Below, one piece after another: positions 1 through 64,000 of a stretch of DNA of 64,000 nucleotides (the first letter of the stretch is position 1; each line of letters opens with the position of its first letter). The position numbers were made by a program, and so were the translations under genes. Where the stretch lies: the NCBI GenBank assembly GCA_038229495.1, contig JBBROJ010000006.1, positions 7,038-71,037 on the forward strand, written 5' to 3'. This stretch comes from Chthonomonadales bacterium. Lineage in GTDB: Bacteria > Armatimonadota > Chthonomonadetes > Chthonomonadales > CAJBBX01. The notes below the pieces were generated by a model. It saw nothing but the letters and a program-made list of their open reading frames with translations. It had not been told where the DNA came from and ran no database searches.

Positions 1-167
1 TATAGACGAAGACCGAACTCCTCGCGAAAGAGGCGGTAGTCGCTTTCCAACTGCTCGGCGTGGCCTGTCATTTCGAGCTGATGGAAGTTCAGGGCCTGCG
101 ACCAATCGGGCGTGCCGCCGCGAATATGCCCCGCGTCAAACGCTCCCGCCAGCTGCCAAGTGCGCAT
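1..167 (-). CDS. glycoside-hydrolase-like protein, N-terminal fragment running off the window edge
   Basis: ATG at 167-165 (minus strand) lies 7 nt after GAGGAG. The frame is open to position 1 and reads MRTWQLAGAFDAGHIRGGTPDWSQALNFHQLEMTGHAEQLESDYRLFREEFGL. This N-terminal pattern resembles the neighbouring 426-aa GH1-like protein (..LTGHDKHLKRDYESLMELGI..). Confidence 0.4.
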   Translation of the reverse strand, partial: MRTWQLAGAFDAGHIRGGTPDWSQALNFHQLEMTGHAEQLESDYRLFREEFGLRL

Positions 168-358
168 GCATAAACTCCTCTAGTGAGCGCACGGGATAAA
201 TCCCTGAGCTTGGTGGCCGTCGGTCGAGTACCTGCCTGCGCAGGTAAGGGATGGATCGTGCTGTGCATCGATTTTGGTGTCCGCACAGGTGCAGACTCGG
301 CCGAAGGCCACACAGGCGCGGCATTCATTCCGACGGAACGTCCGCATGCGCCCTCTCT

Positions 359-1639
359 CTATGCCGCCGTTGAAGGCACGCCCGCGTGGTCGCGCGCCCA
401 CTTCTGCGCGGCCTCGCGGACCTCTGTCAACTGGACCCGGCCGAGTCCGCCGCCCATCCCGTCCGGCTCGATGCGATCCGGATTGTCGAGAATCTTCTGC
501 CAGCGGCGCAGCTCCGCGATATAGGGGTCGGAGGGCGAGCGGGAAAACTCATCGTCGTCCGCGACGTCGAACATGCCGATCTGCGCCCACTCGCCGCTCT
601 GCCAGTCCGGCATGTCCACGGCGGGAAAAAGACAGATGCCCTGAAGATCCACGCAGTCGTTGAGAGCGATCAGGCTCTCCTCCACGACCATGAGGAGCCA
701 CTCGGCGCGGTTGTCCTTATAGCCGCTGGTCTCCCCAATGATGACGGGCCGATGGTAGCGCTCCCACGCAACTTTCAGCATCTCGCTCAAGGGCTTGCGA
801 CGGGGGTCACGCGGCCCGAGCACCGCGCGGCTGCCGTCGGGATTCATCTGCGCCTGCGAAAAATTGTACACGTTTACGCCGACGATGTCGAGAATCTCCG
901 GCGAGCCGCCCAGCTCCGGGGACAGCCTGCCGTACAGCGTGTCCCACGCCTCGAACGCCTTCTCATACGTGTCATGCCACGCCTGCTCTGCTAAATCCGG
1001 TCTGTCCTGCGGCGGCACCTCGTATATGAGCGGGTCTACGTGCACCATGCGGGCTTCGGGGTCCACCTCGCGCAGCGCCTTCGCGCCTTCTATCGCCATC
1101 CGGCAGAGCGCCCGCTTGAACTCCGCGAAACGGCCCTTCGCGAACGGGTACATCCATCCCATGTCGGTTGCGGCGCCGGAGAAGAACGAAATCTCGTTCA
1201 TGGGGGTAAAGTAGCGAATCTTGTGCCGCTGCGCCTTGACGAACTCCGCCGCGGCCCGGCAGTAGTCCGTGAATCGCTTCAGGCAGTCCTCGGAAAAGGG
1301 GTCGCAGCCGTCAGGGAATCCGTAATGGCACAGGTCCCAAATGGCAGTAATCTCGCACGCGTTTGCGGCGTCGATGAACGGCTGCGTGGAGCTCCAATCG
1401 TATTTGCCGCCTCCCTTGTCGACCAGGGGCCACCGAATGCCCTCGCGCACAACTCCGATTCCAAGCTCCATGAGCGATTCGTAGTCGCGCTTCAGGTGCT
1501 TGTCGTGCCCGGTCAGCGCGACGTAGTCCTTCCGCAGCCCATCCCTCCACACGAAGGTGGAGCACTCGAATCCCGCCATGAAGAAGGTTGGGAAAATTCC
1601 CTCGCCCTGTTCCGGCCGGCGAGCCTGCGGATTAGTCAT
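359..1639 (-). CDS. GH1-like (beta-glucosidase-like) TIM-barrel glycoside hydrolase family protein
   Basis: 426-aa ORF with ATG at 1639 and an AAGGGGTGAG SD. N-terminus is FFMAGFECS, followed by ..REGIRW.., and a TPMNEISF acid/base-like NE motif. Call made from memory of the family. Confidence 0.65.
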   Translation of the reverse strand: MTNPQARRPEQGEGIFPTFFMAGFECSTFVWRDGLRKDYVALTGHDKHLKRDYESLMELGIGVVREGIRWPLVDKGGGKYDWSSTQPFIDAANACEITAIWDLCHYGFPDGCDPFSEDCLKRFTDYCRAAAEFVKAQRHKIRYFTPMNEISFFSGAATDMGWMYPFAKGRFAEFKRALCRMAIEGAKALREVDPEARMVHVDPLIYEVPPQDRPDLAEQAWHDTYEKAFEAWDTLYGRLSPELGGSPEILDIVGVNVYNFSQAQMNPDGSRAVLGPRDPRRKPLSEMLKVAWERYHRPVIIGETSGYKDNRAEWLLMVVEESLIALNDCVDLQGICLFPAVDMPDWQSGEWAQIGMFDVADDDEFSRSPSDPYIAELRRWQKILDNPDRIEPDGMGGGLGRVQLTEVREAAQKWARDHAGVPSTAA

Positions 1640-1840
1640 GACTCACCCCTTTCGCGGGGACGGAGCAGATGGATACAGGCCTGACTGCATTAAGAACGAT
1701 GAGTCTATCCACAGAGTTCCTGAAATCGCTTATGCGCTTGAGGTGGACCGGGTGAATCGATGTGAAATTGCGCCGGCACGGTTGAGAAGAGTTGAAAATC
1801 AGCGGTCGCCGAGAATACATCGGCGGGTCATAACTTCCAG

Positions 1841-4800
1841 TCATGTCTCGGCCTCACCTGCCTCGTCTTCGCCGGGTTCCGCCGTTCCATCGGCTGATTC
1901 CATCTCCGCATCATCCGTGACGGGGGCGCTGCCGAGCACACGCTGCCGGTCCGCCGGGTCGGTGATGCCATAAAGGTCAAGCACACGGTTATCGATGGCC
2001 ATGTCGGCGGCAGCTATTGCGTCCAATGTCGCGCTAATCTCGGCAATGATGCGAGCCTCTTCCGTGAAGAGCGCGGCGAGCGACTGAGGGTTGGCAGGGA
2101 GAATCGCCTGACCGCAAATCTCGTCCCAGGACCTGCCTTTCCATTGCGGACGCGTCAAATAGCCCAGCAGATACCGGCGAATAGCGGCATCGGCGACTTC
2201 CAGCCAGAGTTGATTGGCACGAAGTACGACCGTGGAGGGCCGGTTGTTTGGCGTGAAGACGCGGGAAATCTGCGCCGACGCATCGCACTGTTCGGGCAGG
2301 CGCAACAGTCCGGCGGCGTGGGCGTCGAACAGAGTAAGGACGGGATAGTTGCGATCGCGCTGCCGCATGTCTGCCAGCAGAACATCATAAGGAACCTGGA
2401 TGTCCGGCGTGCCATCGCGCCGGGTGCGAATCACGTACTCCTGCTCACGCAGCGTGTTGAGCGCGGCATGGGGCGACATCAGCTCGTCCACAAGTGCAAC
2501 GAGTTCTGCCTGAGTTGCCACATCCGCCGGGTAGATAGGCAATTGACGAAAGTAGTCCGGATTGATATTGACGTTGTCATAACGCCGAGCATACCAGTAG
2601 TTAAGCAGCGATGAGTTGAAGAGAGCTAAGAGATATTTTAAGTCATATGCCGAAACGTTGGTGATGACGTTGCTATAGTTATGTCGATTGTAGAATCGGG
2701 TTTCGTCGTATGTAGCTACCAATCGGCGTTTGAGAGCGCGGTTTCGCATATATTGAACCAGTAGCTTTGGCGATTCAAAATATTTAGGTTCGCGTGGACA
2801 CCAGAGCCAATTACCGTATTTCACATGGCGATTCTCCCGCCCCGGCCGCAATCCGTAGCGCTCGACGTAACTGCTTCCGTCAAGAAGAGGCTTCCATTCG
2901 GCTCCATCAGAAGGCACTTCGCGTCTAGGCTTAATGTATAGATTTGCTCGTCCATCCGCTCTCGTCTTATAGGGAATAATGCCTTGCGTACTTTGTGTTA
3001 CATCACCAAACAACTGAATCCGGCTTGCCGGGCCAGCGCCGATCTTAACACGGCACGCCTCTTCAATCTGTTGCAATAGCGGCGTCCAACGGATATTCAT
3101 TTCGTGGCGTGGATCGTCAATCCACCCAGATTGCGATTGGGTTAATTGTTCCTTCCACTCCCGAGCGGTCAGCTTGTCCAACATGTCCCGCACAGCCATG
3201 CTAAACACCTGCGTCTGCTGGCTCCTCCGTTGCTCCATGTCTGCTTCCGCAGCCAGGAACAGAAGGGTGCAATCCACGTTGGCATCATTCCAGATGCCCT
3301 GTGGCAAATCCACTATCTGCTCAATTCGCCCAGAGGTCAGCAAATGTTCGCGCAGATTCGCGGTGTTGGCGCCCATTAGGTAGGTGTTTGGGGTTATGAA
3401 GCCGAGCCTACCCTTTTCGCCCAGCAAGCCGATGCCGAGGCGAAAGAAGAACACATATGTGTCCGGCTGCCCGTAGAAAACATCGCCCATCCATTCGCGG
3501 AGCGAAGCCTTATAGCTGTCCGTCAGCTTAGCGCCGTAGGGAGGATTGGCGACCACCCAGGCAAAGCCCGTGGCGTACTCGTCGTGCCGCCCCTTAATGC
3601 GATCCACGACGTCCAACTCCTCCGCCATCAGGGTGTTTGCCCGCGCAAAGTAGAGAACGCCGCTGGCCGGAGCAAGAGCGTCCACGTTGTAGACGTGGAA
3701 TCGCTGGAGGCGCGGCGGGTTCTTGCCGTCGAGGGCCACTTTCACCAGGTCAAGCACCTGAATGAGAAGGTTTACTTCCGCAAGGTAGCAGGCGAAGGGG
3801 TTCAGGTCGAACCCGAAGAGATTGTCGCGGATTCTGTCTATCAACTGCCGGGGATTCGCTCCAACCGTCACCTTATAGGCGGCAACCAGCCGCCGCGCCG
3901 CCTCGACCAGGAACGAGCCGCTGCCGCAGGCCGGGTCTATCAGCCGCTTGTCGGGTCCTATGATCGCGGGGCCGCTTACATATCCTGTCTCATCGAGGAT
4001 GTAGCGAACGATTTCCGACGGCGTGTAGTATTGCCCCTTCTGCTTCTTCTCAGGCCGTCCAACATAGGTGTTGTAGATGGCCCCGATCAGGTCGGAATCG
4101 ACGTCGGCGAAGTTGAATCTGCTCAACTGCGCGAGCACGCGAACGAAACGCACACGGTTGAGGCTATACCAGTTGAACAGCTCGCGCCCGGTGAAGAAGT
4201 GGGAGTAGATGTTCTGCGCGTTCTGGAACGCCATGTCCAACAGAGTGTCGTATGGGTTGCCTGTCGCAAAGAGGAAGTAGCGTTCGATATCCTCCTGCCA
4301 GCGCTTCAGCCCGCCATCCGAGAGGAAGCGGTGTGGAAGGATGCCTTTGTCCTCGCAGACACGGATAAGCAGCAGGCGGATAAAGACGACGTAGGCCGCT
4401 TGCAGCGCGAATTCGTCGCGCCGCCCGCTCTCTTCCAGCCCGCCAAGCATCGTCTCCTGCACGACCGCCGTCCATATGGCGTAGTTTTCGCGAATCTCGA
4501 TGCTTTCGCGGTAATCGTGGCGCAGGAATGCCTTTCGCTTGTGCCACTCGAAGGCGATGTCTCCATATGCCTTCAGCGCCTCGCCTAGCGCGCCGAGGCC
4601 ATTATCGAATTTCGTCCAAGCTTTTGCGGCCTTCTTATCGTTCGGAAACTTTCGCTCACGTGCGGCATTAATCGTCGCCAGCGTTTTAGCCAATAGCTCC
4701 TTTGTGTTCAGGAAGGCGAGTGGATCGCGCTGAAGGTCGTCCAGGTTGAGGTTTATCGATGCGATCTCTTGAGCATCCAGGCCCACCAGCGGCGCAAAGA

Positions 4801-5668
4801 TCGTGAGCTGCCGGCTGACGTTAACACGCAGCTTTTCAAGCCGTTCAAAGGCAATTTCGTTTTCGTCCTCTCGCAGGCGGCCGCTCCGGTGTTCATACTC
4901 GGCGTTTCTCTGAAGATGCTGTTCCAATTTGCCGCGCGCATCGGCTTGCAGGTCTTGCAGCAGGGTCTTCACCGCGCCGACCAGAAGCTCCTGATTGACC
5001 GCGTTCGCTCCAACTGGCAGAGCCTGCCGCTCCCATTGGTCCAGATCGGTGGCGATCTCTTGTTCGATGCGCTGCAAATCGGCAAACGTCTCTTTGCGGA
5101 ACTGCTCCCAGAGCAGAAGAAGGGCCTGTTTAACCGTGGGCGAGAGGCCCTCCGCCCCGCCTTCCGTCCATTCGCGAAGAGCGCTCGGAACATCAAGATC
5201 AATGGTCAGCTCGGGTTGCGCAGGATTATCGATGCGCCAGACTGTCAGCCTTCTGCCGTTCGCGAGCCAGCCGGATCGCAGTCCAAGCGACCGGAGATAG
5301 CCACACAATTGGGAGAGGTGGCTTTCCGGATCCGTCACATCGACCGTTAGATCAAGGCCGGTACTTTTGTCTTCTACCACGAAGCAGATGCCATAATCCG
5401 CGTCTTCGGGCGCGAAGTCAGGACGACCGTTCTTGTTGTTCTGATTGTAGACCTGTTCCCCCGGGGCGAATCCCAGCAGGTTTAGCAGAGGGCTTACGAT
5501 GGCGTTGTCTACAATCGCGGCTTCATCTCCAGCACGCCGGGGTGCGGGCCGCTCAAGATAGCGCAACAGATCGCTGCCCTTGAACTGCTTCGTTGTAAAG
5601 AGATTGAAGAAGCCAACCAGGAAATCATCGAACGTCTGCATGTGGAAGCAATCCGTGAAAGGCGACAT
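1841..5668 (-). CDS. single-chain Type IIG restriction endonuclease / N6-adenine DNA methyltransferase (Eco57I/MmeI-like architecture)
   Basis: 1275-aa ORF. The N-terminus has a PD-(D/E)xK-like GRPDF...CFVVEDKS. SAM motif I (DPACGSGSFLVEA) lies upstream of catalytic motif IV (VVANPPYGAK), the gamma-class order. A TaqI-like C-terminal specificity region is present (YLLALFNSSLLNYWY). Confidence 0.85.
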   Translation of the reverse strand: MSPFTDCFHMQTFDDFLVGFFNLFTTKQFKGSDLLRYLERPAPRRAGDEAAIVDNAIVSPLLNLLGFAPGEQVYNQNNKNGRPDFAPEDADYGICFVVEDKSTGLDLTVDVTDPESHLSQLCGYLRSLGLRSGWLANGRRLTVWRIDNPAQPELTIDLDVPSALREWTEGGAEGLSPTVKQALLLLWEQFRKETFADLQRIEQEIATDLDQWERQALPVGANAVNQELLVGAVKTLLQDLQADARGKLEQHLQRNAEYEHRSGRLREDENEIAFERLEKLRVNVSRQLTIFAPLVGLDAQEIASINLNLDDLQRDPLAFLNTKELLAKTLATINAARERKFPNDKKAAKAWTKFDNGLGALGEALKAYGDIAFEWHKRKAFLRHDYRESIEIRENYAIWTAVVQETMLGGLEESGRRDEFALQAAYVVFIRLLLIRVCEDKGILPHRFLSDGGLKRWQEDIERYFLFATGNPYDTLLDMAFQNAQNIYSHFFTGRELFNWYSLNRVRFVRVLAQLSRFNFADVDSDLIGAIYNTYVGRPEKKQKGQYYTPSEIVRYILDETGYVSGPAIIGPDKRLIDPACGSGSFLVEAARRLVAAYKVTVGANPRQLIDRIRDNLFGFDLNPFACYLAEVNLLIQVLDLVKVALDGKNPPRLQRFHVYNVDALAPASGVLYFARANTLMAEELDVVDRIKGRHDEYATGFAWVVANPPYGAKLTDSYKASLREWMGDVFYGQPDTYVFFFRLGIGLLGEKGRLGFITPNTYLMGANTANLREHLLTSGRIEQIVDLPQGIWNDANVDCTLLFLAAEADMEQRRSQQTQVFSMAVRDMLDKLTAREWKEQLTQSQSGWIDDPRHEMNIRWTPLLQQIEEACRVKIGAGPASRIQLFGDVTQSTQGIIPYKTRADGRANLYIKPRREVPSDGAEWKPLLDGSSYVERYGLRPGRENRHVKYGNWLWCPREPKYFESPKLLVQYMRNRALKRRLVATYDETRFYNRHNYSNVITNVSAYDLKYLLALFNSSLLNYWYARRYDNVNINPDYFRQLPIYPADVATQAELVALVDELMSPHAALNTLREQEYVIRTRRDGTPDIQVPYDVLLADMRQRDRNYPVLTLFDAHAAGLLRLPEQCDASAQISRVFTPNNRPSTVVLRANQLWLEVADAAIRRYLLGYLTRPQWKGRSWDEICGQAILPANPQSLAALFTEEARIIAEISATLDAIAAADMAIDNRVLDLYGITDPADRQRVLGSAPVTDDAEMESADGTAEPGEDEAGEAET

Positions 5669-5917
5669 ATCATCCGGTGGCGAAGCCGGGCGGCGATGAG
5701 GACAAATGCGATGACAAACTGAAGCGCGTTGGTATTGTACTTGTCGGCCGGTCAGTTCGTCAATGTGCGGCTGCCGGATCCTGCCAACAGATTCGTGAAT
5801 CTGCAGACGGGACAGGTGACGGAAATATAGGAGATCGGGGCGGTGCGGCCGGAGTTAAGGGCAGCCGCTAGCAACCATAATAGTGCGGGCGCTCGATGCC
5901 CGTTCGAACGGAGCGCG

Positions 5918-6997
5918 TTACCGAGACGGCACGCCGCGGAGCGAATTCACTAAGATGCTCGCGACCTCCAACTCGACGGCGTCCAGTTGATCCAATAGGC
6001 GTATGCGGCTCAGGTCGAAGCTGCGGCGCGGCTCGCTCCCCTCCGTGCCGCGGCTTCGACCTGAGCCGTTGTGGAGGCACCAGCCCGCGGCCCCGCCTCG
6101 ACTTGCGCCGCCCGCATCGGCCAGGTAATCAGCCACGCCAGGGTTCCAATCCACATTTCCACGCCGGAACGGATCCTGGTAGTGGACGGGCACCTCGCTT
6201 CCGATCTCCTTCATCCACCGCAGCAGCTCGCGCGTTTTTTCCTCGGTCTGCCGGGGGCTTCCTTCATTCCGTGTCCGGTGAGGACAGACGAAATCCAAGT
6301 GCGCCCGCGTGAGATACGCCTCCATCTCCTCGCGCGAAATCTCGCTGCCGTGCGACGCGGTGAGCAGACGGCGCGGGTCGATGTTTCGCGCCACTTGTGC
6401 CAGGCGCGCCACAACATTAATTAAAACGTAGCGGCCATCGCGGATATTGCGCTCGTTGGCGATGTCGAGATACCAGTTCCGGTATGCTCGCAGCTCCGTG
6501 ACGAGTATCCTTACCGCCTGCGCGTGAGCCTCTTCAGTGTGCAGGCCGCCCATAACTTCCGGCCCGCTGCGCGTGAGCGTTTCGTCGACGATCAATTTGC
6601 GCTTCTCGCACTCGGCGATGAGGCGAACCAGCCGATCGATGTATGGCTTGCGAGGCCAGCCCTCGGTATCTACCTCGGAAACATTGCCGCCAAACGCGCT
6701 CCACTTCGCCCATACCCGAATCCAGTTGAAACCGGAAGCACGAATGCGGTCGAGATCCGCGGCCACGGTTTCAGGCGGCGCGCCCAAACCGCCGTAGTAG
6801 CTGATTCCCAATAAGAACGCGGGCTGCCCGTCCAGCGTAAAGCGTGAGCCTTGAATGCCCAATATGGTCGCATGCGCCGGACGGGCCGCCGCCGGAGCAC
6901 AGCCGCCTACCCATAGAGTGATGATGGCTGACATGAAGTAGCAGTATATGCCGGGCATGGCCGGCCGGTGAAATATTCCCATTCGTTCCTTCTCCAT
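5918..6997 (-). CDS. exported GH5-like (cellulase-family) glycoside hydrolase
   Basis: 359-aa ORF. Signal/lipobox-like ..IITLWVGGC, GFNWIRVW, and a DIANERN (NE acid/base) motif. The start codon is uncertain. Confidence 0.6.
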   Translation of the reverse strand: MEKERMGIFHRPAMPGIYCYFMSAIITLWVGGCAPAAARPAHATILGIQGSRFTLDGQPAFLLGISYYGGLGAPPETVAADLDRIRASGFNWIRVWAKWSAFGGNVSEVDTEGWPRKPYIDRLVRLIAECEKRKLIVDETLTRSGPEVMGGLHTEEAHAQAVRILVTELRAYRNWYLDIANERNIRDGRYVLINVVARLAQVARNIDPRRLLTASHGSEISREEMEAYLTRAHLDFVCPHRTRNEGSPRQTEEKTRELLRWMKEIGSEVPVHYQDPFRRGNVDWNPGVADYLADAGGASRGGAAGWCLHNGSGRSRGTEGSEPRRSFDLSRIRLLDQLDAVELEVASILVNSLRGVPSR

Positions 6998-7144
6998 TCC
7001 ACGCGATCATTTTGTCCGCTAATTCCTCTCCCGCGCGTACCTGCGCTGCTAAATCGGCAGGAGATCGATCCCTTCACGCACAATCTACCGCTAACCAGAT
7101 AGCATTCTGATTGAAGCATTTAGATTGAAGCAGGCGGTGAGCAA

Positions 7145-8290
7145 ATGGACATCGTTCGATTCGGCATCATAGGCGTGGGCGGCATGGGCTTCGGTCATTG
7201 CGCCAGCATGAACCAGATAGAGGAGGCGCATCTGGCCGCCGTCTGCGATACCAACTACGCTGCCCTCAAAGAGGCCAAATCCAGGTATCGTGTACCCGGA
7301 TACGACAACTACGAGGCTCTGCTGGACAGCGGTCTCGTTGACGCCGTCATCATCGCCACGCCCCACTATTTTCATCCGCCCATCGCCGAGGCCGCTTTCC
7401 GCCGCAAGCTGCACGTTCTCTCCGAGAAGCCGATTGGCGTCACCGTTTCCGCCGCCGATGCCATGATTCGCGCGGCGAAAGAATCCGGTTGCGTGTTCGG
7501 CGTGATGTACCAGATGCGCTCATTGGAGCGCGTGCGGACGGCGCTTCGGCTCGTGCGCGAGGGCCGGCTTGGCGAGATCTACCGCACCTCGCTGGTCATG
7601 GGCTGGTATCGCAGCCAGGCATACTACGATTCGGGCGGCTGGCGCGCTACCTGGTCCGGCGAGGGTGGAGGCGTTCTCATAAACCAGGCACCCCATTTTC
7701 TCGACCTGTACACGCTTCTCTCTGGCCTCCCTGTGCGACTGACGGGCTGCACCCGCACGCGCCTGCACGACATTGAGGTCGAGGACGAGGCGTTCGCGAC
7801 ACTCGAATATTCCAACGGAGCCCACGGTTACCTGTACGCCAGCACCATTGAAGCGCCCGGCCACGAGATGCTGGAGCTTTGCGGCGACAAAGGCAAGCTC
7901 GTCATGCACGGCTCCAACCTGCGGTTCTTCGAAATTAAGACGCCCATCCGCGAGCATGTCCGCGAATCTACCGAGATGTGGGGCGGCCCCGAAACCGTCG
8001 AAATGGATCTGAATATTCCCATGACAGGCGGCCAGCACACGGACATCACCCGCAACTTCTGCCGCCACATTCTGTGTGGTGACCCGCTGCTTGCGCCGGG
8101 CGCGGAGGGAATCGACGCGGTCGAGCTTATCAACGGAATCATCCTATCCAGCCATACGGGCGAACCGGTCAGCCTGCCGGTAGACCGCACCGCCTACGAT
8201 CAGCTTATCGCCAAACTTCAGCGCGACTCGAAAAAGAAGCAGCATGTTTTGGAGCAGCGCGTCACGGACACGCACTACGCGGGCCGGTAA
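7145..8290 (+). CDS. Gfo/Idh/MocA family NAD(P)-dependent oxidoreductase
   Basis: 381-aa ORF. Rossmann N-terminus VRFGIIGVGGMG, and EKP motif (LSEKPIG). Confidence 0.85.
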   Translation: MDIVRFGIIGVGGMGFGHCASMNQIEEAHLAAVCDTNYAALKEAKSRYRVPGYDNYEALLDSGLVDAVIIATPHYFHPPIAEAAFRRKLHVLSEKPIGVTVSAADAMIRAAKESGCVFGVMYQMRSLERVRTALRLVREGRLGEIYRTSLVMGWYRSQAYYDSGGWRATWSGEGGGVLINQAPHFLDLYTLLSGLPVRLTGCTRTRLHDIEVEDEAFATLEYSNGAHGYLYASTIEAPGHEMLELCGDKGKLVMHGSNLRFFEIKTPIREHVRESTEMWGGPETVEMDLNIPMTGGQHTDITRNFCRHILCGDPLLAPGAEGIDAVELINGIILSSHTGEPVSLPVDRTAYDQLIAKLQRDSKKKQHVLEQRVTDTHYAGR

Positions 8291-8342
8291 CGATTTGCCC
8301 CCTCCTTTGCCGATCCGACGCCGCTTTGGTTCATAGTATAAC

Positions 8343-8375
8343 GATATGGATGAGATATGGATGAGATATGGATGA
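8343..8375 (+). repeat. tandem 11-bp repeat GATATGGATGA x3 overlapping the hemB start codon
   Basis: Three perfect head-to-tail copies at 8343-8353, 8354-8364 and 8365-8375. Each copy carries two ATGs. Confidence 0.9.
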
Positions 8376-9384
8376 TTCGTTGACACATACCAAGACAGAT
8401 TTCAGCGTAGATGCCCCGTTGCATCGCCTGCGCAGGCTGCGCGGCTCGGCCAACATGAGGCGTATGGTCCGCGAGACCCGCGTGACGGCGGACGATCTGC
8501 TCTACCCGCTGTTCGTCACGCACGCGAAGACCGCAACAATCCCTTCCATGCCGGGCATCAACCGGTTCTCCATAGACGACCTCTGCCGCGAAGTTGAAAG
8601 CGTCGCGAAGCTCGGCATACCTGCGATCATGCTGTTCGGCATTCCAGAAGAGAAGGACGAGCAGGGTTCCGGAGCCTATGCGGACGATGGAATCGTGCCG
8701 CGCGCTTTTCGCGCCCTCAAGCGGGCGGTGGGCGATTCCGTCCTGTTGGTCGCGGACGTCTGCCTCTGCGAATACACCTCGCACGGCCACTGCGGCCTGA
8801 TAGAGAACGGCGAGGTCGCCAACGACCCGACACTTGAGTTGCTTGCCCGCGCCTCCGTCACCTATGCGAGCGCGGGGGCCGACATCATTGCTCCCTCGGA
8901 CATGATGGATGGACGCATCGCGGCCATCCGGCTGGCGCTCGACGAAAACGGATTCACCGATCGGCCCATCATGGCATACGCGGCGAAATACTCCAGCGGA
9001 TTCTATGGACCGTTCCGCGAGGCGGCGGGCAGCGCCCCCCAGTTTGGGGACCGGCGCACCTACCAGATGGACCCGGCCAACCGGCGCGAGGCGATTCGCG
9101 AGGTGCTGCTGGACGTGGACGAGGGCGCGGACATCATCATGGTCAAACCCGCGCTCCCCTACCTTGATATTATTCGCGAGGTACGCGACGCCATCGATCT
9201 ACCTGTCGCCGCCTACAACGTAAGCGGCGAATATTCGATGGTCAAGGCGGCCGCCCAAAACGGCTGGATTGAAGAGGACCGGGTAATTGCCGAGACACTG
9301 GTGGGCATAAAGCGCGCGGGAGCGGACATCATCCTTACGTATCATGCAAAAGAGTTTCTGGAACGCGGGCTGGACAAACTGTAG
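8368..9384 (+). CDS. hemB: porphobilinogen synthase (delta-aminolevulinate dehydratase)
   Basis: 338-aa ORF. Motifs: [14 protein letters not shown], Zn-type Cys cluster [14 protein letters not shown], and active-site region [10 protein letters not shown]. Confidence 0.92.
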
Positions 9385-9488
9385 GCGCTCGGGCTGCGGC
9401 TGGATAGAAACATTTGAATCGCGTCGGGTATTCTGTCAGAAATCAAACAACTACCGCCGCGTCCGCCCGCGCACTGGAGAGTTTAAGC

Positions 9489-10604
9489 ATGATCGTCGGC
9501 GTTCCCAGGGAACTTAAGAACAACGAATACCGTGTCGCCCTCGTGCCCGCGGGCGCGGAAGTGTTGGTCGAGGATGGGCACACCGTTCTTATAGAAGCGG
9601 GCGCGGGCCTGGGAACCGGCATCGAGGACGCAGAGTACATCGAAGCGGGTGCCGAGATCGTGCCGGACGCGCGGACGCTGTTTTCCCGTTCCGACCTTAT
9701 CGTCAAAGTGAAGGAGCCGCTCGCCGGCGAGTACGAACTGCTACATCCCGGCCAGATTGTCTTTACCTACTTCCACTTCGCGGCCAGCGAAGAGCTGACT
9801 CGAGCCATGGTTGCCAGCCGCGCCGTTTGCGTAGCATACGAAACGATACAGCTTCCCGACGGCACGCTCCCGCTCCTTACGCCCATGAGCGAGGTTGCGG
9901 GGCGCATGGCGATACAGGAGGGCGCGAAATACCTGGAGCGCCCGATGGAGGGCCGAGGCATCCTGCTTGCCGGCGTGCCGGGGGTCCCTCCCGCAAATGT
10001 CGTCATTCTCGGCGGGGGAATCGTGGGCGCGAATGCGGCCAAGATAGCGGCGGGATTCGGAGCAAACGTCTATATACTCGACATCAATATGGAGCGTCTG
10101 CGCTACCTGGATGACGTGATGCCGCCCAACGTAACGACCATCTTCTCGAACCGGCTTAACATCCGCAACCTGCTGCCGCAGGCCGACCTGGTAATCGGGG
10201 GCGTGCTGCGACGCGGCGCGAAGGCCCCGGTGCTGGTGAGCCGAGAGATGCTGAAGTCCATGAAGCGCGGCGCGGTGGTGGTTGACGTGGCGGTGGACCA
10301 GGGCGGCTGCTTCGAAACCACGCACCCTACGACCCACAGCGAGCCCACCTACATCGTGGAGGGCGTCGTGCACTACTGCGTTGCGAACATGCCCGGCGCG
10401 GTCGCGGGAACTTCGACCTACGCGCTGACCAACGAGACCTTGCCCTACCTGCGCCGCCTGGCCAACAAGGGATGGAAGCAGGCGTGCCGTGAGAGCGCGG
10501 CGCTTAAAATGGGCCTAAATGTGGTAGACGGGAAGGTCTGCTTCCCCGATGTTGCCGAGCAGTTTGCACTTCCTTATACTCCCGTCGACGAAATCGTCGC
10601 CTGA
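9489..10604 (+). CDS. ald: alanine dehydrogenase
   Basis: Start re-picked at ATG 9489 (MIVGVPRELKNNEYRVAL, the canonical Ald N-terminus). NAD fold VVILGGGIVG. About 371 aa. Confidence 0.9.
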   Translation: MIVGVPRELKNNEYRVALVPAGAEVLVEDGHTVLIEAGAGLGTGIEDAEYIEAGAEIVPDARTLFSRSDLIVKVKEPLAGEYELLHPGQIVFTYFHFAASEELTRAMVASRAVCVAYETIQLPDGTLPLLTPMSEVAGRMAIQEGAKYLERPMEGRGILLAGVPGVPPANVVILGGGIVGANAAKIAAGFGANVYILDINMERLRYLDDVMPPNVTTIFSNRLNIRNLLPQADLVIGGVLRRGAKAPVLVSREMLKSMKRGAVVVDVAVDQGGCFETTHPTTHSEPTYIVEGVVHYCVANMPGAVAGTSTYALTNETLPYLRRLANKGWKQACRESAALKMGLNVVDGKVCFPDVAEQFALPYTPVDEIVA

Positions 10605-10626
10605 TCCCAGGACCCAATCCCAGAAT

Positions 10627-11688
10627 ATGCCTGAATCCCCTGCCGAGAATACGCCGCAAGGAAATGCTCTTAACGGCGCCGCCGCACCTCGACGGTCCGC
10701 ACGGGAGTTTTTGGATAGCTATCGCGGCATTTTTGCGTTCGTGCTGGTCTTTATGCTTGGCTGCTTCTTCACGCCCCGCGCGTTCGATACGGGCCTGCCC
10801 ATATTCCTCTCGTGGCATACCCAGCTCGACATCCTCTTTGAATATTGCGAATACGGGCTGCTGGCAACCGGCATGACGCTCGTAATCCTGAGCGGTGGAA
10901 TCGACCTATCGGTCGGCTCCGTCGTCGGTCTGTCCGCCACGCTCTTCGCGCTGCTGACGGTTGGGTTCGGCTGGCCTATCGGGCTGGCGCTGGGGGCCAT
11001 CGTGCTGGCGGGGCTGGCCGTTGGGTCCATCAACGGCATAATGGTCTCGCGATTTCGCATGCAGCCGTTCGTGGCTACCCTGGCGATGATGACGGCGGCG
11101 CGCGGGCTCGCAAAGATGATTTCGGGCGGCATTAAGGTGCAGCCCGCCGCGCAGCCCTGGTACAAGGTTACCGGCAGCTCGCCTCCGTTCTTCTCCTGGA
11201 TGACCAAGGCGCTGCCCGGAATCGGGATACAGCCAGCCACGTTCCTGTTCCTGATATGTATTCTGATTATGACGATTATCGTGCGGCGCGCCGCGTACGG
11301 CAGGAAGCTTTACGCCATTGGTGGGAACGAAGAGGCGGCCCGACTCTCGGGAATTGGGGTGGACTGGGTCAAGCTGAAAACGTATGCCCTCTGCTCAATG
11401 TTTGCCGCGCTGGCGGGGGTGGTGAACGCGTGCCGCCAGGACCTGGGCGACCCCGAGGCGGGTGCGGGGTTCGAGCTGGACGCAATAGCTGCGGTCGTTA
11501 TCGGGGGCACGAGCCTCGCGGGCGGGCGCGGGGGCATGGGCTTTACGTTTCTCGGCGTTTTGATAGTCGCGTATATAAACAAGATTCTCAGTCTGCGTGC
11601 CGTGCCTATCGCTCCGCGAATGATCATTCAGGGCGTGATAATTGCTCTGGCCGTACTGATTCAAAGACAGAAAAGGGAGAAATCATGA
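10627..11688 (+). CDS. sugar ABC transporter permease (RbsC/AraH-like)
   Basis: Polytopic membrane protein with TLVILSGGIDLSVGS and IAAVVIGGTSLAGGRG motifs. Start re-picked at ATG 10627. The stop overlaps the next gene's start (ATGA at 11685-11688). Confidence 0.85.
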   Translation: MPESPAENTPQGNALNGAAAPRRSAREFLDSYRGIFAFVLVFMLGCFFTPRAFDTGLPIFLSWHTQLDILFEYCEYGLLATGMTLVILSGGIDLSVGSVVGLSATLFALLTVGFGWPIGLALGAIVLAGLAVGSINGIMVSRFRMQPFVATLAMMTAARGLAKMISGGIKVQPAAQPWYKVTGSSPPFFSWMTKALPGIGIQPATFLFLICILIMTIIVRRAAYGRKLYAIGGNEEAARLSGIGVDWVKLKTYALCSMFAALAGVVNACRQDLGDPEAGAGFELDAIAAVVIGGTSLAGGRGGMGFTFLGVLIVAYINKILSLRAVPIAPRMIIQGVIIALAVLIQRQKREKS

Positions 11689-12716
11689 ACATGAAAAGGA
11701 TTGCGCTATTGGATTTTCGTCAATTTCATCAATTGCACATTTTGGGGCTAAGCGCCGCCGTCGTGCTCTTCTGCGGCGGCTGCCCAAGTTCGAACGAAAG
11801 TACGACAGGCGGAGGGCAAACCGGAGCGACGCCCGGCGGAACCAAGCTAGCGTCAAGCGGTCAGAAGTTCGTAATCGGCATGTCACAATGCAACCTGGGC
11901 GAGCCGTGGCGCGTGCAGATGAATGCCGATGTCCGGGAAGAGGCGGCGAAACACCCCGAGATTCAACTCATCGAGCGCGACGCTCAGAACAAGAGCGAAA
12001 CTCAGCAGGCTCAGATGCGCGAGTTCATCCAGCAGCATGTGAACCTGATTATCATCAGCCCGAAGGAATCGCGGCCGCTCACCAAGCCGGTGGAAGAGGC
12101 GGTGGACGCGGGTATCCCGGTCATTGTGCTGGACCGAAAGGTGGAGGGCGACAAGTTCACTTGCTTCATCGGCGGCGACAACACTAAGATCGGCAAGTCC
12201 GCCGGCGAGTACGTCAAGAAGATTCTGAACGGCCAGGGCGAAATCGTCGAGTTGAAAGGCCTGATGACCTCCACTCCCGCCCAGGAGAGGCATAATGGAT
12301 TCATGGAGGGCATCAAGGGTTCGAACATCAAGATTGTGGCGGACCCGGACTGCCAGTGGCTGGAGCCGAACGCGAATCGCGAAATGAAATCCGCGCTCTC
12401 CACCCATCCTAAGATCGACGCGGTCTACGGCCATAACGACCCGAGCGCGCACGGGGCCTACATGGCGGCGTCGCAGGAGGGCAAGGGCCGCGAGAAACAG
12501 ATCAAGTTCATCGGCATCGATGCATTGCCCACTGAGGGCGTGAAGTATGTCAAGGACGGCGTTCTGACCGCGACCTTCCAGTACCCGACTGGCGGCAAAG
12601 AGGCCATCGAGACGGCGCTCAAGGTGCTAAACAAGCAGCCGTTCGAGAAGACCGTAACCCTGGGCACGCGAATCTTCACGAAGGACAACGCGGACAAGGG
12701 CGGCGACGCGCTGTAG
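11685..12716 (+). CDS. sugar ABC transporter periplasmic binding lipoprotein (RbsB-like)
   Basis: ATG 11685 follows GGGAGA. Lipobox VLFCGGC. Periplasmic-binding fold motifs are present (FVIGMSQCNLGEPWRV, IIISP, VIVLDR). The long N-terminal extension in the ORF track overlaps the permease gene and is discarded. Confidence 0.85.
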   Translation: MNMKRIALLDFRQFHQLHILGLSAAVVLFCGGCPSSNESTTGGGQTGATPGGTKLASSGQKFVIGMSQCNLGEPWRVQMNADVREEAAKHPEIQLIERDAQNKSETQQAQMREFIQQHVNLIIISPKESRPLTKPVEEAVDAGIPVIVLDRKVEGDKFTCFIGGDNTKIGKSAGEYVKKILNGQGEIVELKGLMTSTPAQERHNGFMEGIKGSNIKIVADPDCQWLEPNANREMKSALSTHPKIDAVYGHNDPSAHGAYMAASQEGKGREKQIKFIGIDALPTEGVKYVKDGVLTATFQYPTGGKEAIETALKVLNKQPFEKTVTLGTRIFTKDNADKGGDAL

Positions 12717-12717
12717 C

Positions 12718-12760
12718 GGGTCGTTGGGTCGTTGGGTCGTTGGGTCGTTGGGTCGTTGGG
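12718..12760 (+). repeat. tandem 8-bp repeat GGGTCGTT x5.4, starting 2 nt after the binding-protein stop codon
   Basis: Perfect copies read directly from the sequence. Confidence 0.9.
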
Positions 12761-12830
12761 AAAGGCAGTCGACGGGTCAATTTGTAAATTGGTCAACGGG
12801 ACGTTATTATTGCTCGCGTGACAGAAAGCC

Positions 12831-12859
12831 GGCCCCCGCTCTGAATGAGAGCGGGGGCC
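12831..12859. terminator. GC-rich hairpin between convergent genes (candidate bidirectional terminator)
   Basis: GGCCCCCGCTC / 7-nt loop / GAGCGGGGGCC, followed by GTTTCC. Confidence 0.55.
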
Positions 12860-12901
12860 GTTTCCTATGTAGCTGATGCGACCGTGTCATGCCGCACGCC
12901 C

Positions 12902-13780
12902 TCAGGCCGCCGAGGCACGACCCTTTCGGCGCCATGCGAGGCCCATTGCCATTGCAGTCATCGAGCCGGCAAATGCTATTGCGGAGGGCTCGGGAACGGC
13001 TGCCGTAATGAATGAACCGCTCGTGCGCAGGTCGTATCCAATTTGCGCGCCAAACTGCGCGCCGGGACTATCCACCAACAATCGGTTGGAAAAGATCAGC
13101 TCATACGCATAGTTATGGCTTGGCATAAGCGTATTTGCAGGCAGAACCAGGCCGGTAGTTGTCGCGGGCTTAAAACCTGCGTCGAACACGACCGTGCCTG
13201 TGGTAAAGTCGAACAGGGTTAAGAAGAGCAAGGATTCGCTCAGCCCCGAACCAGTCACGTAGGGACTGAATAGGAAGGAGAACGGATTGCCGGCGTTCAT
13301 TCCCTGAAGGTCCGTGAAATTCGTTCAATCGAGAAATGGCAGTGACTGAGGATAGTGGTCGGCAGAATAATCGAAGGAGGTCGAGTCGGGTCCGGCAGGT
13401 CCGTCAGCGTTGTAGAGGTATGTGCCCATTGGATAGGCGAGGTCCATGGCGGCCTGATCTGCGAAGAATGGCGAGCTAAGATCGAACGTAGTCGGGGAGC
13501 TCAAGGGCATCGCGGCGGGTGAGCCGGGACCAGGATAGGTAACCGTGGCGGTAGTAAAGTCTCCGGGATTGATCGAGAACAGAGTGGTGGTAAAGAAGAA
13601 GCCGGTAAGCGAGAGCGAGTTACCGTTGTTGGTCTGCGTATAAGCGCCTGATCTAAACATGTTTATGAATGATATCTGGGCTTTTACGCCGGAGCTGAAG
13701 GAGAGGGCAAGAACTGCCAGCCCTGCGGCGACCAGACGAAAGCTCATTCCTCTTTGCGCACTCCCAAGCTGCATACTCAT
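12902..13780 (-). pseudogene. PEP-CTERM-anchored exported protein interrupted by one in-frame TGA (13327-13325)
   Basis: ORFs 13325..13870 and 12902..13300 are in the same frame, separated only by TGA plus 8 sense codons (..LPFLD*TNFTDLQGMNAG..). The upstream part has an SD plus signal peptide (MSFRLVAAGLAVLALSFSSGVKA). The downstream part ends in VPEPSAIAFAGSMTAMAMGLAWRRKGR, a PEP-CTERM sorting signal. Confidence 0.7.
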
Positions 13781-14011
13781 CATTGACCTCCATTTTAGAT
13801 AGGGCGGACTGTGGGCTTGAGGGTTCCGCGCTTTGTGTTGCTCTATCCTGCGTCGTACTGCGTACCGCAATAGAAAGTCCGCCGGTAAATCGTACAGGAG
13901 GCCCCAATAATCATTAGTGCATGAATCGTGCCAAATGATTATGCTTGCCGAAAATAAAAGTAAAATGCTCTGGTGGATTAAATACTTTCACTCAAAATAC
14001 CCACCCCTCGG

Positions 14012-14107
14012 CCCCCTCCCGAAGCGGGAGGGGGAGTTGTGGCGGGGGGTTACCGCCCAGCCCCCAAATCCTGGGGAGCACCTCAATCCCCGGATTCGGC
14101 GCTGAGG
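14012..14107 (+). repeat. multi-hairpin intergenic element beginning with a C5/G5-clamped hairpin
   Basis: CCCCCTCCCG-AAG-CGGGAGGGGG at 14012-14034, followed by small hairpins GGCGG..CCGCC, CCCCA..TGGGG and AATCC..GGATT. A related clamp hairpin lies at 52304-52326. Confidence 0.6.
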
Positions 14108-14339
14108 TCATCCGCAATTTGGACTCGTTGCCAGTCGGTAGTCGCGATATAATGGCCAAGAACTTCCCGGCCCTTCCTATTGCCGTATTTCTTTGCTGTG
14201 CGGTTCTACCACTGGCAACTTGGGAGAGGCGTTACAATCACCGGGATGGTGACGTTTCTGGGCGGTTGAAAATGCGCGCGCTAAGCATCGCTTCTTCGAA
14301 CGTTTCCCGCCTCGAACGCTGCGACGAATCGGGAATTCA

Positions 14340-14531
14340 CTAAGAGATCACCTTGCGTTTGAACATCACGGTGGCAGGGAAGAATGTCTGGTTACAAACT
14401 TCCCAGCCCTCCTTACCGAGATTGTTCAGCATTTCCACCGTAAACGTGCCGTATTCCTCATCGTTTTGGTCTCGCAGATTGTTGGACAACCCATGTGCGA
14501 TCAGCAGCTTGTATTCCAATTGTTCTTGCAT
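14340..14531 (-). CDS. DUF4177-like small protein
   Basis: 63 aa. YKLL...MLNNLGKEGWEV..FKRK pattern typical of DUF4177 (from memory). Confidence 0.6.
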   Translation of the reverse strand: MQEQLEYKLLIAHGLSNNLRDQNDEEYGTFTVEMLNNLGKEGWEVCNQTFFPATVMFKRKVIS

Positions 14532-14702
14532 GGCAATCCCCCTTGAAAAAAGTCAGACCGGGAAAGAAGCAAATGCTCGCGGCTTTGAGGCCGAACGACC
14601 AAGCTCACCCGACGCCGCTGGTCCGAAATGTAGCGAGGCACGAGCGAAGCGCATGGCGGTAGGCGCTCAGGTGAGCTTGGTCTGTCGTTTGTTAAGGATT
14701 TA

Positions 14703-15167
14703 TCACTCTCCTGCGTCGAGGAGAATTTTGTCGTACAAGCTCGGTGCAATCCGAAAGTCTTGCTCCAATAGAGCATCAAGACTGGGACGGATAGCACTGA
14801 GAAATTTTCGTTGTTTAGCCGCCAGTAGGATACCTAATGTTCCAATAATTGGCAGGCCCAATGCCGGAGCCAAACGCCGCGCGGGACGGTGATCCAAAAT
14901 GAGCAGCCGTGCCTGAATCTCAATAGCCAAACGTGTCGCTTCGCTCTCACCGACTCCGAGCGAAGCGCTTAAAATGCGAGGGCCAACAGCTTGGGATAAA
15001 GCCTGCTCGACAATCATGGCAGGTATGGCGACGGATACGGATACTTCTCTCACAACGGCGGGCGGAACTTCTACTGAATTGAAAAGCTGCTCCAGCAAGC
15101 GAAGTTGACTGATTTGCTCCAATGCAATAAGAGGGCTGGCATTCGAGACGACAGTTTCAGATGTCAT
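14703..15167 (-). CDS. DUF3368/PIN-like toxin-type nuclease
   Basis: 154 aa. VVSNASPLIALEQISQLRLLEQLF N-terminus typical of DUF3368. The start overlaps the upstream antitoxin stop (ATGA at 15167-15164). Confidence 0.7.
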   Translation of the reverse strand: MTSETVVSNASPLIALEQISQLRLLEQLFNSVEVPPAVVREVSVSVAIPAMIVEQALSQAVGPRILSASLGVGESEATRLAIEIQARLLILDHRPARRLAPALGLPIIGTLGILLAAKQRKFLSAIRPSLDALLEQDFRIAPSLYDKILLDAGE

Positions 15168-15426
15168 ATTGCTTGCGCTTGAAGTCGTTCATTTTGCCAT
15201 TGATCCTTTGTCATGTCGAGGAAGGCGATGCCTAACCGAGAAGCGTGGCGAACGAATTCCCAGCGGGACATATTGAGTAGTTCAGCCACTTTTTTCCGCT
15301 GGAAATGGCGCCGCGCCGGTAATGCTCTAAAATAATGAACTCGCGTGCAGCATGATGAATAGGCTGATTGGTCGCTTGGAGCAATGCCGCTAAATCGTCT
15401 TCCAAGTCTAAGCTGACGGTGTTCAC
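15164..15426 (-). pseudogene. UPF0175-family antitoxin, reading frame broken at an A6 run (or -1 frameshift site)
   Basis: Frame A reads MNTVSLDLEDDLAALLQATNQPIHHAAREFIILEHYRRGAISSGKK. Frame B continues VAELLNMSRWEFVRHASRLGIAFLD.., the UPF0175 signature. The junction is GGA AAA AAG TGG (15297-15286). Confidence 0.7.
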
Positions 15427-15596
15427 GGTTCCTCCTCTGTCTTAATTCTATCGAAGACGACTGTGCATAACCACGCACTTACACCAAACCGCGTCCAAGC
15501 GACACAACGATTAGGCTCATCGGCGCGTAAGGCAAGCTCTTCGGCAAACCGGAACCGGGTGCATTGTCTTCAGGTGCAACGCTTGGTTGGTTCGCG

Positions 15597-16091
15597 CTAG
15601 CTGGTGGATGGCGTTTTGTCGCGGTTGGCGATAAGGCTGCGCAAGACATCATTGACGACTAGATCGGTTGGAAATGCTTCCGCGACATCGGAAGCGAGCA
15701 AGGCCAAGTTCATTTTCCGACGAAGGCGTCCCGCGTGTTTGCCACGAACCCCGTTCTTCAGAAGCCCCTTATAGTCTGGAAGCAGATCATCGTCCTGCCC
15801 CGTGGGTGTTTGGTCGTTAGTTTTCATCTTCGTGGTGTTTGCGTTCCCCCGCGTCACCAATCGGGCGCTCACAATGTGAATCTTCCCCGCACGGTCGGCA
15901 TGAGACACGAGCAAAATCCGATTGAGCCGGGAGAGCTCTATAGAGATGAAGCGCTCCTCCCCGGCGGAATGAACTGGGTCAACGTACGTGACGGCGAGCG
16001 GATCATCCAACGACGAGACGGCTTCCTCGATCGTAACTCAACGCTTGTTCCAGTTCGACGCTGCCTTTTCGTCATCCCACTCGATTTCCAT
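15597..16091 (-). pseudogene. BrnT-like (DUF497) toxin with an in-frame TGA, continuing in frame into a BrnA-like antitoxin
   Basis: ATG 16091: MEIEWDDEKAASNWNKR*VTIEEAVSSLDDPLAV..GKIHIVSARLV. The TGA is at 16040-16038. The same frame then reads MKTNDQ..LLPDYKGLLKNGVRGKHAGR..LLASDVAEAFPTDLVVNDVLRSLI (internal ATG at 15827), the pattern of BrnT-associated antitoxins. Confidence 0.65.
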
Positions 16092-16189
16092 AACGGCATT
16101 ATAACCGAAAATGGCAAGCACAAAGCAAGGACGACCCAACGACAAAGTTCACCGGCGCGAAGAAGACGAAACGCAGTGCAGGAAAGCCT

Positions 16190-16543
16190 TCAACCGCCGT
16201 TCTCCGCGATTCGCGCCTTTACGAGCTTTTGCACAAGGGCGGCCGGCAAGGGATTGTCCGGTTGAAAACGGATAGCGCTTTTGCTGGTATCGTAGCCCTT
16301 GAGCTCGTCCTTGTAAGCCTCCATCGTGGAGCCGCTCATGAGGTAAAATGCGCAATGCTTCGAGGTCGCGCCGAAGCCCACGAGCAATCCATTCTGACGG
16401 AAAGCAGGTATCTGGTAGCTGATGCATTCGTCAGCCGCAGGCGCTGCTTCCTTGATGGTCTTTCTGAGCTCCTGCAGCGCGGCTCGCTTCTCGTCGCTCA
16501 AGGCCGCGAGGTATTCGTCGATTGTCGTGGGTTTGGTCGGCAA
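16190..16543 (-). CDS. DUF1801 (YdhG-like) domain protein
   Basis: 117 aa. TIDEYLAALSDEKRAALQELRKTIKEAAP ... CAFYLMSG pattern. Confidence 0.7.
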   Translation of the reverse strand: MPTKPTTIDEYLAALSDEKRAALQELRKTIKEAAPAADECISYQIPAFRQNGLLVGFGATSKHCAFYLMSGSTMEAYKDELKGYDTSKSAIRFQPDNPLPAALVQKLVKARIAENGG

Positions 16544-16638
16544 GGCTTTTGCTCCTGGGTTTGCAGTGAGAATAGATCACGGCCAGGGTTGACTGGCTGT
16601 CAGCGGCAGCCACACGGGGCCGCCCTTACGGCAACCTG

Positions 16639-17019
16639 TTACGGCAGGATGGCGACGGCTTCGATTTCGACGGCCACGTCGAGGGGAAGGCGGGCTACCT
16701 GTACACAGGAGCGGGCCGGGAGCGTATCGCCCCAATACTCCTTGTAGACCGTGTTGAGTCGCGAGAAATTGTCCATGTCGCTCAGAAAGACGGTAACCTT
16801 GACGGCGTGCTCCAGGCCCGATCCCGCTGCCTTCAGGATGGTCTCGACGTTCTTGATGCACTGGCGCACATGCACCTCGAACTCCCCGGCTACTATCTTT
16901 TTCGTTTCCGGGTCCATCGGCACCTGGCCGGACACGTAGACGAAATCCCCCGCGATGATTCCGGGCGAGTAGGGCGACCCAGTAACCGGCGACCCCGCCC
17001 AAACGGCCCTCTTTTCCAT
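16639..17019 (-). CDS. ridA: RidA/YjgF family reactive-intermediate deaminase
   Basis: Start re-picked at ATG 17019, 8 nt after AGGGAG. Motifs: SPYSPGIIAGDFVYVSGQ, ARSCVQVARLP..VEIEAVA. Confidence 0.85.
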   Translation of the reverse strand: MEKRAVWAGSPVTGSPYSPGIIAGDFVYVSGQVPMDPETKKIVAGEFEVHVRQCIKNVETILKAAGSGLEHAVKVTVFLSDMDNFSRLNTVYKEYWGDTLPARSCVQVARLPLDVAVEIEAVAILP

Positions 17020-17280
17020 CTGCGATCTCCCTTTTATGGTCAAAATTGGGCTATTGACATTATGCGTCCCATCTGTGTACCATTCGCACGATTGTACGCG
17101 ACGGAGAGGAGCGGAGTCAACCTCGCTTTAGATCAATTCGCGGCCGATTCGCCGCTTCCTCCCGGCAGGAATGCCGGACGGACGCGGAGAAACGAGATTG
17201 ACATCGAGTGGGAGTGTTCACTCTCTGCGCTTACTCTTCGATTTCACAAACCAAACCTCAACGCCCGAAAGGATATTTCA

Positions 17281-18441
17281 ATGGCTGAAAACCGCAAGCT
17301 GCGCGTCGGCATGGTCGGCGGAGGCGGGCCCGGCAACTTCTTCGGGTCGCCCCACCGCACCGCCATTCTGATGGACAACAGCGCCGAGCTTACCGCGGGC
17401 GCGCTCCGCTCCACCGCGCAGGGCTCGCTCGATGAGGCGAAACGTCTCTTCTTCATGCGCGGCTACCCGGACTACCAGACGATGATGCGAGACGAGGCCG
17501 CACTGCCGGCAGGCGAGCGAATCGACTATGTGACGGTTGTAACTCCCAACGATTCGCACTACGCGGTCGCCAAAGCGGCGCTGGAGGCCGGCTTCCCCGT
17601 GCTGTGCGAAAAGCCGCTCACGCTGACATTGGAGGAGTCGCTGGACCTTGTTCGCCTCACTAAGCAGAAGGGCCTTCCATTCATCGTCGCCTATACCTAT
17701 ACCGGATTCCAGATGGTCATGCAGGCGCGAGAGATGGTGCGGCAGGGAGACATTGGGGAGATCAGAAAGGTCGAGGCGTGGTATCCGCAGGGCTGGCTCG
17801 CAGATCGCACCGAGGATCAAGGCGTGCAACAGGCCCAGTGGCGCGTGGACCCCAAGAAGTCGGGCGCGTCGGGTTGCGGCGGCGACATCGGGACTCATGC
17901 GTACGAGTTCGTCCGATTCGTGGCGGGGCTGACCGCGGCACAGGTATCGGGGCGCCTCAAGACTTTTGTACCGAATCGCGCCCTGGACGACGATTTCTCG
18001 GTCCTCGCGCGTCTCAATAATGGCGGCGTCGCGACCATTACCGCCTCGCAGGTCACCGTCGGCGCGCTGAACGACAACGGATTCAGGGTGATCGGGACCA
18101 AGGGCACGATTCAGTGGACCATCACGGATCATTTGTCGCTCTATGTCTATCTCTCCGGCAAGCCGGTGGAGGTCTATCGCCTCGGCGACGGCACGCAATC
18201 CGCGGCCATGGCGCCTTACCTGCGGCTGCCCGGCGGCCATCCGGAGGGATTCCACGAGGCGCTCGGCAACCTCCACAAGACCATCCAGCTTCAGATTCGC
18301 GCAAAGAACGGCGAGGAGACCGCGACGCCCGTCCATCACCCTGACGTAGTGGACGGCGCGGCTGGCATGGCGGTCATCGAAGCGGCGGTCGCCAGCTCCG
18401 CCAACGACGGCGCGTGGACGGACGTCGTGCAAGTGGAGTAA
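17281..18441 (+). CDS. Gfo/Idh/MocA family oxidoreductase (second copy, diverged)
   Basis: ATG 17281: MAENRKLRVGMVGGGGPGNFFG, CEKPLT motif. The upstream part of ORF 16807.. lies antisense to ridA and is discarded. Confidence 0.85.
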   Translation: MAENRKLRVGMVGGGGPGNFFGSPHRTAILMDNSAELTAGALRSTAQGSLDEAKRLFFMRGYPDYQTMMRDEAALPAGERIDYVTVVTPNDSHYAVAKAALEAGFPVLCEKPLTLTLEESLDLVRLTKQKGLPFIVAYTYTGFQMVMQAREMVRQGDIGEIRKVEAWYPQGWLADRTEDQGVQQAQWRVDPKKSGASGCGGDIGTHAYEFVRFVAGLTAAQVSGRLKTFVPNRALDDDFSVLARLNNGGVATITASQVTVGALNDNGFRVIGTKGTIQWTITDHLSLYVYLSGKPVEVYRLGDGTQSAAMAPYLRLPGGHPEGFHEALGNLHKTIQLQIRAKNGEETATPVHHPDVVDGAAGMAVIEAAVASSANDGAWTDVVQVE

Positions 18442-18451
18442 GGGCAGTGAT

Positions 18452-18545
18452 GAGCAATGAGCAATGAGCAATGAGAACGTCAAGAACTCGGCGCAACGCG
18501 GAGGTTGCTCCCAACGCGAAGCTCATTGCTCATTGCTCATTGCTT
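18452..18545. repeat. inverted repeat whose arms are heptamer tandem repeats (GAGCAAT x3), filling the gap between convergent genes
   Basis: Left arm 18452-18475 is gagcaatgagcaatgagcaatgag. Right arm 18522-18544 is its exact reverse complement (23 bp). The spacer is 46 nt. The stops of the flanking genes are at 18439-18441 and 18545-18547. Confidence 0.9.
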
Positions 18546-19108
18546 CACAACGTTTTCCACTCGCCGCTTTCGTCCTGGAACTCGATCTTCGTGACGGGGT
18601 TGATGGCCCGGCCGGTCGCAAACCCCGTCAGGCGTACCTTCGCAACCACGTCGTGCATCTGTTTCTGCGCCCTGCCCGCCCCGTTCGCGGCGTACATTCC
18701 GAATCGCTGCATGCCTTTGGCGCTCCACTGCCAGCCCGGGTGCTTCGCGAGCGAGCCTGCCGGAACAGTCCCTTTCGCGCCGCCCTTGCCAAGATTGTCC
18801 GCGTCGGTCGGGCTGAGCACGTGGTCGATGGAGTCCACCACTACGACCCGCAGGCCGCCGTCAGCGGTTCGGTTGCCACTCACTGCATACCCTTCAACGG
18901 AGACAGCGGTCCTGGGGGCGCGTACGCCCTTGACGAATTCATCGACGGTGACGAACTGGTTCTCCTGCTTCGGGTTGGCAACGATCGGGGTGGTGGCTGC
19001 TTTTACGGGCTTCTTTTTTTGTGGCTGCGCAAAAGAAGAAACGACCAGGGGAGACGAAACGATACTCGCGGTTAGCAGCGCTGCAAGGGCAAATAGGGTG
19101 CGATTCAT
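18545..19108 (-). CDS. secreted protein of unknown function
   Basis: Start re-picked at ATG 19108 after CAGGAGG. Signal peptide MNRTLFALAALLTASIVSSPLVVSSFA, followed by a Lys-rich linker. Confidence 0.6.
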   Translation of the reverse strand: MNRTLFALAALLTASIVSSPLVVSSFAQPQKKKPVKAATTPIVANPKQENQFVTVDEFVKGVRAPRTAVSVEGYAVSGNRTADGGLRVVVVDSIDHVLSPTDADNLGKGGAKGTVPAGSLAKHPGWQWSAKGMQRFGMYAANGAGRAQKQMHDVVAKVRLTGFATGRAINPVTKIEFQDESGEWKTL

Positions 19109-19304
19109 GCGGGGAGTGGCCTCCTGAAAAACAAATGGTATGTGTAGTGGGGATGGGCCGCCAACAGCGGCCTGTTCTATTATACAGGGACTTGCTGCCC
19201 ATCTGATGGTTCCACCCATTGGATTTGCGGCATCCAAGTGGAACTGTGCAGCCAACGGTTCGTAATCAACTTTGCGAATTCTAAAATCGTATGAGGAGAT
19301 TGCT

Positions 19305-19605
19305 ATGGTTACTGTAGGACTAGCAGTTAAGCTCGAAGCGAAGCCGGGGAAAGGAGTCGGAGGTCGAGGAGTTTCTGCGTGGCGCGTTGGCGCTTGTCAA
19401 TGCGGAACCGGACACGAAAGCGTGGTTTGCAATCCGCTTCGGACCGACGACTTTCGGCATCCTAGACGTGTTTCCAAATGAAGCCGGTAGAGAGGCCCAT
19501 CTGAACGGCAAGGTCGCCGCAGCGCTGATGGCAAAGGCCGGGGAGCTTTTCGCGCAGTCACCAGCTATCGAAAAGATCGACATCCTGGCAGCGAAGCTGA
19601 CGTAA
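19305..19605 (+). pseudogene. ABM (antibiotic-biosynthesis-monooxygenase-like) small protein with a 1-nt frame break
   Basis: ATG 19305 follows GAGGAG and reads MVTVGLAVKLEAKPGK. The +1 frame then continues ESEVEEFLRGALALVNAEPDTKAWFAIRFG..AHLNGKVAAAL... The junction is in CCGGGGAAAGGAG (19344-19356). Confidence 0.6.
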
Positions 19606-19611
19606 CGAGCG

Positions 19612-20883
19612 CTATCCGTCTCGTTGACCGGGACGCAGCAACATCTCGGAATCGGATTCGCGCGCTCCTGCCACGGGTCGCAGGAGCTTGTTCTCGTCGG
19701 CCATCGTCCCATCCGCCGCGCGAAGCAGTGTTCTGCCCGGGCGCTCCTGCTTGGCGCGCAGCCGCAGCACCGGCAAACATACCTCCGCTGCCTCTTTAAC
19801 GCGCTTCTCTCCGGTCGTCTTCGCCTCTCTTTTCGCCAACCGCTCCACAAAAGGAAACGCGCTACTGTCGCCCACCTGTTTGAACGCCTGAAGAATGGCA
19901 ACACGGAATGCAATTTGCTTCTCTGTGGCCGGCCGCAAAAAGCTGCGAGCATCTTTATACAGCGGGTTTTCGAGGGGCAGGCTGAGACAGTAGCACAGCC
20001 TGGCGCGGTGTTGTTCATCCAGAAGAGCTGAATCGCTAGCCTTAAGACGAGGCAGAAGATCGATGAGAGCCTTCTCGGATATCTCGGTAGTCTGCTTATC
20101 GTCCGTCTTCCAAACGTCGATTAGTGGGCCTATTGAACGCACGTCGAACTCCCCGGCCAGAGACGAGGCCATTTTCCGCCTCCGCTCGCGCAAGCCCCGT
20201 CTTGACGGCAGTAGATGAAGTAGTGGCAGGCCGATTCCATAGACTGCTATCAGCACAGAGAAGATCGTGCCCTTGGACTGATCAGTCACGAAAAGAAGGG
20301 TTATTAGCCCAATGAGAAGACCAACTATTGGAATGGCGACGGCGAGGCGGCGTGCAGATCGAGAGTGCCTGCGCGCCTCCTCGCTGAGCATTGCGCGTGT
20401 CGCTTCCATGATTGGGTCTTCCAGGTCCGATTCGCGTCCAACGACTATCTCGCGAGAAAGAAGTATATCGATGGTCTGCTGAATCGCTTGCGACTCCAGA
20501 GATTGGTCCATGGCGTTCACTACGAATGGAGGGTGAAGCGGTTTCACGGCCTGTTCGGGTTCAATCGCGGCGGCGGGAATCAAAGAAGAGAAGGGTGTCC
20601 TCCAGTTATCTCGTCTTATAGGGCCATTCGTGCCCGTTCTAGAATCCCGGAATAAGCGCTCAATCCAGCTCGGAGGTTGTATATGCCAAAACACATTTGA
20701 TCTTGTGGGTGCAATAAACGGCCTGGTCATCCGGTCCATCAGCGCCGAGCAAGCGAACAGCCTCTCCCGATGCTTTCTGAAGAAGCGGATCACGCTAAAG
20801 TCACTATCCTGCAAACACCCCGCAAATTCGATACAACTCGTCGGTATGAGGCGAATCCTCGTTAGTCCTTTGGGAGCAAGCAA
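19612..20883 (-). CDS. hypothetical membrane protein (two TM helices, HEAT-like C-terminal region)
   Basis: 423-aa ORF. TM segments LAVAIPIVGLLIGLITLLFV and IFSVLIAVYGIGLPLLHLL. The true start is uncertain (internal Met candidates exist). Confidence 0.45.
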   Translation of the reverse strand: MLAPKGLTRIRLIPTSCIEFAGCLQDSDFSVIRFFRKHRERLFACSALMDRMTRPFIAPTRSNVFWHIQPPSWIERLFRDSRTGTNGPIRRDNWRTPFSSLIPAAAIEPEQAVKPLHPPFVVNAMDQSLESQAIQQTIDILLSREIVVGRESDLEDPIMEATRAMLSEEARRHSRSARRLAVAIPIVGLLIGLITLLFVTDQSKGTIFSVLIAVYGIGLPLLHLLPSRRGLRERRRKMASSLAGEFDVRSIGPLIDVWKTDDKQTTEISEKALIDLLPRLKASDSALLDEQHRARLCYCLSLPLENPLYKDARSFLRPATEKQIAFRVAILQAFKQVGDSSAFPFVERLAKREAKTTGEKRVKEAAEVCLPVLRLRAKQERPGRTLLRAADGTMADENKLLRPVAGARESDSEMLLRPGQRDG

Positions 20884-21119
20884 GAGATTGCGCGGCTGAC
20901 CATTGGAGGTAACCGTACGATAGCGGGATAGTTATTGATTCTTGTCGCATATTGGAGCGCCATCCGGAGCCGATGAGCGCCAGGCAGTTGACATCGACCA
21001 TTCCCGGGGCCTGTCGAAATGACAGCGCGATCGTCACTCAGTGCGGTGACGGCCTCGCTTACCAATAGTCCCGTCTTTTTGGGGTCTATGGGGTTTGTGT
21101 GATTTAATACAAACTGCAA

Positions 21120-21152
21120 CAGAAGGGGAAGGCCATTGGCCTTCCCCTTCTG
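21120..21152 (-). terminator. intrinsic-terminator-like hairpin downstream of the sigma factor gene
   Basis: Perfect 15-bp stem CAGAAGGGGAAGGCC / ATT / GGCCTTCCCCTTCTG, 19 nt after the stop at 21171. A T-rich tract (TTGCAGTTTGTATT) follows on the minus strand. Confidence 0.7.
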
Positions 21153-21170
21153 TTGTTACGGATCGTTATA

Positions 21171-22256
21171 TTAATGCCGAATCAGCTCGGACGGACCCAG
21201 GTGGCGCAGCTTCTTTAGCGCGCGTAACTCTATCTGTCGGACCCTCTCGCGCGTAACGTGCAGGCGGGTCCCAACCTCTTCCAGAGTGCGCGCATAGCCG
21301 TCGTCAAGGCCGAAACGCATCTTCAGGACGTCTCGCTCCCGCGTGGTGAGCTTATTTAGGACTTCGTCGATCTGCTCGCGGCGAATCAGGTTCAGCGTCG
21401 CCTCCGAGGGAGAAGGGGCGGTGCTGGACTGAATGAAGTCGGACAACTGGCTGTTGTCCTTCTCTCCTACGGGCGTTTCAAGCGATAATGGCTCCAGCGC
21501 GATTCGCGTAATCTCGTTGACCCGCTCTACCGGTACTTCCAGCTCGCGGGCGATCTCTTCGACCGTTGGTTCCCGGTGCAGCTGCTGGCGAAGGCGGCTC
21601 GATGCCTTGACATACTTATGGATAATCTCGGCCACGTAGACCGGGATCCTAATTGTGCGGCCCTGATTAATTATGGCGCGAGCGATTGCACGGCGAATCC
21701 ACCAGGTTGCATAAGTGCTGAAGCGGTAACCCTTGTTGGGGTCGAACTTCTCTACCGCGCGAATGAGTCCGATGTTGCCTTCTTGAATAAGGTCGGGAAG
21801 CGGAATGCCACGGACGCTGTATTTTTTGGCGATGCTGACGACAAGGCGGAGATTCGCCTCCGTCAACTTGTCTTTGGCGCGCTTGTCGCCGCGCTGAACG
21901 GCACGGGCGAGTCGTATTTCCTCGTCGGCGGTTAAAAGTTGAGCTACGCGCGCGCGGCTCATCCACAGATGAAGGTCTTCGTCACGGTTAGAACGCCGCT
22001 CGGCCGCGTACTCTTCGGCCGCTTCCTCTCTCTCGATCGCTTGCATAATTGGAGCGGCAACCACATCTTCTTCCAGGACGCCACCCTGATGGGCGACACT
22101 GCTTTCGTAAATATTCAGCAGGTCGTCGTTCGGCTCGTCCACAAAAGACTCTTCGACCTCTTCCTCCACCAAATCGGCGGCGCTTTCCTCTTCATTCGAT
22201 TCGACCTCGCGTGAAGAGGGCAGTGGCCTCTCCAGGACGGCGCTGTTGCTACTCAT
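21171..22256 (-). CDS. rpoD: RNA polymerase sigma-70 family factor (RpoD/SigA-like)
   Basis: 361 aa. Acidic N-terminus, region 2 [40 protein letters not shown], and region 4 [23 protein letters not shown]. Confidence 0.9.
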
Positions 22257-22706
22257 TTAGTACCCCTCCTTGTGTCGGGTGACCCGTAGTGATCGTTTTG
22301 TAGCTTCGTGTCGCTATTCACACCTTGGTCTATCTGCTCGATCGTTACGTTCCGGTTTCACAGTTTGTGGGGCGTTTCTGCGTCGGCTCCCAATAGCAAA
22401 GCAGTCGCGTCGGGGCGCTGTGAAAGAGAATAATTTATAAAGCGGCGAAAAGATTGGCCGCCCTGAACGTTGTGTCTAGTAATTTAATTGCATATTACGA
22501 GTTCCATAGTTTATGACTTTTTTCACAAACCCCCTCGAACGGCCCAATAATGTGCTTATTCTCCACTATTATAGGGAAGCCGGGGTCGATTGTCAAGCAC
22601 TAATTTGTCTCCAATTGCCTCTGAAACGCTGTTTCCGCCCAACTAGCGACGGTTTGTGCACGAAGTTGCGATGTAGGTGTGCACTATTTCACAGTCTACT
22701 TGCCCG

Positions 22707-22800
22707 CTGCCTACCTGCTGCCTACCTGCTGCCTACCTACCTTAGTCCTAAACCTAGTCCTAAACCTAGTCCTAAACTTAGTCCTAAACTTGGTCCTGCC
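22707..22800. repeat. two adjacent tandem-repeat arrays abutting the desulfurase stop codon
   Basis: CTGCCTACCTG x3 at 22707-22739 (11-bp unit), then [C/T]TAGTCCTAAAC x4 plus a degenerate fifth copy at 22742-22800 (12-bp unit). The stop TAA is at 22803-22801. Confidence 0.9.
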
Positions 22801-23952
22801 TTAGCGTGCGAGCGAGCGGAGATTACAGACGATCTCCCGCAGTTTCTCTATGGTGTACTCCACCGCTTCAGCAGTAGTCGAAGCTCCCAGCGTCAAGCGG
22901 AGCGCCCCTCTTGCTCGCTGAACCGGAACTCGCATTGCGAGGAGCACGTGAGAAGGCTCCACGGAACCGGTGGTGCAGGCCGAGCCCGCCGATGCGTATA
23001 TACCCGCCTGATCCAACGCAAGGAGTAGCGATTCGCCCTCCAGCCCATCGAAACAGAAATGGACGTTGTTGGAGAGCCTTGCTTCTCCGGGCCCCATCAA
23101 TATCGCGTCCGGAATACCGCTTTCGATGCCCTCTATCAAGCGGTCGCGGAGAACTGTCAATCTCTCATTCTCCGCCGCCCCAAAGAGTCCTGCAAGTTTT
23201 ATCGCGCTATGAAAACCTACGATTGCCGGTACGTTGAGAGTTCCGGCCCGCCGTCCTTTTTCCTGCTCGCCCCCTTCCAGCAAGCTCGCAATTCGTGTGC
23301 CGCGCCGAACATACAGCGCGCCGACACCCTTGGGTCCATAGAGCTTGTGCGCGGAAAGAGACATGAGAGAGGCACCCATTCGGTCAACGTCAATCTCAAG
23401 CTTTCCCAGCGCCTGCACGGCGTCCGTATGAAACGGCGCTTCGCGCTCGCGGCAGATCGTTCCTATCTCTTCTATGGGCTCAATGGCGCCGACCTCGTTG
23501 TTGGCGTACATTACAGAGACCAGGCATGTTTCCCTACGGATACGCTTTGCAATCCAGCCTGGTTCCACAATACCACGTGAATCTACCGGGATGAATTCGA
23601 CGTCGAAGCCAGCGCGCTGCAATGACTTGCACGGATCGAGTACCGCATGATGCTCGATGGCGGTGGTCAGCAGATGCCTCCGGCTATCCGGAGCCGCGCT
23701 TGCAATGCCCTTGATCGCCCAGTTGCCGGCCTCCGTTCCGCCCGATGTAAAGAATATCTCGTCAGGGTCCGCGCCGACGGCGTCTGCGATATATTCGCGC
23801 GCGTTGTCTACCGCGTCCCTGGCCTCCGCGCCTGCCGAGTAGATGGTTGCCGGGTTACCATAGACCTCGCCAAAGTACGGCAGCATATCCTGAAGTACCT
23901 CAGGCGCTACCGGTGTCGTGGCCGCATGATCGAGATATATTGGCAGTTCCAT
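22801..23952 (-). CDS. cysteine desulfurase (NifS/IscS class, PLP-dependent)
   Basis: 383 aa. Motifs: IYLDHAATTP, the PLP-lysine motif SLSAHKLYGPKG, and the active-site loop SAGSACTTGS. Confidence 0.9.
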   Translation of the reverse strand: MELPIYLDHAATTPVAPEVLQDMLPYFGEVYGNPATIYSAGAEARDAVDNAREYIADAVGADPDEIFFTSGGTEAGNWAIKGIASAAPDSRRHLLTTAIEHHAVLDPCKSLQRAGFDVEFIPVDSRGIVEPGWIAKRIRRETCLVSVMYANNEVGAIEPIEEIGTICREREAPFHTDAVQALGKLEIDVDRMGASLMSLSAHKLYGPKGVGALYVRRGTRIASLLEGGEQEKGRRAGTLNVPAIVGFHSAIKLAGLFGAAENERLTVLRDRLIEGIESGIPDAILMGPGEARLSNNVHFCFDGLEGESLLLALDQAGIYASAGSACTTGSVEPSHVLLAMRVPVQRARGALRLTLGASTTAEAVEYTIEKLREIVCNLRSLAR

Positions 23953-24113
23953 TATGGGAGGCGCGATTCATTGGGGAAGTCGCGACGACGCGCGATCGAG
24001 ACTAGTGTTCGAGACTCTATACGACTCGGAAGGGGGCAATGCCTGCGGAGAGTCCCGGCTCGCTTGAAACTTGCAAGTTCTCGGCCGGATCAGGACGCGC
24101 AGAGGATTAGCGA

Positions 24114-25094
24114 TCAGGGGTTGGGGGCGGGCAGCGAAGGGCCTGGGGGCAGCTGGGTTTCTCCGCCGCCGCGTGGAACATTGGCAGGCGTGCCGGTCGA
24201 GCCTGGCTGGTTTGGCGCGGAGTTAGATGAAGAAGGAGAAGAAACGGGTGTCTGCAAATCCGGCTTTGGCGGGATGAGCGCCGCCGTCTCCTTGTACGCC
24301 TGCTCGGCTTCTATAAAGCGCGGCGATATCTTTACGGCCCGCTGAAAGGCGACGGCGGCGTCTTCGTAACGACCCTTCTTGAAATAGGCTTTGCCGAGGT
24401 GGTACAGAACCTCCGGCTGACGTGGAATGGCATATGCCGCTCGGACAAGATCGGTGACAGCCTCGTCCACGCGGCCCTGTTGATACTTTACCCAGCCCAC
24501 GCTGTCCAGATAGGTCGCGGTCTCTTCCTCCGAGCGGCCCTCCGTAGTGGATCGATTCACGGCCCGCTGCGTAAGGTCCAGAGCCTCCGGAAGTTTTTCC
24601 AGCACCGGGATGTCCGCGTACACGTAGCCGAGCAGGTTCATGGCCGAAGGGTCTTCAGGGTCGAGATCGTACCCCTCCCTGGCGAGCTTGATAGCCTTGT
24701 CCTTCTGCCCGAGGCCGATATATGCCGAAGTGACAGCCCCGTACGCCGCCCATCGCGCCGGATGATCGGCTTTTGGGGTCTGCTTCAAGGCGATCTCGCC
24801 ATAACGCGTGGCAAGGTCCCAATCACGCAGTTCCGCGCACACGGCAGTAATCTGCACGGCGGTCCGGGCGTCGCCATCCGCTGCTTTGATCGCCGCGTCG
24901 AGCTGTTGAATCGCCTGGGTCCGGTCGCCGCGCTGGAGAAGCGCGACGGCTCGAATCGTCTCCTGCGAACCGGCGGGAGGGCGCAAGGGCAGCATCTGGT
25001 TGCAGCCGCCAAGCAGTATCAGGCCGCCAATCGCCAGGCTCCGAATAGCGGCTAGACGCGCCGTCGCCGCGGGAATCTTACTCCTTCGTTTCAT
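24114..25094 (-). CDS. TPR-repeat lipoprotein
   Basis: Lipobox LILLGGC. Several TPR-like units (AIKLAREGYDLDPEDPSAMNLLGYVY, YHLGKAYFKKGRYEDA). Pro/Ser-rich tail. Confidence 0.7.
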   Translation of the reverse strand: MKRRSKIPAATARLAAIRSLAIGGLILLGGCNQMLPLRPPAGSQETIRAVALLQRGDRTQAIQQLDAAIKAADGDARTAVQITAVCAELRDWDLATRYGEIALKQTPKADHPARWAAYGAVTSAYIGLGQKDKAIKLAREGYDLDPEDPSAMNLLGYVYADIPVLEKLPEALDLTQRAVNRSTTEGRSEEETATYLDSVGWVKYQQGRVDEAVTDLVRAAYAIPRQPEVLYHLGKAYFKKGRYEDAAVAFQRAVKISPRFIEAEQAYKETAALIPPKPDLQTPVSSPSSSNSAPNQPGSTGTPANVPRGGGETQLPPGPSLPAPNP

Positions 25095-25147
25095 GCTGTG
25101 TCCTAAGACTCTCCCCGATGGTCATGGGCTGGAACGTCTCGCGGCTT

Positions 25148-25963
25148 TTACCCAAGATACTGAATCAGATCGTGGAGCTCTGTGCCGCTCGTGACTTCAA
25201 GAAAAATATCTTCCAGCGAGCGGGCTTCACCGGAGCCGCCCGATGCGTTCGCACGCAGCTCCTCCATCGTGCCGGTCGCTGCAATCTTCCCTCGATTTAT
25301 TATGGCGAACCGGTCGCACATCCGCTCGGCAATCTCCAGAATGTGCGTGGAAACGAACACCGTCGTGCCCTCATCGCAGAGTTTTCGGAGCACGTCTTTC
25401 ATCAGCCGGGCGCTCTTCGGGTCAAGGCCGACGGTCGGCTCATCCAGGAAAATGACCTTGGGCTGATGTATCAGCGCGCCCGCGAGCGCAATCTTCTGGC
25501 GCATGCCGCGGGAGTAGCCTTGAATCAGGGCGTCTCCCTTCTCCTCCAGCTCGAACAGGTGGAGGAGGTCATCGATCTTGCGTCCTCGATTGGTGGCATC
25601 GACAGAATAGAGGTCGGCCATGAATCGAATGAATTCGCGGCCGGTAAGCTTCTCATACAAAAAGGGGTTGTCGGGGATGTAGCCGAAGAGCGCCTTCGCT
25701 TTCAGGGGATCGGTCTGTATATCGTAGCCGCCGATGATCGCGGTGCCCGCGCTGGGACGCAGCAGGCCGGTCATCATCTTAATCGAGGTGGTTTTGCCCG
25801 CGCCATTCGGCCCCAGGAAACCGAAAAGCTCGCCCGCTCCCACGGTTAGATCCAGATGGTCTACTGCCCGGAGGCCCCCGAACGTCTTCTCCAGTCCCTG
25901 GCAGACAATCATCGGCGCGCGCTGAACGGGGACTGTTGGCGGGATTATGTTTTCGGTCATCAA
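25148..25963 (-). CDS. ABC transporter ATP-binding protein (ABC-2/DrrA-like)
   Basis: Walker A GPNGAGKTT, signature-like YSRGMRQK, Walker B VIFLDEPTVGLD. No adjacent permease gene. Confidence 0.85.
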   Translation of the reverse strand: MMTENIIPPTVPVQRAPMIVCQGLEKTFGGLRAVDHLDLTVGAGELFGFLGPNGAGKTTSIKMMTGLLRPSAGTAIIGGYDIQTDPLKAKALFGYIPDNPFLYEKLTGREFIRFMADLYSVDATNRGRKIDDLLHLFELEEKGDALIQGYSRGMRQKIALAGALIHQPKVIFLDEPTVGLDPKSARLMKDVLRKLCDEGTTVFVSTHILEIAERMCDRFAIINRGKIAATGTMEELRANASGGSGEARSLEDIFLEVTSGTELHDLIQYLG

Positions 25964-26075
25964 GCTATCGGAATTCCTTGCAAAGCTGAAGTGCCGGAGT
26001 CACTTAACTCTGACCGTGCGTAAGGATGCCAGCATTATTTACGCGCGAGGGCCGACAGCCCCTCGTAACAGTCAG

Positions 26076-27002
26076 TCACTTCACGACAATTGTGCGCAGG
26101 GATGCCAGCAGATCTCGACCATTCTCTTCGACCCAGATGGCGACATAGTATAATCCGGGGCTATTTTGATAGGCCGGCGGCGCGGTCACGCTGAATCGGC
26201 CGCCCGGAGTCGCCTGAACCCTGCGCAGCGATTTGTACGGTGCGGGCCAGTACGTCACGTGGGCGGACGGTATCGTGTAGGAGCGGGTTTCCGCAAGCTG
26301 CTCCCGCGTCATCGCGGCAGGCAGTGGGGCTCTGCCAATTCCGATGGACCGAAATCGCGCGCTTCCGAGCTTCTTGCCGGAAATAGTGATTTCATCGTTG
26401 AGGCCGCATGATATTGGAATCGGATCCGCCTCAATGTATTTATCTACGAACTCCTGCGCGTTGCCCAGGGTCCGAACGTTTCGGTCTCCCGCGCGGGCAA
26501 GACCGATTCCCACGTGCGTATGTTCCGGGGCCAGGATATTGCGGCGGTGGCCGTCGTGAGGGGGAGTCTCGTTAAGATAGGACGCTTCGATCTCCTCGAT
26601 CTCCCGGCGCGTAAACGCGGCATTATTAAGCAAGGGCAGGGGAGCATTCGCGTCGGCGGCCTCGCCGCGATAGCGCGTGGTGCTGAGATAAACGTTCTCC
26701 CTGTCGTAAGACGTGCCGCCCGCATCCGTATAGCGCTGGTCCGGCGGCTTCCCCGCCAGATTGTAGTGCGAAAGGTAGCGCTGCGCGGCCATCTCATCCG
26801 CATGCTTCTGTCCCGCACTAGAAGCAATTAGGTCAAGAGCCACTGGCAGAAGGTCCTTCGTGGCGCGGTCCCGGTTGATCAACTGAAGCATATAAGCTCG
26901 CGCCTCTTCCAGCGGCAATCGGTCCGCCTGCCGCGACAACGGATCGATGCCCAATGATATCGAGGCTGCCAATAGAACAAGGGATAAAATGCGGTTACGC
27001 AT
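26076..27002 (-). CDS. secreted CAP/SCP (YkwD-like) domain protein with C-terminal beta-rich extension
   Basis: Start re-picked at ATG 27002 (MRNRILSLVLLAASISLG signal peptide). CAP motifs SSAGQKHADEMAAQRYLSH and GHRRNILAPEHTHVGIG. Confidence 0.7.
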   Translation of the reverse strand: MRNRILSLVLLAASISLGIDPLSRQADRLPLEEARAYMLQLINRDRATKDLLPVALDLIASSAGQKHADEMAAQRYLSHYNLAGKPPDQRYTDAGGTSYDRENVYLSTTRYRGEAADANAPLPLLNNAAFTRREIEEIEASYLNETPPHDGHRRNILAPEHTHVGIGLARAGDRNVRTLGNAQEFVDKYIEADPIPISCGLNDEITISGKKLGSARFRSIGIGRAPLPAAMTREQLAETRSYTIPSAHVTYWPAPYKSLRRVQATPGGRFSVTAPPAYQNSPGLYYVAIWVEENGRDLLASLRTIVVK

Positions 27003-27022
27003 AGCACGCCTCAACTGGATTA

Positions 27023-27132
27023 ACGTGTAAAACGCATGTCGCGCCACGCATATAAGACAAGTACCATGCCACCCGTGTAAAACAGGAGTCTGGGGAGCCT
27101 CCGGCTAAACGTCCTCCGGACGGAAATCCCGT
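27023..27132 (-). repeat. intergenic repeat module copy A (degenerate 25-bp triplet plus twin hairpin)
   Basis: Aligns with 29259-29371. The core 27088-27132 matches 29326-29371 at about 39 of 45 positions with one indel (manual alignment). Confidence 0.8.
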
Positions 27133-27145
27133 ACTTATTGGGTTG

Positions 27146-28009
27146 TTACCGCGGTCCAAAGCGTGCCTCTACAACACGCTCGATGCCGGCCAGATCGCGA
27201 TGTATATTGACCTCGGCGAACCCCGCCTGATGGAACAAAGACGCCAGTCGGAGGGCCTGGCCATCGGCCACCTCTATACCGATGATTCCACGCGGCTTCA
27301 GAACGCGCTTAGCTTGGGTCAGCAGACGGCGGTGAAAGTCGAAGCCATCCTCCCCCCCGTCTAGGGCCATGCGCGGCTCATAGTCGCGTACCTCGGGCTG
27401 AAGCCCCGGAAGCTCGGCTGTTGGAATGTAGGGCGGATTGGAAACCACCAGATCGACGGAACCGCCGGCTATCGGGTCGAGCATGTCCCCGCGGACATAA
27501 GTCACCCGGTCGGCAACGCCATTGCGGACGGCGTTTTTTCTCGCGATCGCGAGCGCCACTTCGGATAGGTCGACGCCAACTCCGCGGGCATGTGGCAGGT
27601 GAACAGCCGCGCTTATCCCGATACACCCGCTGCCGCTTCCGGCATCGACAATGAGGGGACCGGGGCGGCCGCTGAGATGCCGAATCGCAAGCTCTACCAG
27701 AAGCTCCGTCTCCGGGCGTGGGATGAGCACGGCGGGAGTGACCTCAAACGTCAGTCCGTAAAATTCCTGCATACCCCCAAGATAGGCCAGCGGTACGCGT
27801 CGCTCGCGCTCCGACACCAACCGCTCAAGCTCGCGTGCCTGCTGCTGATTCGGTTGAATGTCGTCGCCCCGGAGAATCACCACCCTTGGAAGGCCAATTG
27901 CAAGCCCGAGAAGAAGCTGGGCTTCGAGTTGCGGCGCTTGTACTCCTGCGGCGACGAGCCGCTGGATGACCTGCCTATATAGAACCTGGGCTGGGTGGAC
28001 TCGTGACAT
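27146..28009 (-). CDS. prmC: release-factor glutamine N5-methyltransferase
   Basis: 287 aa. SAM motif DAGSGSGCIG and catalytic VSNPPYIP. Located immediately downstream of prfA. Confidence 0.9.
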   Translation of the reverse strand: MSRVHPAQVLYRQVIQRLVAAGVQAPQLEAQLLLGLAIGLPRVVILRGDDIQPNQQQARELERLVSERERRVPLAYLGGMQEFYGLTFEVTPAVLIPRPETELLVELAIRHLSGRPGPLIVDAGSGSGCIGISAAVHLPHARGVGVDLSEVALAIARKNAVRNGVADRVTYVRGDMLDPIAGGSVDLVVSNPPYIPTAELPGLQPEVRDYEPRMALDGGEDGFDFHRRLLTQAKRVLKPRGIIGIEVADGQALRLASLFHQAGFAEVNIHRDLAGIERVVEARFGPR

Positions 28010-28106
28010 ATGCTCTTGAGATCCACGGGTTGGAACCCAGGGATCGCGACTGTTGGTGCAAATTCGGCCTACGCCGACTCCCCACGCAGTTATACATATA
28101 CAAGCC

Positions 28107-29198
28107 CTAAATTGAGACCGACGCTTCGCTCTCGGCCCGCAGCTTGTCCGCCTGGTCCGCCGCTACAAGCCGGTCGATAAAGGGCTGGATCTCGCCGTCC
28201 AGCACTGCGGGGACGTTCCAAACCGTGAAGTTGATTCGGTGGTCCGTCACGCGGCCATCTGGGAAGTTGTAGGTGCGAATCTTTTCGCTTCGGTCGCCGG
28301 TTCCCACCTGGGAGCGCCGCGCTTCGGTACGATTGCTGTTGGATATGTTTAGCTCGCGCTCGTAGAGCTTGGCTCGAAGCTGGCGGTATGCCTTTTCCTT
28401 GTTCTGAAACTGGCTCCGCTCATCCTGGCACTGGACCACGATTCCGGTCGGCTTGTGGATCATGCGAATGGCGGTTGCGACCTTTTGTACGTTCTGGCCG
28501 CCCGCGCTGGAGGAGTGAGAAATCTGAATTTCCACGTCGCCCGGATTGATTTCCACTTCCACCTCCTCGGCCTCCGGCAGCACCGCCACAGTCGCCGTGG
28601 ACGTATGTATGCGCCCGCTTGATTCGGTGGCGGGCACCCGCTGCACGCGGTGGACGCCGCTCTCGAACTTGAGCTGGCTGAAGGCCCCGCTTCCCAGAAT
28701 GGAGATGACGACGTCGGTAAAGCCGCCGATTCCGGTGTCCTGAAAGTTCATGATCTCGACCTTCCAGCCGCGCCGCTCCGCGTATCGGGAGTACATGCGG
28801 AACAGCTCGCCCGCAAAAAGAGCCGCCTCCTCACCGCCCGCCGCCGGGCGAATCTCGACAATGACGTTCTTGGTGTCGTTGGGATTATTCGGGAGAAGCA
28901 GGAGCTTGAGCTGCTGTTCCAGATCATCTCGCAGCGGACGAAGTTTCTGCAATTCCCCTTCCGCGAGATCCCTCATTTCGGAGTCGTTCAGAAGCTCTTC
29001 GGATTCTTCGATCTGTTGCAGCGCTCGCCGGTATTCGCGGTAGATAGTGACGAGCGGCTCAAGATCGCTCCAGGCCTTGTTCACTTGATGATACTGCTTT
29101 ATGTCGGATGTAATGTTGGGGTCGAGCATCTGCGCGCCCAACTGCTCAAAGCGCGCTTCGAGCGCATCCAGTTTGTTTTGCGCCTGTTCCAGTGACAC
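28107..29198 (-). CDS. prfA: peptide chain release factor 1
   Basis: PAT tripeptide (RVPATESSGRIHTS) and GGQ motif (SSSAGGQNVQKV). Start re-picked at GTG 29198, 9 nt after GGAGG, because the ORF-track extension runs into the repeat module. Confidence 0.92.
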   Translation of the reverse strand: MSLEQAQNKLDALEARFEQLGAQMLDPNITSDIKQYHQVNKAWSDLEPLVTIYREYRRALQQIEESEELLNDSEMRDLAEGELQKLRPLRDDLEQQLKLLLLPNNPNDTKNVIVEIRPAAGGEEAALFAGELFRMYSRYAERRGWKVEIMNFQDTGIGGFTDVVISILGSGAFSQLKFESGVHRVQRVPATESSGRIHTSTATVAVLPEAEEVEVEINPGDVEIQISHSSSAGGQNVQKVATAIRMIHKPTGIVVQCQDERSQFQNKEKAYRQLRAKLYERELNISNSNRTEARRSQVGTGDRSEKIRTYNFPDGRVTDHRINFTVWNVPAVLDGEIQPFIDRLVAADQADKLRAESEASVSI

Positions 29199-29258
29199 CG
29201 GAACATACCTCCGTCGGTCGAACTTGAGAAATATTGTTTGACAGCCGTCGCATCGTCC

Positions 29259-29371
29259 ACGCGTGTAAAACGCGTATCGCACCACGCGTGTAATACACGT
29301 ATCGCACCACGCGTGTAAAACACGTGTCTGGGGGGCCTTCGGCCAAACGTCCTTCGGACGGAGACGCCCGT
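29259..29371 (-). repeat. intergenic repeat module copy B (25-bp x3 plus twin hairpin)
   Basis: Units at 29259-29283, 29284-29308 and 29309-29333, each starting at a CACGCGTG palindrome. These are followed by the hairpins GGCC-TTC-GGCC and CGTCC-TTC-GGACG. The module ends 3 nt from the DUF1385 stop. Confidence 0.9.
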
Positions 29372-29373
29372 TG

Positions 29374-30501
29374 CTACGCGATGGCCGCGGCGGGCTCTTC
29401 CATGCGCGCAGACGATTCCAGCGCCGGAACGGGCGTAAGATCGTGCGCCTTCTCGCGGTCCAGTACGGCTTGCAGCGACGCGATGGCGACCTCGACGTGC
29501 TCCAAATCGGGCTCGCGAGTCGTTAGCCGCTGAGACCAGAGGCCGGGCGCGAGGAGAGTGCGCGTAATAATTGAATAACGGAAGCGACCCGCCAGCTTTA
29601 TGATCTCGTACGAGATACCGGCTACCACGGGAATCAGCGCAATATGCAGGGCCAGCCGCGTAAAATAGAAAGCCGGCCGGGGCAGAATCGAGTGCACCAG
29701 GATGGACGCCAAAAGCACCACGATGATAAAGCTGGTGCCGCATCGAGGATGGATCCGTGAAGCGCGCATGCAGTTTTCGGGCGTCAGGGGCTCCCCGGAT
29801 TCCAGGGTGTTGATGGCCTTGTGTTCCGCTCCATGAAACTGGAACACGCGGCGAATTGCCTCCAGCCGCGAGATCATGGCGATGTAGCCCAGGAAGATTG
29901 TCATTCGGATTACGCCGTCAATAAGATTGAGCTGTACTTGCTGCCCGCGAGTAAGGAAAGCGCCGTGCAGCCCCGTGAATCGCTGAACTAACTGGGTGAG
30001 TAGAGTGGGCAGGGCGACGAAGAGCGTGATTCCGAAGCATATGGAGAAGAGCATCGTGCCGCCGACGACATAGTCATTAATCCGGCTGGGCGCAGGAATC
30101 CGGCTGGATGCGGGGATTCGGCTGGGCACGGGAGCCACGGACTCACCGGATGCCGATTCCGCCGCCGCAATTGCCGTCCCATTTCCAGATTCGGCACTTA
30201 TATTTTCCTGTACCGTTCCGAGAGCCTGCGCCTGTACGTCGGCCGCGAACTTCAGCGCCTTCATGCCGAGCGCCATGGCATCGATGAGCGCCAAGGTCCC
30301 GCGCAGCAGGGGGCGGTTCATCCAGAGAAACTTGCCGACGATTGATCTGTCGACCGGCTCCTCCTGCACGACGATGCCGCCATCCGGCTTCCGGCAGGCA
30401 ACGGCGAAGTATCGCGGGCTGCGCATCATTACGCCCTCGATTACCGCCTGTCCGCCATATTGCAGGAACTTCTCGTTCGATTTCTTATCGGAACTGCTCA
30501 C
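29374..30501 (-). CDS. DUF1385 family membrane protein
   Basis: 375 aa, GTG start. YGGQAVIEGVMMR N-terminus, HGAEHKAIN motif, several TM helices. Sits in the conserved position between rpmE and prfA. Confidence 0.8.
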   Translation of the reverse strand: MSSSDKKSNEKFLQYGGQAVIEGVMMRSPRYFAVACRKPDGGIVVQEEPVDRSIVGKFLWMNRPLLRGTLALIDAMALGMKALKFAADVQAQALGTVQENISAESGNGTAIAAAESASGESVAPVPSRIPASSRIPAPSRINDYVVGGTMLFSICFGITLFVALPTLLTQLVQRFTGLHGAFLTRGQQVQLNLIDGVIRMTIFLGYIAMISRLEAIRRVFQFHGAEHKAINTLESGEPLTPENCMRASRIHPRCGTSFIIVVLLASILVHSILPRPAFYFTRLALHIALIPVVAGISYEIIKLAGRFRYSIITRTLLAPGLWSQRLTTREPDLEHVEVAIASLQAVLDREKAHDLTPVPALESSARMEEPAAAIA

Positions 30502-30513
30502 ATGCGTCCCCTA

Positions 30514-30545
30514 GTCAAGTATCAAGTTGTCAAGTGTCAAGTCTT
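30514..30545. repeat. tandem 7-8-bp repeat (CAAGT core x4) just upstream of the DUF1385 start
   Basis: CAAGT at 30516, 30523, 30531 and 30538. On the coding strand this reads as four tandem CTTGAYA (-35-like) units. Confidence 0.8.
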
Positions 30546-30604
30546 ACAAACTCATCCGCAAATGCGACAAAAATGCGATGTGCGTTTTGCATATTACGAA
30601 TATG

Positions 30605-30637
30605 AAAAGACCGGACGCGCTTCTGGCGCATCCGGTC
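30605..30637 (-). terminator. rho-independent terminator of rpmE
   Basis: The minus strand reads GACCGGATGCGCCAGAAGCGCGTCCGGTC followed by TTTTCATATT. Confidence 0.75.
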
Positions 30638-30705
30638 CCAGCCGTAAATGAGCGTCGTCTGCGCCATCCGTACTTTCGATGCCGCTCCGCCCGCTCGCTG
30701 CCGTG

Positions 30706-30909
30706 CTACTGCTTCATTTTGTACTTTTGCAGGAATTTCTGGACTCGGCCTTCCGTGTCTACAATCTTCTGCTTGCCGGTAAAGAACGGGTGGCAGGCCG
30801 AACAGATTTCGACGCGCAGCTGGGGCTTGGTCGAGCGCGTTTCAAACGCGTTTCCGCATGCGCAGTGGACCGACGCCTGCACATAAATCGGGTGGATTCC
30901 CTCTTTCAT
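30706..30909 (-). CDS. rpmE: 50S ribosomal protein L31 (Zn-ribbon form)
   Basis: MKEGIHPIY... with the HCAC and CSAC Cys pairs. ATG 30909 lies 8 nt after GAGGTG. Confidence 0.92.
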
Positions 30910-30991
30910 TCGCACATCACCTCATCTCGTAAACTGGCGCGCACCGGCGCTGTCGTGCAAGTCTCTTTTCACTCATACGATGCAACCATGT

Positions 30992-31000
30992 ATTATAGCA
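30992..31000 (-). promoter_or_regulatory. candidate extended -10 element (TGCTATAAT) for rpmE
   Basis: The minus strand reads TGCTATAAT about 85 nt upstream of the rpmE ATG. No good -35 element was seen. Confidence 0.3.
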
Positions 31001-31156
31001 CAACCGTTTACAAGTAGTCCGAGAGATTCGAGCAGTAGAACCGGCCGGGAATGTCGAGCGTGAAAGATGCGGCTGTCAACGGGAATTAAATGGGAACCAA
31101 ATGCACCGATAATAGGATATAACAGAATGTAGCGAGCTGATACCGGATATATCTTT

Positions 31157-31606
31157 ATGTTCCATATGAACCGACCGCGCAGTTACAACTATATAAGCTC
31201 AACGTGTCTGTGGCTGTTCGTGGCTGCGTGCATTGTCGTAAATCGTGCTCCCGCGCAAGCGGACTGCCATGGAATGCGCCAGCCGCTGACCGCCGCAGGC
31301 TCGCATTCGTGCTGCGTTGTCAAGGCGGAATGCGCCTGCGAATCACCGGTGGCGCATACTAGCCTCCTCACCAAAGTTGTTCGTGCCGGTTCCGCTGGCT
31401 GCCCCTGCCTGAAGGCTCCGGTTCAGGAGCAGATTCCCGTTGCAGACCAGTCACGCACGGTTGTCGTCGCGGGGCCGGTCTCGCAGGCTGTGCGCCTTCA
31501 CGCAGTGGACGCGCCGCTCGCGCGCCTCGCCCCGTACTCCTGTTCGCTGCCTCGCGGTTCGCCGCCTGCTCTTGCCTCCCCTCGCGCACCACCTTTCCAG
31601 GGCTGA
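31157..31606 (+). CDS. exported Cys-rich protein of unknown function (first gene of the copper island)
   Basis: Signal peptide ..CLWLFVAACIVVNRAPAQA, then CHG, CC, CAC and CPC motifs. Confidence 0.5.
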   Translation: MFHMNRPRSYNYISSTCLWLFVAACIVVNRAPAQADCHGMRQPLTAAGSHSCCVVKAECACESPVAHTSLLTKVVRAGSAGCPCLKAPVQEQIPVADQSRTVVVAGPVSQAVRLHAVDAPLARLAPYSCSLPRGSPPALASPRAPPFQG

Positions 31607-31685
31607 TTCCGTCTCCGGCACATAACGCCGGGTAAATGGGGCCTGCCGCCCCACCGAATCAACTCGCTACAGGAAAGGTTTTCTC

Positions 31686-32318
31686 ATGTTCTCCCAATTT
31701 TCCCAATCTGTGCGCGTCTTCGGACGCGGATTTGCGGCCGCTGCCGCCTTCGTCGTCGTCGCCCCTGCCGCCGTTCGCGCGGAAGAAGCAGGTTCGTTCA
31801 CCTGCCCGGTCCTTGGATCGAAGATCGAGTCGGTAACCAAGGACACGCTCTCCGCGGACTATAGGGGCGTCCGGTACTACTTCTGCTGCGCCTCCTGCAA
31901 GCCGCAGTTCGAGAAAGACCCGGCCAAGTTCCTCAAGTCCACCACGAACAAGGACAAGGTGATCGGCGCGTCCCTCTTCGACCCTATCTCCACGAAGCGT
32001 CTCGACCCCGATAAGGCCGCCGCGCACAGTGACTACAACGGCGTGCGGTACTTCTTTTCCACTGCCGACGAGAAGAGATCCTTCGACAAGGAGCCGAAGA
32101 AGTTGGCTTTGACCCCGGAGAAGGACGTGTTGTTCTGCCCGGTCAGTAACGAAACGGTCGACTCCTATGCGGAGGCGTCCGACTACAGTGACGTGAAGGG
32201 AACGCGCTACTACTTCTGCTGCGCGGGCTGTAAACCCAAGTTCGATCAGAACCCGGATAAGTATCTGGAGGGACTGGACGCCCGCATCAAGGCCGCAAAG
32301 AAGAAGAGCGACAAGTAG
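31686..32318 (+). CDS. exported protein with three YHS/TRASH-type metal-binding repeats
   Basis: Signal peptide. Repeats: GVRYYFCCASCKPQFEKDPAKFL; GVRYFFSTADEKRSFDKEPKK (Cys-less); GTRYYFCCAGCKPKFDQNPDKYL. Confidence 0.8.
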   Translation: MFSQFSQSVRVFGRGFAAAAAFVVVAPAAVRAEEAGSFTCPVLGSKIESVTKDTLSADYRGVRYYFCCASCKPQFEKDPAKFLKSTTNKDKVIGASLFDPISTKRLDPDKAAAHSDYNGVRYFFSTADEKRSFDKEPKKLALTPEKDVLFCPVSNETVDSYAEASDYSDVKGTRYYFCCAGCKPKFDQNPDKYLEGLDARIKAAKKKSDK

Positions 32319-32354
32319 CCTCGCGGCCGCGCACCTGAAAGAAGGGAATTCACC

Positions 32355-32948
32355 ATGAAGACGACGACATCCATAAACGGCTTGCGACACACGCCCGCGC
32401 TGCTTGGACTTACGATTGTCGCGCTCGCCAGCATCCCAAACCTTCCGGCCCGGGCACATATCGGCCATTGGCTGCCGGTATCCAATAACAACCCGCGAAC
32501 GGTGGCGGCCAACGACCTCAAAACAGCCGAGCAGACAGCGACTCACGGTACGATATCCGGCGACAAGAAGACGCTCACCTTTACTGAAAAGGCAATCACC
32601 TTCGTTGTGGAGACCGGGCCGGATGACGACATGCTGTCATATCGGATCGCCGGACTGCGCAATCCGACCGTCGTCCTCCCACGCGGCGCGGTCGTAACCG
32701 TGCTGTTCGTGAACCGTGACGGCGATATGACGCACGACTTGCGCTTTACCGCGGCCCATGCGCCGTTCCCGATGGAGCCGAACCGAAAGGACTCCGTTGG
32801 CAGCGCAACGCTCGTCCATGCCGACAAGTCGGTCCAGCACGCCGAGCAGTTCACAATGCGCGCGGAAAAGGCGGGCGACTATGCCTACCTCTGTACGGTA
32901 AAAGGCCATGCCAAAGGGGGCATGTTCGGGGTCCTGCAAGTCAAGTAA
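32355..32948 (+). CDS. type-1 (blue) copper protein, cupredoxin fold
   Basis: Signal peptide. Type-1 ligand pattern H (DMTHDL) ... YLCTVKGHAKGGMFG (C-x4-H-x4-M). Confidence 0.75.
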   Translation: MKTTTSINGLRHTPALLGLTIVALASIPNLPARAHIGHWLPVSNNNPRTVAANDLKTAEQTATHGTISGDKKTLTFTEKAITFVVETGPDDDMLSYRIAGLRNPTVVLPRGAVVTVLFVNRDGDMTHDLRFTAAHAPFPMEPNRKDSVGSATLVHADKSVQHAEQFTMRAEKAGDYAYLCTVKGHAKGGMFGVLQVK

Positions 32949-33035
32949 CCGCGCGCATCTGGAGCAAGACAGACCGCTTCGCTGCCGTTCGGCCTTAATG
33001 TGTCGGACGGTAGCGGATGGAGCATTAAATATACC

Positions 33036-34280
33036 ATGAAGAACGAGAACGAAAAGGTAGACCGCAGACAGTTTCTCTCGATGGCCGGGCTGACGGGCGC
33101 CGGCCTGATTGCCGGCGGCCAGGCAGCCGAAGCTCAGCACGAGAATACTCACCCAATTCAAAAGCCCGATTCCTGGCCCTCTCAGTTTGTATTGGCAGAG
33201 ACGGCGCCCAGGTATGCGCCGCGCGACATGCCAAAGCCGGGCGATAAGATCCACGAATTCGATATCGAAGTCACCGTGGAAAAGATCGAGATTCTGCCGC
33301 TGGAGGAGCACCACTTCTATACATTCAACAAGTCGCTCCCTGGGCCGTTGATCCGCGTCAAAGAAGGCGATTGGGTCAAGGTGAATCTCATCAATAAGAC
33401 ACATGACTTCCATACCATCCACTGGCACGGAATCTACGTGCCGTGCGAAATGGACGGCGTACCGCTGGGAACGCAGTATCCGGTCGGCTTTAACCAGACG
33501 TTTACCTATCTCTGGCGGGCCCAGCCTGCGGGCACGCACTTCTACCACTGCCACAACATGACGAACATGCACATTCAGGCGGGACTTTACGGCGCGCTCA
33601 TTATCGATCCGGAGGACGAGGACCCGATCCAAAAAGCGTTCCCGTATGAACGCGAGTATACGCTGATCCTCAGCGAAGTGGACACCGATTTTCTCCGCGA
33701 ACAGATCAACGAGATGCTGGAGATGGGAGTCAGAATGGACCGGATGAATGCGTCCGCCAAGCTCATGCAGAAGATGGATGGCCGCATGATGGGATGGTTC
33801 GCCAATAAGGAGGCGTTCCTCAAGGCGGTAAAGGACGGCTGGATTCCCCCCTACCACCGCAGCCGAACGGGACCGACCCGGCGTATCGAGCCGAACTTCT
33901 TCCTCATCAACGGACGGCCCTATCCGATGACCGAGCACATGCACATCAAACGAGGAGAAAACATCCGCGTGCGGATGATTAACGCCGGCCTCATGCCGCA
34001 CTTCATGCACCTGCACGGACATGACTTCTGGCACGTGGCGCACGACGGCTCGCCTCTGGCTTCACCGGTCCGGGCCAATACGATTCCGGTCTATCCCGGC
34101 TCGACGACGGACATCGTGGTCCAGGGCACGAACCCCGGCCACTGGCACTTCCACGACCACAGCGACCTGAGCATCATGAACAACGGAAAGTCGCCGGGCG
34201 GCATGATGACGATGCTGATGTACGAGGACGCGGAAGAGGCGGGCTTCAAATTCAAGGAGATTATCGCCCTCGACTCCTGA
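33036..34280 (+). CDS. Tat-exported multicopper oxidase (small, two-domain-like) with Met-rich insert
   Basis: Twin-arginine signal VDRRQFLSMAGLTGAGLIAGG. HxH motifs: HTIHWHG, FYHCHNMTNMH, HFMHLHGH, HWHFHDH. Met-rich segment MLEMGVRMDRMNASAKLMQKMDGRMMGW. Confidence 0.85.
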   Translation: MKNENEKVDRRQFLSMAGLTGAGLIAGGQAAEAQHENTHPIQKPDSWPSQFVLAETAPRYAPRDMPKPGDKIHEFDIEVTVEKIEILPLEEHHFYTFNKSLPGPLIRVKEGDWVKVNLINKTHDFHTIHWHGIYVPCEMDGVPLGTQYPVGFNQTFTYLWRAQPAGTHFYHCHNMTNMHIQAGLYGALIIDPEDEDPIQKAFPYEREYTLILSEVDTDFLREQINEMLEMGVRMDRMNASAKLMQKMDGRMMGWFANKEAFLKAVKDGWIPPYHRSRTGPTRRIEPNFFLINGRPYPMTEHMHIKRGENIRVRMINAGLMPHFMHLHGHDFWHVAHDGSPLASPVRANTIPVYPGSTTDIVVQGTNPGHWHFHDHSDLSIMNNGKSPGGMMTMLMYEDAEEAGFKFKEIIALDS

Positions 34281-34374
34281 CCGGCATCGAGACGCCATCG
34301 GGCGCTCGTCGTCAGGCGCTTGATGAGGCTTGATGAAGTCGGCAGCCTTGTCTGCTATCGGGCATTCTTTACGC

Positions 34375-35634
34375 ATGAAGAGGAGACATGTTGTGAATCT
34401 GACGGAAAATCCCGGCCGCATATTGAAAACGGCGCTGGCGCTGGCCATATCGACCCTACCGACGTTCGCGCATGGACAGGCGCAGCGCACGCCCGTTCCT
34501 GAGAAGCCCAGTGTCGCTCCGCAGATCGAGGTAGACGGAACCGGCATTGCCACGCTGGAAGGACAATCGCCTCGTATCACGCTGTCGAGCGGCAATCGCT
34601 CAAGCGCCAGCCGGATCAATGTTTCCGATTCGGCCATCCTGCTGGGCGCTTCGGAGAGGCTCTTTCGCAAGGGCGGAATCGGCAGCTTCGTAATAGGCAC
34701 GACTTCCACTGAAACGGACGCGACCCCGAGCGGCACCGGTATGTTCCTGCACCAGATGTTCGTGAACTACCAGACCCGTTCATCGGAGGCGACGCTCGGC
34801 AGGACCGACGTTGCCACGCGCCTTATCGACTTCCCCACGATTCGGGGCGACGACCTCAACGAATTCGTCAACATGCTAAACCCCTTCTCTAACGGGGACA
34901 ACGTGGAAGAGCATCGGTATAGCGACCAGGCTTCTTTTACGCTCACCCGCAACCTGCGTCACTTCCTGAACTTCCACGCGCAGCATCTTGTGACCAGCAC
35001 AGCCCGGACAATCGGTCAGGGCGGCCTCAATTCTTTCGGCGTGAGCTACCAGTATCAGACGATCCCCGCACTGGAGGTGCTGACCAAGATACCGCTCTGG
35101 GGCGTGGGCTTTGAGCGACAGGATATTGGCCAGGGATTTGGCGGCGCAGCCAATCTTGTCTATGGAGGCGTAGTTTACAATATCCAGCCTGACCCGGTAG
35201 ATCGCATCGACCTGCGCGTCCAGGACATTTACAGCTTCGGCAACGACACGTCCGCCTTCGCCTCGGTTGCGGATACGTTCCGGGCAGCCAACAATACGGT
35301 CGCCGCTTCGCTGCGGTGGCTTCATAGTCCGTTCGGCACCCCCGGTCATCAGGTAGCCCTGACTATCGGCTACAAGAACTACAACAAGGTATCGAACGCC
35401 AACACGCTGGGATTGGCTCTAACCGGCGTAAAGCGACTCGGCGACGGTTTCGACCTGGTGGCTCAGTATTCCTATCATCACCGGCAGCCGGCGTACGCCG
35501 CGACGTTCAGCAACGTTCGCAACGAGCACTCGGTGCAGGTGGGGTTTGTCTTCAACTTCACCAACACCTTCAACCAACACCTGGGACCCCGCCGGTCGCT
35601 GCTCAACTTGCAGCACCAGTACGTTCCCGACTAA
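34375..35634 (+). CDS. putative outer-membrane beta-barrel protein
   Basis: Signal peptide ..ALALAISTLPTFAHG. Alternating-hydrophobicity strands and an aromatic-rich C-terminal strand (VQVGFVFNF). An alternative start is GTG 34393, 6 nt after AGGAGA. Confidence 0.5.
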   Translation: MKRRHVVNLTENPGRILKTALALAISTLPTFAHGQAQRTPVPEKPSVAPQIEVDGTGIATLEGQSPRITLSSGNRSSASRINVSDSAILLGASERLFRKGGIGSFVIGTTSTETDATPSGTGMFLHQMFVNYQTRSSEATLGRTDVATRLIDFPTIRGDDLNEFVNMLNPFSNGDNVEEHRYSDQASFTLTRNLRHFLNFHAQHLVTSTARTIGQGGLNSFGVSYQYQTIPALEVLTKIPLWGVGFERQDIGQGFGGAANLVYGGVVYNIQPDPVDRIDLRVQDIYSFGNDTSAFASVADTFRAANNTVAASLRWLHSPFGTPGHQVALTIGYKNYNKVSNANTLGLALTGVKRLGDGFDLVAQYSYHHRQPAYAATFSNVRNEHSVQVGFVFNFTNTFNQHLGPRRSLLNLQHQYVPD

Positions 35635-35711
35635 TGAATCGGTCCGATGGAGCCGGCAGGCTATTGCCAGCTCCTGGACCATGACAAATATCGCAGAAGA
35701 GGCACACGAAT

Positions 35712-37025
35712 ATGAACGCCGTAAAACACAACATAACAGCACGTCGGGCAGGCTTCCTAACGTTCGCCGCGGCAACAGCAGCGATCGCGCTGTTCCTCGA
35801 AGCGCCAAGCGCATGGGCACAGGACCACTCTGAGCACGGGAGAGGCAGTGATAACAGGGGTGGCTCCGACAAGGAGTCGATGCGAAATGTTTCCCGCCTC
35901 AAGGAGAAGCGCATGCTGACAGTGACTGGCCAGGAAGACTGGGACAGCATGCTGAGCTTCGGGCCCGACTCCTCCATGGCAGAGATGATGATCCAGATGA
36001 TGGTTGGAGGCTCCGGCATGGAGCACATGAAGATGGCGGCCATGAAATCCGGCATGCGCATGGGCAGCATCACAGACCGTGTGCCTATGCTCGGTGCGGC
36101 GAGTGACAAAGGCGCAATCGCTGGCAAAAGCAGCGGCTTCCCGGTGACGGTAACCGTCACACCGAATCCACCGGTCGTCGGCGACAACAAGCTGGATATT
36201 GTCGTAACTGACGCGTCTGGAAAGCCGGTCACGGGCCTGAAGCTCTCATCGGCAGTCGGCATGACCAGCATGGACATGGGCACCGAGCGGCCAAAAGCGA
36301 CCGAAGGCCCGGACGGACGCTACTCGCTCCCCGTCAAATTCCGCATGAAGGGCCCGTGGCGCGTGACTCTCACGAGCGACACGCCAAAGGGGATGAAGAG
36401 CAGCGACGCTGTCAATGTTCCGCTGGATTTTAATGTCGGCAGCAAGGACAAATGGTCCATCCCTGCGGCACGTGCGAAATCCACTGCCGCTGCATCTAAA
36501 GAGCACGCAGCAAAGGAGGCATCTACAAACCAAGCGCCGCATACGTCTGACGCAAAGGAAGGCACGGGGGCGCCATTAGTCAAATTGCCAGAGCAAGCGC
36601 CAGCTCCTCAAAAGGCAATAGCTGCTGCGCCGGAGCTGGCACAGCCTGCGCGCGTTCCATCCACTTCCGCATCGGCCGTGTTAGAGACGGCGACAACGCC
36701 TGCTCCAACGGCCTCATCTGACACCGGAGTCAAGATTGTTCTCGACACCAAGCCAGATGCGGTCAAGGTCGGAAAGAACATCCTCTCGTTTACTATTCTG
36801 GATCCGAGCGGGAAGGCTCTTTCCGGTGCAAAAGTAACGTCTTCGGTCGCTATGACCAGCATGGACATGGGCACGACGCATCCGACGGCGAAAGAGGGTA
36901 AGGGAGGTCATTACACAGCGCCCGTTGAGTTCAGCATGAAAGGCCCCTGGCGAGTTGTCGTCACTGTCCAGGGGAAGGGCCAAAAACCGGCGACGCGCTC
37001 CTTCGACTTCGACGTGAAGAAGTAG
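35712..37025 (+). CDS. exported protein with Met-rich region and two YtkA/FixH-like domains
   Basis: Signal peptide. Met-rich region MAEMMIQMMVGGSGMEHMKMAAMKSGMRMG. Two repeats of ..V(V/K)VG.N.L...(V/I)(T/L)D.SGK...G.K..SSV.MTSMDMGT....A.EG..G.Y..PV.F.MKGPWRV... Confidence 0.7.
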   Translation: MNAVKHNITARRAGFLTFAAATAAIALFLEAPSAWAQDHSEHGRGSDNRGGSDKESMRNVSRLKEKRMLTVTGQEDWDSMLSFGPDSSMAEMMIQMMVGGSGMEHMKMAAMKSGMRMGSITDRVPMLGAASDKGAIAGKSSGFPVTVTVTPNPPVVGDNKLDIVVTDASGKPVTGLKLSSAVGMTSMDMGTERPKATEGPDGRYSLPVKFRMKGPWRVTLTSDTPKGMKSSDAVNVPLDFNVGSKDKWSIPAARAKSTAAASKEHAAKEASTNQAPHTSDAKEGTGAPLVKLPEQAPAPQKAIAAAPELAQPARVPSTSASAVLETATTPAPTASSDTGVKIVLDTKPDAVKVGKNILSFTILDPSGKALSGAKVTSSVAMTSMDMGTTHPTAKEGKGGHYTAPVEFSMKGPWRVVVTVQGKGQKPATRSFDFDVKK

Positions 37026-37159
37026 GCGCCTGGACGTACGACGAAGGCGAATTGGGTTGATACCTATCTGAAACGCACGGGCACACGGCCGCAGGAGGCT
37101 CCCGCCCGCCCGCCGCAAGAGCCGATGGGCTGATCTTAACAACAATGGAGATACGAATT

Positions 37160-37282
37160 ATGCCTGAAAAACCACATCGTTACGAACAGGAAGACCCGCG
37201 CCACGACCATCCTCAGGGACGTGAAGGGCACGGGCACACGCACGGCTTCGTAGACCCCTCCATTGCGCCGACGCCTGCTTGA
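37160..37282 (+). CDS. His-rich 40-aa micro-protein (possible remnant of a cation-transporter N-terminus)
   Basis: ATG 37160 lies 9 nt after GGAGA. Sequence: MPEKPHRYEQEDPRHDHPQGREGHGHTHGFVDPSIAPTPA. The stop TGA is at 37280-37282, inside the SD of the next gene. Confidence 0.4.
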   Translation: MPEKPHRYEQEDPRHDHPQGREGHGHTHGFVDPSIAPTPA

Positions 37283-37293
37283 AGGAGCACGAT

Positions 37294-38481
37294 ATGAAGA
37301 TGCTGGCAGAGTGCATCCGCCTCGACAAGGACTGCGCGTCCATATGCTGGGAGGCGGCGGGTTACATGAGTCGCGGTTCGCGGCTCACAGCCCAAGTCTG
37401 CCGTCTCTGCGCCGACATCTGCGACGCCTGTGCTCAAGAGTGCGAGAAGCACCAGCCCATGGAGCACTGTCGGCAATGTGCGGAAGCCTGTCGACTTTCC
37501 GCCGAGGCGTGTCGCCGCATGACAGGCGCTGCGGGCTGCGGCCTGACAGAGCCGTGGAAGTCTCGGCGGCGGGCCAGAAACTCCTGGCCCGCCGCTACAA
37601 TCTCGAAGACCGTCATGGCAGTTCGGATAGTATTATTGATCCTGGTTATGGGCGTTGTGGCGCCTGTCTGCGCCACCGCGCTTCCGAAATTTCACAAGGT
37701 CTTCCTGCAGACCTACCAGCCAAAGCCAGGGTCGCCCCTGGGCGAAGCAAAGTGCCTGACGTGTCACGCGTCACCTGGCCCGCCGAAACGTAACTCCTAC
37801 GGCAAACTGGTGGAGGAAACGATACATGGGGCAGGATCGCACGACGAGGTAACTGCTGCCCTGCTCCATAAGATCGAAAGTGTGGACTCGGACGGAGACG
37901 GGTGGACAAACGGACAGGAAATTGCGGAAGGAACACTTCCTGGAGACCCGATAAGCCATCCCCTCGCAACACCTTCATCAAGCACGGCACTTCCGAGCCC
38001 CCAAGTTCCAGACGCACAGCCTGCGGTTTCCAAGCAGTCTTCATCCGGTCTTCAGCGCATGCTGATGCCCAAACATTCGTTCCATCCCATTATCGTTCAT
38101 TTCGCGTTGGCTCTTTTCATATTTGGCGCTACGCTGGAAATCCTTGGTTTACTGAAGCGTCGCCCGAATCTCTCTGAGGCGGGCTTTATGAATATGACAA
38201 TTGGCAGCATGGCCGGCGTTGCCGCGGCCGCCACCGGTCTCGTCGCGGCATACAGGAATGGATTCCCTTGGAAAGGCACTTTGCTCATACACCTCATCCT
38301 GGGCTTAACAGCGGCGCTGGGAATGGCGACGACCGCTTGCTTGGGATACCGGGCGTCTCGCTTCCGGCGAGAACGTTACTCGCGCGTTTACCTAGCGCTG
38401 GTCGTTATTTCCTTGCTGCTCGTGATTGCAGCGGGATTTTTCGGCGGCGAGTTCGTATACACTGAGTTGATGGGAATGTAA
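37294..38481 (+). CDS. fusion protein: Cys-rich four-helix-bundle (DUF326-like) domain, TM anchor, CXXCH haem-c motif, DUF2231-like 4-TM domain
   Basis: ATG 37294 follows GAAGGAG. Cys-rich region CIRLDKDCASIC..VCRLCADICDACAQECEKH..EHCRQCAEACRLSAEACRRM. Then KSRRRARN, a TM helix, and AKCLTCH. Then DSDGDGWTNGQE. Then HSFHPIIVHFALALFIFG, a DUF2231-type start. There is no stop between the parts. An internal ATG lies at 37615. Confidence 0.65.
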   Translation: MKMLAECIRLDKDCASICWEAAGYMSRGSRLTAQVCRLCADICDACAQECEKHQPMEHCRQCAEACRLSAEACRRMTGAAGCGLTEPWKSRRRARNSWPAATISKTVMAVRIVLLILVMGVVAPVCATALPKFHKVFLQTYQPKPGSPLGEAKCLTCHASPGPPKRNSYGKLVEETIHGAGSHDEVTAALLHKIESVDSDGDGWTNGQEIAEGTLPGDPISHPLATPSSSTALPSPQVPDAQPAVSKQSSSGLQRMLMPKHSFHPIIVHFALALFIFGATLEILGLLKRRPNLSEAGFMNMTIGSMAGVAAAATGLVAAYRNGFPWKGTLLIHLILGLTAALGMATTACLGYRASRFRRERYSRVYLALVVISLLLVIAAGFFGGEFVYTELMGM

Positions 38482-38617
38482 GATAACGCTCCGCCGGACA
38501 GACAAGCAGTGACTCACGTGCGCAGGCCGTGTCGACTCATTTAGGCTGCGGTTTCACTCATGCAGACGGGAGCCGCCAGATACCTTGGATAATCGCCAGG
38601 ACGCGAAAGGAAAAGCC

Positions 38618-40039
38618 ATGAAGCGTACCCTACTCGCCACAACTCTGACAGGGGCTCTGCTGTTCGGTCCACGACCGCTCGTCGCTCAGGAGCATCAGCA
38701 TGATCCGGCCAAAGAACCGGCCAAGAAGCGCGGCGCGCAGGAAGAACAGGCGCCCATACCGATGCAGCACGACATGTCCAAAATGCAGCCCTCCGAGAAG
38801 GGCAAGGCCATGCCGCATGACATGAAGCAAATGTCCGGTCACAATATGAGCCACATGCAAGGGATGGACATGATGTCGTCCTTCGCGGGCATCCCCATGA
38901 CCCGCGACGCATCCGGCACTTCCTGGCAGCCGGACAGCACTCCCATGCACGCAAAGCACGAGATGAGCGGTCTCTGGAGAGTAATGCAGCACTACAGCGG
39001 TTTCCTGAGTTATGACAACCAGGGCGGGCCGCGCGGAAGCGATCAAGTACACGGAATCGGCTGGTACATGCTGATGGTCTCCCGTCCGCTGGGCCGGGGA
39101 GAGCTAACGCTGCGCACCATGCTGAGCCCGGAGCCGCTGACCGTGGGAAAACACGGCTATCCGCTGCTCTTCCAGAGTGGCGAGGCGGTGAACGGCAAGC
39201 CGCTGGTGGATGTTCAGCATCCGCACGATCTTTTCATGGAGCTGGCGGCGCGCTACCGCTACAAGCTGGACGACAGGACCGCTGTTTCCCTCTATGTCGC
39301 TCCGTCCGGCGAGCCAGCCATTGGCCCCACTGCATTCCCCCATCGGACGTCGGCGCTGGACAATCCCCTGGCGCCGATCTCGCACCACTGGCAGGACGGG
39401 ACCCATATCACGTTCGGCGTACTGACAGCGGGAATATCTCGCGACAAGTGGCAGCTGGAAGGCTCTTACTTTAACGGTAGGGAGCCGGACGAGAACCGGT
39501 GGGACATAGATTCAATCCGCCTTAACTCCTTTGCCGGGCGGTTGAGCTATAATCCCGGTTCCAATTGGAACCTGCAAAGTTCGTATGCCTATGTCAAGAG
39601 CCCGGAGTCGCTGCGGCCGGACGAGGATGTGCGGCGGACAACGTTGTCCGCAAGCTACAATCGTCCGCTTTCAGAAGGCGGCAACTGGGCAAGCACGTTC
39701 GTCTGGGGACGAAACAGCTCTCACGGATCGAACACCGACTCGCTGTTGCTGGAGACGGACTACAACATCGCGAATCGAAACACGCTGTTCGGGCGGTTGG
39801 AGCACGTTGTGAAGGCAGGCGAGGAGCTGGCGCTTATGCCCACGAATCGCAAGTTTGGTATCACGGAGCTGACTTTGGGCGGCGTCCATGAGTTGACCCA
39901 GGGCCGCGCATACCAGGCGGGAATCGGCGCGGCGGTAACGTTCAATTGGAAGCCGGGCGATCTCGATTCGCTCTACGGCAAGGACCCGATGGGGGTCTGG
40001 GTCTTCCTACGTATTCGGCCCGCGCCTATGGCGCATTGA
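38618..40039 (+). CDS. uncharacterised Met/His-rich outer-membrane barrel protein (paralog 1)
   Basis: Signal peptide. HQHD..MQHDMSKMQ..MPHDMKQMSGHNMSHMQGMDMM. Conserved motifs SGTSWQPDSTPM, HPHD, PISHHWQDGTHI and GRLSYNP. C-terminus FLRIRPAPMAH. Confidence 0.65.
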   Translation: MKRTLLATTLTGALLFGPRPLVAQEHQHDPAKEPAKKRGAQEEQAPIPMQHDMSKMQPSEKGKAMPHDMKQMSGHNMSHMQGMDMMSSFAGIPMTRDASGTSWQPDSTPMHAKHEMSGLWRVMQHYSGFLSYDNQGGPRGSDQVHGIGWYMLMVSRPLGRGELTLRTMLSPEPLTVGKHGYPLLFQSGEAVNGKPLVDVQHPHDLFMELAARYRYKLDDRTAVSLYVAPSGEPAIGPTAFPHRTSALDNPLAPISHHWQDGTHITFGVLTAGISRDKWQLEGSYFNGREPDENRWDIDSIRLNSFAGRLSYNPGSNWNLQSSYAYVKSPESLRPDEDVRRTTLSASYNRPLSEGGNWASTFVWGRNSSHGSNTDSLLLETDYNIANRNTLFGRLEHVVKAGEELALMPTNRKFGITELTLGGVHELTQGRAYQAGIGAAVTFNWKPGDLDSLYGKDPMGVWVFLRIRPAPMAH

Positions 40040-40090
40040 GGACCACCGTCGACGGCGGAACGGCAATAGATCTGTTGCGTATATATTTTT

Positions 40091-40145
40091 CGCCCGTGAG
40101 GACGGTTGGCCGAAGGCCCTTCCGCGAGTGAATTTATTCACTCGC
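40091..40145 (+). terminator. three consecutive hairpins after paralog 1 (twin-hairpin module copy C plus a 10-bp palindrome)
   Basis: CCGT-GAGG-ACGG, GGCC-GAA-GGCC, then GCGAGTGAAT-TT-ATTCACTCGC (40124-40145). Confidence 0.5.
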
Positions 40146-40385
40146 ACGCAGGCGTAACGGGGATTTTGCGAGCGGTCCTACATTAATTTTCGGCGCTACG
40201 TTATGTGGCGCCGTGTTCGTTTCACCCGTTGCCCTACGGCCGTCGAGAGCATTGACAACGTTCTATCAGGTAAGAGGTTTACACTCCAGGCAAACGCTGC
40301 TAGAAGGTATACTGCGGTAAGGATGACGCAAAGCTTCTCATCATATTTCCCAGCCCTATTGCGCATCCAAGACAGAGGAGTTTCC

Positions 40386-42086
40386 ATGAAAGCTAACTAT
40401 ATTTCCGTATTGGTAATTACTGGCGCCGTGCTGGCCACCGGCCTGTTAGCGCAGACAGTCACCGGGAATTCCTATACGGCGGCGCTTAAGACCGATCCTA
40501 AGACCATCCAACCAGGCAAGTCCACGACCCTCGATATCTATATCATGGATTCGACCTCGAAGACTCCCAGCGAAAACCTCACCATCACCGCGTCCTTTAA
40601 TATGCCAGCCATGACGGGCATGACATTGGACCAGCCCAAAGTGACCCTAAGTGACAAGCCCGGCCACTTTAACGTGCAGCTCACGTTCCCCCATGCCGGA
40701 AGCTATAAACTTGCCCTCACGGTCAACCCGACAACCGGGAAGAGCGCCACCCTGTCCTTCAATATCACACCCGGCAGCGCCGGAGGCGCAGCCGTGAAAG
40801 ACATGTCAGGAATGTCAGGAATGTCAGGAATGCAGGGGATGCAGATGAAAGCAAGCCTCGGGAACTGGTTGGCAAGCCGGGAAGGTTCAGGGACGTCGTG
40901 GCAGCCGGACTCTTCGCCGATGTTCATGAAGACGCTTGGCTCGCTGGGAAGATTTGACTTAAGCGCAATGGGAACGATCCAGGGAGGTTACGTAGACGAT
41001 GGCGGTACGCGTGGCGATAGAGGCTTTTTCACCAACTCGATGTTAATGCTCATGGGCCGCCGCGAACTGGGTGGCGGAACCCTCGGCCTACATTTTATGA
41101 CTTCGCTCGATCCCATTATCAACGGCAGACACGGCGTTCCGAATCTCTTTCAAAACGGATTTACAGTCCACGGCGTTGACATCGGCGACCGGAAAGACCC
41201 GCATAATGTCTTTGCGGAAATCGCGGCCAACTACAGCCATCCGCTTTCCAAAGCTTGGACCGGCTTCATTTACGGCGGCCCCGTCGGCGAACCGGCGCTG
41301 GGGAATGTCATGTACTTGCACCGCACGAGCGGCCTAGAGATCCCCGAAGCGCCTATCAGCCACGATTGGTTTGACGGCACCCACATCAGCTTGGGAGTCG
41401 CGACTCTGGGACTTGTTTATCAAGATAAGTGGAAGCTTGAAGGTTCCGTTTTCAATAGTCACGAGCCTTCCAACCTTTACGGCATTGGCAAAGTCGAACT
41501 TAACTCGGCATCCGGTCGACTCAGCTACAATCCGTCCCACGACTGGTCGTTTAGCACTTCCTACGGATATTTGGACTCCGACGTCAATGAACACCGCCTC
41601 ACTTTTGGCGGGGCCTACAGCCACCCGCTCCCCCACGGCGACAATCTTTCCGCGACCGCCTATTTCGGCCAAAATATCGTTCAAGGGTCCGCAAAGTCCA
41701 ACGCATGGCTTGCGGAGGCGACATATTACCACGCTAAGGATGCATTTTTCGCCCGCTTTGAACGAGTTGATAAGGACGAGCTCGTCAATGTGCCGCCCGG
41801 AAACTACACGATCAACAAGCTGCTCTTTGGTGACGTGCACAACTTCTATAGCAAAGCCCAGATCGACTATGGTCTGGGAGCCTACTTCGGCGTCTACAGC
41901 TTCCCGAGTTCCCTAAACGCTCTCTACGGTAAGAACCCGCTCACCTTCGGCGTGTTCCTACGCATCCGCCCGGCTGCTATGCAACACAGCGGAGGATACG
42001 GAGGAGGCATGGCCGACGAACACATGAAGTCCCACGAGATGAAGAACGACAGGATGAACTCTGGCTCCGGCATGGACATGCCATGA
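40386..42086 (+). CDS. YtkA-like domain fused to Met/His-rich outer-membrane barrel (paralog 2)
   Basis: ATG 40386 follows GAGGAG. Signal peptide. N-terminal Ig-like YtkA-type domain (..PGKSTTLDIYIMD..MPAMTGMTLDQP..GHFNVQLTF). MSGMSGMSGMQGMQM. SGTSWQPDSSPM and the same downstream motifs as paralog 1. Tail MADEHMKSHEMKNDRMNSGSGMDMP. Confidence 0.7.
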   Translation: MKANYISVLVITGAVLATGLLAQTVTGNSYTAALKTDPKTIQPGKSTTLDIYIMDSTSKTPSENLTITASFNMPAMTGMTLDQPKVTLSDKPGHFNVQLTFPHAGSYKLALTVNPTTGKSATLSFNITPGSAGGAAVKDMSGMSGMSGMQGMQMKASLGNWLASREGSGTSWQPDSSPMFMKTLGSLGRFDLSAMGTIQGGYVDDGGTRGDRGFFTNSMLMLMGRRELGGGTLGLHFMTSLDPIINGRHGVPNLFQNGFTVHGVDIGDRKDPHNVFAEIAANYSHPLSKAWTGFIYGGPVGEPALGNVMYLHRTSGLEIPEAPISHDWFDGTHISLGVATLGLVYQDKWKLEGSVFNSHEPSNLYGIGKVELNSASGRLSYNPSHDWSFSTSYGYLDSDVNEHRLTFGGAYSHPLPHGDNLSATAYFGQNIVQGSAKSNAWLAEATYYHAKDAFFARFERVDKDELVNVPPGNYTINKLLFGDVHNFYSKAQIDYGLGAYFGVYSFPSSLNALYGKNPLTFGVFLRIRPAAMQHSGGYGGGMADEHMKSHEMKNDRMNSGSGMDMP

Positions 42087-42270
42087 CATTTAAGCGCCTA
42101 CTCTCCCAATTAATTGTTATTGCCTCGCTTGCCACGACCTGCCTTGTAAGTGGTGCGCCATTCGTAACGAGCGCGCATAGGGCGGGAAATACCATCGAAG
42201 GGCGTACCGTGCTCATCCATGCGCGTTGCACCGTGTTCGTTTCCCCCTTTGCGCCGTTTCCTTGAAAGTT

Positions 42271-42296
42271 ATGTCGCGATGTCGCGATGTCGAGCG
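42271..42296. repeat. tandem 8-bp repeat ATGTCGCG x3 abutting the esterase stop codon
   Basis: atgtcgcg atgtcgcg atgtcgag cg, followed by tca (the stop of the minus-strand gene at 42297-42299). Confidence 0.85.
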
Positions 42297-44321
42297 TCAA
42301 TGCGCATTGGCGGTGACGCCGGGCCATTGGTCGGTGCGGAAGGGAAGCGCGGGCAGGCCCGCCCCGTTGTAGAGATTGGCGACCGGATTATTGGCCCACG
42401 CATAGCGCACGGCTGCGGGATCGGTTACCAGCGGTGACCACACCACGACCGAGTTACCCTCCACGAGGGCATCGGCCCAGACGAATTTATGGTCCCTGCC
42501 CGCGATGGCGAAGCCGCTGAGCTTGCCGACTTTCACGGTCAGGCCGCCGGCGTGGTGGTCGAATGCAATCCGTATCCGGTTGCCCTCCCGCTTCATCCCT
42601 TTGTAGGCCGGGCCGGAATACTCGAGCTTCTTGCCATAGGCGATGGCGAGCGCATTGAGCGCCAGCCGTCTGCCCACCTCCTGCTTGTTCTTTGGGTGGA
42701 TGTCTGCCGCGTCACCAATGTCGATGGCCGTCGCGATGCCGGAATTGCCCACGCTGTGTGCCGCCATCATCTGGGCTTCGCGGAGCTCCGGCCACGCGTC
42801 GCTCTTAGGCTCGGAATCGGTCTGCATGAAGTTCGCGAGCTGCACGATGAAGAATGGGAAGTCGCCCACGCCGAAGCGGCTGCGCCAGTCCCGAATCATG
42901 ATCGGAAGCAGCGCGCGGTACTGATAGGCGCGGCCCGCGTTCGATTCGCCCTGATACCAGATTGCTCCCTTGATTCCGTAGGGTATCACCGGTGCGATCA
43001 TTCCATTGTAGAGCACGGTAGAGATATTGGGGTTGTTGTCGGGATTCATTGGGGCGGGAGTCGTCCTGGAGAGCGGTACGCTTGCCTTGTAGAGCCATTC
43101 GCCGGTCAGCGGAAGCGTGCGTCCCGCGACGTCCAAGTGAAGCTGATTGGGCGCGCCGTTCAGTCCGCCGGCTCCCCCGGTGTCCAGCACGCGCACGGCT
43201 ATGATGTTGCGGCCTGCCTTCAGCGCTCCCGCCGGAATCTTATATGAGCGGAGAGTAGTATAGACGCCCGTTTCGCCGACCTTAACGCCGTTCACCCAGG
43301 TCGTATCGCGGTCGTCAATGGGGCCGAGATTCAGCACCGCCTCTTGCCCCGCCGCGTCCGCGGGAACCTCCACCTCCCGGCGAAACCACACGATGCCGTC
43401 GAAATCCGGCAGGCCCGCGCTCTCCCACTCCACGGGGAGGCTCATTGTCTTCCAGCCGGTTGTCGAGAAGTCTACGGCGGCCCATCCGATTTCGCCGGCA
43501 GAGCCGGGATCGTTCTTCGCCCACCACGCCGCCATGGCTTTATCCATGTCGAAGGAGCCTTTAGAGGCATCGCGCATCATGACGACCTGCGCCACGGCCT
43601 GCTTGAAGTCCGGCATCGCCTGGAGGGCCTCGGAGCTTGTCCACGCTTCGGCAATCGTGCCTCCCCAGGAGGTATGAATCAGGCCGATAGGAACCTTCAG
43701 CTCTTTGTGAAGCTCTCGTCCGAAGAAGTAGGCGACGGCGCTGAACCCGCCCCAGCCGCCGGATGAGACGGTCGTAGGGGTGCAGAGGTCCCATTGGCCG
43801 ATAACTGTGTTTCGTGGTTCCAGGGCAATGGTCTTCTGAACGGTGAACAGCCGAATCTGGGGATATTCAGCGCTCGCAATCTCCTCCTTGGCGTTATTCA
43901 CCTGGCCGATCCCCATCTCCATGTTCGACTGCCCGGAGCATATCCAGACGTCGCCTACAAGGACATTTTTCAGCGAAATATTCTGTGGGCCGGCAACGGA
44001 GAGCGTGTATGGGCCTCCTGCTGTAAATGGGCCCAGCCTGGCAATCCATCTGCCGGTTGCGTCCGCCGTCGTCGAGGCGGTCCTGCCCTCCATGCTTACG
44101 GTAACCTTCTGGCCGGGCGTGGTCCATCCCCAAACCGGCGCGAGGATTCCCCGCTGCAGCACCATGTTGTCGGTGAACATCGGGCTGAGGAAAGGTCTGG
44201 CCGCCTGGGCGGACGCGGACTCGAGAGGTGCCAGAGTTAGAACAGCTATCGAAAGTGCAGCGAGAATGACAACGGAATGTAAACCCGCGATAGATTTGAT
44301 TGAACGTAACGGACTCGTCAT
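42297..44321 (-). CDS. exported sialate-O-acetylesterase-like SGNH hydrolase
   Basis: Start re-picked at ATG 44321, 7 nt after GGAGG. Signal peptide. GDVWICSGQSNME catalytic-Ser motif. Second half WYQGESNA. Confidence 0.75.
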   Translation of the reverse strand: MTSPLRSIKSIAGLHSVVILAALSIAVLTLAPLESASAQAARPFLSPMFTDNMVLQRGILAPVWGWTTPGQKVTVSMEGRTASTTADATGRWIARLGPFTAGGPYTLSVAGPQNISLKNVLVGDVWICSGQSNMEMGIGQVNNAKEEIASAEYPQIRLFTVQKTIALEPRNTVIGQWDLCTPTTVSSGGWGGFSAVAYFFGRELHKELKVPIGLIHTSWGGTIAEAWTSSEALQAMPDFKQAVAQVVMMRDASKGSFDMDKAMAAWWAKNDPGSAGEIGWAAVDFSTTGWKTMSLPVEWESAGLPDFDGIVWFRREVEVPADAAGQEAVLNLGPIDDRDTTWVNGVKVGETGVYTTLRSYKIPAGALKAGRNIIAVRVLDTGGAGGLNGAPNQLHLDVAGRTLPLTGEWLYKASVPLSRTTPAPMNPDNNPNISTVLYNGMIAPVIPYGIKGAIWYQGESNAGRAYQYRALLPIMIRDWRSRFGVGDFPFFIVQLANFMQTDSEPKSDAWPELREAQMMAAHSVGNSGIATAIDIGDAADIHPKNKQEVGRRLALNALAIAYGKKLEYSGPAYKGMKREGNRIRIAFDHHAGGLTVKVGKLSGFAIAGRDHKFVWADALVEGNSVVVWSPLVTDPAAVRYAWANNPVANLYNGAGLPALPFRTDQWPGVTANAH

Positions 44322-44483
44322 AGAGAACCTCCGATATGCGCCATTGGCTCGGCAATAAGTAGAATGCCTGGTTGAGTTCTGATTCGCCCTGGGCCATCGC
44401 ATTCCCTTCTCAGTGTGGCGCTGTGCATATCCGGCACCCGTTGGTCGTGAATTCGTTCAGTCTCAATGAGAATTGCGTTCGAT

Positions 44484-44619
44484 GCCACGGGCAAAATCCC
44501 CGTGGCTAGACGGCTTCGCCGGAAACCCTGCTGAAGCAGGCTAAAGCGGGCAGCCAGAGCACGCTTTAGCGTGGTTTCCTGTGGTCATTTTTGGTAGCCA
44601 CGGGGATTTTGCCCGTGGC
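44484..44619. repeat. 136-bp MITE-like / structured element with perfect 25-bp terminal inverted repeats
   Basis: 44484-44508 (gccacgggcaaaatccccgtggcta) is the exact reverse complement of 44595-44619. The core 44521-44579 folds as GGAAACC[CTGC-TGAA-GCAG][GCTAAAGCG-13nt-CGCTTTAGC]gtGGTTTCC. Confidence 0.8.
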
Positions 44620-44764
44620 GGAGCCTCTGCGGGGCGATTCACTCTCACAGAGGTTGAACTGTCACTTGGGCGTGGAAGGGAAGGAGATTGCCAGGCTGTG
44701 GGCGAAAACTCTGGTGCCTTATCTGTCCTCGCCGCGCCCCAACCCTGCCCTCTGGAGATTTTCG

Positions 44765-45793
44765 ATGCCGATCACGCGAATTCCATTTCTTCTGACCGCC
44801 TATAGCCTGCCTCATGTCATGGGCTACCTTCCCACGAAGGCAGGGAACATCCATCCGTCGCCGTTGACGCCGGCCGGACTGCTCGATGCCGCAACGAAGA
44901 TGGGCCTATCGGGAATCGAGGTTCCCCTGGACCGATTGGTACCGTCCTTCGATGGGAAGATCGTGGAAGTGCAGGGGAGCGCCGGGGATTTGGGCGAGGA
45001 AATTTTGGCGCGCGGAATGCGAATCGTCGCTGACTATGGCGTGATTGTGGACCACCCTGCCGACCATCTGCGCGATTACCTGAGACTGTCCGCGAAGACG
45101 GGGGCCAAAGTGGTCCGCGCGACGCTCAGTAACATCCTCTGCGGAGACCGCCGTACGCTGGAGTGCGGTTGGCAGCCGCGGCTGGAAGCGGTCTCCGCGC
45201 GCCTGCGTGAAGCGCTGCCTCTGGCGGAAGATCTGGGCCTGTGCATTGCCATGGAGAATCATCAGGATGCCACGACCGATGACATGCTGAGGCTTCACGA
45301 AATGTCAGGTTCCAGCCCGGCCTACGGCATAACCCTGGACGCCGGGAATCCGCTTGCCGTGGGGGAGGAGCCGGTGGAGGCCGCTCGCCGCATGGCTCTG
45401 TTGATTCGACATATCCATTTGAAGGACTATACGATTCACTTCGCCCCCGAGGGCTATCGGCTCGTCCGCTGCGCGGCGGGTGGCGGCGTAATCGATTTCC
45501 CCGCTATCCTCGCCCACGTTCGGTCCAACGGTCACGACGTAGTCCCCGGAATCGAGGTCGCCGCGCAGTCCACGCGCACGATCCCGCTGCTGGAGCCGGG
45601 ATGGTGGGAGTGCCATCCGAATCGGGATGCCGCCAGCCTGCTCGGCGCTCTCAGGATTTTGTGGACAAGCGGCCGGCCTGCCGAAGAACCGTACTCCAGC
45701 GCATGGGAGCGCGGCGAGGACTCCGCGACTGTTGCAGACGAGGAGTGGGCCGTCGTCCGCCGCAGCGTGGAGTATTTCCGCGGTTTGGCGTGA
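44765..45793 (+). CDS. xylose-isomerase-like TIM-barrel sugar phosphate isomerase/epimerase family protein
   Basis: Start re-picked at ATG 44765. The ORF-track extension is translation of the TIR element. Motifs: AMENH, HIHLKD. Confidence 0.7.
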   Translation: MPITRIPFLLTAYSLPHVMGYLPTKAGNIHPSPLTPAGLLDAATKMGLSGIEVPLDRLVPSFDGKIVEVQGSAGDLGEEILARGMRIVADYGVIVDHPADHLRDYLRLSAKTGAKVVRATLSNILCGDRRTLECGWQPRLEAVSARLREALPLAEDLGLCIAMENHQDATTDDMLRLHEMSGSSPAYGITLDAGNPLAVGEEPVEAARRMALLIRHIHLKDYTIHFAPEGYRLVRCAAGGGVIDFPAILAHVRSNGHDVVPGIEVAAQSTRTIPLLEPGWWECHPNRDAASLLGALRILWTSGRPAEEPYSSAWERGEDSATVADEEWAVVRRSVEYFRGLA

Positions 45794-45866
45794 AGATGCC
45801 GGGCTCATTCGACGAAGGCCTTTGCGCGGGAATCATGAATAACGGATGGATGTCGGGAGGATAGGA

Positions 45867-46883
45867 ATGATTGTCAAGCCGAAAAGCGGCGCGAGTTATG
45901 TGGTTGGGGTGGACCTGGGCGGCACGAACGTGCGCGCCGCTATAGTGGATAAACACGAGAAGATCATCGGACAGGCCCGGAATCCGTCCGACGCGAAGTT
46001 GGGCGCGGCGAGGGTTGTCGCGCAGACGGCTTTGACTGTGCGTCAGGCGATTTCGGACGCGGGACTGAAGCCCGAGGAGATGGGGGCGGTCGGACTCGCG
46101 GTCCCCGGGCATATCGACAGCAGGAAGGGAATCATCCGCTGGTCTCCCAATTTTGGCGAAGATATTGATGGGCGCTTTCAGATGTTCCTGGACGTGCCCT
46201 TTTGCGAGCCGGTATCCGAGGCGCTGGGGCTGGCCGCCTATGCGGGGAACGACGCGAACGTCGCCGCGCTGGGAGAGTTTCGATATGGAGCCGGCCGGCA
46301 CGTTCACGACATTGTAATGTTTACGCTGGGCACCGGAATTGGCAGCGGCGTGATCGTGGACGGCAGGCTGGTGATCGGCTCTACCGGCGGCGCGGCGGAG
46401 GTGGGCCACCATGTAATCGTCGCGGGCGGCGAGCGGTGCGGGTGCGGCACGTTCGGCTGTCTGGAGGCGTACTGCGGCCAGCATGGCATCATCGAGCGCG
46501 CCCTGCGGGCGGTAGACACTGGGCGCGAAACGCTGCTCCGCGAGAAGATCGGCGATGATAAAACAGCGCTTACACCGAAGCAGATCGACGAGGCCGCGAA
46601 GGCAGGGGACGCAGTCGCGCTTGGCGTTTTCGAGGAGACCGGCTACTACCTGGGTATCGGACTGAGCAACGCCGTCAACATATTCAACCCCGCGCTGATT
46701 GTCATAGGAGGCGGAATCCGCAAGGCATCGGGCCTTCTGCCGGCGGCCGAGCGTTCGATGCGCATGCACTCCATCCATTCGATGGCGCACACGTGCCGGA
46801 TTGTGGAGGCCGAGCTTGGAGAGGACGCGGGCGTGATGGGGGCGGCGGAGCTTGCATGGCGCAAGGTGGCGGGCGAAGAGTAG
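45867..46883 (+). CDS. ROK family sugar kinase (glucokinase-like)
   Basis: VGVDLGGTNVRAA. Zn motif GGERCGCGTFGCLEAY. ATG 45867 lies 6 nt after GGGAGG. Confidence 0.85.
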   Translation: MIVKPKSGASYVVGVDLGGTNVRAAIVDKHEKIIGQARNPSDAKLGAARVVAQTALTVRQAISDAGLKPEEMGAVGLAVPGHIDSRKGIIRWSPNFGEDIDGRFQMFLDVPFCEPVSEALGLAAYAGNDANVAALGEFRYGAGRHVHDIVMFTLGTGIGSGVIVDGRLVIGSTGGAAEVGHHVIVAGGERCGCGTFGCLEAYCGQHGIIERALRAVDTGRETLLREKIGDDKTALTPKQIDEAAKAGDAVALGVFEETGYYLGIGLSNAVNIFNPALIVIGGGIRKASGLLPAAERSMRMHSIHSMAHTCRIVEAELGEDAGVMGAAELAWRKVAGEE

Positions 46884-46996
46884 GAGGGAGCAGGAAGGAA
46901 TGAGGGGTAGGAAGGAATAGGCCGCCTGGATGCGTTCCCACGACTTGCGCGCGGCGGGTAGAATGGAGGACAACCAACCCGAACAGGAATGTGAAT

Positions 46997-48376
46997 ATGC
47001 CTCAGACCGGCCAAGCCCAATCCCCGCTCGCCTGCAAGTTTGGCGGGACGTCCCTTGCGGGCGCCGCGCAGATAAAGCGGGTCGCATCCATCGTTCGCGC
47101 CGACCCGCGGCGAAGAGTTATCGTGGTATCCGCGCCCGGCAAGCGGAGCGCGTCGGACAAGAAGGTGACGGACCTTCTCTACCTCTGCCACCATACTCTG
47201 CGAGAGGGCTTGAGCGCGGCATCCATCTTCGCGCTCATCCGGGAGCGGTATGTGGAGATGGCGCAAGACCTGGGCATCGAGGGCATGCCCGGCTGGCTCG
47301 ACGAAGTGGAAGCCGGGATGGTGGCGGGCGCGAAAAGGGAAGATTCCGCCGACTGGCTGGCCTCGCGAGGAGAGTATCTTCAGGCACGGCTGGTCGCCTG
47401 CTATCTTGGGGCGCGCTTCGTGGACGCCGCGGACCTCATTCGATTTACGGAGGATGGGTGGCTCGACCCGTCCAGCTACGAGACTATTGCGCGGACGCTC
47501 GGCCCGACGATAGCGTCGAATAGATTGTCGGAGACAGCGCCGGAGAGTCTTGTCGTAGTGCCTGGATTCTACGGGCGCGACGCTAATGGCAGGATAAAGA
47601 CGTTTTCGCGCGGCGGCTCGGACGTGACGGGTGCGATTGTGGCGCGTGCTGTCGGCGCCGCCGCTTACGAAAACTGGACGGACGTGGACGGCCTCATGAT
47701 GGCGGACCCGCGCCTCATACCGAACGCGCGCCCAATCCGCGAGGTGACCTATCGTGAGCTTCGCGAGCTATCGTACATGGGCGCTTCGGTGCTTCATGAA
47801 GAAGCGGTCTTTCCGGTTCGAGAAGCGGGCATTCCAATTCACATACGCAACACGAACGCCCCGGAGCTGCCGGGTACGTGGATTCGCTCCACGCGCCCAA
47901 ACGCGGAGCTTCCCGTGGTCGGGATCGCCGGGCGCAAGGGGTTTTCCACGATTCAGATCGAAAAGTCCCTGATGAACCAGGAGCGCGGCTTCGGCAGGCG
48001 GGCGCTGCAAATCCTTGAGAGCCACGGCATATCCTTCGAGCATACGCCCACGAGCATCGATTCGATGTCCGTTATTATGCATGAGGAGGAGCTGCGGGAG
48101 CGGCGAGTGGCCGTCGTGGACGAGATTCAGCGCGTCCTACAGCCCGACCGGTTGGAAATTCTTGACGGCATGGCGCTGATTGCGACCGTGGGGCAGGGAA
48201 TGAGCCACACGATTGGCATTGCGGCCCGTCTTTTCGGCGCGCTTGGGAATGCGGGTATCAATATCCGCATGATCGACCAGGGCGCGTCGGAAATCAACAT
48301 TATCACGGGCGTGATGAACGAGGATTACGAAGCGGCGATTCGAGCCATCTACGATACCTTTGTACCGGCGGACTGA
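46997..48376 (+). CDS. lysC: aspartate kinase
   Basis: CKFGGTSLAG, VVVSAPG, FSRGGSDVTGA, and C-terminal ACT-like repeats. Confidence 0.88.
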   Translation: MPQTGQAQSPLACKFGGTSLAGAAQIKRVASIVRADPRRRVIVVSAPGKRSASDKKVTDLLYLCHHTLREGLSAASIFALIRERYVEMAQDLGIEGMPGWLDEVEAGMVAGAKREDSADWLASRGEYLQARLVACYLGARFVDAADLIRFTEDGWLDPSSYETIARTLGPTIASNRLSETAPESLVVVPGFYGRDANGRIKTFSRGGSDVTGAIVARAVGAAAYENWTDVDGLMMADPRLIPNARPIREVTYRELRELSYMGASVLHEEAVFPVREAGIPIHIRNTNAPELPGTWIRSTRPNAELPVVGIAGRKGFSTIQIEKSLMNQERGFGRRALQILESHGISFEHTPTSIDSMSVIMHEEELRERRVAVVDEIQRVLQPDRLEILDGMALIATVGQGMSHTIGIAARLFGALGNAGINIRMIDQGASEINIITGVMNEDYEAAIRAIYDTFVPAD

Positions 48377-48618
48377 ACGGAGCGGCGGATAGCACGGATA
48401 TATACGATGTATAAGTGGAGATCAAGACGGTGAGCCGCCGCGAATTGCGCCTCTGCCAGTTTTGGCAATAATGCAGGATAAACCGCGCGGAGCAGTGAAT
48501 GTGGTTTCGTAACATTACGTACTCTTCAGATTCCGGCTTGCGTCCGGTCATGCGAATTGCTCAAGCTGAAGGCCGCCGCAGCCGCGATCGCTGTTCTCTT
48601 TCCTCAGGAGGATTGCCC

Positions 48619-49632
48619 ATGTCCGTTCAGTCACCTCGAAGCCCGCGTATCTCCGTCGGCGAAGCGGCCGCTGTCTGCGCCATAGTCGGCGTTCTCGGCG
48701 CATCGCTCTTTCCGGTATTTGCCCACGCGCGTGAAGCCTCTCTATCTGCCACCGACATGACCGCGTTCAAGGCGCTTAACCTCGCCGGCTCGCTATACTC
48801 CGAAGACTACGACGAAGATGACGTCTCCGACAAGGCCGTGCACGCCCGCCGCGAGACGAATCGGCCGGGAGGTAATGCGGGCGGCCGAAATCGCGGCGCC
48901 GGAATCGTCTATCACGGCGGCCCCCTGATCCTCGGAACCACGAATGTATACTACATCTGGTATGGTAACTGGTCCGGGAACACCGCTACTACGATCCTCA
49001 CCGATCTCGCAAACAGCATCGGCGGAACACCCTACTTCAATATCAATACAACGTATTACAATGGTAGCAATGTCAAGGTTTCCAATTCAGTTCACTACGC
49101 TGGTTCGACAACGGATAATTACTCGCAGGGCACATCACTCTCTGATTCTGCCGTTCAGGCGGTCGTATCTTCTGCCATCACGACCGGAGCTTTGCCCAAG
49201 GACACCAACGGAGTCTATTTTGTGCTCACTTCGTCGGATGTAACGGCGTCCTCCGGTTTCTGCACGCAGTACTGCGGCTGGCACACCCACGGAACTATCC
49301 TCGGGAGCGACATAAAGTACTCGTTTGTCGGTAATCCGGATCGCTGTCCGTCGTCATGTGAGGCTCAGTCGACGGGTCCCAACGGAAATGCGGGGGCGGA
49401 CGGCATGGCTTCTATCATAGCGCACGAGCTCGAAGAGACGGTTACGGATCCCGATCTGAACGCGTGGTATGACAGCCGCGGCAACGAGAACGCCGACAAG
49501 TGCGCATGGACGTTCGGCTCAACTTATGCAGCCAACGGATCGACAGCCAACATGAAACTAGGATCTCGGGACTACCTTATTCAGCAGAACTGGGTGAACG
49601 CTTCTGGCGGATTTTGCGCAAAGAGCTACTGA
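48619..49632 (+). CDS. secreted EXORDIUM / phosphate-induced protein 1 (PHI-1)-like protein
   Basis: ATG 48619 lies 7 nt after AGGAGG. TM/signal segment. YHGGPLILG..VYYIWYGNW, VYFVLTSSDV..SGFC..YCGWH, VGNPDRCPSSC, NGNAGADGMASIIAHEL. Confidence 0.6.
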   Translation: MSVQSPRSPRISVGEAAAVCAIVGVLGASLFPVFAHAREASLSATDMTAFKALNLAGSLYSEDYDEDDVSDKAVHARRETNRPGGNAGGRNRGAGIVYHGGPLILGTTNVYYIWYGNWSGNTATTILTDLANSIGGTPYFNINTTYYNGSNVKVSNSVHYAGSTTDNYSQGTSLSDSAVQAVVSSAITTGALPKDTNGVYFVLTSSDVTASSGFCTQYCGWHTHGTILGSDIKYSFVGNPDRCPSSCEAQSTGPNGNAGADGMASIIAHELEETVTDPDLNAWYDSRGNENADKCAWTFGSTYAANGSTANMKLGSRDYLIQQNWVNASGGFCAKSY

Positions 49633-49659
49633 TCGCCTGTTTCAAAAATCTCGTTTATG

Positions 49660-49693
49660 CAGCGGCCCGTCCGGCATGCGGGACGGGCCGCTG
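49660..49693. terminator. 13-bp-stem hairpin between convergent genes
   Basis: CAGCGGCCCGTCC / GGCATGCG / GGACGGGCCGCTG. Confidence 0.6.
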
Positions 49694-49786
49694 TGCAAAT
49701 AGCGTTGGCAGATGCGATCGAGGGAAGGAAGAGAGATAAAGGGCGGCTGTGGAGGCAACACGGATTATCATCGTGCAGATATTCTC

Positions 49787-52192
49787 TCACAGGGGAATTT
49801 CAGTCCGTTCCCGTTGGCTCTTGCGCGCTCGCTCGACCCCGTCGACGGCTATGACATAGCCTTCCGCAACATTCCACGACACGTCGATTACATGGCCTCG
49901 ATAGTGGATTCCGGTCATAATGAAGCGGTCGATCTCGAACGGCAGGGGGTCGAGGATCAGCGTTTGGGAGCCGTTTGGCTGGATGCCTATCAAGTATTTG
50001 ACCAGCAGGTCGATGACCCAGGAGTGCTGATAATCATCGATCCCCCGGTACATGGACGGCGCGCCCGTGTAAGGGTTGTAGTGCTCGAAGCAGTTGGGGC
50101 GCTCCGCGTCGCCATCGAAGAACATCATCTTGACGAAGCGATGAATCAGCTCCGCCGCCTTTGGCTTCAATGAGTTGTCCAGGGTTAGCGCGGCGCGCGC
50201 CAGCGCCTCCGCGACGTGCGAGTTGGTCATGGGCCAGACGCGTCCGTTCCATGGGCACGACATCCGCCGGCCTTTCCATTCGCCCTCTGCGCTGAAATAC
50301 GGGTCGTCCACGCTCGAAGCCGGAACCGGGTAATCGGTCCAAAACTCCTTGGGATTCAGTAGGTGTTCGCTAATGGCGGCCAGATGCTCCCGACCCGCGA
50401 TATCGCACAGGAACGGATAGAATCCTACCGCCGCCTTGAAGGTTGAGCGGCTTCCCGTGCGAGGGTCCACATCGAGAAAGAATCGCCACTCCGGGTCCCA
50501 CATACGCTCCCGGACGGCGGCGCGGGTAGCATCGGCTTTGCGCGTCCAGACCGCTGACTCATCCTCTTTCCCCAGGAGCACGGCCATCTCCGCAAGCGCG
50601 CGCTGGAGCTGGTAGATATAACCCGTCGCGTCCACCCCCTTGAGCTGGATGGACCGCCAATCGTCCGCCGAATCGTCGACGAACAGGTAGCGGGACATGT
50701 ACTCCTGGCCCGTCTCCCCCTGGTCCTGAATGTCGTAGAGGTGCCAGTCCTCCCGATCCCGGTCCCGTTCGAAATACTCAGCATACCGCGAGAGGTCGGG
50801 GTAGACGCGCTCGACGAACTCCCTGTCGCCGGTCATGTGGTAGAGCTGAAGAGCGTTCGCGCCCCAGTTAGCGTGATAGAAACCGCGCGTCTCCCGCCAG
50901 AGGTAGAGATGGCCCGGAAGATAGCCCCCTTGCTCCTGCGCCGCGAACATCCCCTCGATACAGCCCATGGCGAGCGCGCGGTCGTGCTGCCAGGCGGTCT
51001 CCAGCATGTGGCATTGCGCGGAATAGGAGATATGGCTCCGAAAGCCGCCGATGCCCTCGAAGACACAGGGGTAAGGGAATCGGACTCCCTCTTCACCTGG
51101 TATCTGATGACCGCCAATATCTACCGTAAGCAGTCGGAGACCATACCACCGGTACCAGTAGTATTTCTGAAGCCACGGGTCGCTGCATTCGAAGTAGGGG
51201 ACGCCCGCGAAGTACCTCTGCCATGCGGCTCGGCTGGCGGCGGCTGCATCTTCCTGAAGGTCATTTTGCAGATGAAGGAGCGCCACCCCGCGATCCAGCG
51301 CGAGATTCGCGCCGAACTGAATCGCGCGGCTCTCGCCCGCCGGAACCTCCAGCGTGTAGTGCAGGCAGAGATGAAGGTGACCCTCAATTAAGGGACGAGG
51401 GATAAGGGATGACGGATTAGCTGCGGCTTCTTCCGTCGTATCCCCGTTGGGCCGGAATTCGTCTGCCAGCAAACCATTTCGAAACTTCTCGGGGACGACG
51501 GAAAGCTGCCAAAGTGGCGCGGTGTCGGAGCGCTGGGTGAGGTTCACGGAATAGGAGTCGGGCGCGCGGTCGGCTCCGAGCGCGACGTACAGAGAATGGC
51601 GGACGCTTTCTGCATGCCCTGCCTTCCTTAACTTGCCAGGCGATGATGCGGCGGAGCGCTCTCCCCAGCCTGCGTTCTCCGCGGGGCGATCGGCATATGG
51701 CGTTTCGCCGTAGTCGACCGAGTGCGCGAAGGTCAGATAATCTCCCGCTCTGGCGGTCTCCTCGGCGCTGGTAGACATTACTCCGGGCGGGAAGCTCGAC
51801 CTCTCCTGCAAGCTCCAGAGGATGAAGTTGAGATTACGCGCGCGCTTGCTGTCGTTAAAGAGGGTGACGCGGGATGTCAGCGTATCGTTTGCGGAGACAA
51901 TCTTGTCCTCGCGGATTCGCAGGCCGTCCGGCGATACGTGGGTTTGAGTAAGGGCGTCGGGCGTCCAGCGGCGCCGATCTCGCCGCATCTCCAACGGCCG
52001 GCCCTTCTCGTCGAGAATGAGGACCGTGAAGAGACGCTCCAATCGAACGTCCACAAAGTATGACTCATCCCAAAAGCCCAGCGAATCGAGGAATCGCGGG
52101 AAAGCGGGCGCAAACATTGCGCCGCGCCCTCCGCCCAGATACCACTTATCACTCCGCTCCAGATATTCGAGGGGGTCCAGACGTGTTGCCAT
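49787..52192 (-). CDS. large (alpha/alpha)6-barrel-type glycoside hydrolase-like protein (GH63/MGH1-like class)
   Basis: Start re-picked at ATG 52192 (MATRLDPLEYL). About 801 aa. Family call from general resemblance only (..YHANWGANALQLY.., ..FYPF.., ..CPWNGRVWPMTN..). Confidence 0.5.
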   Translation of the reverse strand: MATRLDPLEYLERSDKWYLGGGRGAMFAPAFPRFLDSLGFWDESYFVDVRLERLFTVLILDEKGRPLEMRRDRRRWTPDALTQTHVSPDGLRIREDKIVSANDTLTSRVTLFNDSKRARNLNFILWSLQERSSFPPGVMSTSAEETARAGDYLTFAHSVDYGETPYADRPAENAGWGERSAASSPGKLRKAGHAESVRHSLYVALGADRAPDSYSVNLTQRSDTAPLWQLSVVPEKFRNGLLADEFRPNGDTTEEAAANPSSLIPRPLIEGHLHLCLHYTLEVPAGESRAIQFGANLALDRGVALLHLQNDLQEDAAAASRAAWQRYFAGVPYFECSDPWLQKYYWYRWYGLRLLTVDIGGHQIPGEEGVRFPYPCVFEGIGGFRSHISYSAQCHMLETAWQHDRALAMGCIEGMFAAQEQGGYLPGHLYLWRETRGFYHANWGANALQLYHMTGDREFVERVYPDLSRYAEYFERDRDREDWHLYDIQDQGETGQEYMSRYLFVDDSADDWRSIQLKGVDATGYIYQLQRALAEMAVLLGKEDESAVWTRKADATRAAVRERMWDPEWRFFLDVDPRTGSRSTFKAAVGFYPFLCDIAGREHLAAISEHLLNPKEFWTDYPVPASSVDDPYFSAEGEWKGRRMSCPWNGRVWPMTNSHVAEALARAALTLDNSLKPKAAELIHRFVKMMFFDGDAERPNCFEHYNPYTGAPSMYRGIDDYQHSWVIDLLVKYLIGIQPNGSQTLILDPLPFEIDRFIMTGIHYRGHVIDVSWNVAEGYVIAVDGVERARKSQRERTEIPL

Positions 52193-52303
52193 GGCGAACA
52201 GGGTTCCTTCATGCTCTATTGAACCCTGATTCGGCGAGCCCGCAGGTATCACCTTCACGGCATTGGGTGGTGGGGCGAAGCACTCAACTGTGCCAATGCA
52301 AAG

Positions 52304-52326
52304 CCCCCTCCTTATTAAGGAGGGGG
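52304..52326. repeat. C5/G5-clamped hairpin (second member)
   Basis: CCCCCTCCTT-ATT-AAGGAGGGGG, lying 24 nt downstream of the small minus-strand gene ending at 52350. Confidence 0.7.
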
Positions 52327-52349
52327 TTGGGGGAAGTTCCCACAGAATC

Positions 52350-52637
52350 TCAGCGCGAGGCGGTTTTCTTGCCCCACATCTTTGTGCCGCGCGTCGGCTG
52401 GACACCGGCGGGAAGGGCAGTCGAGCCGGCCGGGTTCCCTTTGCGAAGCTGCTGAACTATTCCCTGCACGTCTCCCCGCTTCGGGCTTATGCGGCCGACC
52501 TGCGTTATGGACAATGCGAGGATTCCCATCGCTCCGGCGGCAAATGCGATAGTGACCGGCGCTTTGAACCCCCTGGAGCCTTTGGTGGCCGCCTTTAGCC
52601 GGGCGGGCGGTGCGTTCCTTACGAATTTGATTGCCAT
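52350..52637 (-). CDS. small single-TM protein coupled to the pseudopilin gene
   Basis: ATG 52637-52635 overlaps the upstream TAA by 1 nt (TAATG). 95 aa. TM segment PVTIAFAAGAMGILALSITQV. Confidence 0.45.
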   Translation of the reverse strand: MAIKFVRNAPPARLKAATKGSRGFKAPVTIAFAAGAMGILALSITQVGRISPKRGDVQGIVQQLRKGNPAGSTALPAGVQPTRGTKMWGKKTASR

Positions 52638-53488
52638 TAGTTTAGATCCCATATGTAGGCGTCGCGATCGGTAATTGCGCCGCCCCAGGCATCCTGCACG
52701 TCGCATCCGGCCGCAAGCTGGTTGATATGCAGAGATTTCACATGCCCATCGACAAACGCGACAGTCACTCTCTCTCCGTGCCATGGCCAGACGGCGCCAA
52801 ATACGTTGGCAGCGAGCGGTTGGCTGAGCGTCCATCCGCCGTACCAAAAGAACCAGGGATAGCCTCCCTGGGACGGAAAGCTGTCCGACCCATCCGCATA
52901 GGCCCGGCAAGGCGGATCGATAAAGAGGTTACCGCCTCCATACGGCGCGCCGGAAGCAGTTCGATTCCAGACCGCGTCCACGCCCAGAATCGTCTCCGAG
53001 GGCTTTGCAATACTCGCGTTGGCTGTCGGAAGCGCCATGGCCGGTATGGCATCGGTTGATGTCATTGGACAGAGGTACTGATAGTTGAATCCAAAATCGT
53101 TCTTGACGGCGAGATTGAATTCCCTTTGCGAATCTGTATCCGGAGGGGGGACTTCAACGGTGAGGCGGTCGTTGGCATCGGCTACGTCCGACGGGCACTC
53201 CAGAATTTGGTAGCTCTTCAGATACGGCTGTATCAGATTTCCTAGAACTCGGTTTGGAGGCGAAGTCAGCTCGAACGACGTCGCGGTGAGCGGCATAAGC
53301 TCGTCATAGTCCTGCAGGTACATTGTGATGGCCGACGAGTGCTGCCGGAAGTTGCTTGCGCATGTCGTGGCCCGCGCCTGAGCCCTCACCTGAGCAAAAA
53401 CAGGGAAAAGGATCGCCGAAAGAATAGCGATAATAGCTATCACGACAAGTAGTTCTATTAACGTAAAGCCTCGTGCGTTTTTCCTCAT
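52637..53488 (-). CDS. DUF1559 / prepilin-type N-terminal cleavage-methylation domain protein (pseudopilin-like)
   Basis: [27 protein letters not shown]-terminus. C-terminal [11 protein letters not shown] (H-x9-DG-type) motif. Confidence 0.85.
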
Positions 53489-53764
53489 GATCGTTTCTAC
53501 CTCTTGGTATCCAGCAGTTTCGGCATGGCCGCCGGCGATATCGTACTGGCGTTCATCTTATCGCAGGCAGAGCAATTTATACACAGCAGCGGAGTCATCG
53601 CTACACATCTCCTTTCCACATCTGCCAGGTAATCATACGATCCAAAATTCTAACAGCAACTCCGCGTGCGATTTGCTTGCGAGATTCTCCGCACTTGATT
53701 CACCGCAGGAATTGCGCGCCGGTCCACCGAATCTACCTCGCACTCACAACCGGAGGAATTCACC

Positions 53765-55060
53765 TTGCCTAAGATAGCCATGATCGGAGCGGGCAGCACC
53801 GTATTTGCGAAGAACCTGCTAGGCGACATTTTGAGCTTTCCCGAGCTGGCCGGCAGCCACGTCGCGCTAATGGACATCGACGAAGAGCGGCTGCGTGTCT
53901 CGGAAGTGGTGGCGCGCAAGGTAGGCCAGGCTGTCGGCGCGCGCCCCCGCATCACCGCGCACACGGACCGGCGACACGCGCTTGATGGGGCCGATTACGT
54001 TATCAATATGATTCAGGTGGGAGGCTACGCGCCGGGAACGGTCCTCGATTTCGAGATTCCGAAGAAATACGGGCTGCGCCAGACCATTGCCGATACGCTG
54101 GGAATCGGCGGAATCATGCGCGCGCTACGGACCATTCCGGTCGTGCTTGATATGTGCAGGGATATGGAAGAACTTTGCCCTGGCGTCCAGTTCCTGAACT
54201 ATACCAACCCCATGGCAATGCTATGCTGGATCGTGAACAGTGCGACGAAGATTCGAACCGTCGGCCTCTGCCACAGCGTGCAGGGGACCGCCGGGCAGCT
54301 CGCCAGGGACATCGGCGTGTCTCTGGAAGAGATCAATTACTTCTGCGCCGGCATCAATCACATGGCCTTCTTCCTGCGGTTTGAAAGGGACGGAAAGGAC
54401 CTCTATCCGCTGATTCGCAGAGTGATCGAGGAGAATCGCATACCCGACGGGAATCGCGTCCGCTACGAGATGCTGGCCCGGCTTGGCTACTTCGTGACCG
54501 AATCGAGCGAGCACTTCGCGGAATACTGTCCCTACTTTATCAAGTCCGCCCACCCCGAGCTGATCGAGCGATTCAACGTGCCGCTCGACGAATATATCCG
54601 GCGATGCGTGAGCCAGATTGAGGGTTGGAAGTCGATGCGAGAAACCTTCGAGGGCGAAGAGCCGGTAGAGATAAAGCGGAGCCACGAGTATGGGTCCCTG
54701 ATTATCCACTCGATGGAGACCGGAGTTCCGCGAGTAATCTATGGCAACGTGCGGAACAACGATCTCATCACGAATCTGCCGAAGGACTGCTGCGTCGAGG
54801 TGCCCTGCCTCGTAGACAGGAACGGTATCCAGCCTACCCCGGCGGGCGATCTGCCGAAACAGCTCGCGGCTATTATGATGACGAATGTGAACGTGCAATC
54901 GCTGACGGTTGAAGCGGCTCTTACCGGAAAGCGCGAGCACGTCTACCAGGCGGCCATGATGGACCCGCATACGTCGAGCGAGCTGACGCTGGATCAGATA
55001 TGGTCCATGGTGGATGAGCTCATTGCGGCGCACGGTGATTACATCCCGCCGCTGACATAA
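53765..55060 (+). CDS. GH4 family NAD/Mn-dependent alpha-glucosidase/alpha-galactosidase
   Basis: TTG start 8 nt after GGAGGA. PKIAMIGAGSTVFAKNLLGDIL, GLCHSVQGT, CAGINHMAFF. Confidence 0.85.
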   Translation: MPKIAMIGAGSTVFAKNLLGDILSFPELAGSHVALMDIDEERLRVSEVVARKVGQAVGARPRITAHTDRRHALDGADYVINMIQVGGYAPGTVLDFEIPKKYGLRQTIADTLGIGGIMRALRTIPVVLDMCRDMEELCPGVQFLNYTNPMAMLCWIVNSATKIRTVGLCHSVQGTAGQLARDIGVSLEEINYFCAGINHMAFFLRFERDGKDLYPLIRRVIEENRIPDGNRVRYEMLARLGYFVTESSEHFAEYCPYFIKSAHPELIERFNVPLDEYIRRCVSQIEGWKSMRETFEGEEPVEIKRSHEYGSLIIHSMETGVPRVIYGNVRNNDLITNLPKDCCVEVPCLVDRNGIQPTPAGDLPKQLAAIMMTNVNVQSLTVEAALTGKREHVYQAAMMDPHTSSELTLDQIWSMVDELIAAHGDYIPPLT

Positions 55061-55130
55061 CCCGCAGGCATCTCTTCCTGAATGAGCAGCAAGGCCGCTG
55101 GAGCGAAATCTCCAGCGGCCTTGTGCGCGC
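55057..55130 (+). repeat. 74-bp direct repeat, left copy (contains the GH4 stop codon and a 13-bp-stem hairpin at 55091-55122)
   Basis: 69 of 74 positions identical to 58278-58351 (manual alignment). Confidence 0.9.
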
Positions 55131-55231
55131 TGGGAGCGCTAAAAATATAGTTTGACACGCATTGCAGTACGTGCTAATATCCACATGTAATAGCATCCGT
55201 GCCCAGCGTCCTTTTTACAAGGAAGTGGCCG

Positions 55232-55930
55232 ATGATGAGAGTCTTTGCGTATCTCACGTTTTTATTGTCCCTCGTCGTGGCCTTTTACACGTCTTCTCAG
55301 CCTTTACAAGCGGCGCAAGCGGCAGCCGCTCCTCAAGACTCCCGGAAATATCAGATCACTGTATGGGTCGTTCGGCCCGGTTTGAAGCGGAATCCAACAC
55401 CATCGGAGTTGACGCATCACCCTGAGCAATGGACGGTCGTTCAGGGATTCGCGTCAGAGTCCAAGCCGTTCAAAGACGACGACGCCCTCCTAGCATATCT
55501 ACGAAACGCTAACCCACTCTTCACCTTCTCCAGGTTTGAACATAGAGTAACCACAATGGTCGCGGGCGACGAGAAATGGAACGTCCCGCTTACAGCAACG
55601 CGCCTCACGTTGAGGGTCGCCCGCGAGGACCGCGCGAAGCTTCTACGTACCGCCACGGCTGCTCTCAGCGCCGAGCGGCAGGAGCGATATCTGCAGTTTG
55701 CTGCCAAACGCCTAATCGTAAAGGAGGACGCGCTTGTCATATTAGAGGACGGCCACGGTAAAGGACAAAGCACGTTTACTGGTATTAGAGCGATCAGCGA
55801 TGGCAGCACGTTTACTGTGAATCCGGATATGCAATACGCCACATCATACGATAAACTCGGCTCCCACCCGGCTGCCGTGCGTCATACACCCACTGACGTT
55901 CTGCTCGTTCGCGTTCAGCAATTACGCTGA
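55232..55930 (+). CDS. secreted hypothetical protein (cassette gene 1)
   Basis: ATG 55232 follows AGGAAG. Signal peptide MMRVFAYLTFLLSLVVAFYTSSQPLQA. Confidence 0.5.
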   Translation: MMRVFAYLTFLLSLVVAFYTSSQPLQAAQAAAAPQDSRKYQITVWVVRPGLKRNPTPSELTHHPEQWTVVQGFASESKPFKDDDALLAYLRNANPLFTFSRFEHRVTTMVAGDEKWNVPLTATRLTLRVAREDRAKLLRTATAALSAERQERYLQFAAKRLIVKEDALVILEDGHGKGQSTFTGIRAISDGSTFTVNPDMQYATSYDKLGSHPAAVRHTPTDVLLVRVQQLR

Positions 55931-55945
55931 GAAAGGATTTGTTCC

Positions 55946-56428
55946 ATGTTTGCATTACGTGCTCGTGCCGCAATCGCCGCAATCGCTTTTACAGCTTGCG
56001 CGACAGTGATTATTGCCAGGGTTGCGATCGCAACAGCGACTTACAACTCATCTAATGCGACTATAACGTCCCCAACGGCGGGGGCATCTTACACCGTGGG
56101 CTCCTATGTCCCTGTCTCAAGCGATCACACCATCAGTTTTTCGCGCACAGTGGACAGCCCTGATAACGGGGATAGAGTCGGTGTCATTTTGAAGAATGGA
56201 ACTACGCAGAGCGGCGTCACGTCCGTGGTCGCAGGGAGCGGCACAAGCCATTCGTGGGGAGGGGGCGAGGCCGGATCATGGTCTTACACGCTGAACAATC
56301 TCACGGGAGTGACGAACAGTCTCGCGGTCGGATCGGCGGCCATTTGGGCAAAAACCAACTACACGATCAACAACGCTACAGAGCATCTGGGCACATACAG
56401 GGATTTGACGATCACAATCACCAATTAG
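55946..56428 (+). CDS. secreted/anchored hypothetical protein, Ig-like Ser/Thr/Asn-rich (cassette gene 2)
   Basis: N-terminal hydrophobic segment AAIAAIAFTACATVIIA. 160 aa. Confidence 0.45.
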   Translation: MFALRARAAIAAIAFTACATVIIARVAIATATYNSSNATITSPTAGASYTVGSYVPVSSDHTISFSRTVDSPDNGDRVGVILKNGTTQSGVTSVVAGSGTSHSWGGGEAGSWSYTLNNLTGVTNSLAVGSAAIWAKTNYTINNATEHLGTYRDLTITITN

Positions 56429-56548
56429 GCCAAACCAATCGCGTCAATGACATCCAACTCGGCAGGTTGAGCATCTCGCGTCCTGGACTGCTCAACCTGT
56501 CCGTTGCGGCCGGCTGAACGAATGCCTCGTATGTCAGGAGAATGTATC

Positions 56549-58186
56549 ATGCTTAGACGCGCGCGGTGCGGCATACTTTACACGCTGATGCTCGCCTGGT
56601 CCCTCGCAGGCTGTGCAGCTTTAGCCCGGGGACAATTGCCGCCAGGGGCTCGCGACAACGACAATAGACTGGCACAGCGTGTGTCTGTTCATGAACGCGC
56701 GAAGACAGTGAGGGAGCTGCTCGCCATTCTCTCCAAAACGAGCAGCGTGGCATTGCGTTCTTCCCCTGAGACGGCAGATCTGCATGTCTCTGTCTTCGTC
56801 CGCAATCTCCCTCTCGGCGCCTTGCAGGCCCGCCTGGCTGAGACACTGCACCTGGCCTGGAAACGAATCGATGCCGCGGACGGGCAGGGTCCTCCTGCTT
56901 ATGAGTTATATCGGAGCAGGGACCAGCAGGCGGCCGAGGAGCGATTGATTGCCAGGGGTGACGATGCCTTCCGGGAGGGGATTGAAGATGCGATTAAAGC
57001 CGTATCTTATTCTCCGGAAGAGTTGGAGAAACTTCAGAAAGAGAATCCAATCCTGGCGGGCCGGTTGGAAGCCCCGGATGGCCGCGCGGCCGCGGGGATG
57101 GTCGGTCAACTCTCCGCAGACCAGAGGCAGCGTCTGTACAACGGCGAACGACTACGCTTTCCCCTGTCACAGGCGTCCCCGGAATTTCGCCGGGGCGCCA
57201 AAGACCTCCTTCAGGCGCATGAGGCTCGCGCGCAAGCATTAGGGGTAGACCTGCCAAATTCCAACCCGGACGAGGTCGCCTTTCGATCCGTCGAAGAGGG
57301 GGCCGATAGAAAAATCGTCGTCGAGTTGAAAAGCTCTATGGCCAGTCACGCCAGTACGATCTACGGCACGACATCATCGAGGATTTTTGGCGATCTAAAC
57401 GCAATGCGCTCGGAAGAGGAGTACGCCGATGCGCGACGCCCGCTGGTGTTGTCCGGTACGCTGAGCGGCAAGAATCTCGATGAGCTGTTGGAGAAGATTG
57501 CGGAAACGCTCCAGGTGAATATAATCTCCGAGAGCTATGTATTTCAGAAAACGGAGGAGCAGCGTCCTCTCGCGGCCGGCAAGCGCACGCTCGAAGCGAT
57601 GTTCGATTCTATCCTCTGGGGAGACGCGATGTGGTGGAAACATGGGAGCGTCCACATGGTGCAACGCAAACTCTGGTTCCTGGATCGCCAGGCGCTGGTT
57701 CCTGAAGCCACCATGACGCGCATCAAGGAAGCTTTTAAGAATCACCCGCTCGGCCTGGAACAGTACGCTGAGTTGGGACTTCTCAACTCGAAACAGTGGA
57801 TGACGCTTCAAGGTAGAGGGGTTGGCGAATTCGATCAACTTCTTCCCTTGTATCCTCTTCTTTCGTTCTACAGCTGCTTGCCGGAGCTTCAGAAGAAATC
57901 TCTTCTCTCTGGAAGCGGCATCAGCTCAGCGCATCTAAATAAAGCTGACCGGAAGAGGCTGATGGCTTGGATTAGATCGGCAGTGGGTAACGAGGGCAGT
58001 TTCACTGACGACGATGCTAATAATCCGATTCGCGTGTATGGCAGCGTTGATTCGCAACAAACGACATTTCGCGCTGTGACCGCTGCTTCGAATGACGATG
58101 CCGCGATCCTGGCTCGTCAATCTCTACCCGTCATTCCCCGTTCGGCTGTTCGCAAAGCAGCCGAGCCGATAAGGCCAGTGCCATAG
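56549..58186 (+). CDS. hypothetical lipoprotein (cassette gene 3)
   Basis: ATG 56549 lies 8 nt after AGGAGA. Lipobox LMLAWSLAGC. Two segments resembling secretin/TonB short N-terminal (STN)-type modules (TVRELLAILSKTSSVAL.., NLDELLEKIAETLQVNII..). Confidence 0.5.
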   Translation: MLRRARCGILYTLMLAWSLAGCAALARGQLPPGARDNDNRLAQRVSVHERAKTVRELLAILSKTSSVALRSSPETADLHVSVFVRNLPLGALQARLAETLHLAWKRIDAADGQGPPAYELYRSRDQQAAEERLIARGDDAFREGIEDAIKAVSYSPEELEKLQKENPILAGRLEAPDGRAAAGMVGQLSADQRQRLYNGERLRFPLSQASPEFRRGAKDLLQAHEARAQALGVDLPNSNPDEVAFRSVEEGADRKIVVELKSSMASHASTIYGTTSSRIFGDLNAMRSEEEYADARRPLVLSGTLSGKNLDELLEKIAETLQVNIISESYVFQKTEEQRPLAAGKRTLEAMFDSILWGDAMWWKHGSVHMVQRKLWFLDRQALVPEATMTRIKEAFKNHPLGLEQYAELGLLNSKQWMTLQGRGVGEFDQLLPLYPLLSFYSCLPELQKKSLLSGSGISSAHLNKADRKRLMAWIRSAVGNEGSFTDDDANNPIRVYGSVDSQQTTFRAVTAASNDDAAILARQSLPVIPRSAVRKAAEPIRPVP

Positions 58187-58277
58187 GAAACCTGATTCAG
58201 TCACGAATCGCGGGGAGTGAGCAACCGGCTTGCCGCAGGTATCGATCCGATTAAATCTCGTAGCCTGTTCCGTCGCG

Positions 58278-58351
58278 ATAACCCGCAGGTATCTCTTCTC
58301 GAACGAGCAGCAAGGCCGCTGGAGCGAAATTTCCAGCGGCCTTGTGCGCGC
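58278..58351 (+). repeat. 74-bp direct repeat, right copy (hairpin at 58312-58343 with one G-T pair)
   Basis: See the left copy at 55057-55130. Confidence 0.9.
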
Positions 58352-58466
58352 CAGCCCCCCCGGCAAGCTACGAGTTTTTAGCCGAGGGTGTAAGAGAAGA
58401 CCTCACGGATGCGCCGGTAACCGCCACAATAAGAGAATAGTGGACCGATAATGTGGACCAGATACG

Positions 58467-59546
58467 ATGAAGAACCCGCCGTCCCTCAATGAAGTCCAGC
58501 AGGCTCTCCTCGAAATGAGACAGCCCTACGAGCGCCGTCTCCTCGAGATACAGGATCGGCGCGACCAATTTTTAGCAAACCACCGTCAGTCTACCGCTGA
58601 GGTGGACCCCGTATTCGTCATCAGATCGAACCAGTTGCGCAAACAGGTGCGAGAGTGCCAGCGCGCCGTAGACATGCTGCCTCAATCGGTCTATCGCACC
58701 GTGGTATTGTGCGATCCCGAAACGGAGCAGATGTCAATTGTGGCATTGGTGCGGCACGAGGGTGAAATACCCTCGCTGCAGGTCGGTGAATGGTCGGTGG
58801 CCTGCGTCAGCCCAACTCTCAGACTTTTGCGCAGCGCGGTGGGCGAGGTGATCACCCAGGGTCTGGTTGTTTCCGCCAATGGATCGCCGGTGATGCCGGA
58901 ACCCAAGAGACGTCGGGCGATCGACACGCTGCACGCTCCTCCCCTTAGCGCGCTGGAATTGAAACGCCGTGACCGGGAGGCCCGCCGTCAGAGATTCGAG
59001 CGTTTCATTACAGATCGCAAGAATCGTGAGAAAGAGGTACAGGAGCGACTTTTCCGCCAACGAAAGGCCAGGGAAGATCGAGAGCTCGCCATCCGGGATA
59101 ACCTGCTGCGCGAAGATGAGGAGCGCGAAGAAAAGCGGAAACGAGACCTTGCGGAGTGGGCGCAGCGTCATCGGGCGCAATTGAAGGGCGCGGAGGCGGA
59201 AGACGATCTGGCGGTAGTCAACGGCGCTGCGCCCTCTTTGGATATGGTCGAGCCTGTGCCTGACGAAGACCCTGCACCGGTGGAAGAGGAAGCGCACGTG
59301 CCCCAGGCCACGCCCGAAGATGCCCCCGAATCAAAAGCTGCAGATACGAAAGACGCGAAAGATAGGCTGGATACGAGAGATGCCGGAACCGGGCAAGTGT
59401 GGTGGATACTCACTGGATTCGCGGCCGGCTGTGTTGTGGGACTATTCGTGCTTCCGCATTGGTTCTCGCTCATCGGCTCCCTTTCCGCGGCGGTGACGAG
59501 TCTTCTGCTGAGGCTATCGCCGGGGAGAACAGCGGAGCGCGACTAA
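58467..59546 (+). CDS. hypothetical protein: GreA/GreB-C-terminal-like domain, charged coiled coil, C-terminal TM anchor
   Basis: VYRTVVLCDPETEQMSIVALV..EGEI..VSPTLRLLRSAVGEVI resembles the Gre-factor C-terminal domain pattern. RRDREARRQRFERF..EDEEREEKRKRD coiled coil. TM segment VWWILTGFAAGCVVGLFVL. Confidence 0.45.
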   Translation: MKNPPSLNEVQQALLEMRQPYERRLLEIQDRRDQFLANHRQSTAEVDPVFVIRSNQLRKQVRECQRAVDMLPQSVYRTVVLCDPETEQMSIVALVRHEGEIPSLQVGEWSVACVSPTLRLLRSAVGEVITQGLVVSANGSPVMPEPKRRRAIDTLHAPPLSALELKRRDREARRQRFERFITDRKNREKEVQERLFRQRKAREDRELAIRDNLLREDEEREEKRKRDLAEWAQRHRAQLKGAEAEDDLAVVNGAAPSLDMVEPVPDEDPAPVEEEAHVPQATPEDAPESKAADTKDAKDRLDTRDAGTGQVWWILTGFAAGCVVGLFVLPHWFSLIGSLSAAVTSLLLRLSPGRTAERD

Positions 59547-60905
59547 CAGGGCGTCGATATCGCCCAGCAAGCCATTCTCTGGTGAATCCGCCGCCACGCC
59601 GGAGCGAAACTGAACTATTTCATCTTGCGCGCCCGGGCCGAGCATTTCGGCATATGCAGCGAGTGCGGGCATGGTAAATGGATAGTCCAGATTCGCGCGG
59701 AATCGCTCTCCGTTTTTGACCACGTTCACCAGCGTTCTAAACGATCCAGGGCGGGGTTGTTGAAGCAGCGCCCAGAGCGCGGTTTCCGCAGTACGGCCAT
59801 CGCTGTCGTAGAGATTTTGGATAAGGGCGGAGACGGCGGAGGAGTTGTCCGAGCCTGCTAGCCGCCGCGCCGCAAGTTCCCGCAGGGGACGCGCGCCTGC
59901 CCGTGCCAGATAGATAACCTCGTTGAGCGCGACTCCGGCCAGCAGTTCATGCGGGTCCTCCAGGAGCGCGCCGACCACGACTGGGGGCAGCTTTAGGCCA
60001 GTATATACCGCCTCCGCCACGAGCAGGGCTGCCTCTTCGGCGATATATCTTGCTGTTTCCACGGTATTGCGAGTCTCATTCGATACCATGCTGCCGGCAC
60101 TTTGTATGCGGGCACGCGCGGGTTCCCAATGGGCAGCGGCCTCTTGTTCATAGAGTTCGGCGGCACGGCGCAGCAGGTTTGCGTAGCGCGACCTCTTTTT
60201 CCCGGCCAGTCGTGTCAGAAATGCAGCCCCGGTCCTCCGTACCTGAATCCACGTGCTAATCCGTGTGACAAACGTCGCCTGATTTCCATGTTGCCGCATT
60301 TGTTCGTCCCAGAGGTTATACGCAGCCAGCCCGCCCGCATGACGCGCTAGCGGACCTCCTTTCACGCAGCCGCCCCGCGATGATGGACGCAGCGCCGCCG
60401 CCGCCCATTCCGCAAGGCCGCGAAGCTCTCTTTGGCTCCTCGTTCCGCGACGCTCCGGCGATCTGGTTACAAGGTAAATACGGGCATTGTCAATAGAATC
60501 GGCCAACAGGGACTTCGCTATCCACAAGCCGCCTTGATCCATGCCAGGTGTTCCAAATTCAAGGGTAAGGACCTGGATCCCATCCGAGGACACTCCCCGC
60601 ACGATTCCTCCTTTGGCCCCGTCAATCCAAACGACCGGAGTTCCACGGCGGATGGCGCTTTCGATTCGGCGAACCGTCTTAGTGATGGGGCGCCGCGGGA
60701 GCAAGGGCGGAGCCGCTGCAAATCCACATGCTTTGACTGCGGCCCCGGCGGATCGGTGCAGCGCGGCGCGCATTCGGCAGTCGCACCCCTCCGCGCATAC
60801 TGAAAGTTCCGAGGGCGCGGCCGAGATGCCAGCGAAGTAGTCGAACGCGAGAGATGCCTCAACGTCGTTGAGAGCTCGCCACCAGACGGCGTGGGGAAAG
60901 AACAT
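59514..60905 (-). CDS. hypothetical protein with HEAT-like C-terminal repeats
   Basis: 463-aa ORF. LAARRLAGSDNSSAVSALIQNLYDSDGRTAETALWAL is HEAT/PBS-lyase-like. Its 3' end overlaps the convergent gene by 33 nt. Confidence 0.45.
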   Translation of the reverse strand: MFFPHAVWWRALNDVEASLAFDYFAGISAAPSELSVCAEGCDCRMRAALHRSAGAAVKACGFAAAPPLLPRRPITKTVRRIESAIRRGTPVVWIDGAKGGIVRGVSSDGIQVLTLEFGTPGMDQGGLWIAKSLLADSIDNARIYLVTRSPERRGTRSQRELRGLAEWAAAALRPSSRGGCVKGGPLARHAGGLAAYNLWDEQMRQHGNQATFVTRISTWIQVRRTGAAFLTRLAGKKRSRYANLLRRAAELYEQEAAAHWEPARARIQSAGSMVSNETRNTVETARYIAEEAALLVAEAVYTGLKLPPVVVGALLEDPHELLAGVALNEVIYLARAGARPLRELAARRLAGSDNSSAVSALIQNLYDSDGRTAETALWALLQQPRPGSFRTLVNVVKNGERFRANLDYPFTMPALAAYAEMLGPGAQDEIVQFRSGVAADSPENGLLGDIDALLVALRCSPRR

Positions 60906-60965
60906 GGAAGGTGGATTCTCCAGGCGATTAGCGGGCAGTCACTTCAATGAATTGGATGCCCGCCT

Positions 60966-61166
60966 TTGGGGTATGTCTGGATTATTCTACCCATGTCCGC
61001 CGATGTCGTCGAGGACTGCCAGCCGAACAAGGTGATCGCCGCGATCCCGTCTGTGAGCCTGCCAATCGTAAAGTCCCACTTCGCATTCATACTTGCAAAG
61101 CTGGGCGTGCGCAGCCGGATCGATGCAGTTACAACTGATGCGCGGCGCGGCTGCGAGGCGCTATAG
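60966..61166 (+). CDS. small LuxR/GerE-type HTH protein, degenerate (possibly a remnant)
   Basis: ..NKVIAAIPSVSLPIVKSHFAFILAKLGVRSRIDAV aligns with the GerE/LuxR HTH consensus (..NKEIA..L.IS..TVK.H...I..KLGV..R..AV), but several conserved residues are replaced. Confidence 0.35.
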   Translation: MGYVWIILPMSADVVEDCQPNKVIAAIPSVSLPIVKSHFAFILAKLGVRSRIDAVTTDARRGCEAL

Positions 61167-61180
61167 CCTGGCGTGGCGGA

Positions 61181-62782
61181 TCACTTTGTGATGGCGAGCG
61201 GCAGGAGCTGGCACGAGATACTGGCGGGTCCGGCCCCTGTGCTGGCTGCCGGAACTTGCGCCTGTGGCAGCGCCGCGCGCGTCACAGACTTGCCGCCGAT
61301 TACCGTGGAACCGCGCAGTGTAATGAGTGAAGGAGCCGAAATAGCGTTCGGAGCGGCGGTCAGAGTAAGCTCAACGGTAGTCTGCCCGGCTGCAATCGCG
61401 CCGCCGCCAAAGGTGAGACCGCGCGGCATGGGGGCCGCTGAGATCGTTACAGGGCCGTCGAATCCGCCAAGCCGCTCAAGGCGTACTGTGAGTTTGGTCG
61501 ACCCTCCAGCAGGCAATTCCAGCCGGTCCGTCTCCAACAATAGGCGGAAGTCGGGGGCAGCCCGCTGTACGGCAAGCCTGTAGTAGTGATCGGCCCCCGT
61601 CCGTCCCTGACGATCGCTCAATTCAACGACGTATATTCCCTCCGACTGCGGCGTGAATAGGATTTGCGAATCCCCACCCTGCGCAGCGGCTCGCGATGCA
61701 ATCTCCTTGCCTGCCATATCCGTGATTTGCAGCATTCCCGATACGCTCGATCCGATGCGCCTGCCGAACAGGTCAAAAAGCAGCGTATCCTTGGGTCCGG
61801 CTTGAAACGCGAACTTTAAGCGCGGATAGGTCGCGAAAGCGCCCTCCAGCGAGCAGGGAAGCGTTGGCAGCGGCATCAGGGCGTCCGTTTCCGTGAGACC
61901 GACAACCGGCAGAAAATCGATCAGCAATGGAAAGGGGAGCGCGAATCCGTTTACCGTCTTTACGGTCGTCCAGTAGAGACCGGGCGGCGTGTCTGCCGGA
62001 ATAGACACTACGGTTTTTCGTGTCGCCCCAAGGTTGACGCCGGTTAATTGTAAAGCAATGTTGCGACCGGGCTTCTCGCCATGGGGAATCACGCTGGTGA
62101 CAACCGGAATCGCTCCGAGGGCAAGCCGGTAGTCGAAATCCGGCCCTCCCTGAGATCGGGAATCACGAATCGCGACCTGGTATCGGCCATCCTTCTCGAA
62201 CTTATGCAAAATACGCGGGTCGCCACCCTGCGCCGGCTCGCCCCGCGCGAGTTGACGCCCATCCGCGTCCAGCAGCTCCAACAGCGGACTGAGCGGCGAG
62301 TGGATGCGCCCGGCGTTTACCTCGAACGCCCATGTTTCCCCGGCGCGGGCCGTGACAGCATAAACGTCATGCTCTCCCGCCGCCTTGATGACTCCGTTCA
62401 GGACAATGGGAGTCTTCTCCAGCGCCTGCGGGTGCGCCGCGTCGCCTTGTCCAGTTTCCAGTGCGTTGGGAAAGACATCGACGCATATCCACGCCGGATG
62501 AGAGACCCCGTGGGTTGTGCCTATACGCACTTCGCGGCAGCCGAGCGGCGCGTCACCCGCCACGACGAGCTTGACTTCCGCCGCGCTGCCCGAAGAATCG
62601 GGTACTACGGACTGAATCGTGACGCCCTTTCCGCTGATGAAGACCTTCCCTGCGGCCAAATTCTTGCCCGTTACCCGAATGGTCGTCACGCCGCCGCGCG
62701 GCGCTCCAGCCGGCAGAATCGTTGCAATCTCCGGCGATTGCGCAAGAGCAAGGCCAGAACAAAAAATGAACCACGAAGACAC
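61181..62782 (-). CDS. secreted multi-domain beta-sandwich (IPT/TIG- and pre-peptidase-C-like) protein
   Basis: Long ORF. Candidate start GTG 62782 (MSSWFIFCSGLALAQS). An alternative is ATG 62923, overlapping the NHL gene stop (ATGA). The choice depends on whether the 62771-62900 inverted repeat is coding. Confidence 0.55.
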   Translation of the reverse strand: MSSWFIFCSGLALAQSPEIATILPAGAPRGGVTTIRVTGKNLAAGKVFISGKGVTIQSVVPDSSGSAAEVKLVVAGDAPLGCREVRIGTTHGVSHPAWICVDVFPNALETGQGDAAHPQALEKTPIVLNGVIKAAGEHDVYAVTARAGETWAFEVNAGRIHSPLSPLLELLDADGRQLARGEPAQGGDPRILHKFEKDGRYQVAIRDSRSQGGPDFDYRLALGAIPVVTSVIPHGEKPGRNIALQLTGVNLGATRKTVVSIPADTPPGLYWTTVKTVNGFALPFPLLIDFLPVVGLTETDALMPLPTLPCSLEGAFATYPRLKFAFQAGPKDTLLFDLFGRRIGSSVSGMLQITDMAGKEIASRAAAQGGDSQILFTPQSEGIYVVELSDRQGRTGADHYYRLAVQRAAPDFRLLLETDRLELPAGGSTKLTVRLERLGGFDGPVTISAAPMPRGLTFGGGAIAAGQTTVELTLTAAPNAISAPSLITLRGSTVIGGKSVTRAALPQAQVPAASTGAGPASISCQLLPLAITK

Positions 62783-62900
62783 GAAGACACCAAGATAGAG
62801 CTTATTAGACGGGATTAGCAGGATTGACTGGATAGGATTCCTCCCATAAATCCTATCCAAATAGGATTTTGCCGTTCTTTGTGTCTTCGTGTCTTCGTGG
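62771..62900. repeat. 20-bp perfect inverted repeat built from octamer repeats, enclosing a nested hairpin
   Basis: ccacgaagacacgaagacac (62771-62790) against gtgtcttcgtgtcttcgtgg (62881-62900). The nested hairpin is GGATAGGATT-9nt-AATCCTATCC (62830-62858). Confidence 0.9.
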
Positions 62901-62919
62901 TGAAAGTGTCGTTGCAGTT

Positions 62920-63909
62920 TCATGTTGCGAACTTCTGGATGCGGCAGTTCTGGGTGTCGCATATGTAGACGTGCCCGCGTGAATCGAAGGCCATGCCGTG
63001 AGGCGTCACGAATTTGCCCGGCTCCTTGCCCTGACCGCCCATTCCGAAGATGAACTTTCCCTCCGCAGTAAATACCTGTACTTTGTGGTTTGTGGCGCTG
63101 ACCCAAACGCGCCCTTTTCTATCAACCGCGATGGCGATAGGACCGGGCAGATTCTTCGGGCGGCCTCCAAATCCGCCAGGCTCCGTCGAGTTGTCGCCCC
63201 ATGATAGCAAGTACTTGCCTTCACGTGTGAACTTCTGCACGCGCCCGTTTGCCGCCTCGGTCGTGTAAACGCATCCGTGCGAATCGATTGTCACGAACTG
63301 CGGACCTCCGGTGCGGTTGCCGGGCTTGTCCATGCCGCCGAACTGGCCGGTCGCGTTGCCGTACTCGCCCCACTTGCGGATGAACACGCCCTTCGCGCTG
63401 AACTGCTGAATCCGGTGATTCACCTCATCCGCCACGTAGATAGATCCGTCCTTGGCGACTGCGAGTCCGCCCGGCTGCTGCATCTCGCCATCCCCCGTGC
63501 CAGGCTTACCCCACTCGCGAATTGGCTCGCCCTTTGGGTTATAGACCGTGATTTTGCCGGGCATGAGATGAGCCACGTAGATATTGCCGTCGCGGTCAAT
63601 GGCGATTCCACCCGGCTGTTCAACCGTCAGCGTGAGGACCTGGAGGAGCTTGCCGCCGGAATCGAACTTCTGCACGCGATTGTTTCTAAACTCCGTGACG
63701 AACACTTCATCGCGGCTGTTGACTGCGATTCCGATGGGCACGTTGAACTCGCCCTCTTCCTTACCCCGCTTTCCCCACTCCAGAAGGAATTGGGGAGGGG
63801 CCGACTCGCCACATGCGCGCGCAAAGCCTGGACGTAAGAATGTAAGCGCGGCAACTCCGGCGAGTTGAACGAGGCCGCGCCGGGTCAACTCAACAGGATA
63901 CTCACTCAT
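62920..63909 (-). CDS. Tat-signal NHL-repeat beta-propeller protein
   Basis: LTRRGLVQLAGVAALTF twin-arginine signal. Six repeats of the pattern G.F..P.G(I/L)A(V/I)D..G.(I/V)(Y/W)V(A/T)(D/E)..N.R(I/V)Q.F. Confidence 0.8.
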   Translation of the reverse strand: MSEYPVELTRRGLVQLAGVAALTFLRPGFARACGESAPPQFLLEWGKRGKEEGEFNVPIGIAVNSRDEVFVTEFRNNRVQKFDSGGKLLQVLTLTVEQPGGIAIDRDGNIYVAHLMPGKITVYNPKGEPIREWGKPGTGDGEMQQPGGLAVAKDGSIYVADEVNHRIQQFSAKGVFIRKWGEYGNATGQFGGMDKPGNRTGGPQFVTIDSHGCVYTTEAANGRVQKFTREGKYLLSWGDNSTEPGGFGGRPKNLPGPIAIAVDRKGRVWVSATNHKVQVFTAEGKFIFGMGGQGKEPGKFVTPHGMAFDSRGHVYICDTQNCRIQKFAT

Positions 63910-64000
63910 TTTTGGCCGACTCCTTTTCCAACCGGGATCATATCGCTGAGCCGGAGCGGATTGGCGCGGTTAAACATAAGCGGCGTCTGTCCCGGCAACG
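63906..64000 (-). CDS. C-terminal fragment of an upstream gene, translationally coupled to the NHL gene
   Basis: The frame is open from the window edge and reads ..LPGQTPLMFNRANPLRLSDMIPVGKGVGQK*. The TGA overlaps the NHL ATG (ATGA at 63909-63906). Confidence 0.4.
   Translation of the reverse strand, partial: LPGQTPLMFNRANPLRLSDMIPVGKGVGQK

What the first reader, a model, noticed from the sequence alone, without database searches (positions are those of the whole stretch)
38618..42086. Paralogous pair of uncharacterised outer-membrane barrels with Met/His-rich extensions, one fused to a YtkA-like domain
The two adjacent proteins share a long collinear core.

Shared motifs (paralog 1 vs paralog 2):
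- SGTSWQPDS(T/S)PM
- HPHD vs DPHN
- GEPAIGP vs GEPALGN
- H-R-T-S then PISHHWQDGTHI vs PISHDWFDGTHI
- DKWQLEGSYFNGREP vs DKWKLEGSVFNSHEP
- GRLSYNP
- C-terminal FLRIRPAPMAH vs FLRIRPAAMQH

The metal-binding decorations differ. Paralog 1 has an N-terminal HQHD/MQHDMSKM/MKQMSGHNMSHMQGMDMM tract. Paralog 2 has an N-terminal YtkA-type Ig domain, an MSGMSGMSGMQGMQM tract (a 9-bp tandem repeat at 40803-40829), and a C-terminal MADEHMKSHEMKNDRMNSGSGMDMP tail.

The core carries many conserved His residues. I could not match this family to PcoB or any named porin from memory.
Basis: partly seen in the sequence, partly recalled or inferred. Interest (0 to 1): 0.65.

Follow-up and report, generated by a model that had tools for sequence, protein, structure and literature searches.

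The report
Unnamed copper-linked outer-membrane barrel pair
Two neighbouring genes at the end of a copper-handling gene cluster encode members of a very large, unnamed family of predicted 16-stranded outer-membrane barrels. They carry conserved histidines and methionines and copper-catching arms, and most likely help copper cross the outer membrane.

Summary
Genes 38618-40039 (P1, 473 aa) and 40386-42086 (P2, 566 aa) are paralogs, 41% identical over 383 aa (E 2e-83). All quoted motifs are present, as are the Met/His-rich tracts, the 9-bp repeat and the YtkA domain in P2.

AlphaFold models of both (pLDDT about 80) give 16-stranded barrels, with a disordered Met/His arm in P1 and a confident YtkA Ig domain in P2. 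The best structural matches are 16-stranded general porins at about 10% identity.

No Pfam, NCBIfam or PDB sequence match passes threshold. Pfam BBP2 is just below its cut-off. PcoB/CopB is excluded by sequence and by strand count.

The family is large (about 4,900 clusters at 50% identity) and spans several diderm phyla. Every named member is called 'hypothetical' or 'FixH family'. Half of 80 related loci have a copper gene within 3 kb: a Cu-type P1B ATPase, a CopC-CopD fusion directly downstream, a multicopper oxidase or Cus-type genes.

The most conserved parts are two 36-residue loops carrying four invariant His, plus Met on strands 1-4.

Best reading: a non-homologous functional analogue of PcoB/CopB, an outer-membrane copper conduit fed by periplasmic Met/His/YtkA arms. 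Direction of transport and metal binding are untested.

The parts
38618..40039 (+). P1: 473-aa family member (signal peptide, Met/His arm, 16-strand barrel core)
   Evidence: ORF. Identical to P0001 in the protein collection. AlphaFold model pLDDT 80.5, pTM 0.77.
38690..38911 (+). P1 N-terminal Met/His-rich disordered arm (aa 25-98), inferred periplasmic
   Evidence: pLDDT below 50 for aa 12-85. It has 12 Met and 6 His in 74 aa, p 6e-7 against the cores. A Met/His tract immediately before the core is found in most family members.
38912..40036 (+). P1 barrel core (aa 99-473), beginning with the conserved SGTSWQPD motif
   Evidence: 16 strands in the DSSP string. Foldseek matches 16-strand porins. 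The pattern of long and short gaps between strands fits the usual outer-membrane-protein topology.
39125..39232 (+). P1 loop L2 (aa 170-205) with QHPHD (H201, H203)
   Evidence: Mean top-residue frequency 0.83, against 0.70 for strands; 22 of 36 positions are at least 90% conserved.
39311..39418 (+). P1 loop L3 (aa 232-267) with H242, H256, H257, D260, H263. It occupies the position of the constriction loop of general porins.
   Evidence: The most conserved stretch of the protein: 0.90, with 25 of 36 positions at least 90% conserved. R243, D260 and H263 are invariant across 147 diverse members.
40386..42086 (+). P2: 566-aa paralog (signal peptide, YtkA domain, Met linker, barrel, Met/His tail)
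   Evidence: ORF. Identical to P0121. AlphaFold model pLDDT 80.6.
40455..40766 (+). P2 YtkA-type Ig domain (aa 24-127) with a conserved Met triad (M73, M76, M79) and an FPH motif
   Evidence: Pfam PF13115, E 1e-10, 42.6 bits. pLDDT above 90 for aa 21-130. Near-invariant Met residues in A2.
40767..40886 (+). P2 Met-rich linker (aa 128-167), including the 9-bp tandem repeat at 40803-40836 that encodes (MSG)n
   Evidence: TRF score 61, 3.9 copies. pLDDT below 50 for aa 133-151. Homologs have MxGM linkers of variable sequence.
40887..41972 (+). P2 barrel core (aa 168-529)
   Evidence: 16 strands. 41% identical to the P1 core. Invariant H273, H312, H326, H333, M221, M223 and M238.
41973..42083 (+). 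P2 C-terminal Met/His tail (aa 530-566). It is absent from the four close homologs inspected.
   Evidence: pLDDT below 50. 27% Met+His. The four close homologs inspected end 3 residues after the barrel.
31157..38481 (+). Upstream same-strand copper gene cluster: small Cys-rich protein (31157-31606), 3xYHS protein (31686-32318), cupredoxin (32355-32948), TAT-signal multicopper oxidase (33000-34280), unknown 434-aa protein (34330-35634), 2xYtkA Met-rich protein (35712-37025), and a DUF326/Csp-like + CxxCH + DUF2231 protein (37279-38481)
   Evidence: Pfam and NCBIfam scans. The order MCO, unknown, YtkA protein, barrel is conserved in Chthonomonadaceae locus L001.

Best explanation
P1 and P2 are two anciently diverged members of a large, unnamed family of 16-stranded outer-membrane beta-barrels that handle copper. 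They appear to be non-homologous functional analogues of PcoB/CopB.

Proposed mechanism:
1. Both chain termini lie in the periplasm.
2. The flexible Met/His-rich arms (P1 N-terminus, P2 linker and C-tail) and the YtkA Ig domain of P2 capture periplasmic copper. That copper would be delivered by a Cu(I)-exporting P1B ATPase, by the multicopper oxidase or by soluble YtkA/YHS/cupredoxin proteins.
3. The arms hand the copper to the barrel.
4. Conserved Met on the polar faces of strands 1-4, and a cluster of four invariant His on the long loops L2 and L3, form a ligand-lined path or selectivity site through which copper crosses the outer membrane.

The cluster context favours removal of periplasmic copper (detoxification) as the net role.

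Shown here: paralogy, predicted fold, conservation pattern, domain content and genomic association with copper genes. Inferred: topology, that L2/L3 fold into the lumen, copper binding, transport and its direction.
For: - Fold: two independent AlphaFold models (pLDDT 80.5 and 80.6) each give 16 strands. Foldseek's best PDB hits are 16-strand general porins: BpsOmp38 at E 7e-12, then OmpF and Omp32, with target-normalised TM 0.58-0.67.
- Topology: gaps after odd-numbered strands are long (6, 36, 36, 18, 9, 2, 11, 13) and gaps after even-numbered strands are short (2-6). This is the usual loop/turn rule for outer-membrane proteins and puts both termini in the periplasm.
- Conservation: L2 and L3 are the most conserved regions, 0.83 and 0.90 against 0.70 for strands. 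H203, H242, H256 and H263 are invariant. H114, H125, H201, H257, M123, M151, M153, M168 and M207 are at least 90% conserved. The same His and Met are invariant in the P2 subfamily.
- Decorations: across 385 members, most carry a Met/His tract directly before the core. Other fusions are YtkA, YHS, cupredoxin/plastocyanin, cytochrome c and an unnamed double Cys-rich domain.
- Context, 80 loci from several diderm phyla:
  - A P1B ATPase lies in 35 loci and within 500 bp in 16-21, depending on how ORFs that overlap the family gene are counted. Of 29 full-length ATPases, 19 have the Cu(I) signature CPC+YN+MxxSS and 4 have CPH.
  - A CopC-CopD fusion lies directly downstream in 12 loci, the same order as copB-copC-copD.
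  - Some copper gene lies within 3 kb in 40 of 80 loci.
- Cultured examples: Fimbriimonas ginsengisoli has a YtkA protein, the barrel, a P-type ATPase and a Cus-like OEP/MFP/RND set. A Pontibacter plasmid has a Cu ATPase, the barrel and a four-helix copper-binding protein; a Sphingobium plasmid has MerR, the barrel, DUF305 and an ATPase.
- Window context: the pair closes an 11-kb same-strand copper cluster.
- Precedent: PcoB is an outer-membrane barrel whose disordered His/Met N-terminal region is required for copper resistance (PMC12509749). YtkA/CtaK domains act in extracytoplasmic copper trafficking (PMC13344008).
Against: - No experiment exists on any member, and no metal-binding or transport data.
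- I could not inspect model coordinates. That the His/Met residues face the lumen, and that L2/L3 fold inward, is inferred from the secondary-structure string and hydrophobicity parity only.
- Passive efflux against an external copper gradient is thermodynamically awkward; the same objection was raised for PcoB (PMC9210255).
- CopCD and YtkA partners are linked to copper import and cuproenzyme assembly, which points the other way.
- About half of the related loci show no recognised copper gene nearby.
- The barrel lacks a canonical C-terminal aromatic residue.
- The loci were recovered with patterns from the P1-like subfamily, so the sample is biased.
Confidence: 0.55

Rival explanations
1. 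The barrel is an outer-membrane copper uptake channel. It admits external copper and passes it, through its periplasmic Met/His arm or YtkA domain, to CopC-CopD importers and chaperones that supply cuproenzymes.
For: A CopC-CopD fusion lies directly downstream in 12 of 80 loci. CopCD/YcnJ and YtkA/CtaK act in copper import and CuA assembly in B. subtilis (PMC13344008). The PcoB structure paper argues that PcoB itself admits Cu(II) (PMC9210255). The window cluster encodes cuproproteins that need metalation, namely the multicopper oxidase and the cupredoxin.
Against: The commonest neighbour is a Cu(I)-exporting P1B-1 ATPase. Cus-type efflux genes, MerR-type regulators and copper-storage proteins also co-occur, as expected for resistance islands. 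copABCD-type operons containing CopCD are themselves resistance operons.
Confidence: 0.2
2. The barrel is mainly a membrane anchor. The protein is an outer-membrane-tethered periplasmic copper buffer or scaffold whose Met/His tracts, YtkA or Cys-rich domains sequester copper or stabilise partner proteins, with no transport through the barrel.
For: The periplasmic decorations are modular and swapped freely between members. The PcoB N-terminal region stabilises the periplasmic oxidase PcoA (PMC12509749).
Against: The decorations are the least conserved part. The strongest conservation lies in the barrel loops L2/L3 and in His/Met of the core, some invariant across phyla. A mere anchor would not need this.
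Confidence: 0.1
3. The barrel holds a bound copper centre (His4 with or without Met) and acts as a redox device at the outer membrane. It would be a cuprous oxidase, a cupric reductase or an electron conduit, comparable in architecture to the fused cytochrome-porin Cyc2.
For: Six of 56 long members carry an N-terminal cytochrome c domain, and others carry cupredoxin/plastocyanin or redoxin domains. One cytochrome c fusion sits next to a PQQ beta-propeller protein and a cytochrome b. Cyc2 is a 16-strand porin with an N-terminal monohaem cytochrome (PMC8406198). Four invariant His plus invariant Asp/Glu resemble an enzyme site as much as a channel filter.
Against: P1 and P2 have no Cys and no CxxCH motif. 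Redox-domain fusions are a small minority. The cytochrome c fusion locus still carries Csp, DUF305 and a P-type ATPase, so it is also a copper island. No homology to Cyc2 was tested.
Confidence: 0.1
4. The proteins are ordinary general-diffusion porins, and their copper-like features and neighbours are incidental.
For: The best structural matches are general porins. There is a sub-threshold Pfam BBP2 porin hit. Some loci have no copper genes nearby.
Against: Copper genes are strongly enriched next to the gene across many phyla. Fused domains are specific to copper or redox chemistry. The invariant His/Met constellation is not a feature of general porins.
Confidence: 0.05

Closest known systems
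PcoB / CopB outer-membrane copper protein (Pfam CopB PF05275; PDB 7PGE)
   Same: Both are outer-membrane beta-barrels preceded by a disordered, poorly conserved His/Met-rich periplasmic N-terminal region. Both are encoded in copper clusters with a multicopper oxidase. In many loci the new family sits directly upstream of CopC-CopD, the position copB holds in copABCD. The direction of copper movement is equally unresolved for PcoB (PMC9210255 against PMC12509749).
   Different: There is no sequence relationship: no Pfam CopB hit at E<=0.1, and hhalign probability 0.2% against the 7PGE barrel. PcoB has 12 strands in about 215 aa and an acidic Glu/Asp-lined pore (PMC9210255). The new family has 16 predicted strands in about 375 aa, two long conserved loops, and invariant His and Met.
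16-stranded general porins (OmpF/OmpC, Omp32, BpsOmp38)
   Same: They are the best structural matches: Foldseek E 7e-12 to 1e-8, target-normalised TM 0.58-0.67. They share the strand number and a long third loop at the position of the constriction loop.
   Different: Sequence identity is only 7-13%, with no Pfam porin match. The new family adds a long conserved L2, an invariant His/Met set, periplasmic metal-binding arms and domains, and copper-gene neighbourhoods. Whether it forms trimers is unknown.
Pfam BBP2 (PF07642), putative OmpL-like beta-barrel porin-2
   Same: There is a weak match to the C-terminal half of the barrel: P1 aa 261-422, 24.5 bits, E 2e-5. A few homologs carry precomputed PF07642 hits.
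   Different: The score is below the 26.2-bit gathering cut-off, and most family members have no hit. BBP2 itself is functionally uncharacterised and has no known copper link.
YtkA/CtaK domain proteins and the YcnJ CopC-CopD-YtkA importer
   Same: The P2 N-terminal domain is a true YtkA domain. YtkA domains are extracytoplasmic copper-trafficking modules fused to copper transporters (PMC13344008).
   Different: In P2 the YtkA domain is fused to an outer-membrane barrel, not to an inner-membrane CopD or a lipid anchor.
Cyc2 fused cytochrome-porin (iron oxidase)
   Same: A minority of family members share its architecture of an N-terminal cytochrome c followed by a 16-strand barrel (PMC8406198).
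   Different: P1 and P2 have no haem motif. The family context is copper, not iron oxidation. Homology was not tested.

Membership tests
PcoB/CopB (PF05275) | Sequence match to the CopB profile or the PcoB barrel | tested here: not met
   No PF05275 hit at E<=0.1 for P1 or P2. A profile of A1 finds no PcoB chain in the PDB at E<=10. hhalign of A1 against the 7PGE barrel gives probability 0.2%.
PcoB/CopB (PF05275) | 12-stranded barrel of about 215 aa | tested here: not met
   16 strands over about 375 aa in both AlphaFold models. PcoB has 12 strands (PMC9210255).
PcoB/CopB (PF05275) | Disordered His/Met-rich N-terminal region | tested here: met
   P1 aa 25-98 has 24% Met+His and pLDDT below 50. 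This is a shared trait, not evidence of homology.
PcoB/CopB (PF05275) | Encoded next to a multicopper oxidase (pcoA/copA) | tested here: inconclusive
   A multicopper oxidase lies in the same window cluster, but 4.3 kb upstream with three genes between. One lies within 3 kb in only 6 of 80 related loci.
PcoB/CopB (PF05275) | Confers copper resistance or binds copper | not testable with these tools
   Needs genetics or biochemistry.
Pfam BBP2 (PF07642) | Score at or above the 26.2-bit gathering cut-off | tested here: not met
   P1 scores 24.5 bits and P2 has no hit. Hits on record for homologs are 'faint'.
General 16-strand porins (OmpF-like) | 16-stranded barrel with a long L3 | tested here: met
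   Strand counts and gap pattern. Foldseek top hits. All are predictions.
General 16-strand porins (OmpF-like) | Sequence membership in a porin family | tested here: not met
   No Pfam or NCBIfam porin family hit, and no PDB sequence hit.
General 16-strand porins (OmpF-like) | Trimeric assembly and an open diffusion pore | not testable with these tools
   No multimer modelling or coordinates were available.
YtkA-like domain (PF13115), P2 N-terminus only | Profile match above the 25.9-bit cut-off and an Ig-like fold | tested here: met
   42.6 bits, E 1e-10, aa 27-111. All-beta domain at aa 23-127 with pLDDT above 90.
Cyc2 fused cytochrome-porin | N-terminal CxxCH haem motif | tested here: not met
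   P1 and P2 contain no Cys. Only a minority of other family members have an N-terminal cytochrome c.
Cyc2 fused cytochrome-porin | Sequence homology of the porin part | not tested
TonB-dependent copper receptors (OprC/NosA) | Plug domain plus 22-strand TonB-dependent receptor barrel | tested here: not met
   No TonB-dependent receptor or Plug Pfam hit. 16 strands in the models.

The most novel reading that the evidence does not exclude
The conserved His4 (+Met, Asp/Glu) constellation in loops L2/L3 is a bound copper centre, making the family an outer-membrane redox device. It could be a cuprous oxidase, a cupric reductase or a copper-based electron conduit. It would be wired to periplasmic cytochrome c or cupredoxin in the members that carry those fusions, a copper counterpart of the Cyc2 cytochrome-porin.
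Probability: 0.1. Interest if true: 0.85.

Novelty: new variant of a known kind. Interest (0 to 1): 0.62.

Why it matters
How copper crosses the outer membrane is one of the least settled steps in bacterial copper homeostasis. The single dedicated barrel known, PcoB/CopB, is still disputed as importer or exporter.

This finding defines a second, unrelated and much more widespread barrel family: about 4,900 clusters at 50% identity, spanning Armatimonadota, Verrucomicrobiota, Gemmatimonadota, Acidobacteriota, Myxococcota, Bacteroidota and Pseudomonadota. It occupies the same operon niche and carries the same kind of disordered Met/His arm, but has a His/Met-lined 16-strand core.

The family has no Pfam or NCBIfam model, so thousands of genes in copper islands are currently annotated 'hypothetical'. 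It occurs in cultured strains (Fimbriimonas ginsengisoli, Pontibacter akesuensis, Sphingobium baderi, Cystobacter fuscus, Novosphingobium olei), so the hypothesis can be tested directly.

The modular fusions to YtkA, YHS, cupredoxin, cytochrome c and a new Cys-rich domain offer a natural experiment on how periplasmic copper is handed to an outer-membrane protein.

Tried and rejected
- PcoB/CopB membership was rejected. There is no Pfam CopB hit. hhalign of A1 against that barrel gave probability 0.2%. The strand counts also differ.
- Sequence searches of the PDB with P1 and with the family profile found nothing relevant.
- NCBIfam gave no hit for either paralog.
- Model coordinates are not exposed, so I could not measure the positions of the His/Met residues relative to the pore. 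I used secondary-structure gaps and hydrophobicity parity instead.
- The promoter/terminator scan of 30500-42600 found no more sites than shuffled sequence, so operon boundaries remain undefined.
- The unknown 434-aa protein downstream of the multicopper oxidase was tested as a possible third family member or CopB analogue. hhalign against A1 gave probability 0.2%, and it has no PDB or Pfam hit.
- Full-text literature searches on YtkA plus outer membrane, and on copper, porin and methionine-rich terms, found no paper describing this family. Absence from this library is not proof.
- BLASTP of the window's other copper-cluster proteins against the 80 loci found them in few loci. The exact window cluster composition is specific to Armatimonadota, whereas the ATPase and CopCD association is general.

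Full report
**Observation.** The + strand carries two ORFs at the stated place.
- P1 is 38618-40039 (473 aa from the ATG that follows an AGGAAA-like ribosome-binding site).
- P2 is 40386-42086 (566 aa from the ATG that follows GGAG).
- BLASTP gives 41% identity over 383 collinear residues, E 2e-83.
- Met+His make up 24% of the P1 N-extension and 27% of the P2 C-tail, against 6.3% in the cores (p 6e-7 and 7e-5).
- The 9-bp repeat is real: 40803-40836, 3.9 copies.
- P2 aa 27-111 match Pfam YtkA above threshold.
- Neither protein contains Cys.

**Fold.** AlphaFold2 with family alignments A1 and A2 gave confident models.
- P1: pLDDT 80.5, pTM 0.77. Residues 1-85 are disordered, and the rest is all-beta with 16 strands.
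- P2: pLDDT 80.6. It has a high-confidence Ig-like YtkA domain (aa 23-127), a disordered Met linker (133-151), a 16-strand core (180-529) and a disordered tail (535-566).
- Foldseek against the PDB ranks 16-stranded general porins first: BpsOmp38 at E 7e-12, then OmpF and Omp32. Target-normalised TM is 0.58-0.67 and identity 7-13%.
- In both models the gaps after odd-numbered strands are long (6, 36, 36, 18, 9, 2, 11, 13 in P1). The gaps after even-numbered strands are short (2-6). This is the textbook pattern of long extracellular loops and short periplasmic turns (established knowledge). I infer that both termini, and therefore the Met/His arms and the YtkA domain, are periplasmic.

**Not a named family.**
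- Pfam gives only a sub-threshold BBP2 hit for P1 (24.5 bits against a 26.2 cut-off) and nothing for the P2 core. NCBIfam gives nothing.
- The PDB holds no sequence relative, either for P1 alone or for the family profile.
- PcoB was tested explicitly. There is no CopB Pfam hit. hhalign of A1 against the 7PGE barrel gives probability 0.2%. PcoB is a 12-strand, 215-aa barrel with an acidic pore (PMC9210255).

**Family size and spread.**
- The word-indexed search returned at least 7,958 hits for P1 and 2,305 for P2. All named hits are 'hypothetical protein' or, because of the YtkA domain, 'FixH family protein'.
- An exhaustive profile search of 1.84 billion representatives at 50% identity found 4,893 clusters at E<=1e-3 and 1,325 at E<=1e-30.
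- Genome hits span Armatimonadota (Chthonomonadales, Fimbriimonas), Verrucomicrobiota, Gemmatimonadota, Acidobacteriota, Myxococcota (Cystobacter fuscus, Archangium minus), Alpha-, Beta- and Gammaproteobacteria, Omnitrophota and Bacteroidota.
- P1 is 55-62% identical to proteins of other phyla but only 41% to P2. P2's nearest relatives are Armatimonadota YtkA fusions. The pair is therefore an ancient paralogy or an acquisition, not a recent tandem duplication.
- Twelve of 80 loci carry two copies.

**Conservation.** In A1 (43 sequences) the most conserved stretches are not the strands (mean top-residue frequency 0.70). They are loop L2 (aa 170-205, 0.83) and loop L3 (aa 232-267, 0.90).
- Invariant: H203, H242, H256, H263, M151, M153, M168, E208, E232, D260, E289.
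- At least 90% conserved: H114, H125, H201, H257, M110, M123, M207.
- The Met residues sit with alternating spacing on the more polar, more conserved face of strands 1-4.
- The P2 subfamily keeps the same four His and three Met.
- Across 147 diverse representatives, R243, D260, H263 and F285 remain invariant.
- L3 is the loop that constricts the pore in general porins (established knowledge). That it does so here is an inference.

**Decorations.** Across 385 family sequences, most have a Met/His tract directly before the core motif FAGIP..REASGTSWQPD. Larger additions are:
- N-terminal YtkA, the stable architecture of the P2 subfamily;
- C-terminal YtkA (P0006);
- a roughly 240-aa duplicated Cys-rich module with no Pfam match (P0002 and others);
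- among 56 long representatives: cytochrome c (6, N-terminal), cupredoxin/plastocyanin, YHS and redoxin.

All of these are copper-binding or redox modules. The P2 Met linker varies in sequence but keeps its MxGM character in the four close homologs inspected, and those four lack the window's C-tail.

**Genomic association.** I analysed 80 related loci (1.2 Mb), using clustering of neighbouring ORFs plus Pfam scans of representatives.
- A P1B ATPase with YHS and HMBD domains is the commonest neighbour: 35 loci. It lies within 500 bp in 16-21 loci, depending on how alternative-frame ORFs that overlap the family gene are handled.
- Of 29 full-length ATPases, 19 carry the Cu(I) P1B-1 signature CPC+YN+MxxSS and 4 carry CPH.
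- A CopC-CopD fusion lies directly downstream in 12 loci. Multicopper oxidase and CusC/B/A-like genes recur.
- Some copper gene lies within 3 kb in 40 of 80 loci, and in 28 of the 52 loci with full flanks.
- From general knowledge, genomes carry only a few P1B ATPases per several Mb, so this is a large enrichment.
- Cultured examples agree:
  - Fimbriimonas ginsengisoli has a YtkA protein, the barrel, a P-type ATPase, then OEP, MFP (with YtkA and cupredoxin) and RND genes.
  - A Pontibacter akesuensis plasmid has a Cu ATPase, the barrel and a four-helix copper-binding protein.
  - A Sphingobium baderi plasmid has MerR, the barrel, DUF305 and an ATPase.
- In the window, the pair ends an 11-kb same-strand cluster: 3xYHS protein, cupredoxin, TAT multicopper oxidase, an unknown protein, a 2xYtkA protein and a Csp-like/DUF2231 protein. 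The order is conserved in Chthonomonadaceae locus L001.
- Some loci show no copper genes at all.

**Interpretation.** The best-supported reading is an outer-membrane copper conduit that is analogous, not homologous, to PcoB/CopB.
- Periplasmic Met/His arms, and YtkA in P2, would capture copper and present it to a His/Met-lined 16-strand barrel.
- The analogy rests on three shared features: a barrel with a disordered His/Met arm, an arm shown to be essential in PcoB (PMC12509749), and the same operon position upstream of CopCD.
- YtkA/CtaK domains are established extracytoplasmic copper-trafficking modules (PMC13344008).
- Direction is unresolved. ATPase, Cus, multicopper oxidase and MerR neighbours favour detoxification, while CopCD and YtkA favour supply. 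PcoB itself is disputed (PMC9210255 against PMC12509749).
- Rivals are an uptake channel, an anchored copper buffer, a copper-centred redox device (suggested by cytochrome c and cupredoxin fusions that echo Cyc2, PMC8406198) and a plain porin.

**Novelty and score.** Full-text searches found no paper on this family. It is a new, unnamed and very widespread variant of a known kind of system, the outer-membrane copper barrel with a disordered metal-binding arm. Interest is moderate to high: it gives a second, testable entry to the open question of copper passage across the outer membrane. All functional claims remain computational.

Noticed in passing
window 34330-35634 (+): An unknown 434-aa protein (413 aa as called elsewhere) with a signal-peptide-like N-terminus lies directly after the multicopper oxidase, the slot CopB holds in copAB operons. 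It has 203 homologs, whose few named members are Armatimonadota (Chthonomonadales), and no Pfam, NCBIfam or PDB match. It is unrelated to the barrel family (hhalign probability 0.2%). Its position is conserved in L001.
   Followed up: partly
window 37279-38481 (+): A single ORF combines a DUF326/Csp-like Cys-rich four-helix-bundle segment, a CLTCH (CxxCH) haem-type motif with a weak dihaem-protein match, a TSP3-like repeat and a DUF2231 membrane domain. This is an unusual fusion for a copper cluster. The start codon and whether it is truly one protein were not checked.
   Followed up: partly
P0002, P0005, P0008, P0019 (homologs of P1), N-terminal about 240 aa: Many close P1 homologs carry a duplicated Cys-rich module (RYxCCxxxPPGS..CDxCA..GSCxCG...GxCGxC) ahead of the Met tract. 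It has no Pfam match and may be a new periplasmic metal-binding domain.
   Followed up: partly
P0365, P0380, P0435, P0452; locus L086 6672-8519: Some family members have an N-terminal cytochrome c domain fused to the barrel, a Cyc2-like architecture. In L086 the gene abuts (shares its first base with the end of) a PQQ beta-propeller gene and lies near cytochrome b and DUF305. Csp and a P-type ATPase lie on a second contig that carries the same gene.
   Followed up: partly
window 31157-31606 (+); L004 9254-9682; L005 3791-4243: A small Cys-rich secreted protein opens the window's copper cluster. Weak homologs lie just upstream of the family gene in two other Chthonomonadales loci.
   Followed up: partly
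window 40040-40385: A 346-bp spacer separates P1 and P2 and contains a 10-bp-stem hairpin at 40191-40213. The P2 region has lower G+C (0.548) than its surroundings (about 0.59-0.61). This fits separate transcription or a separate origin for P2.
   Followed up: no
L077 6359-6868, L039 8526-9128 and similar ORFs in Pyrinomonadaceae loci: Small conserved ORFs (about 150-200 aa), one of which was scanned and has no Pfam match, lie immediately upstream of the family gene in 7-8 Acidobacteriota loci. They may be lineage-specific partners.
   Followed up: no
window 35712-37025 (+): A 437-aa protein has two YtkA domains, each with an (A/G)MTSMDMGT motif, joined by a long Ala/Pro/Ser-rich low-complexity linker. 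It also has an N-terminal Met-rich segment.
   Followed up: no
window 32001-38000: AT skew is strongly positive (0.08-0.17) over the copper cluster compared with the rest of the window.
   Followed up: no
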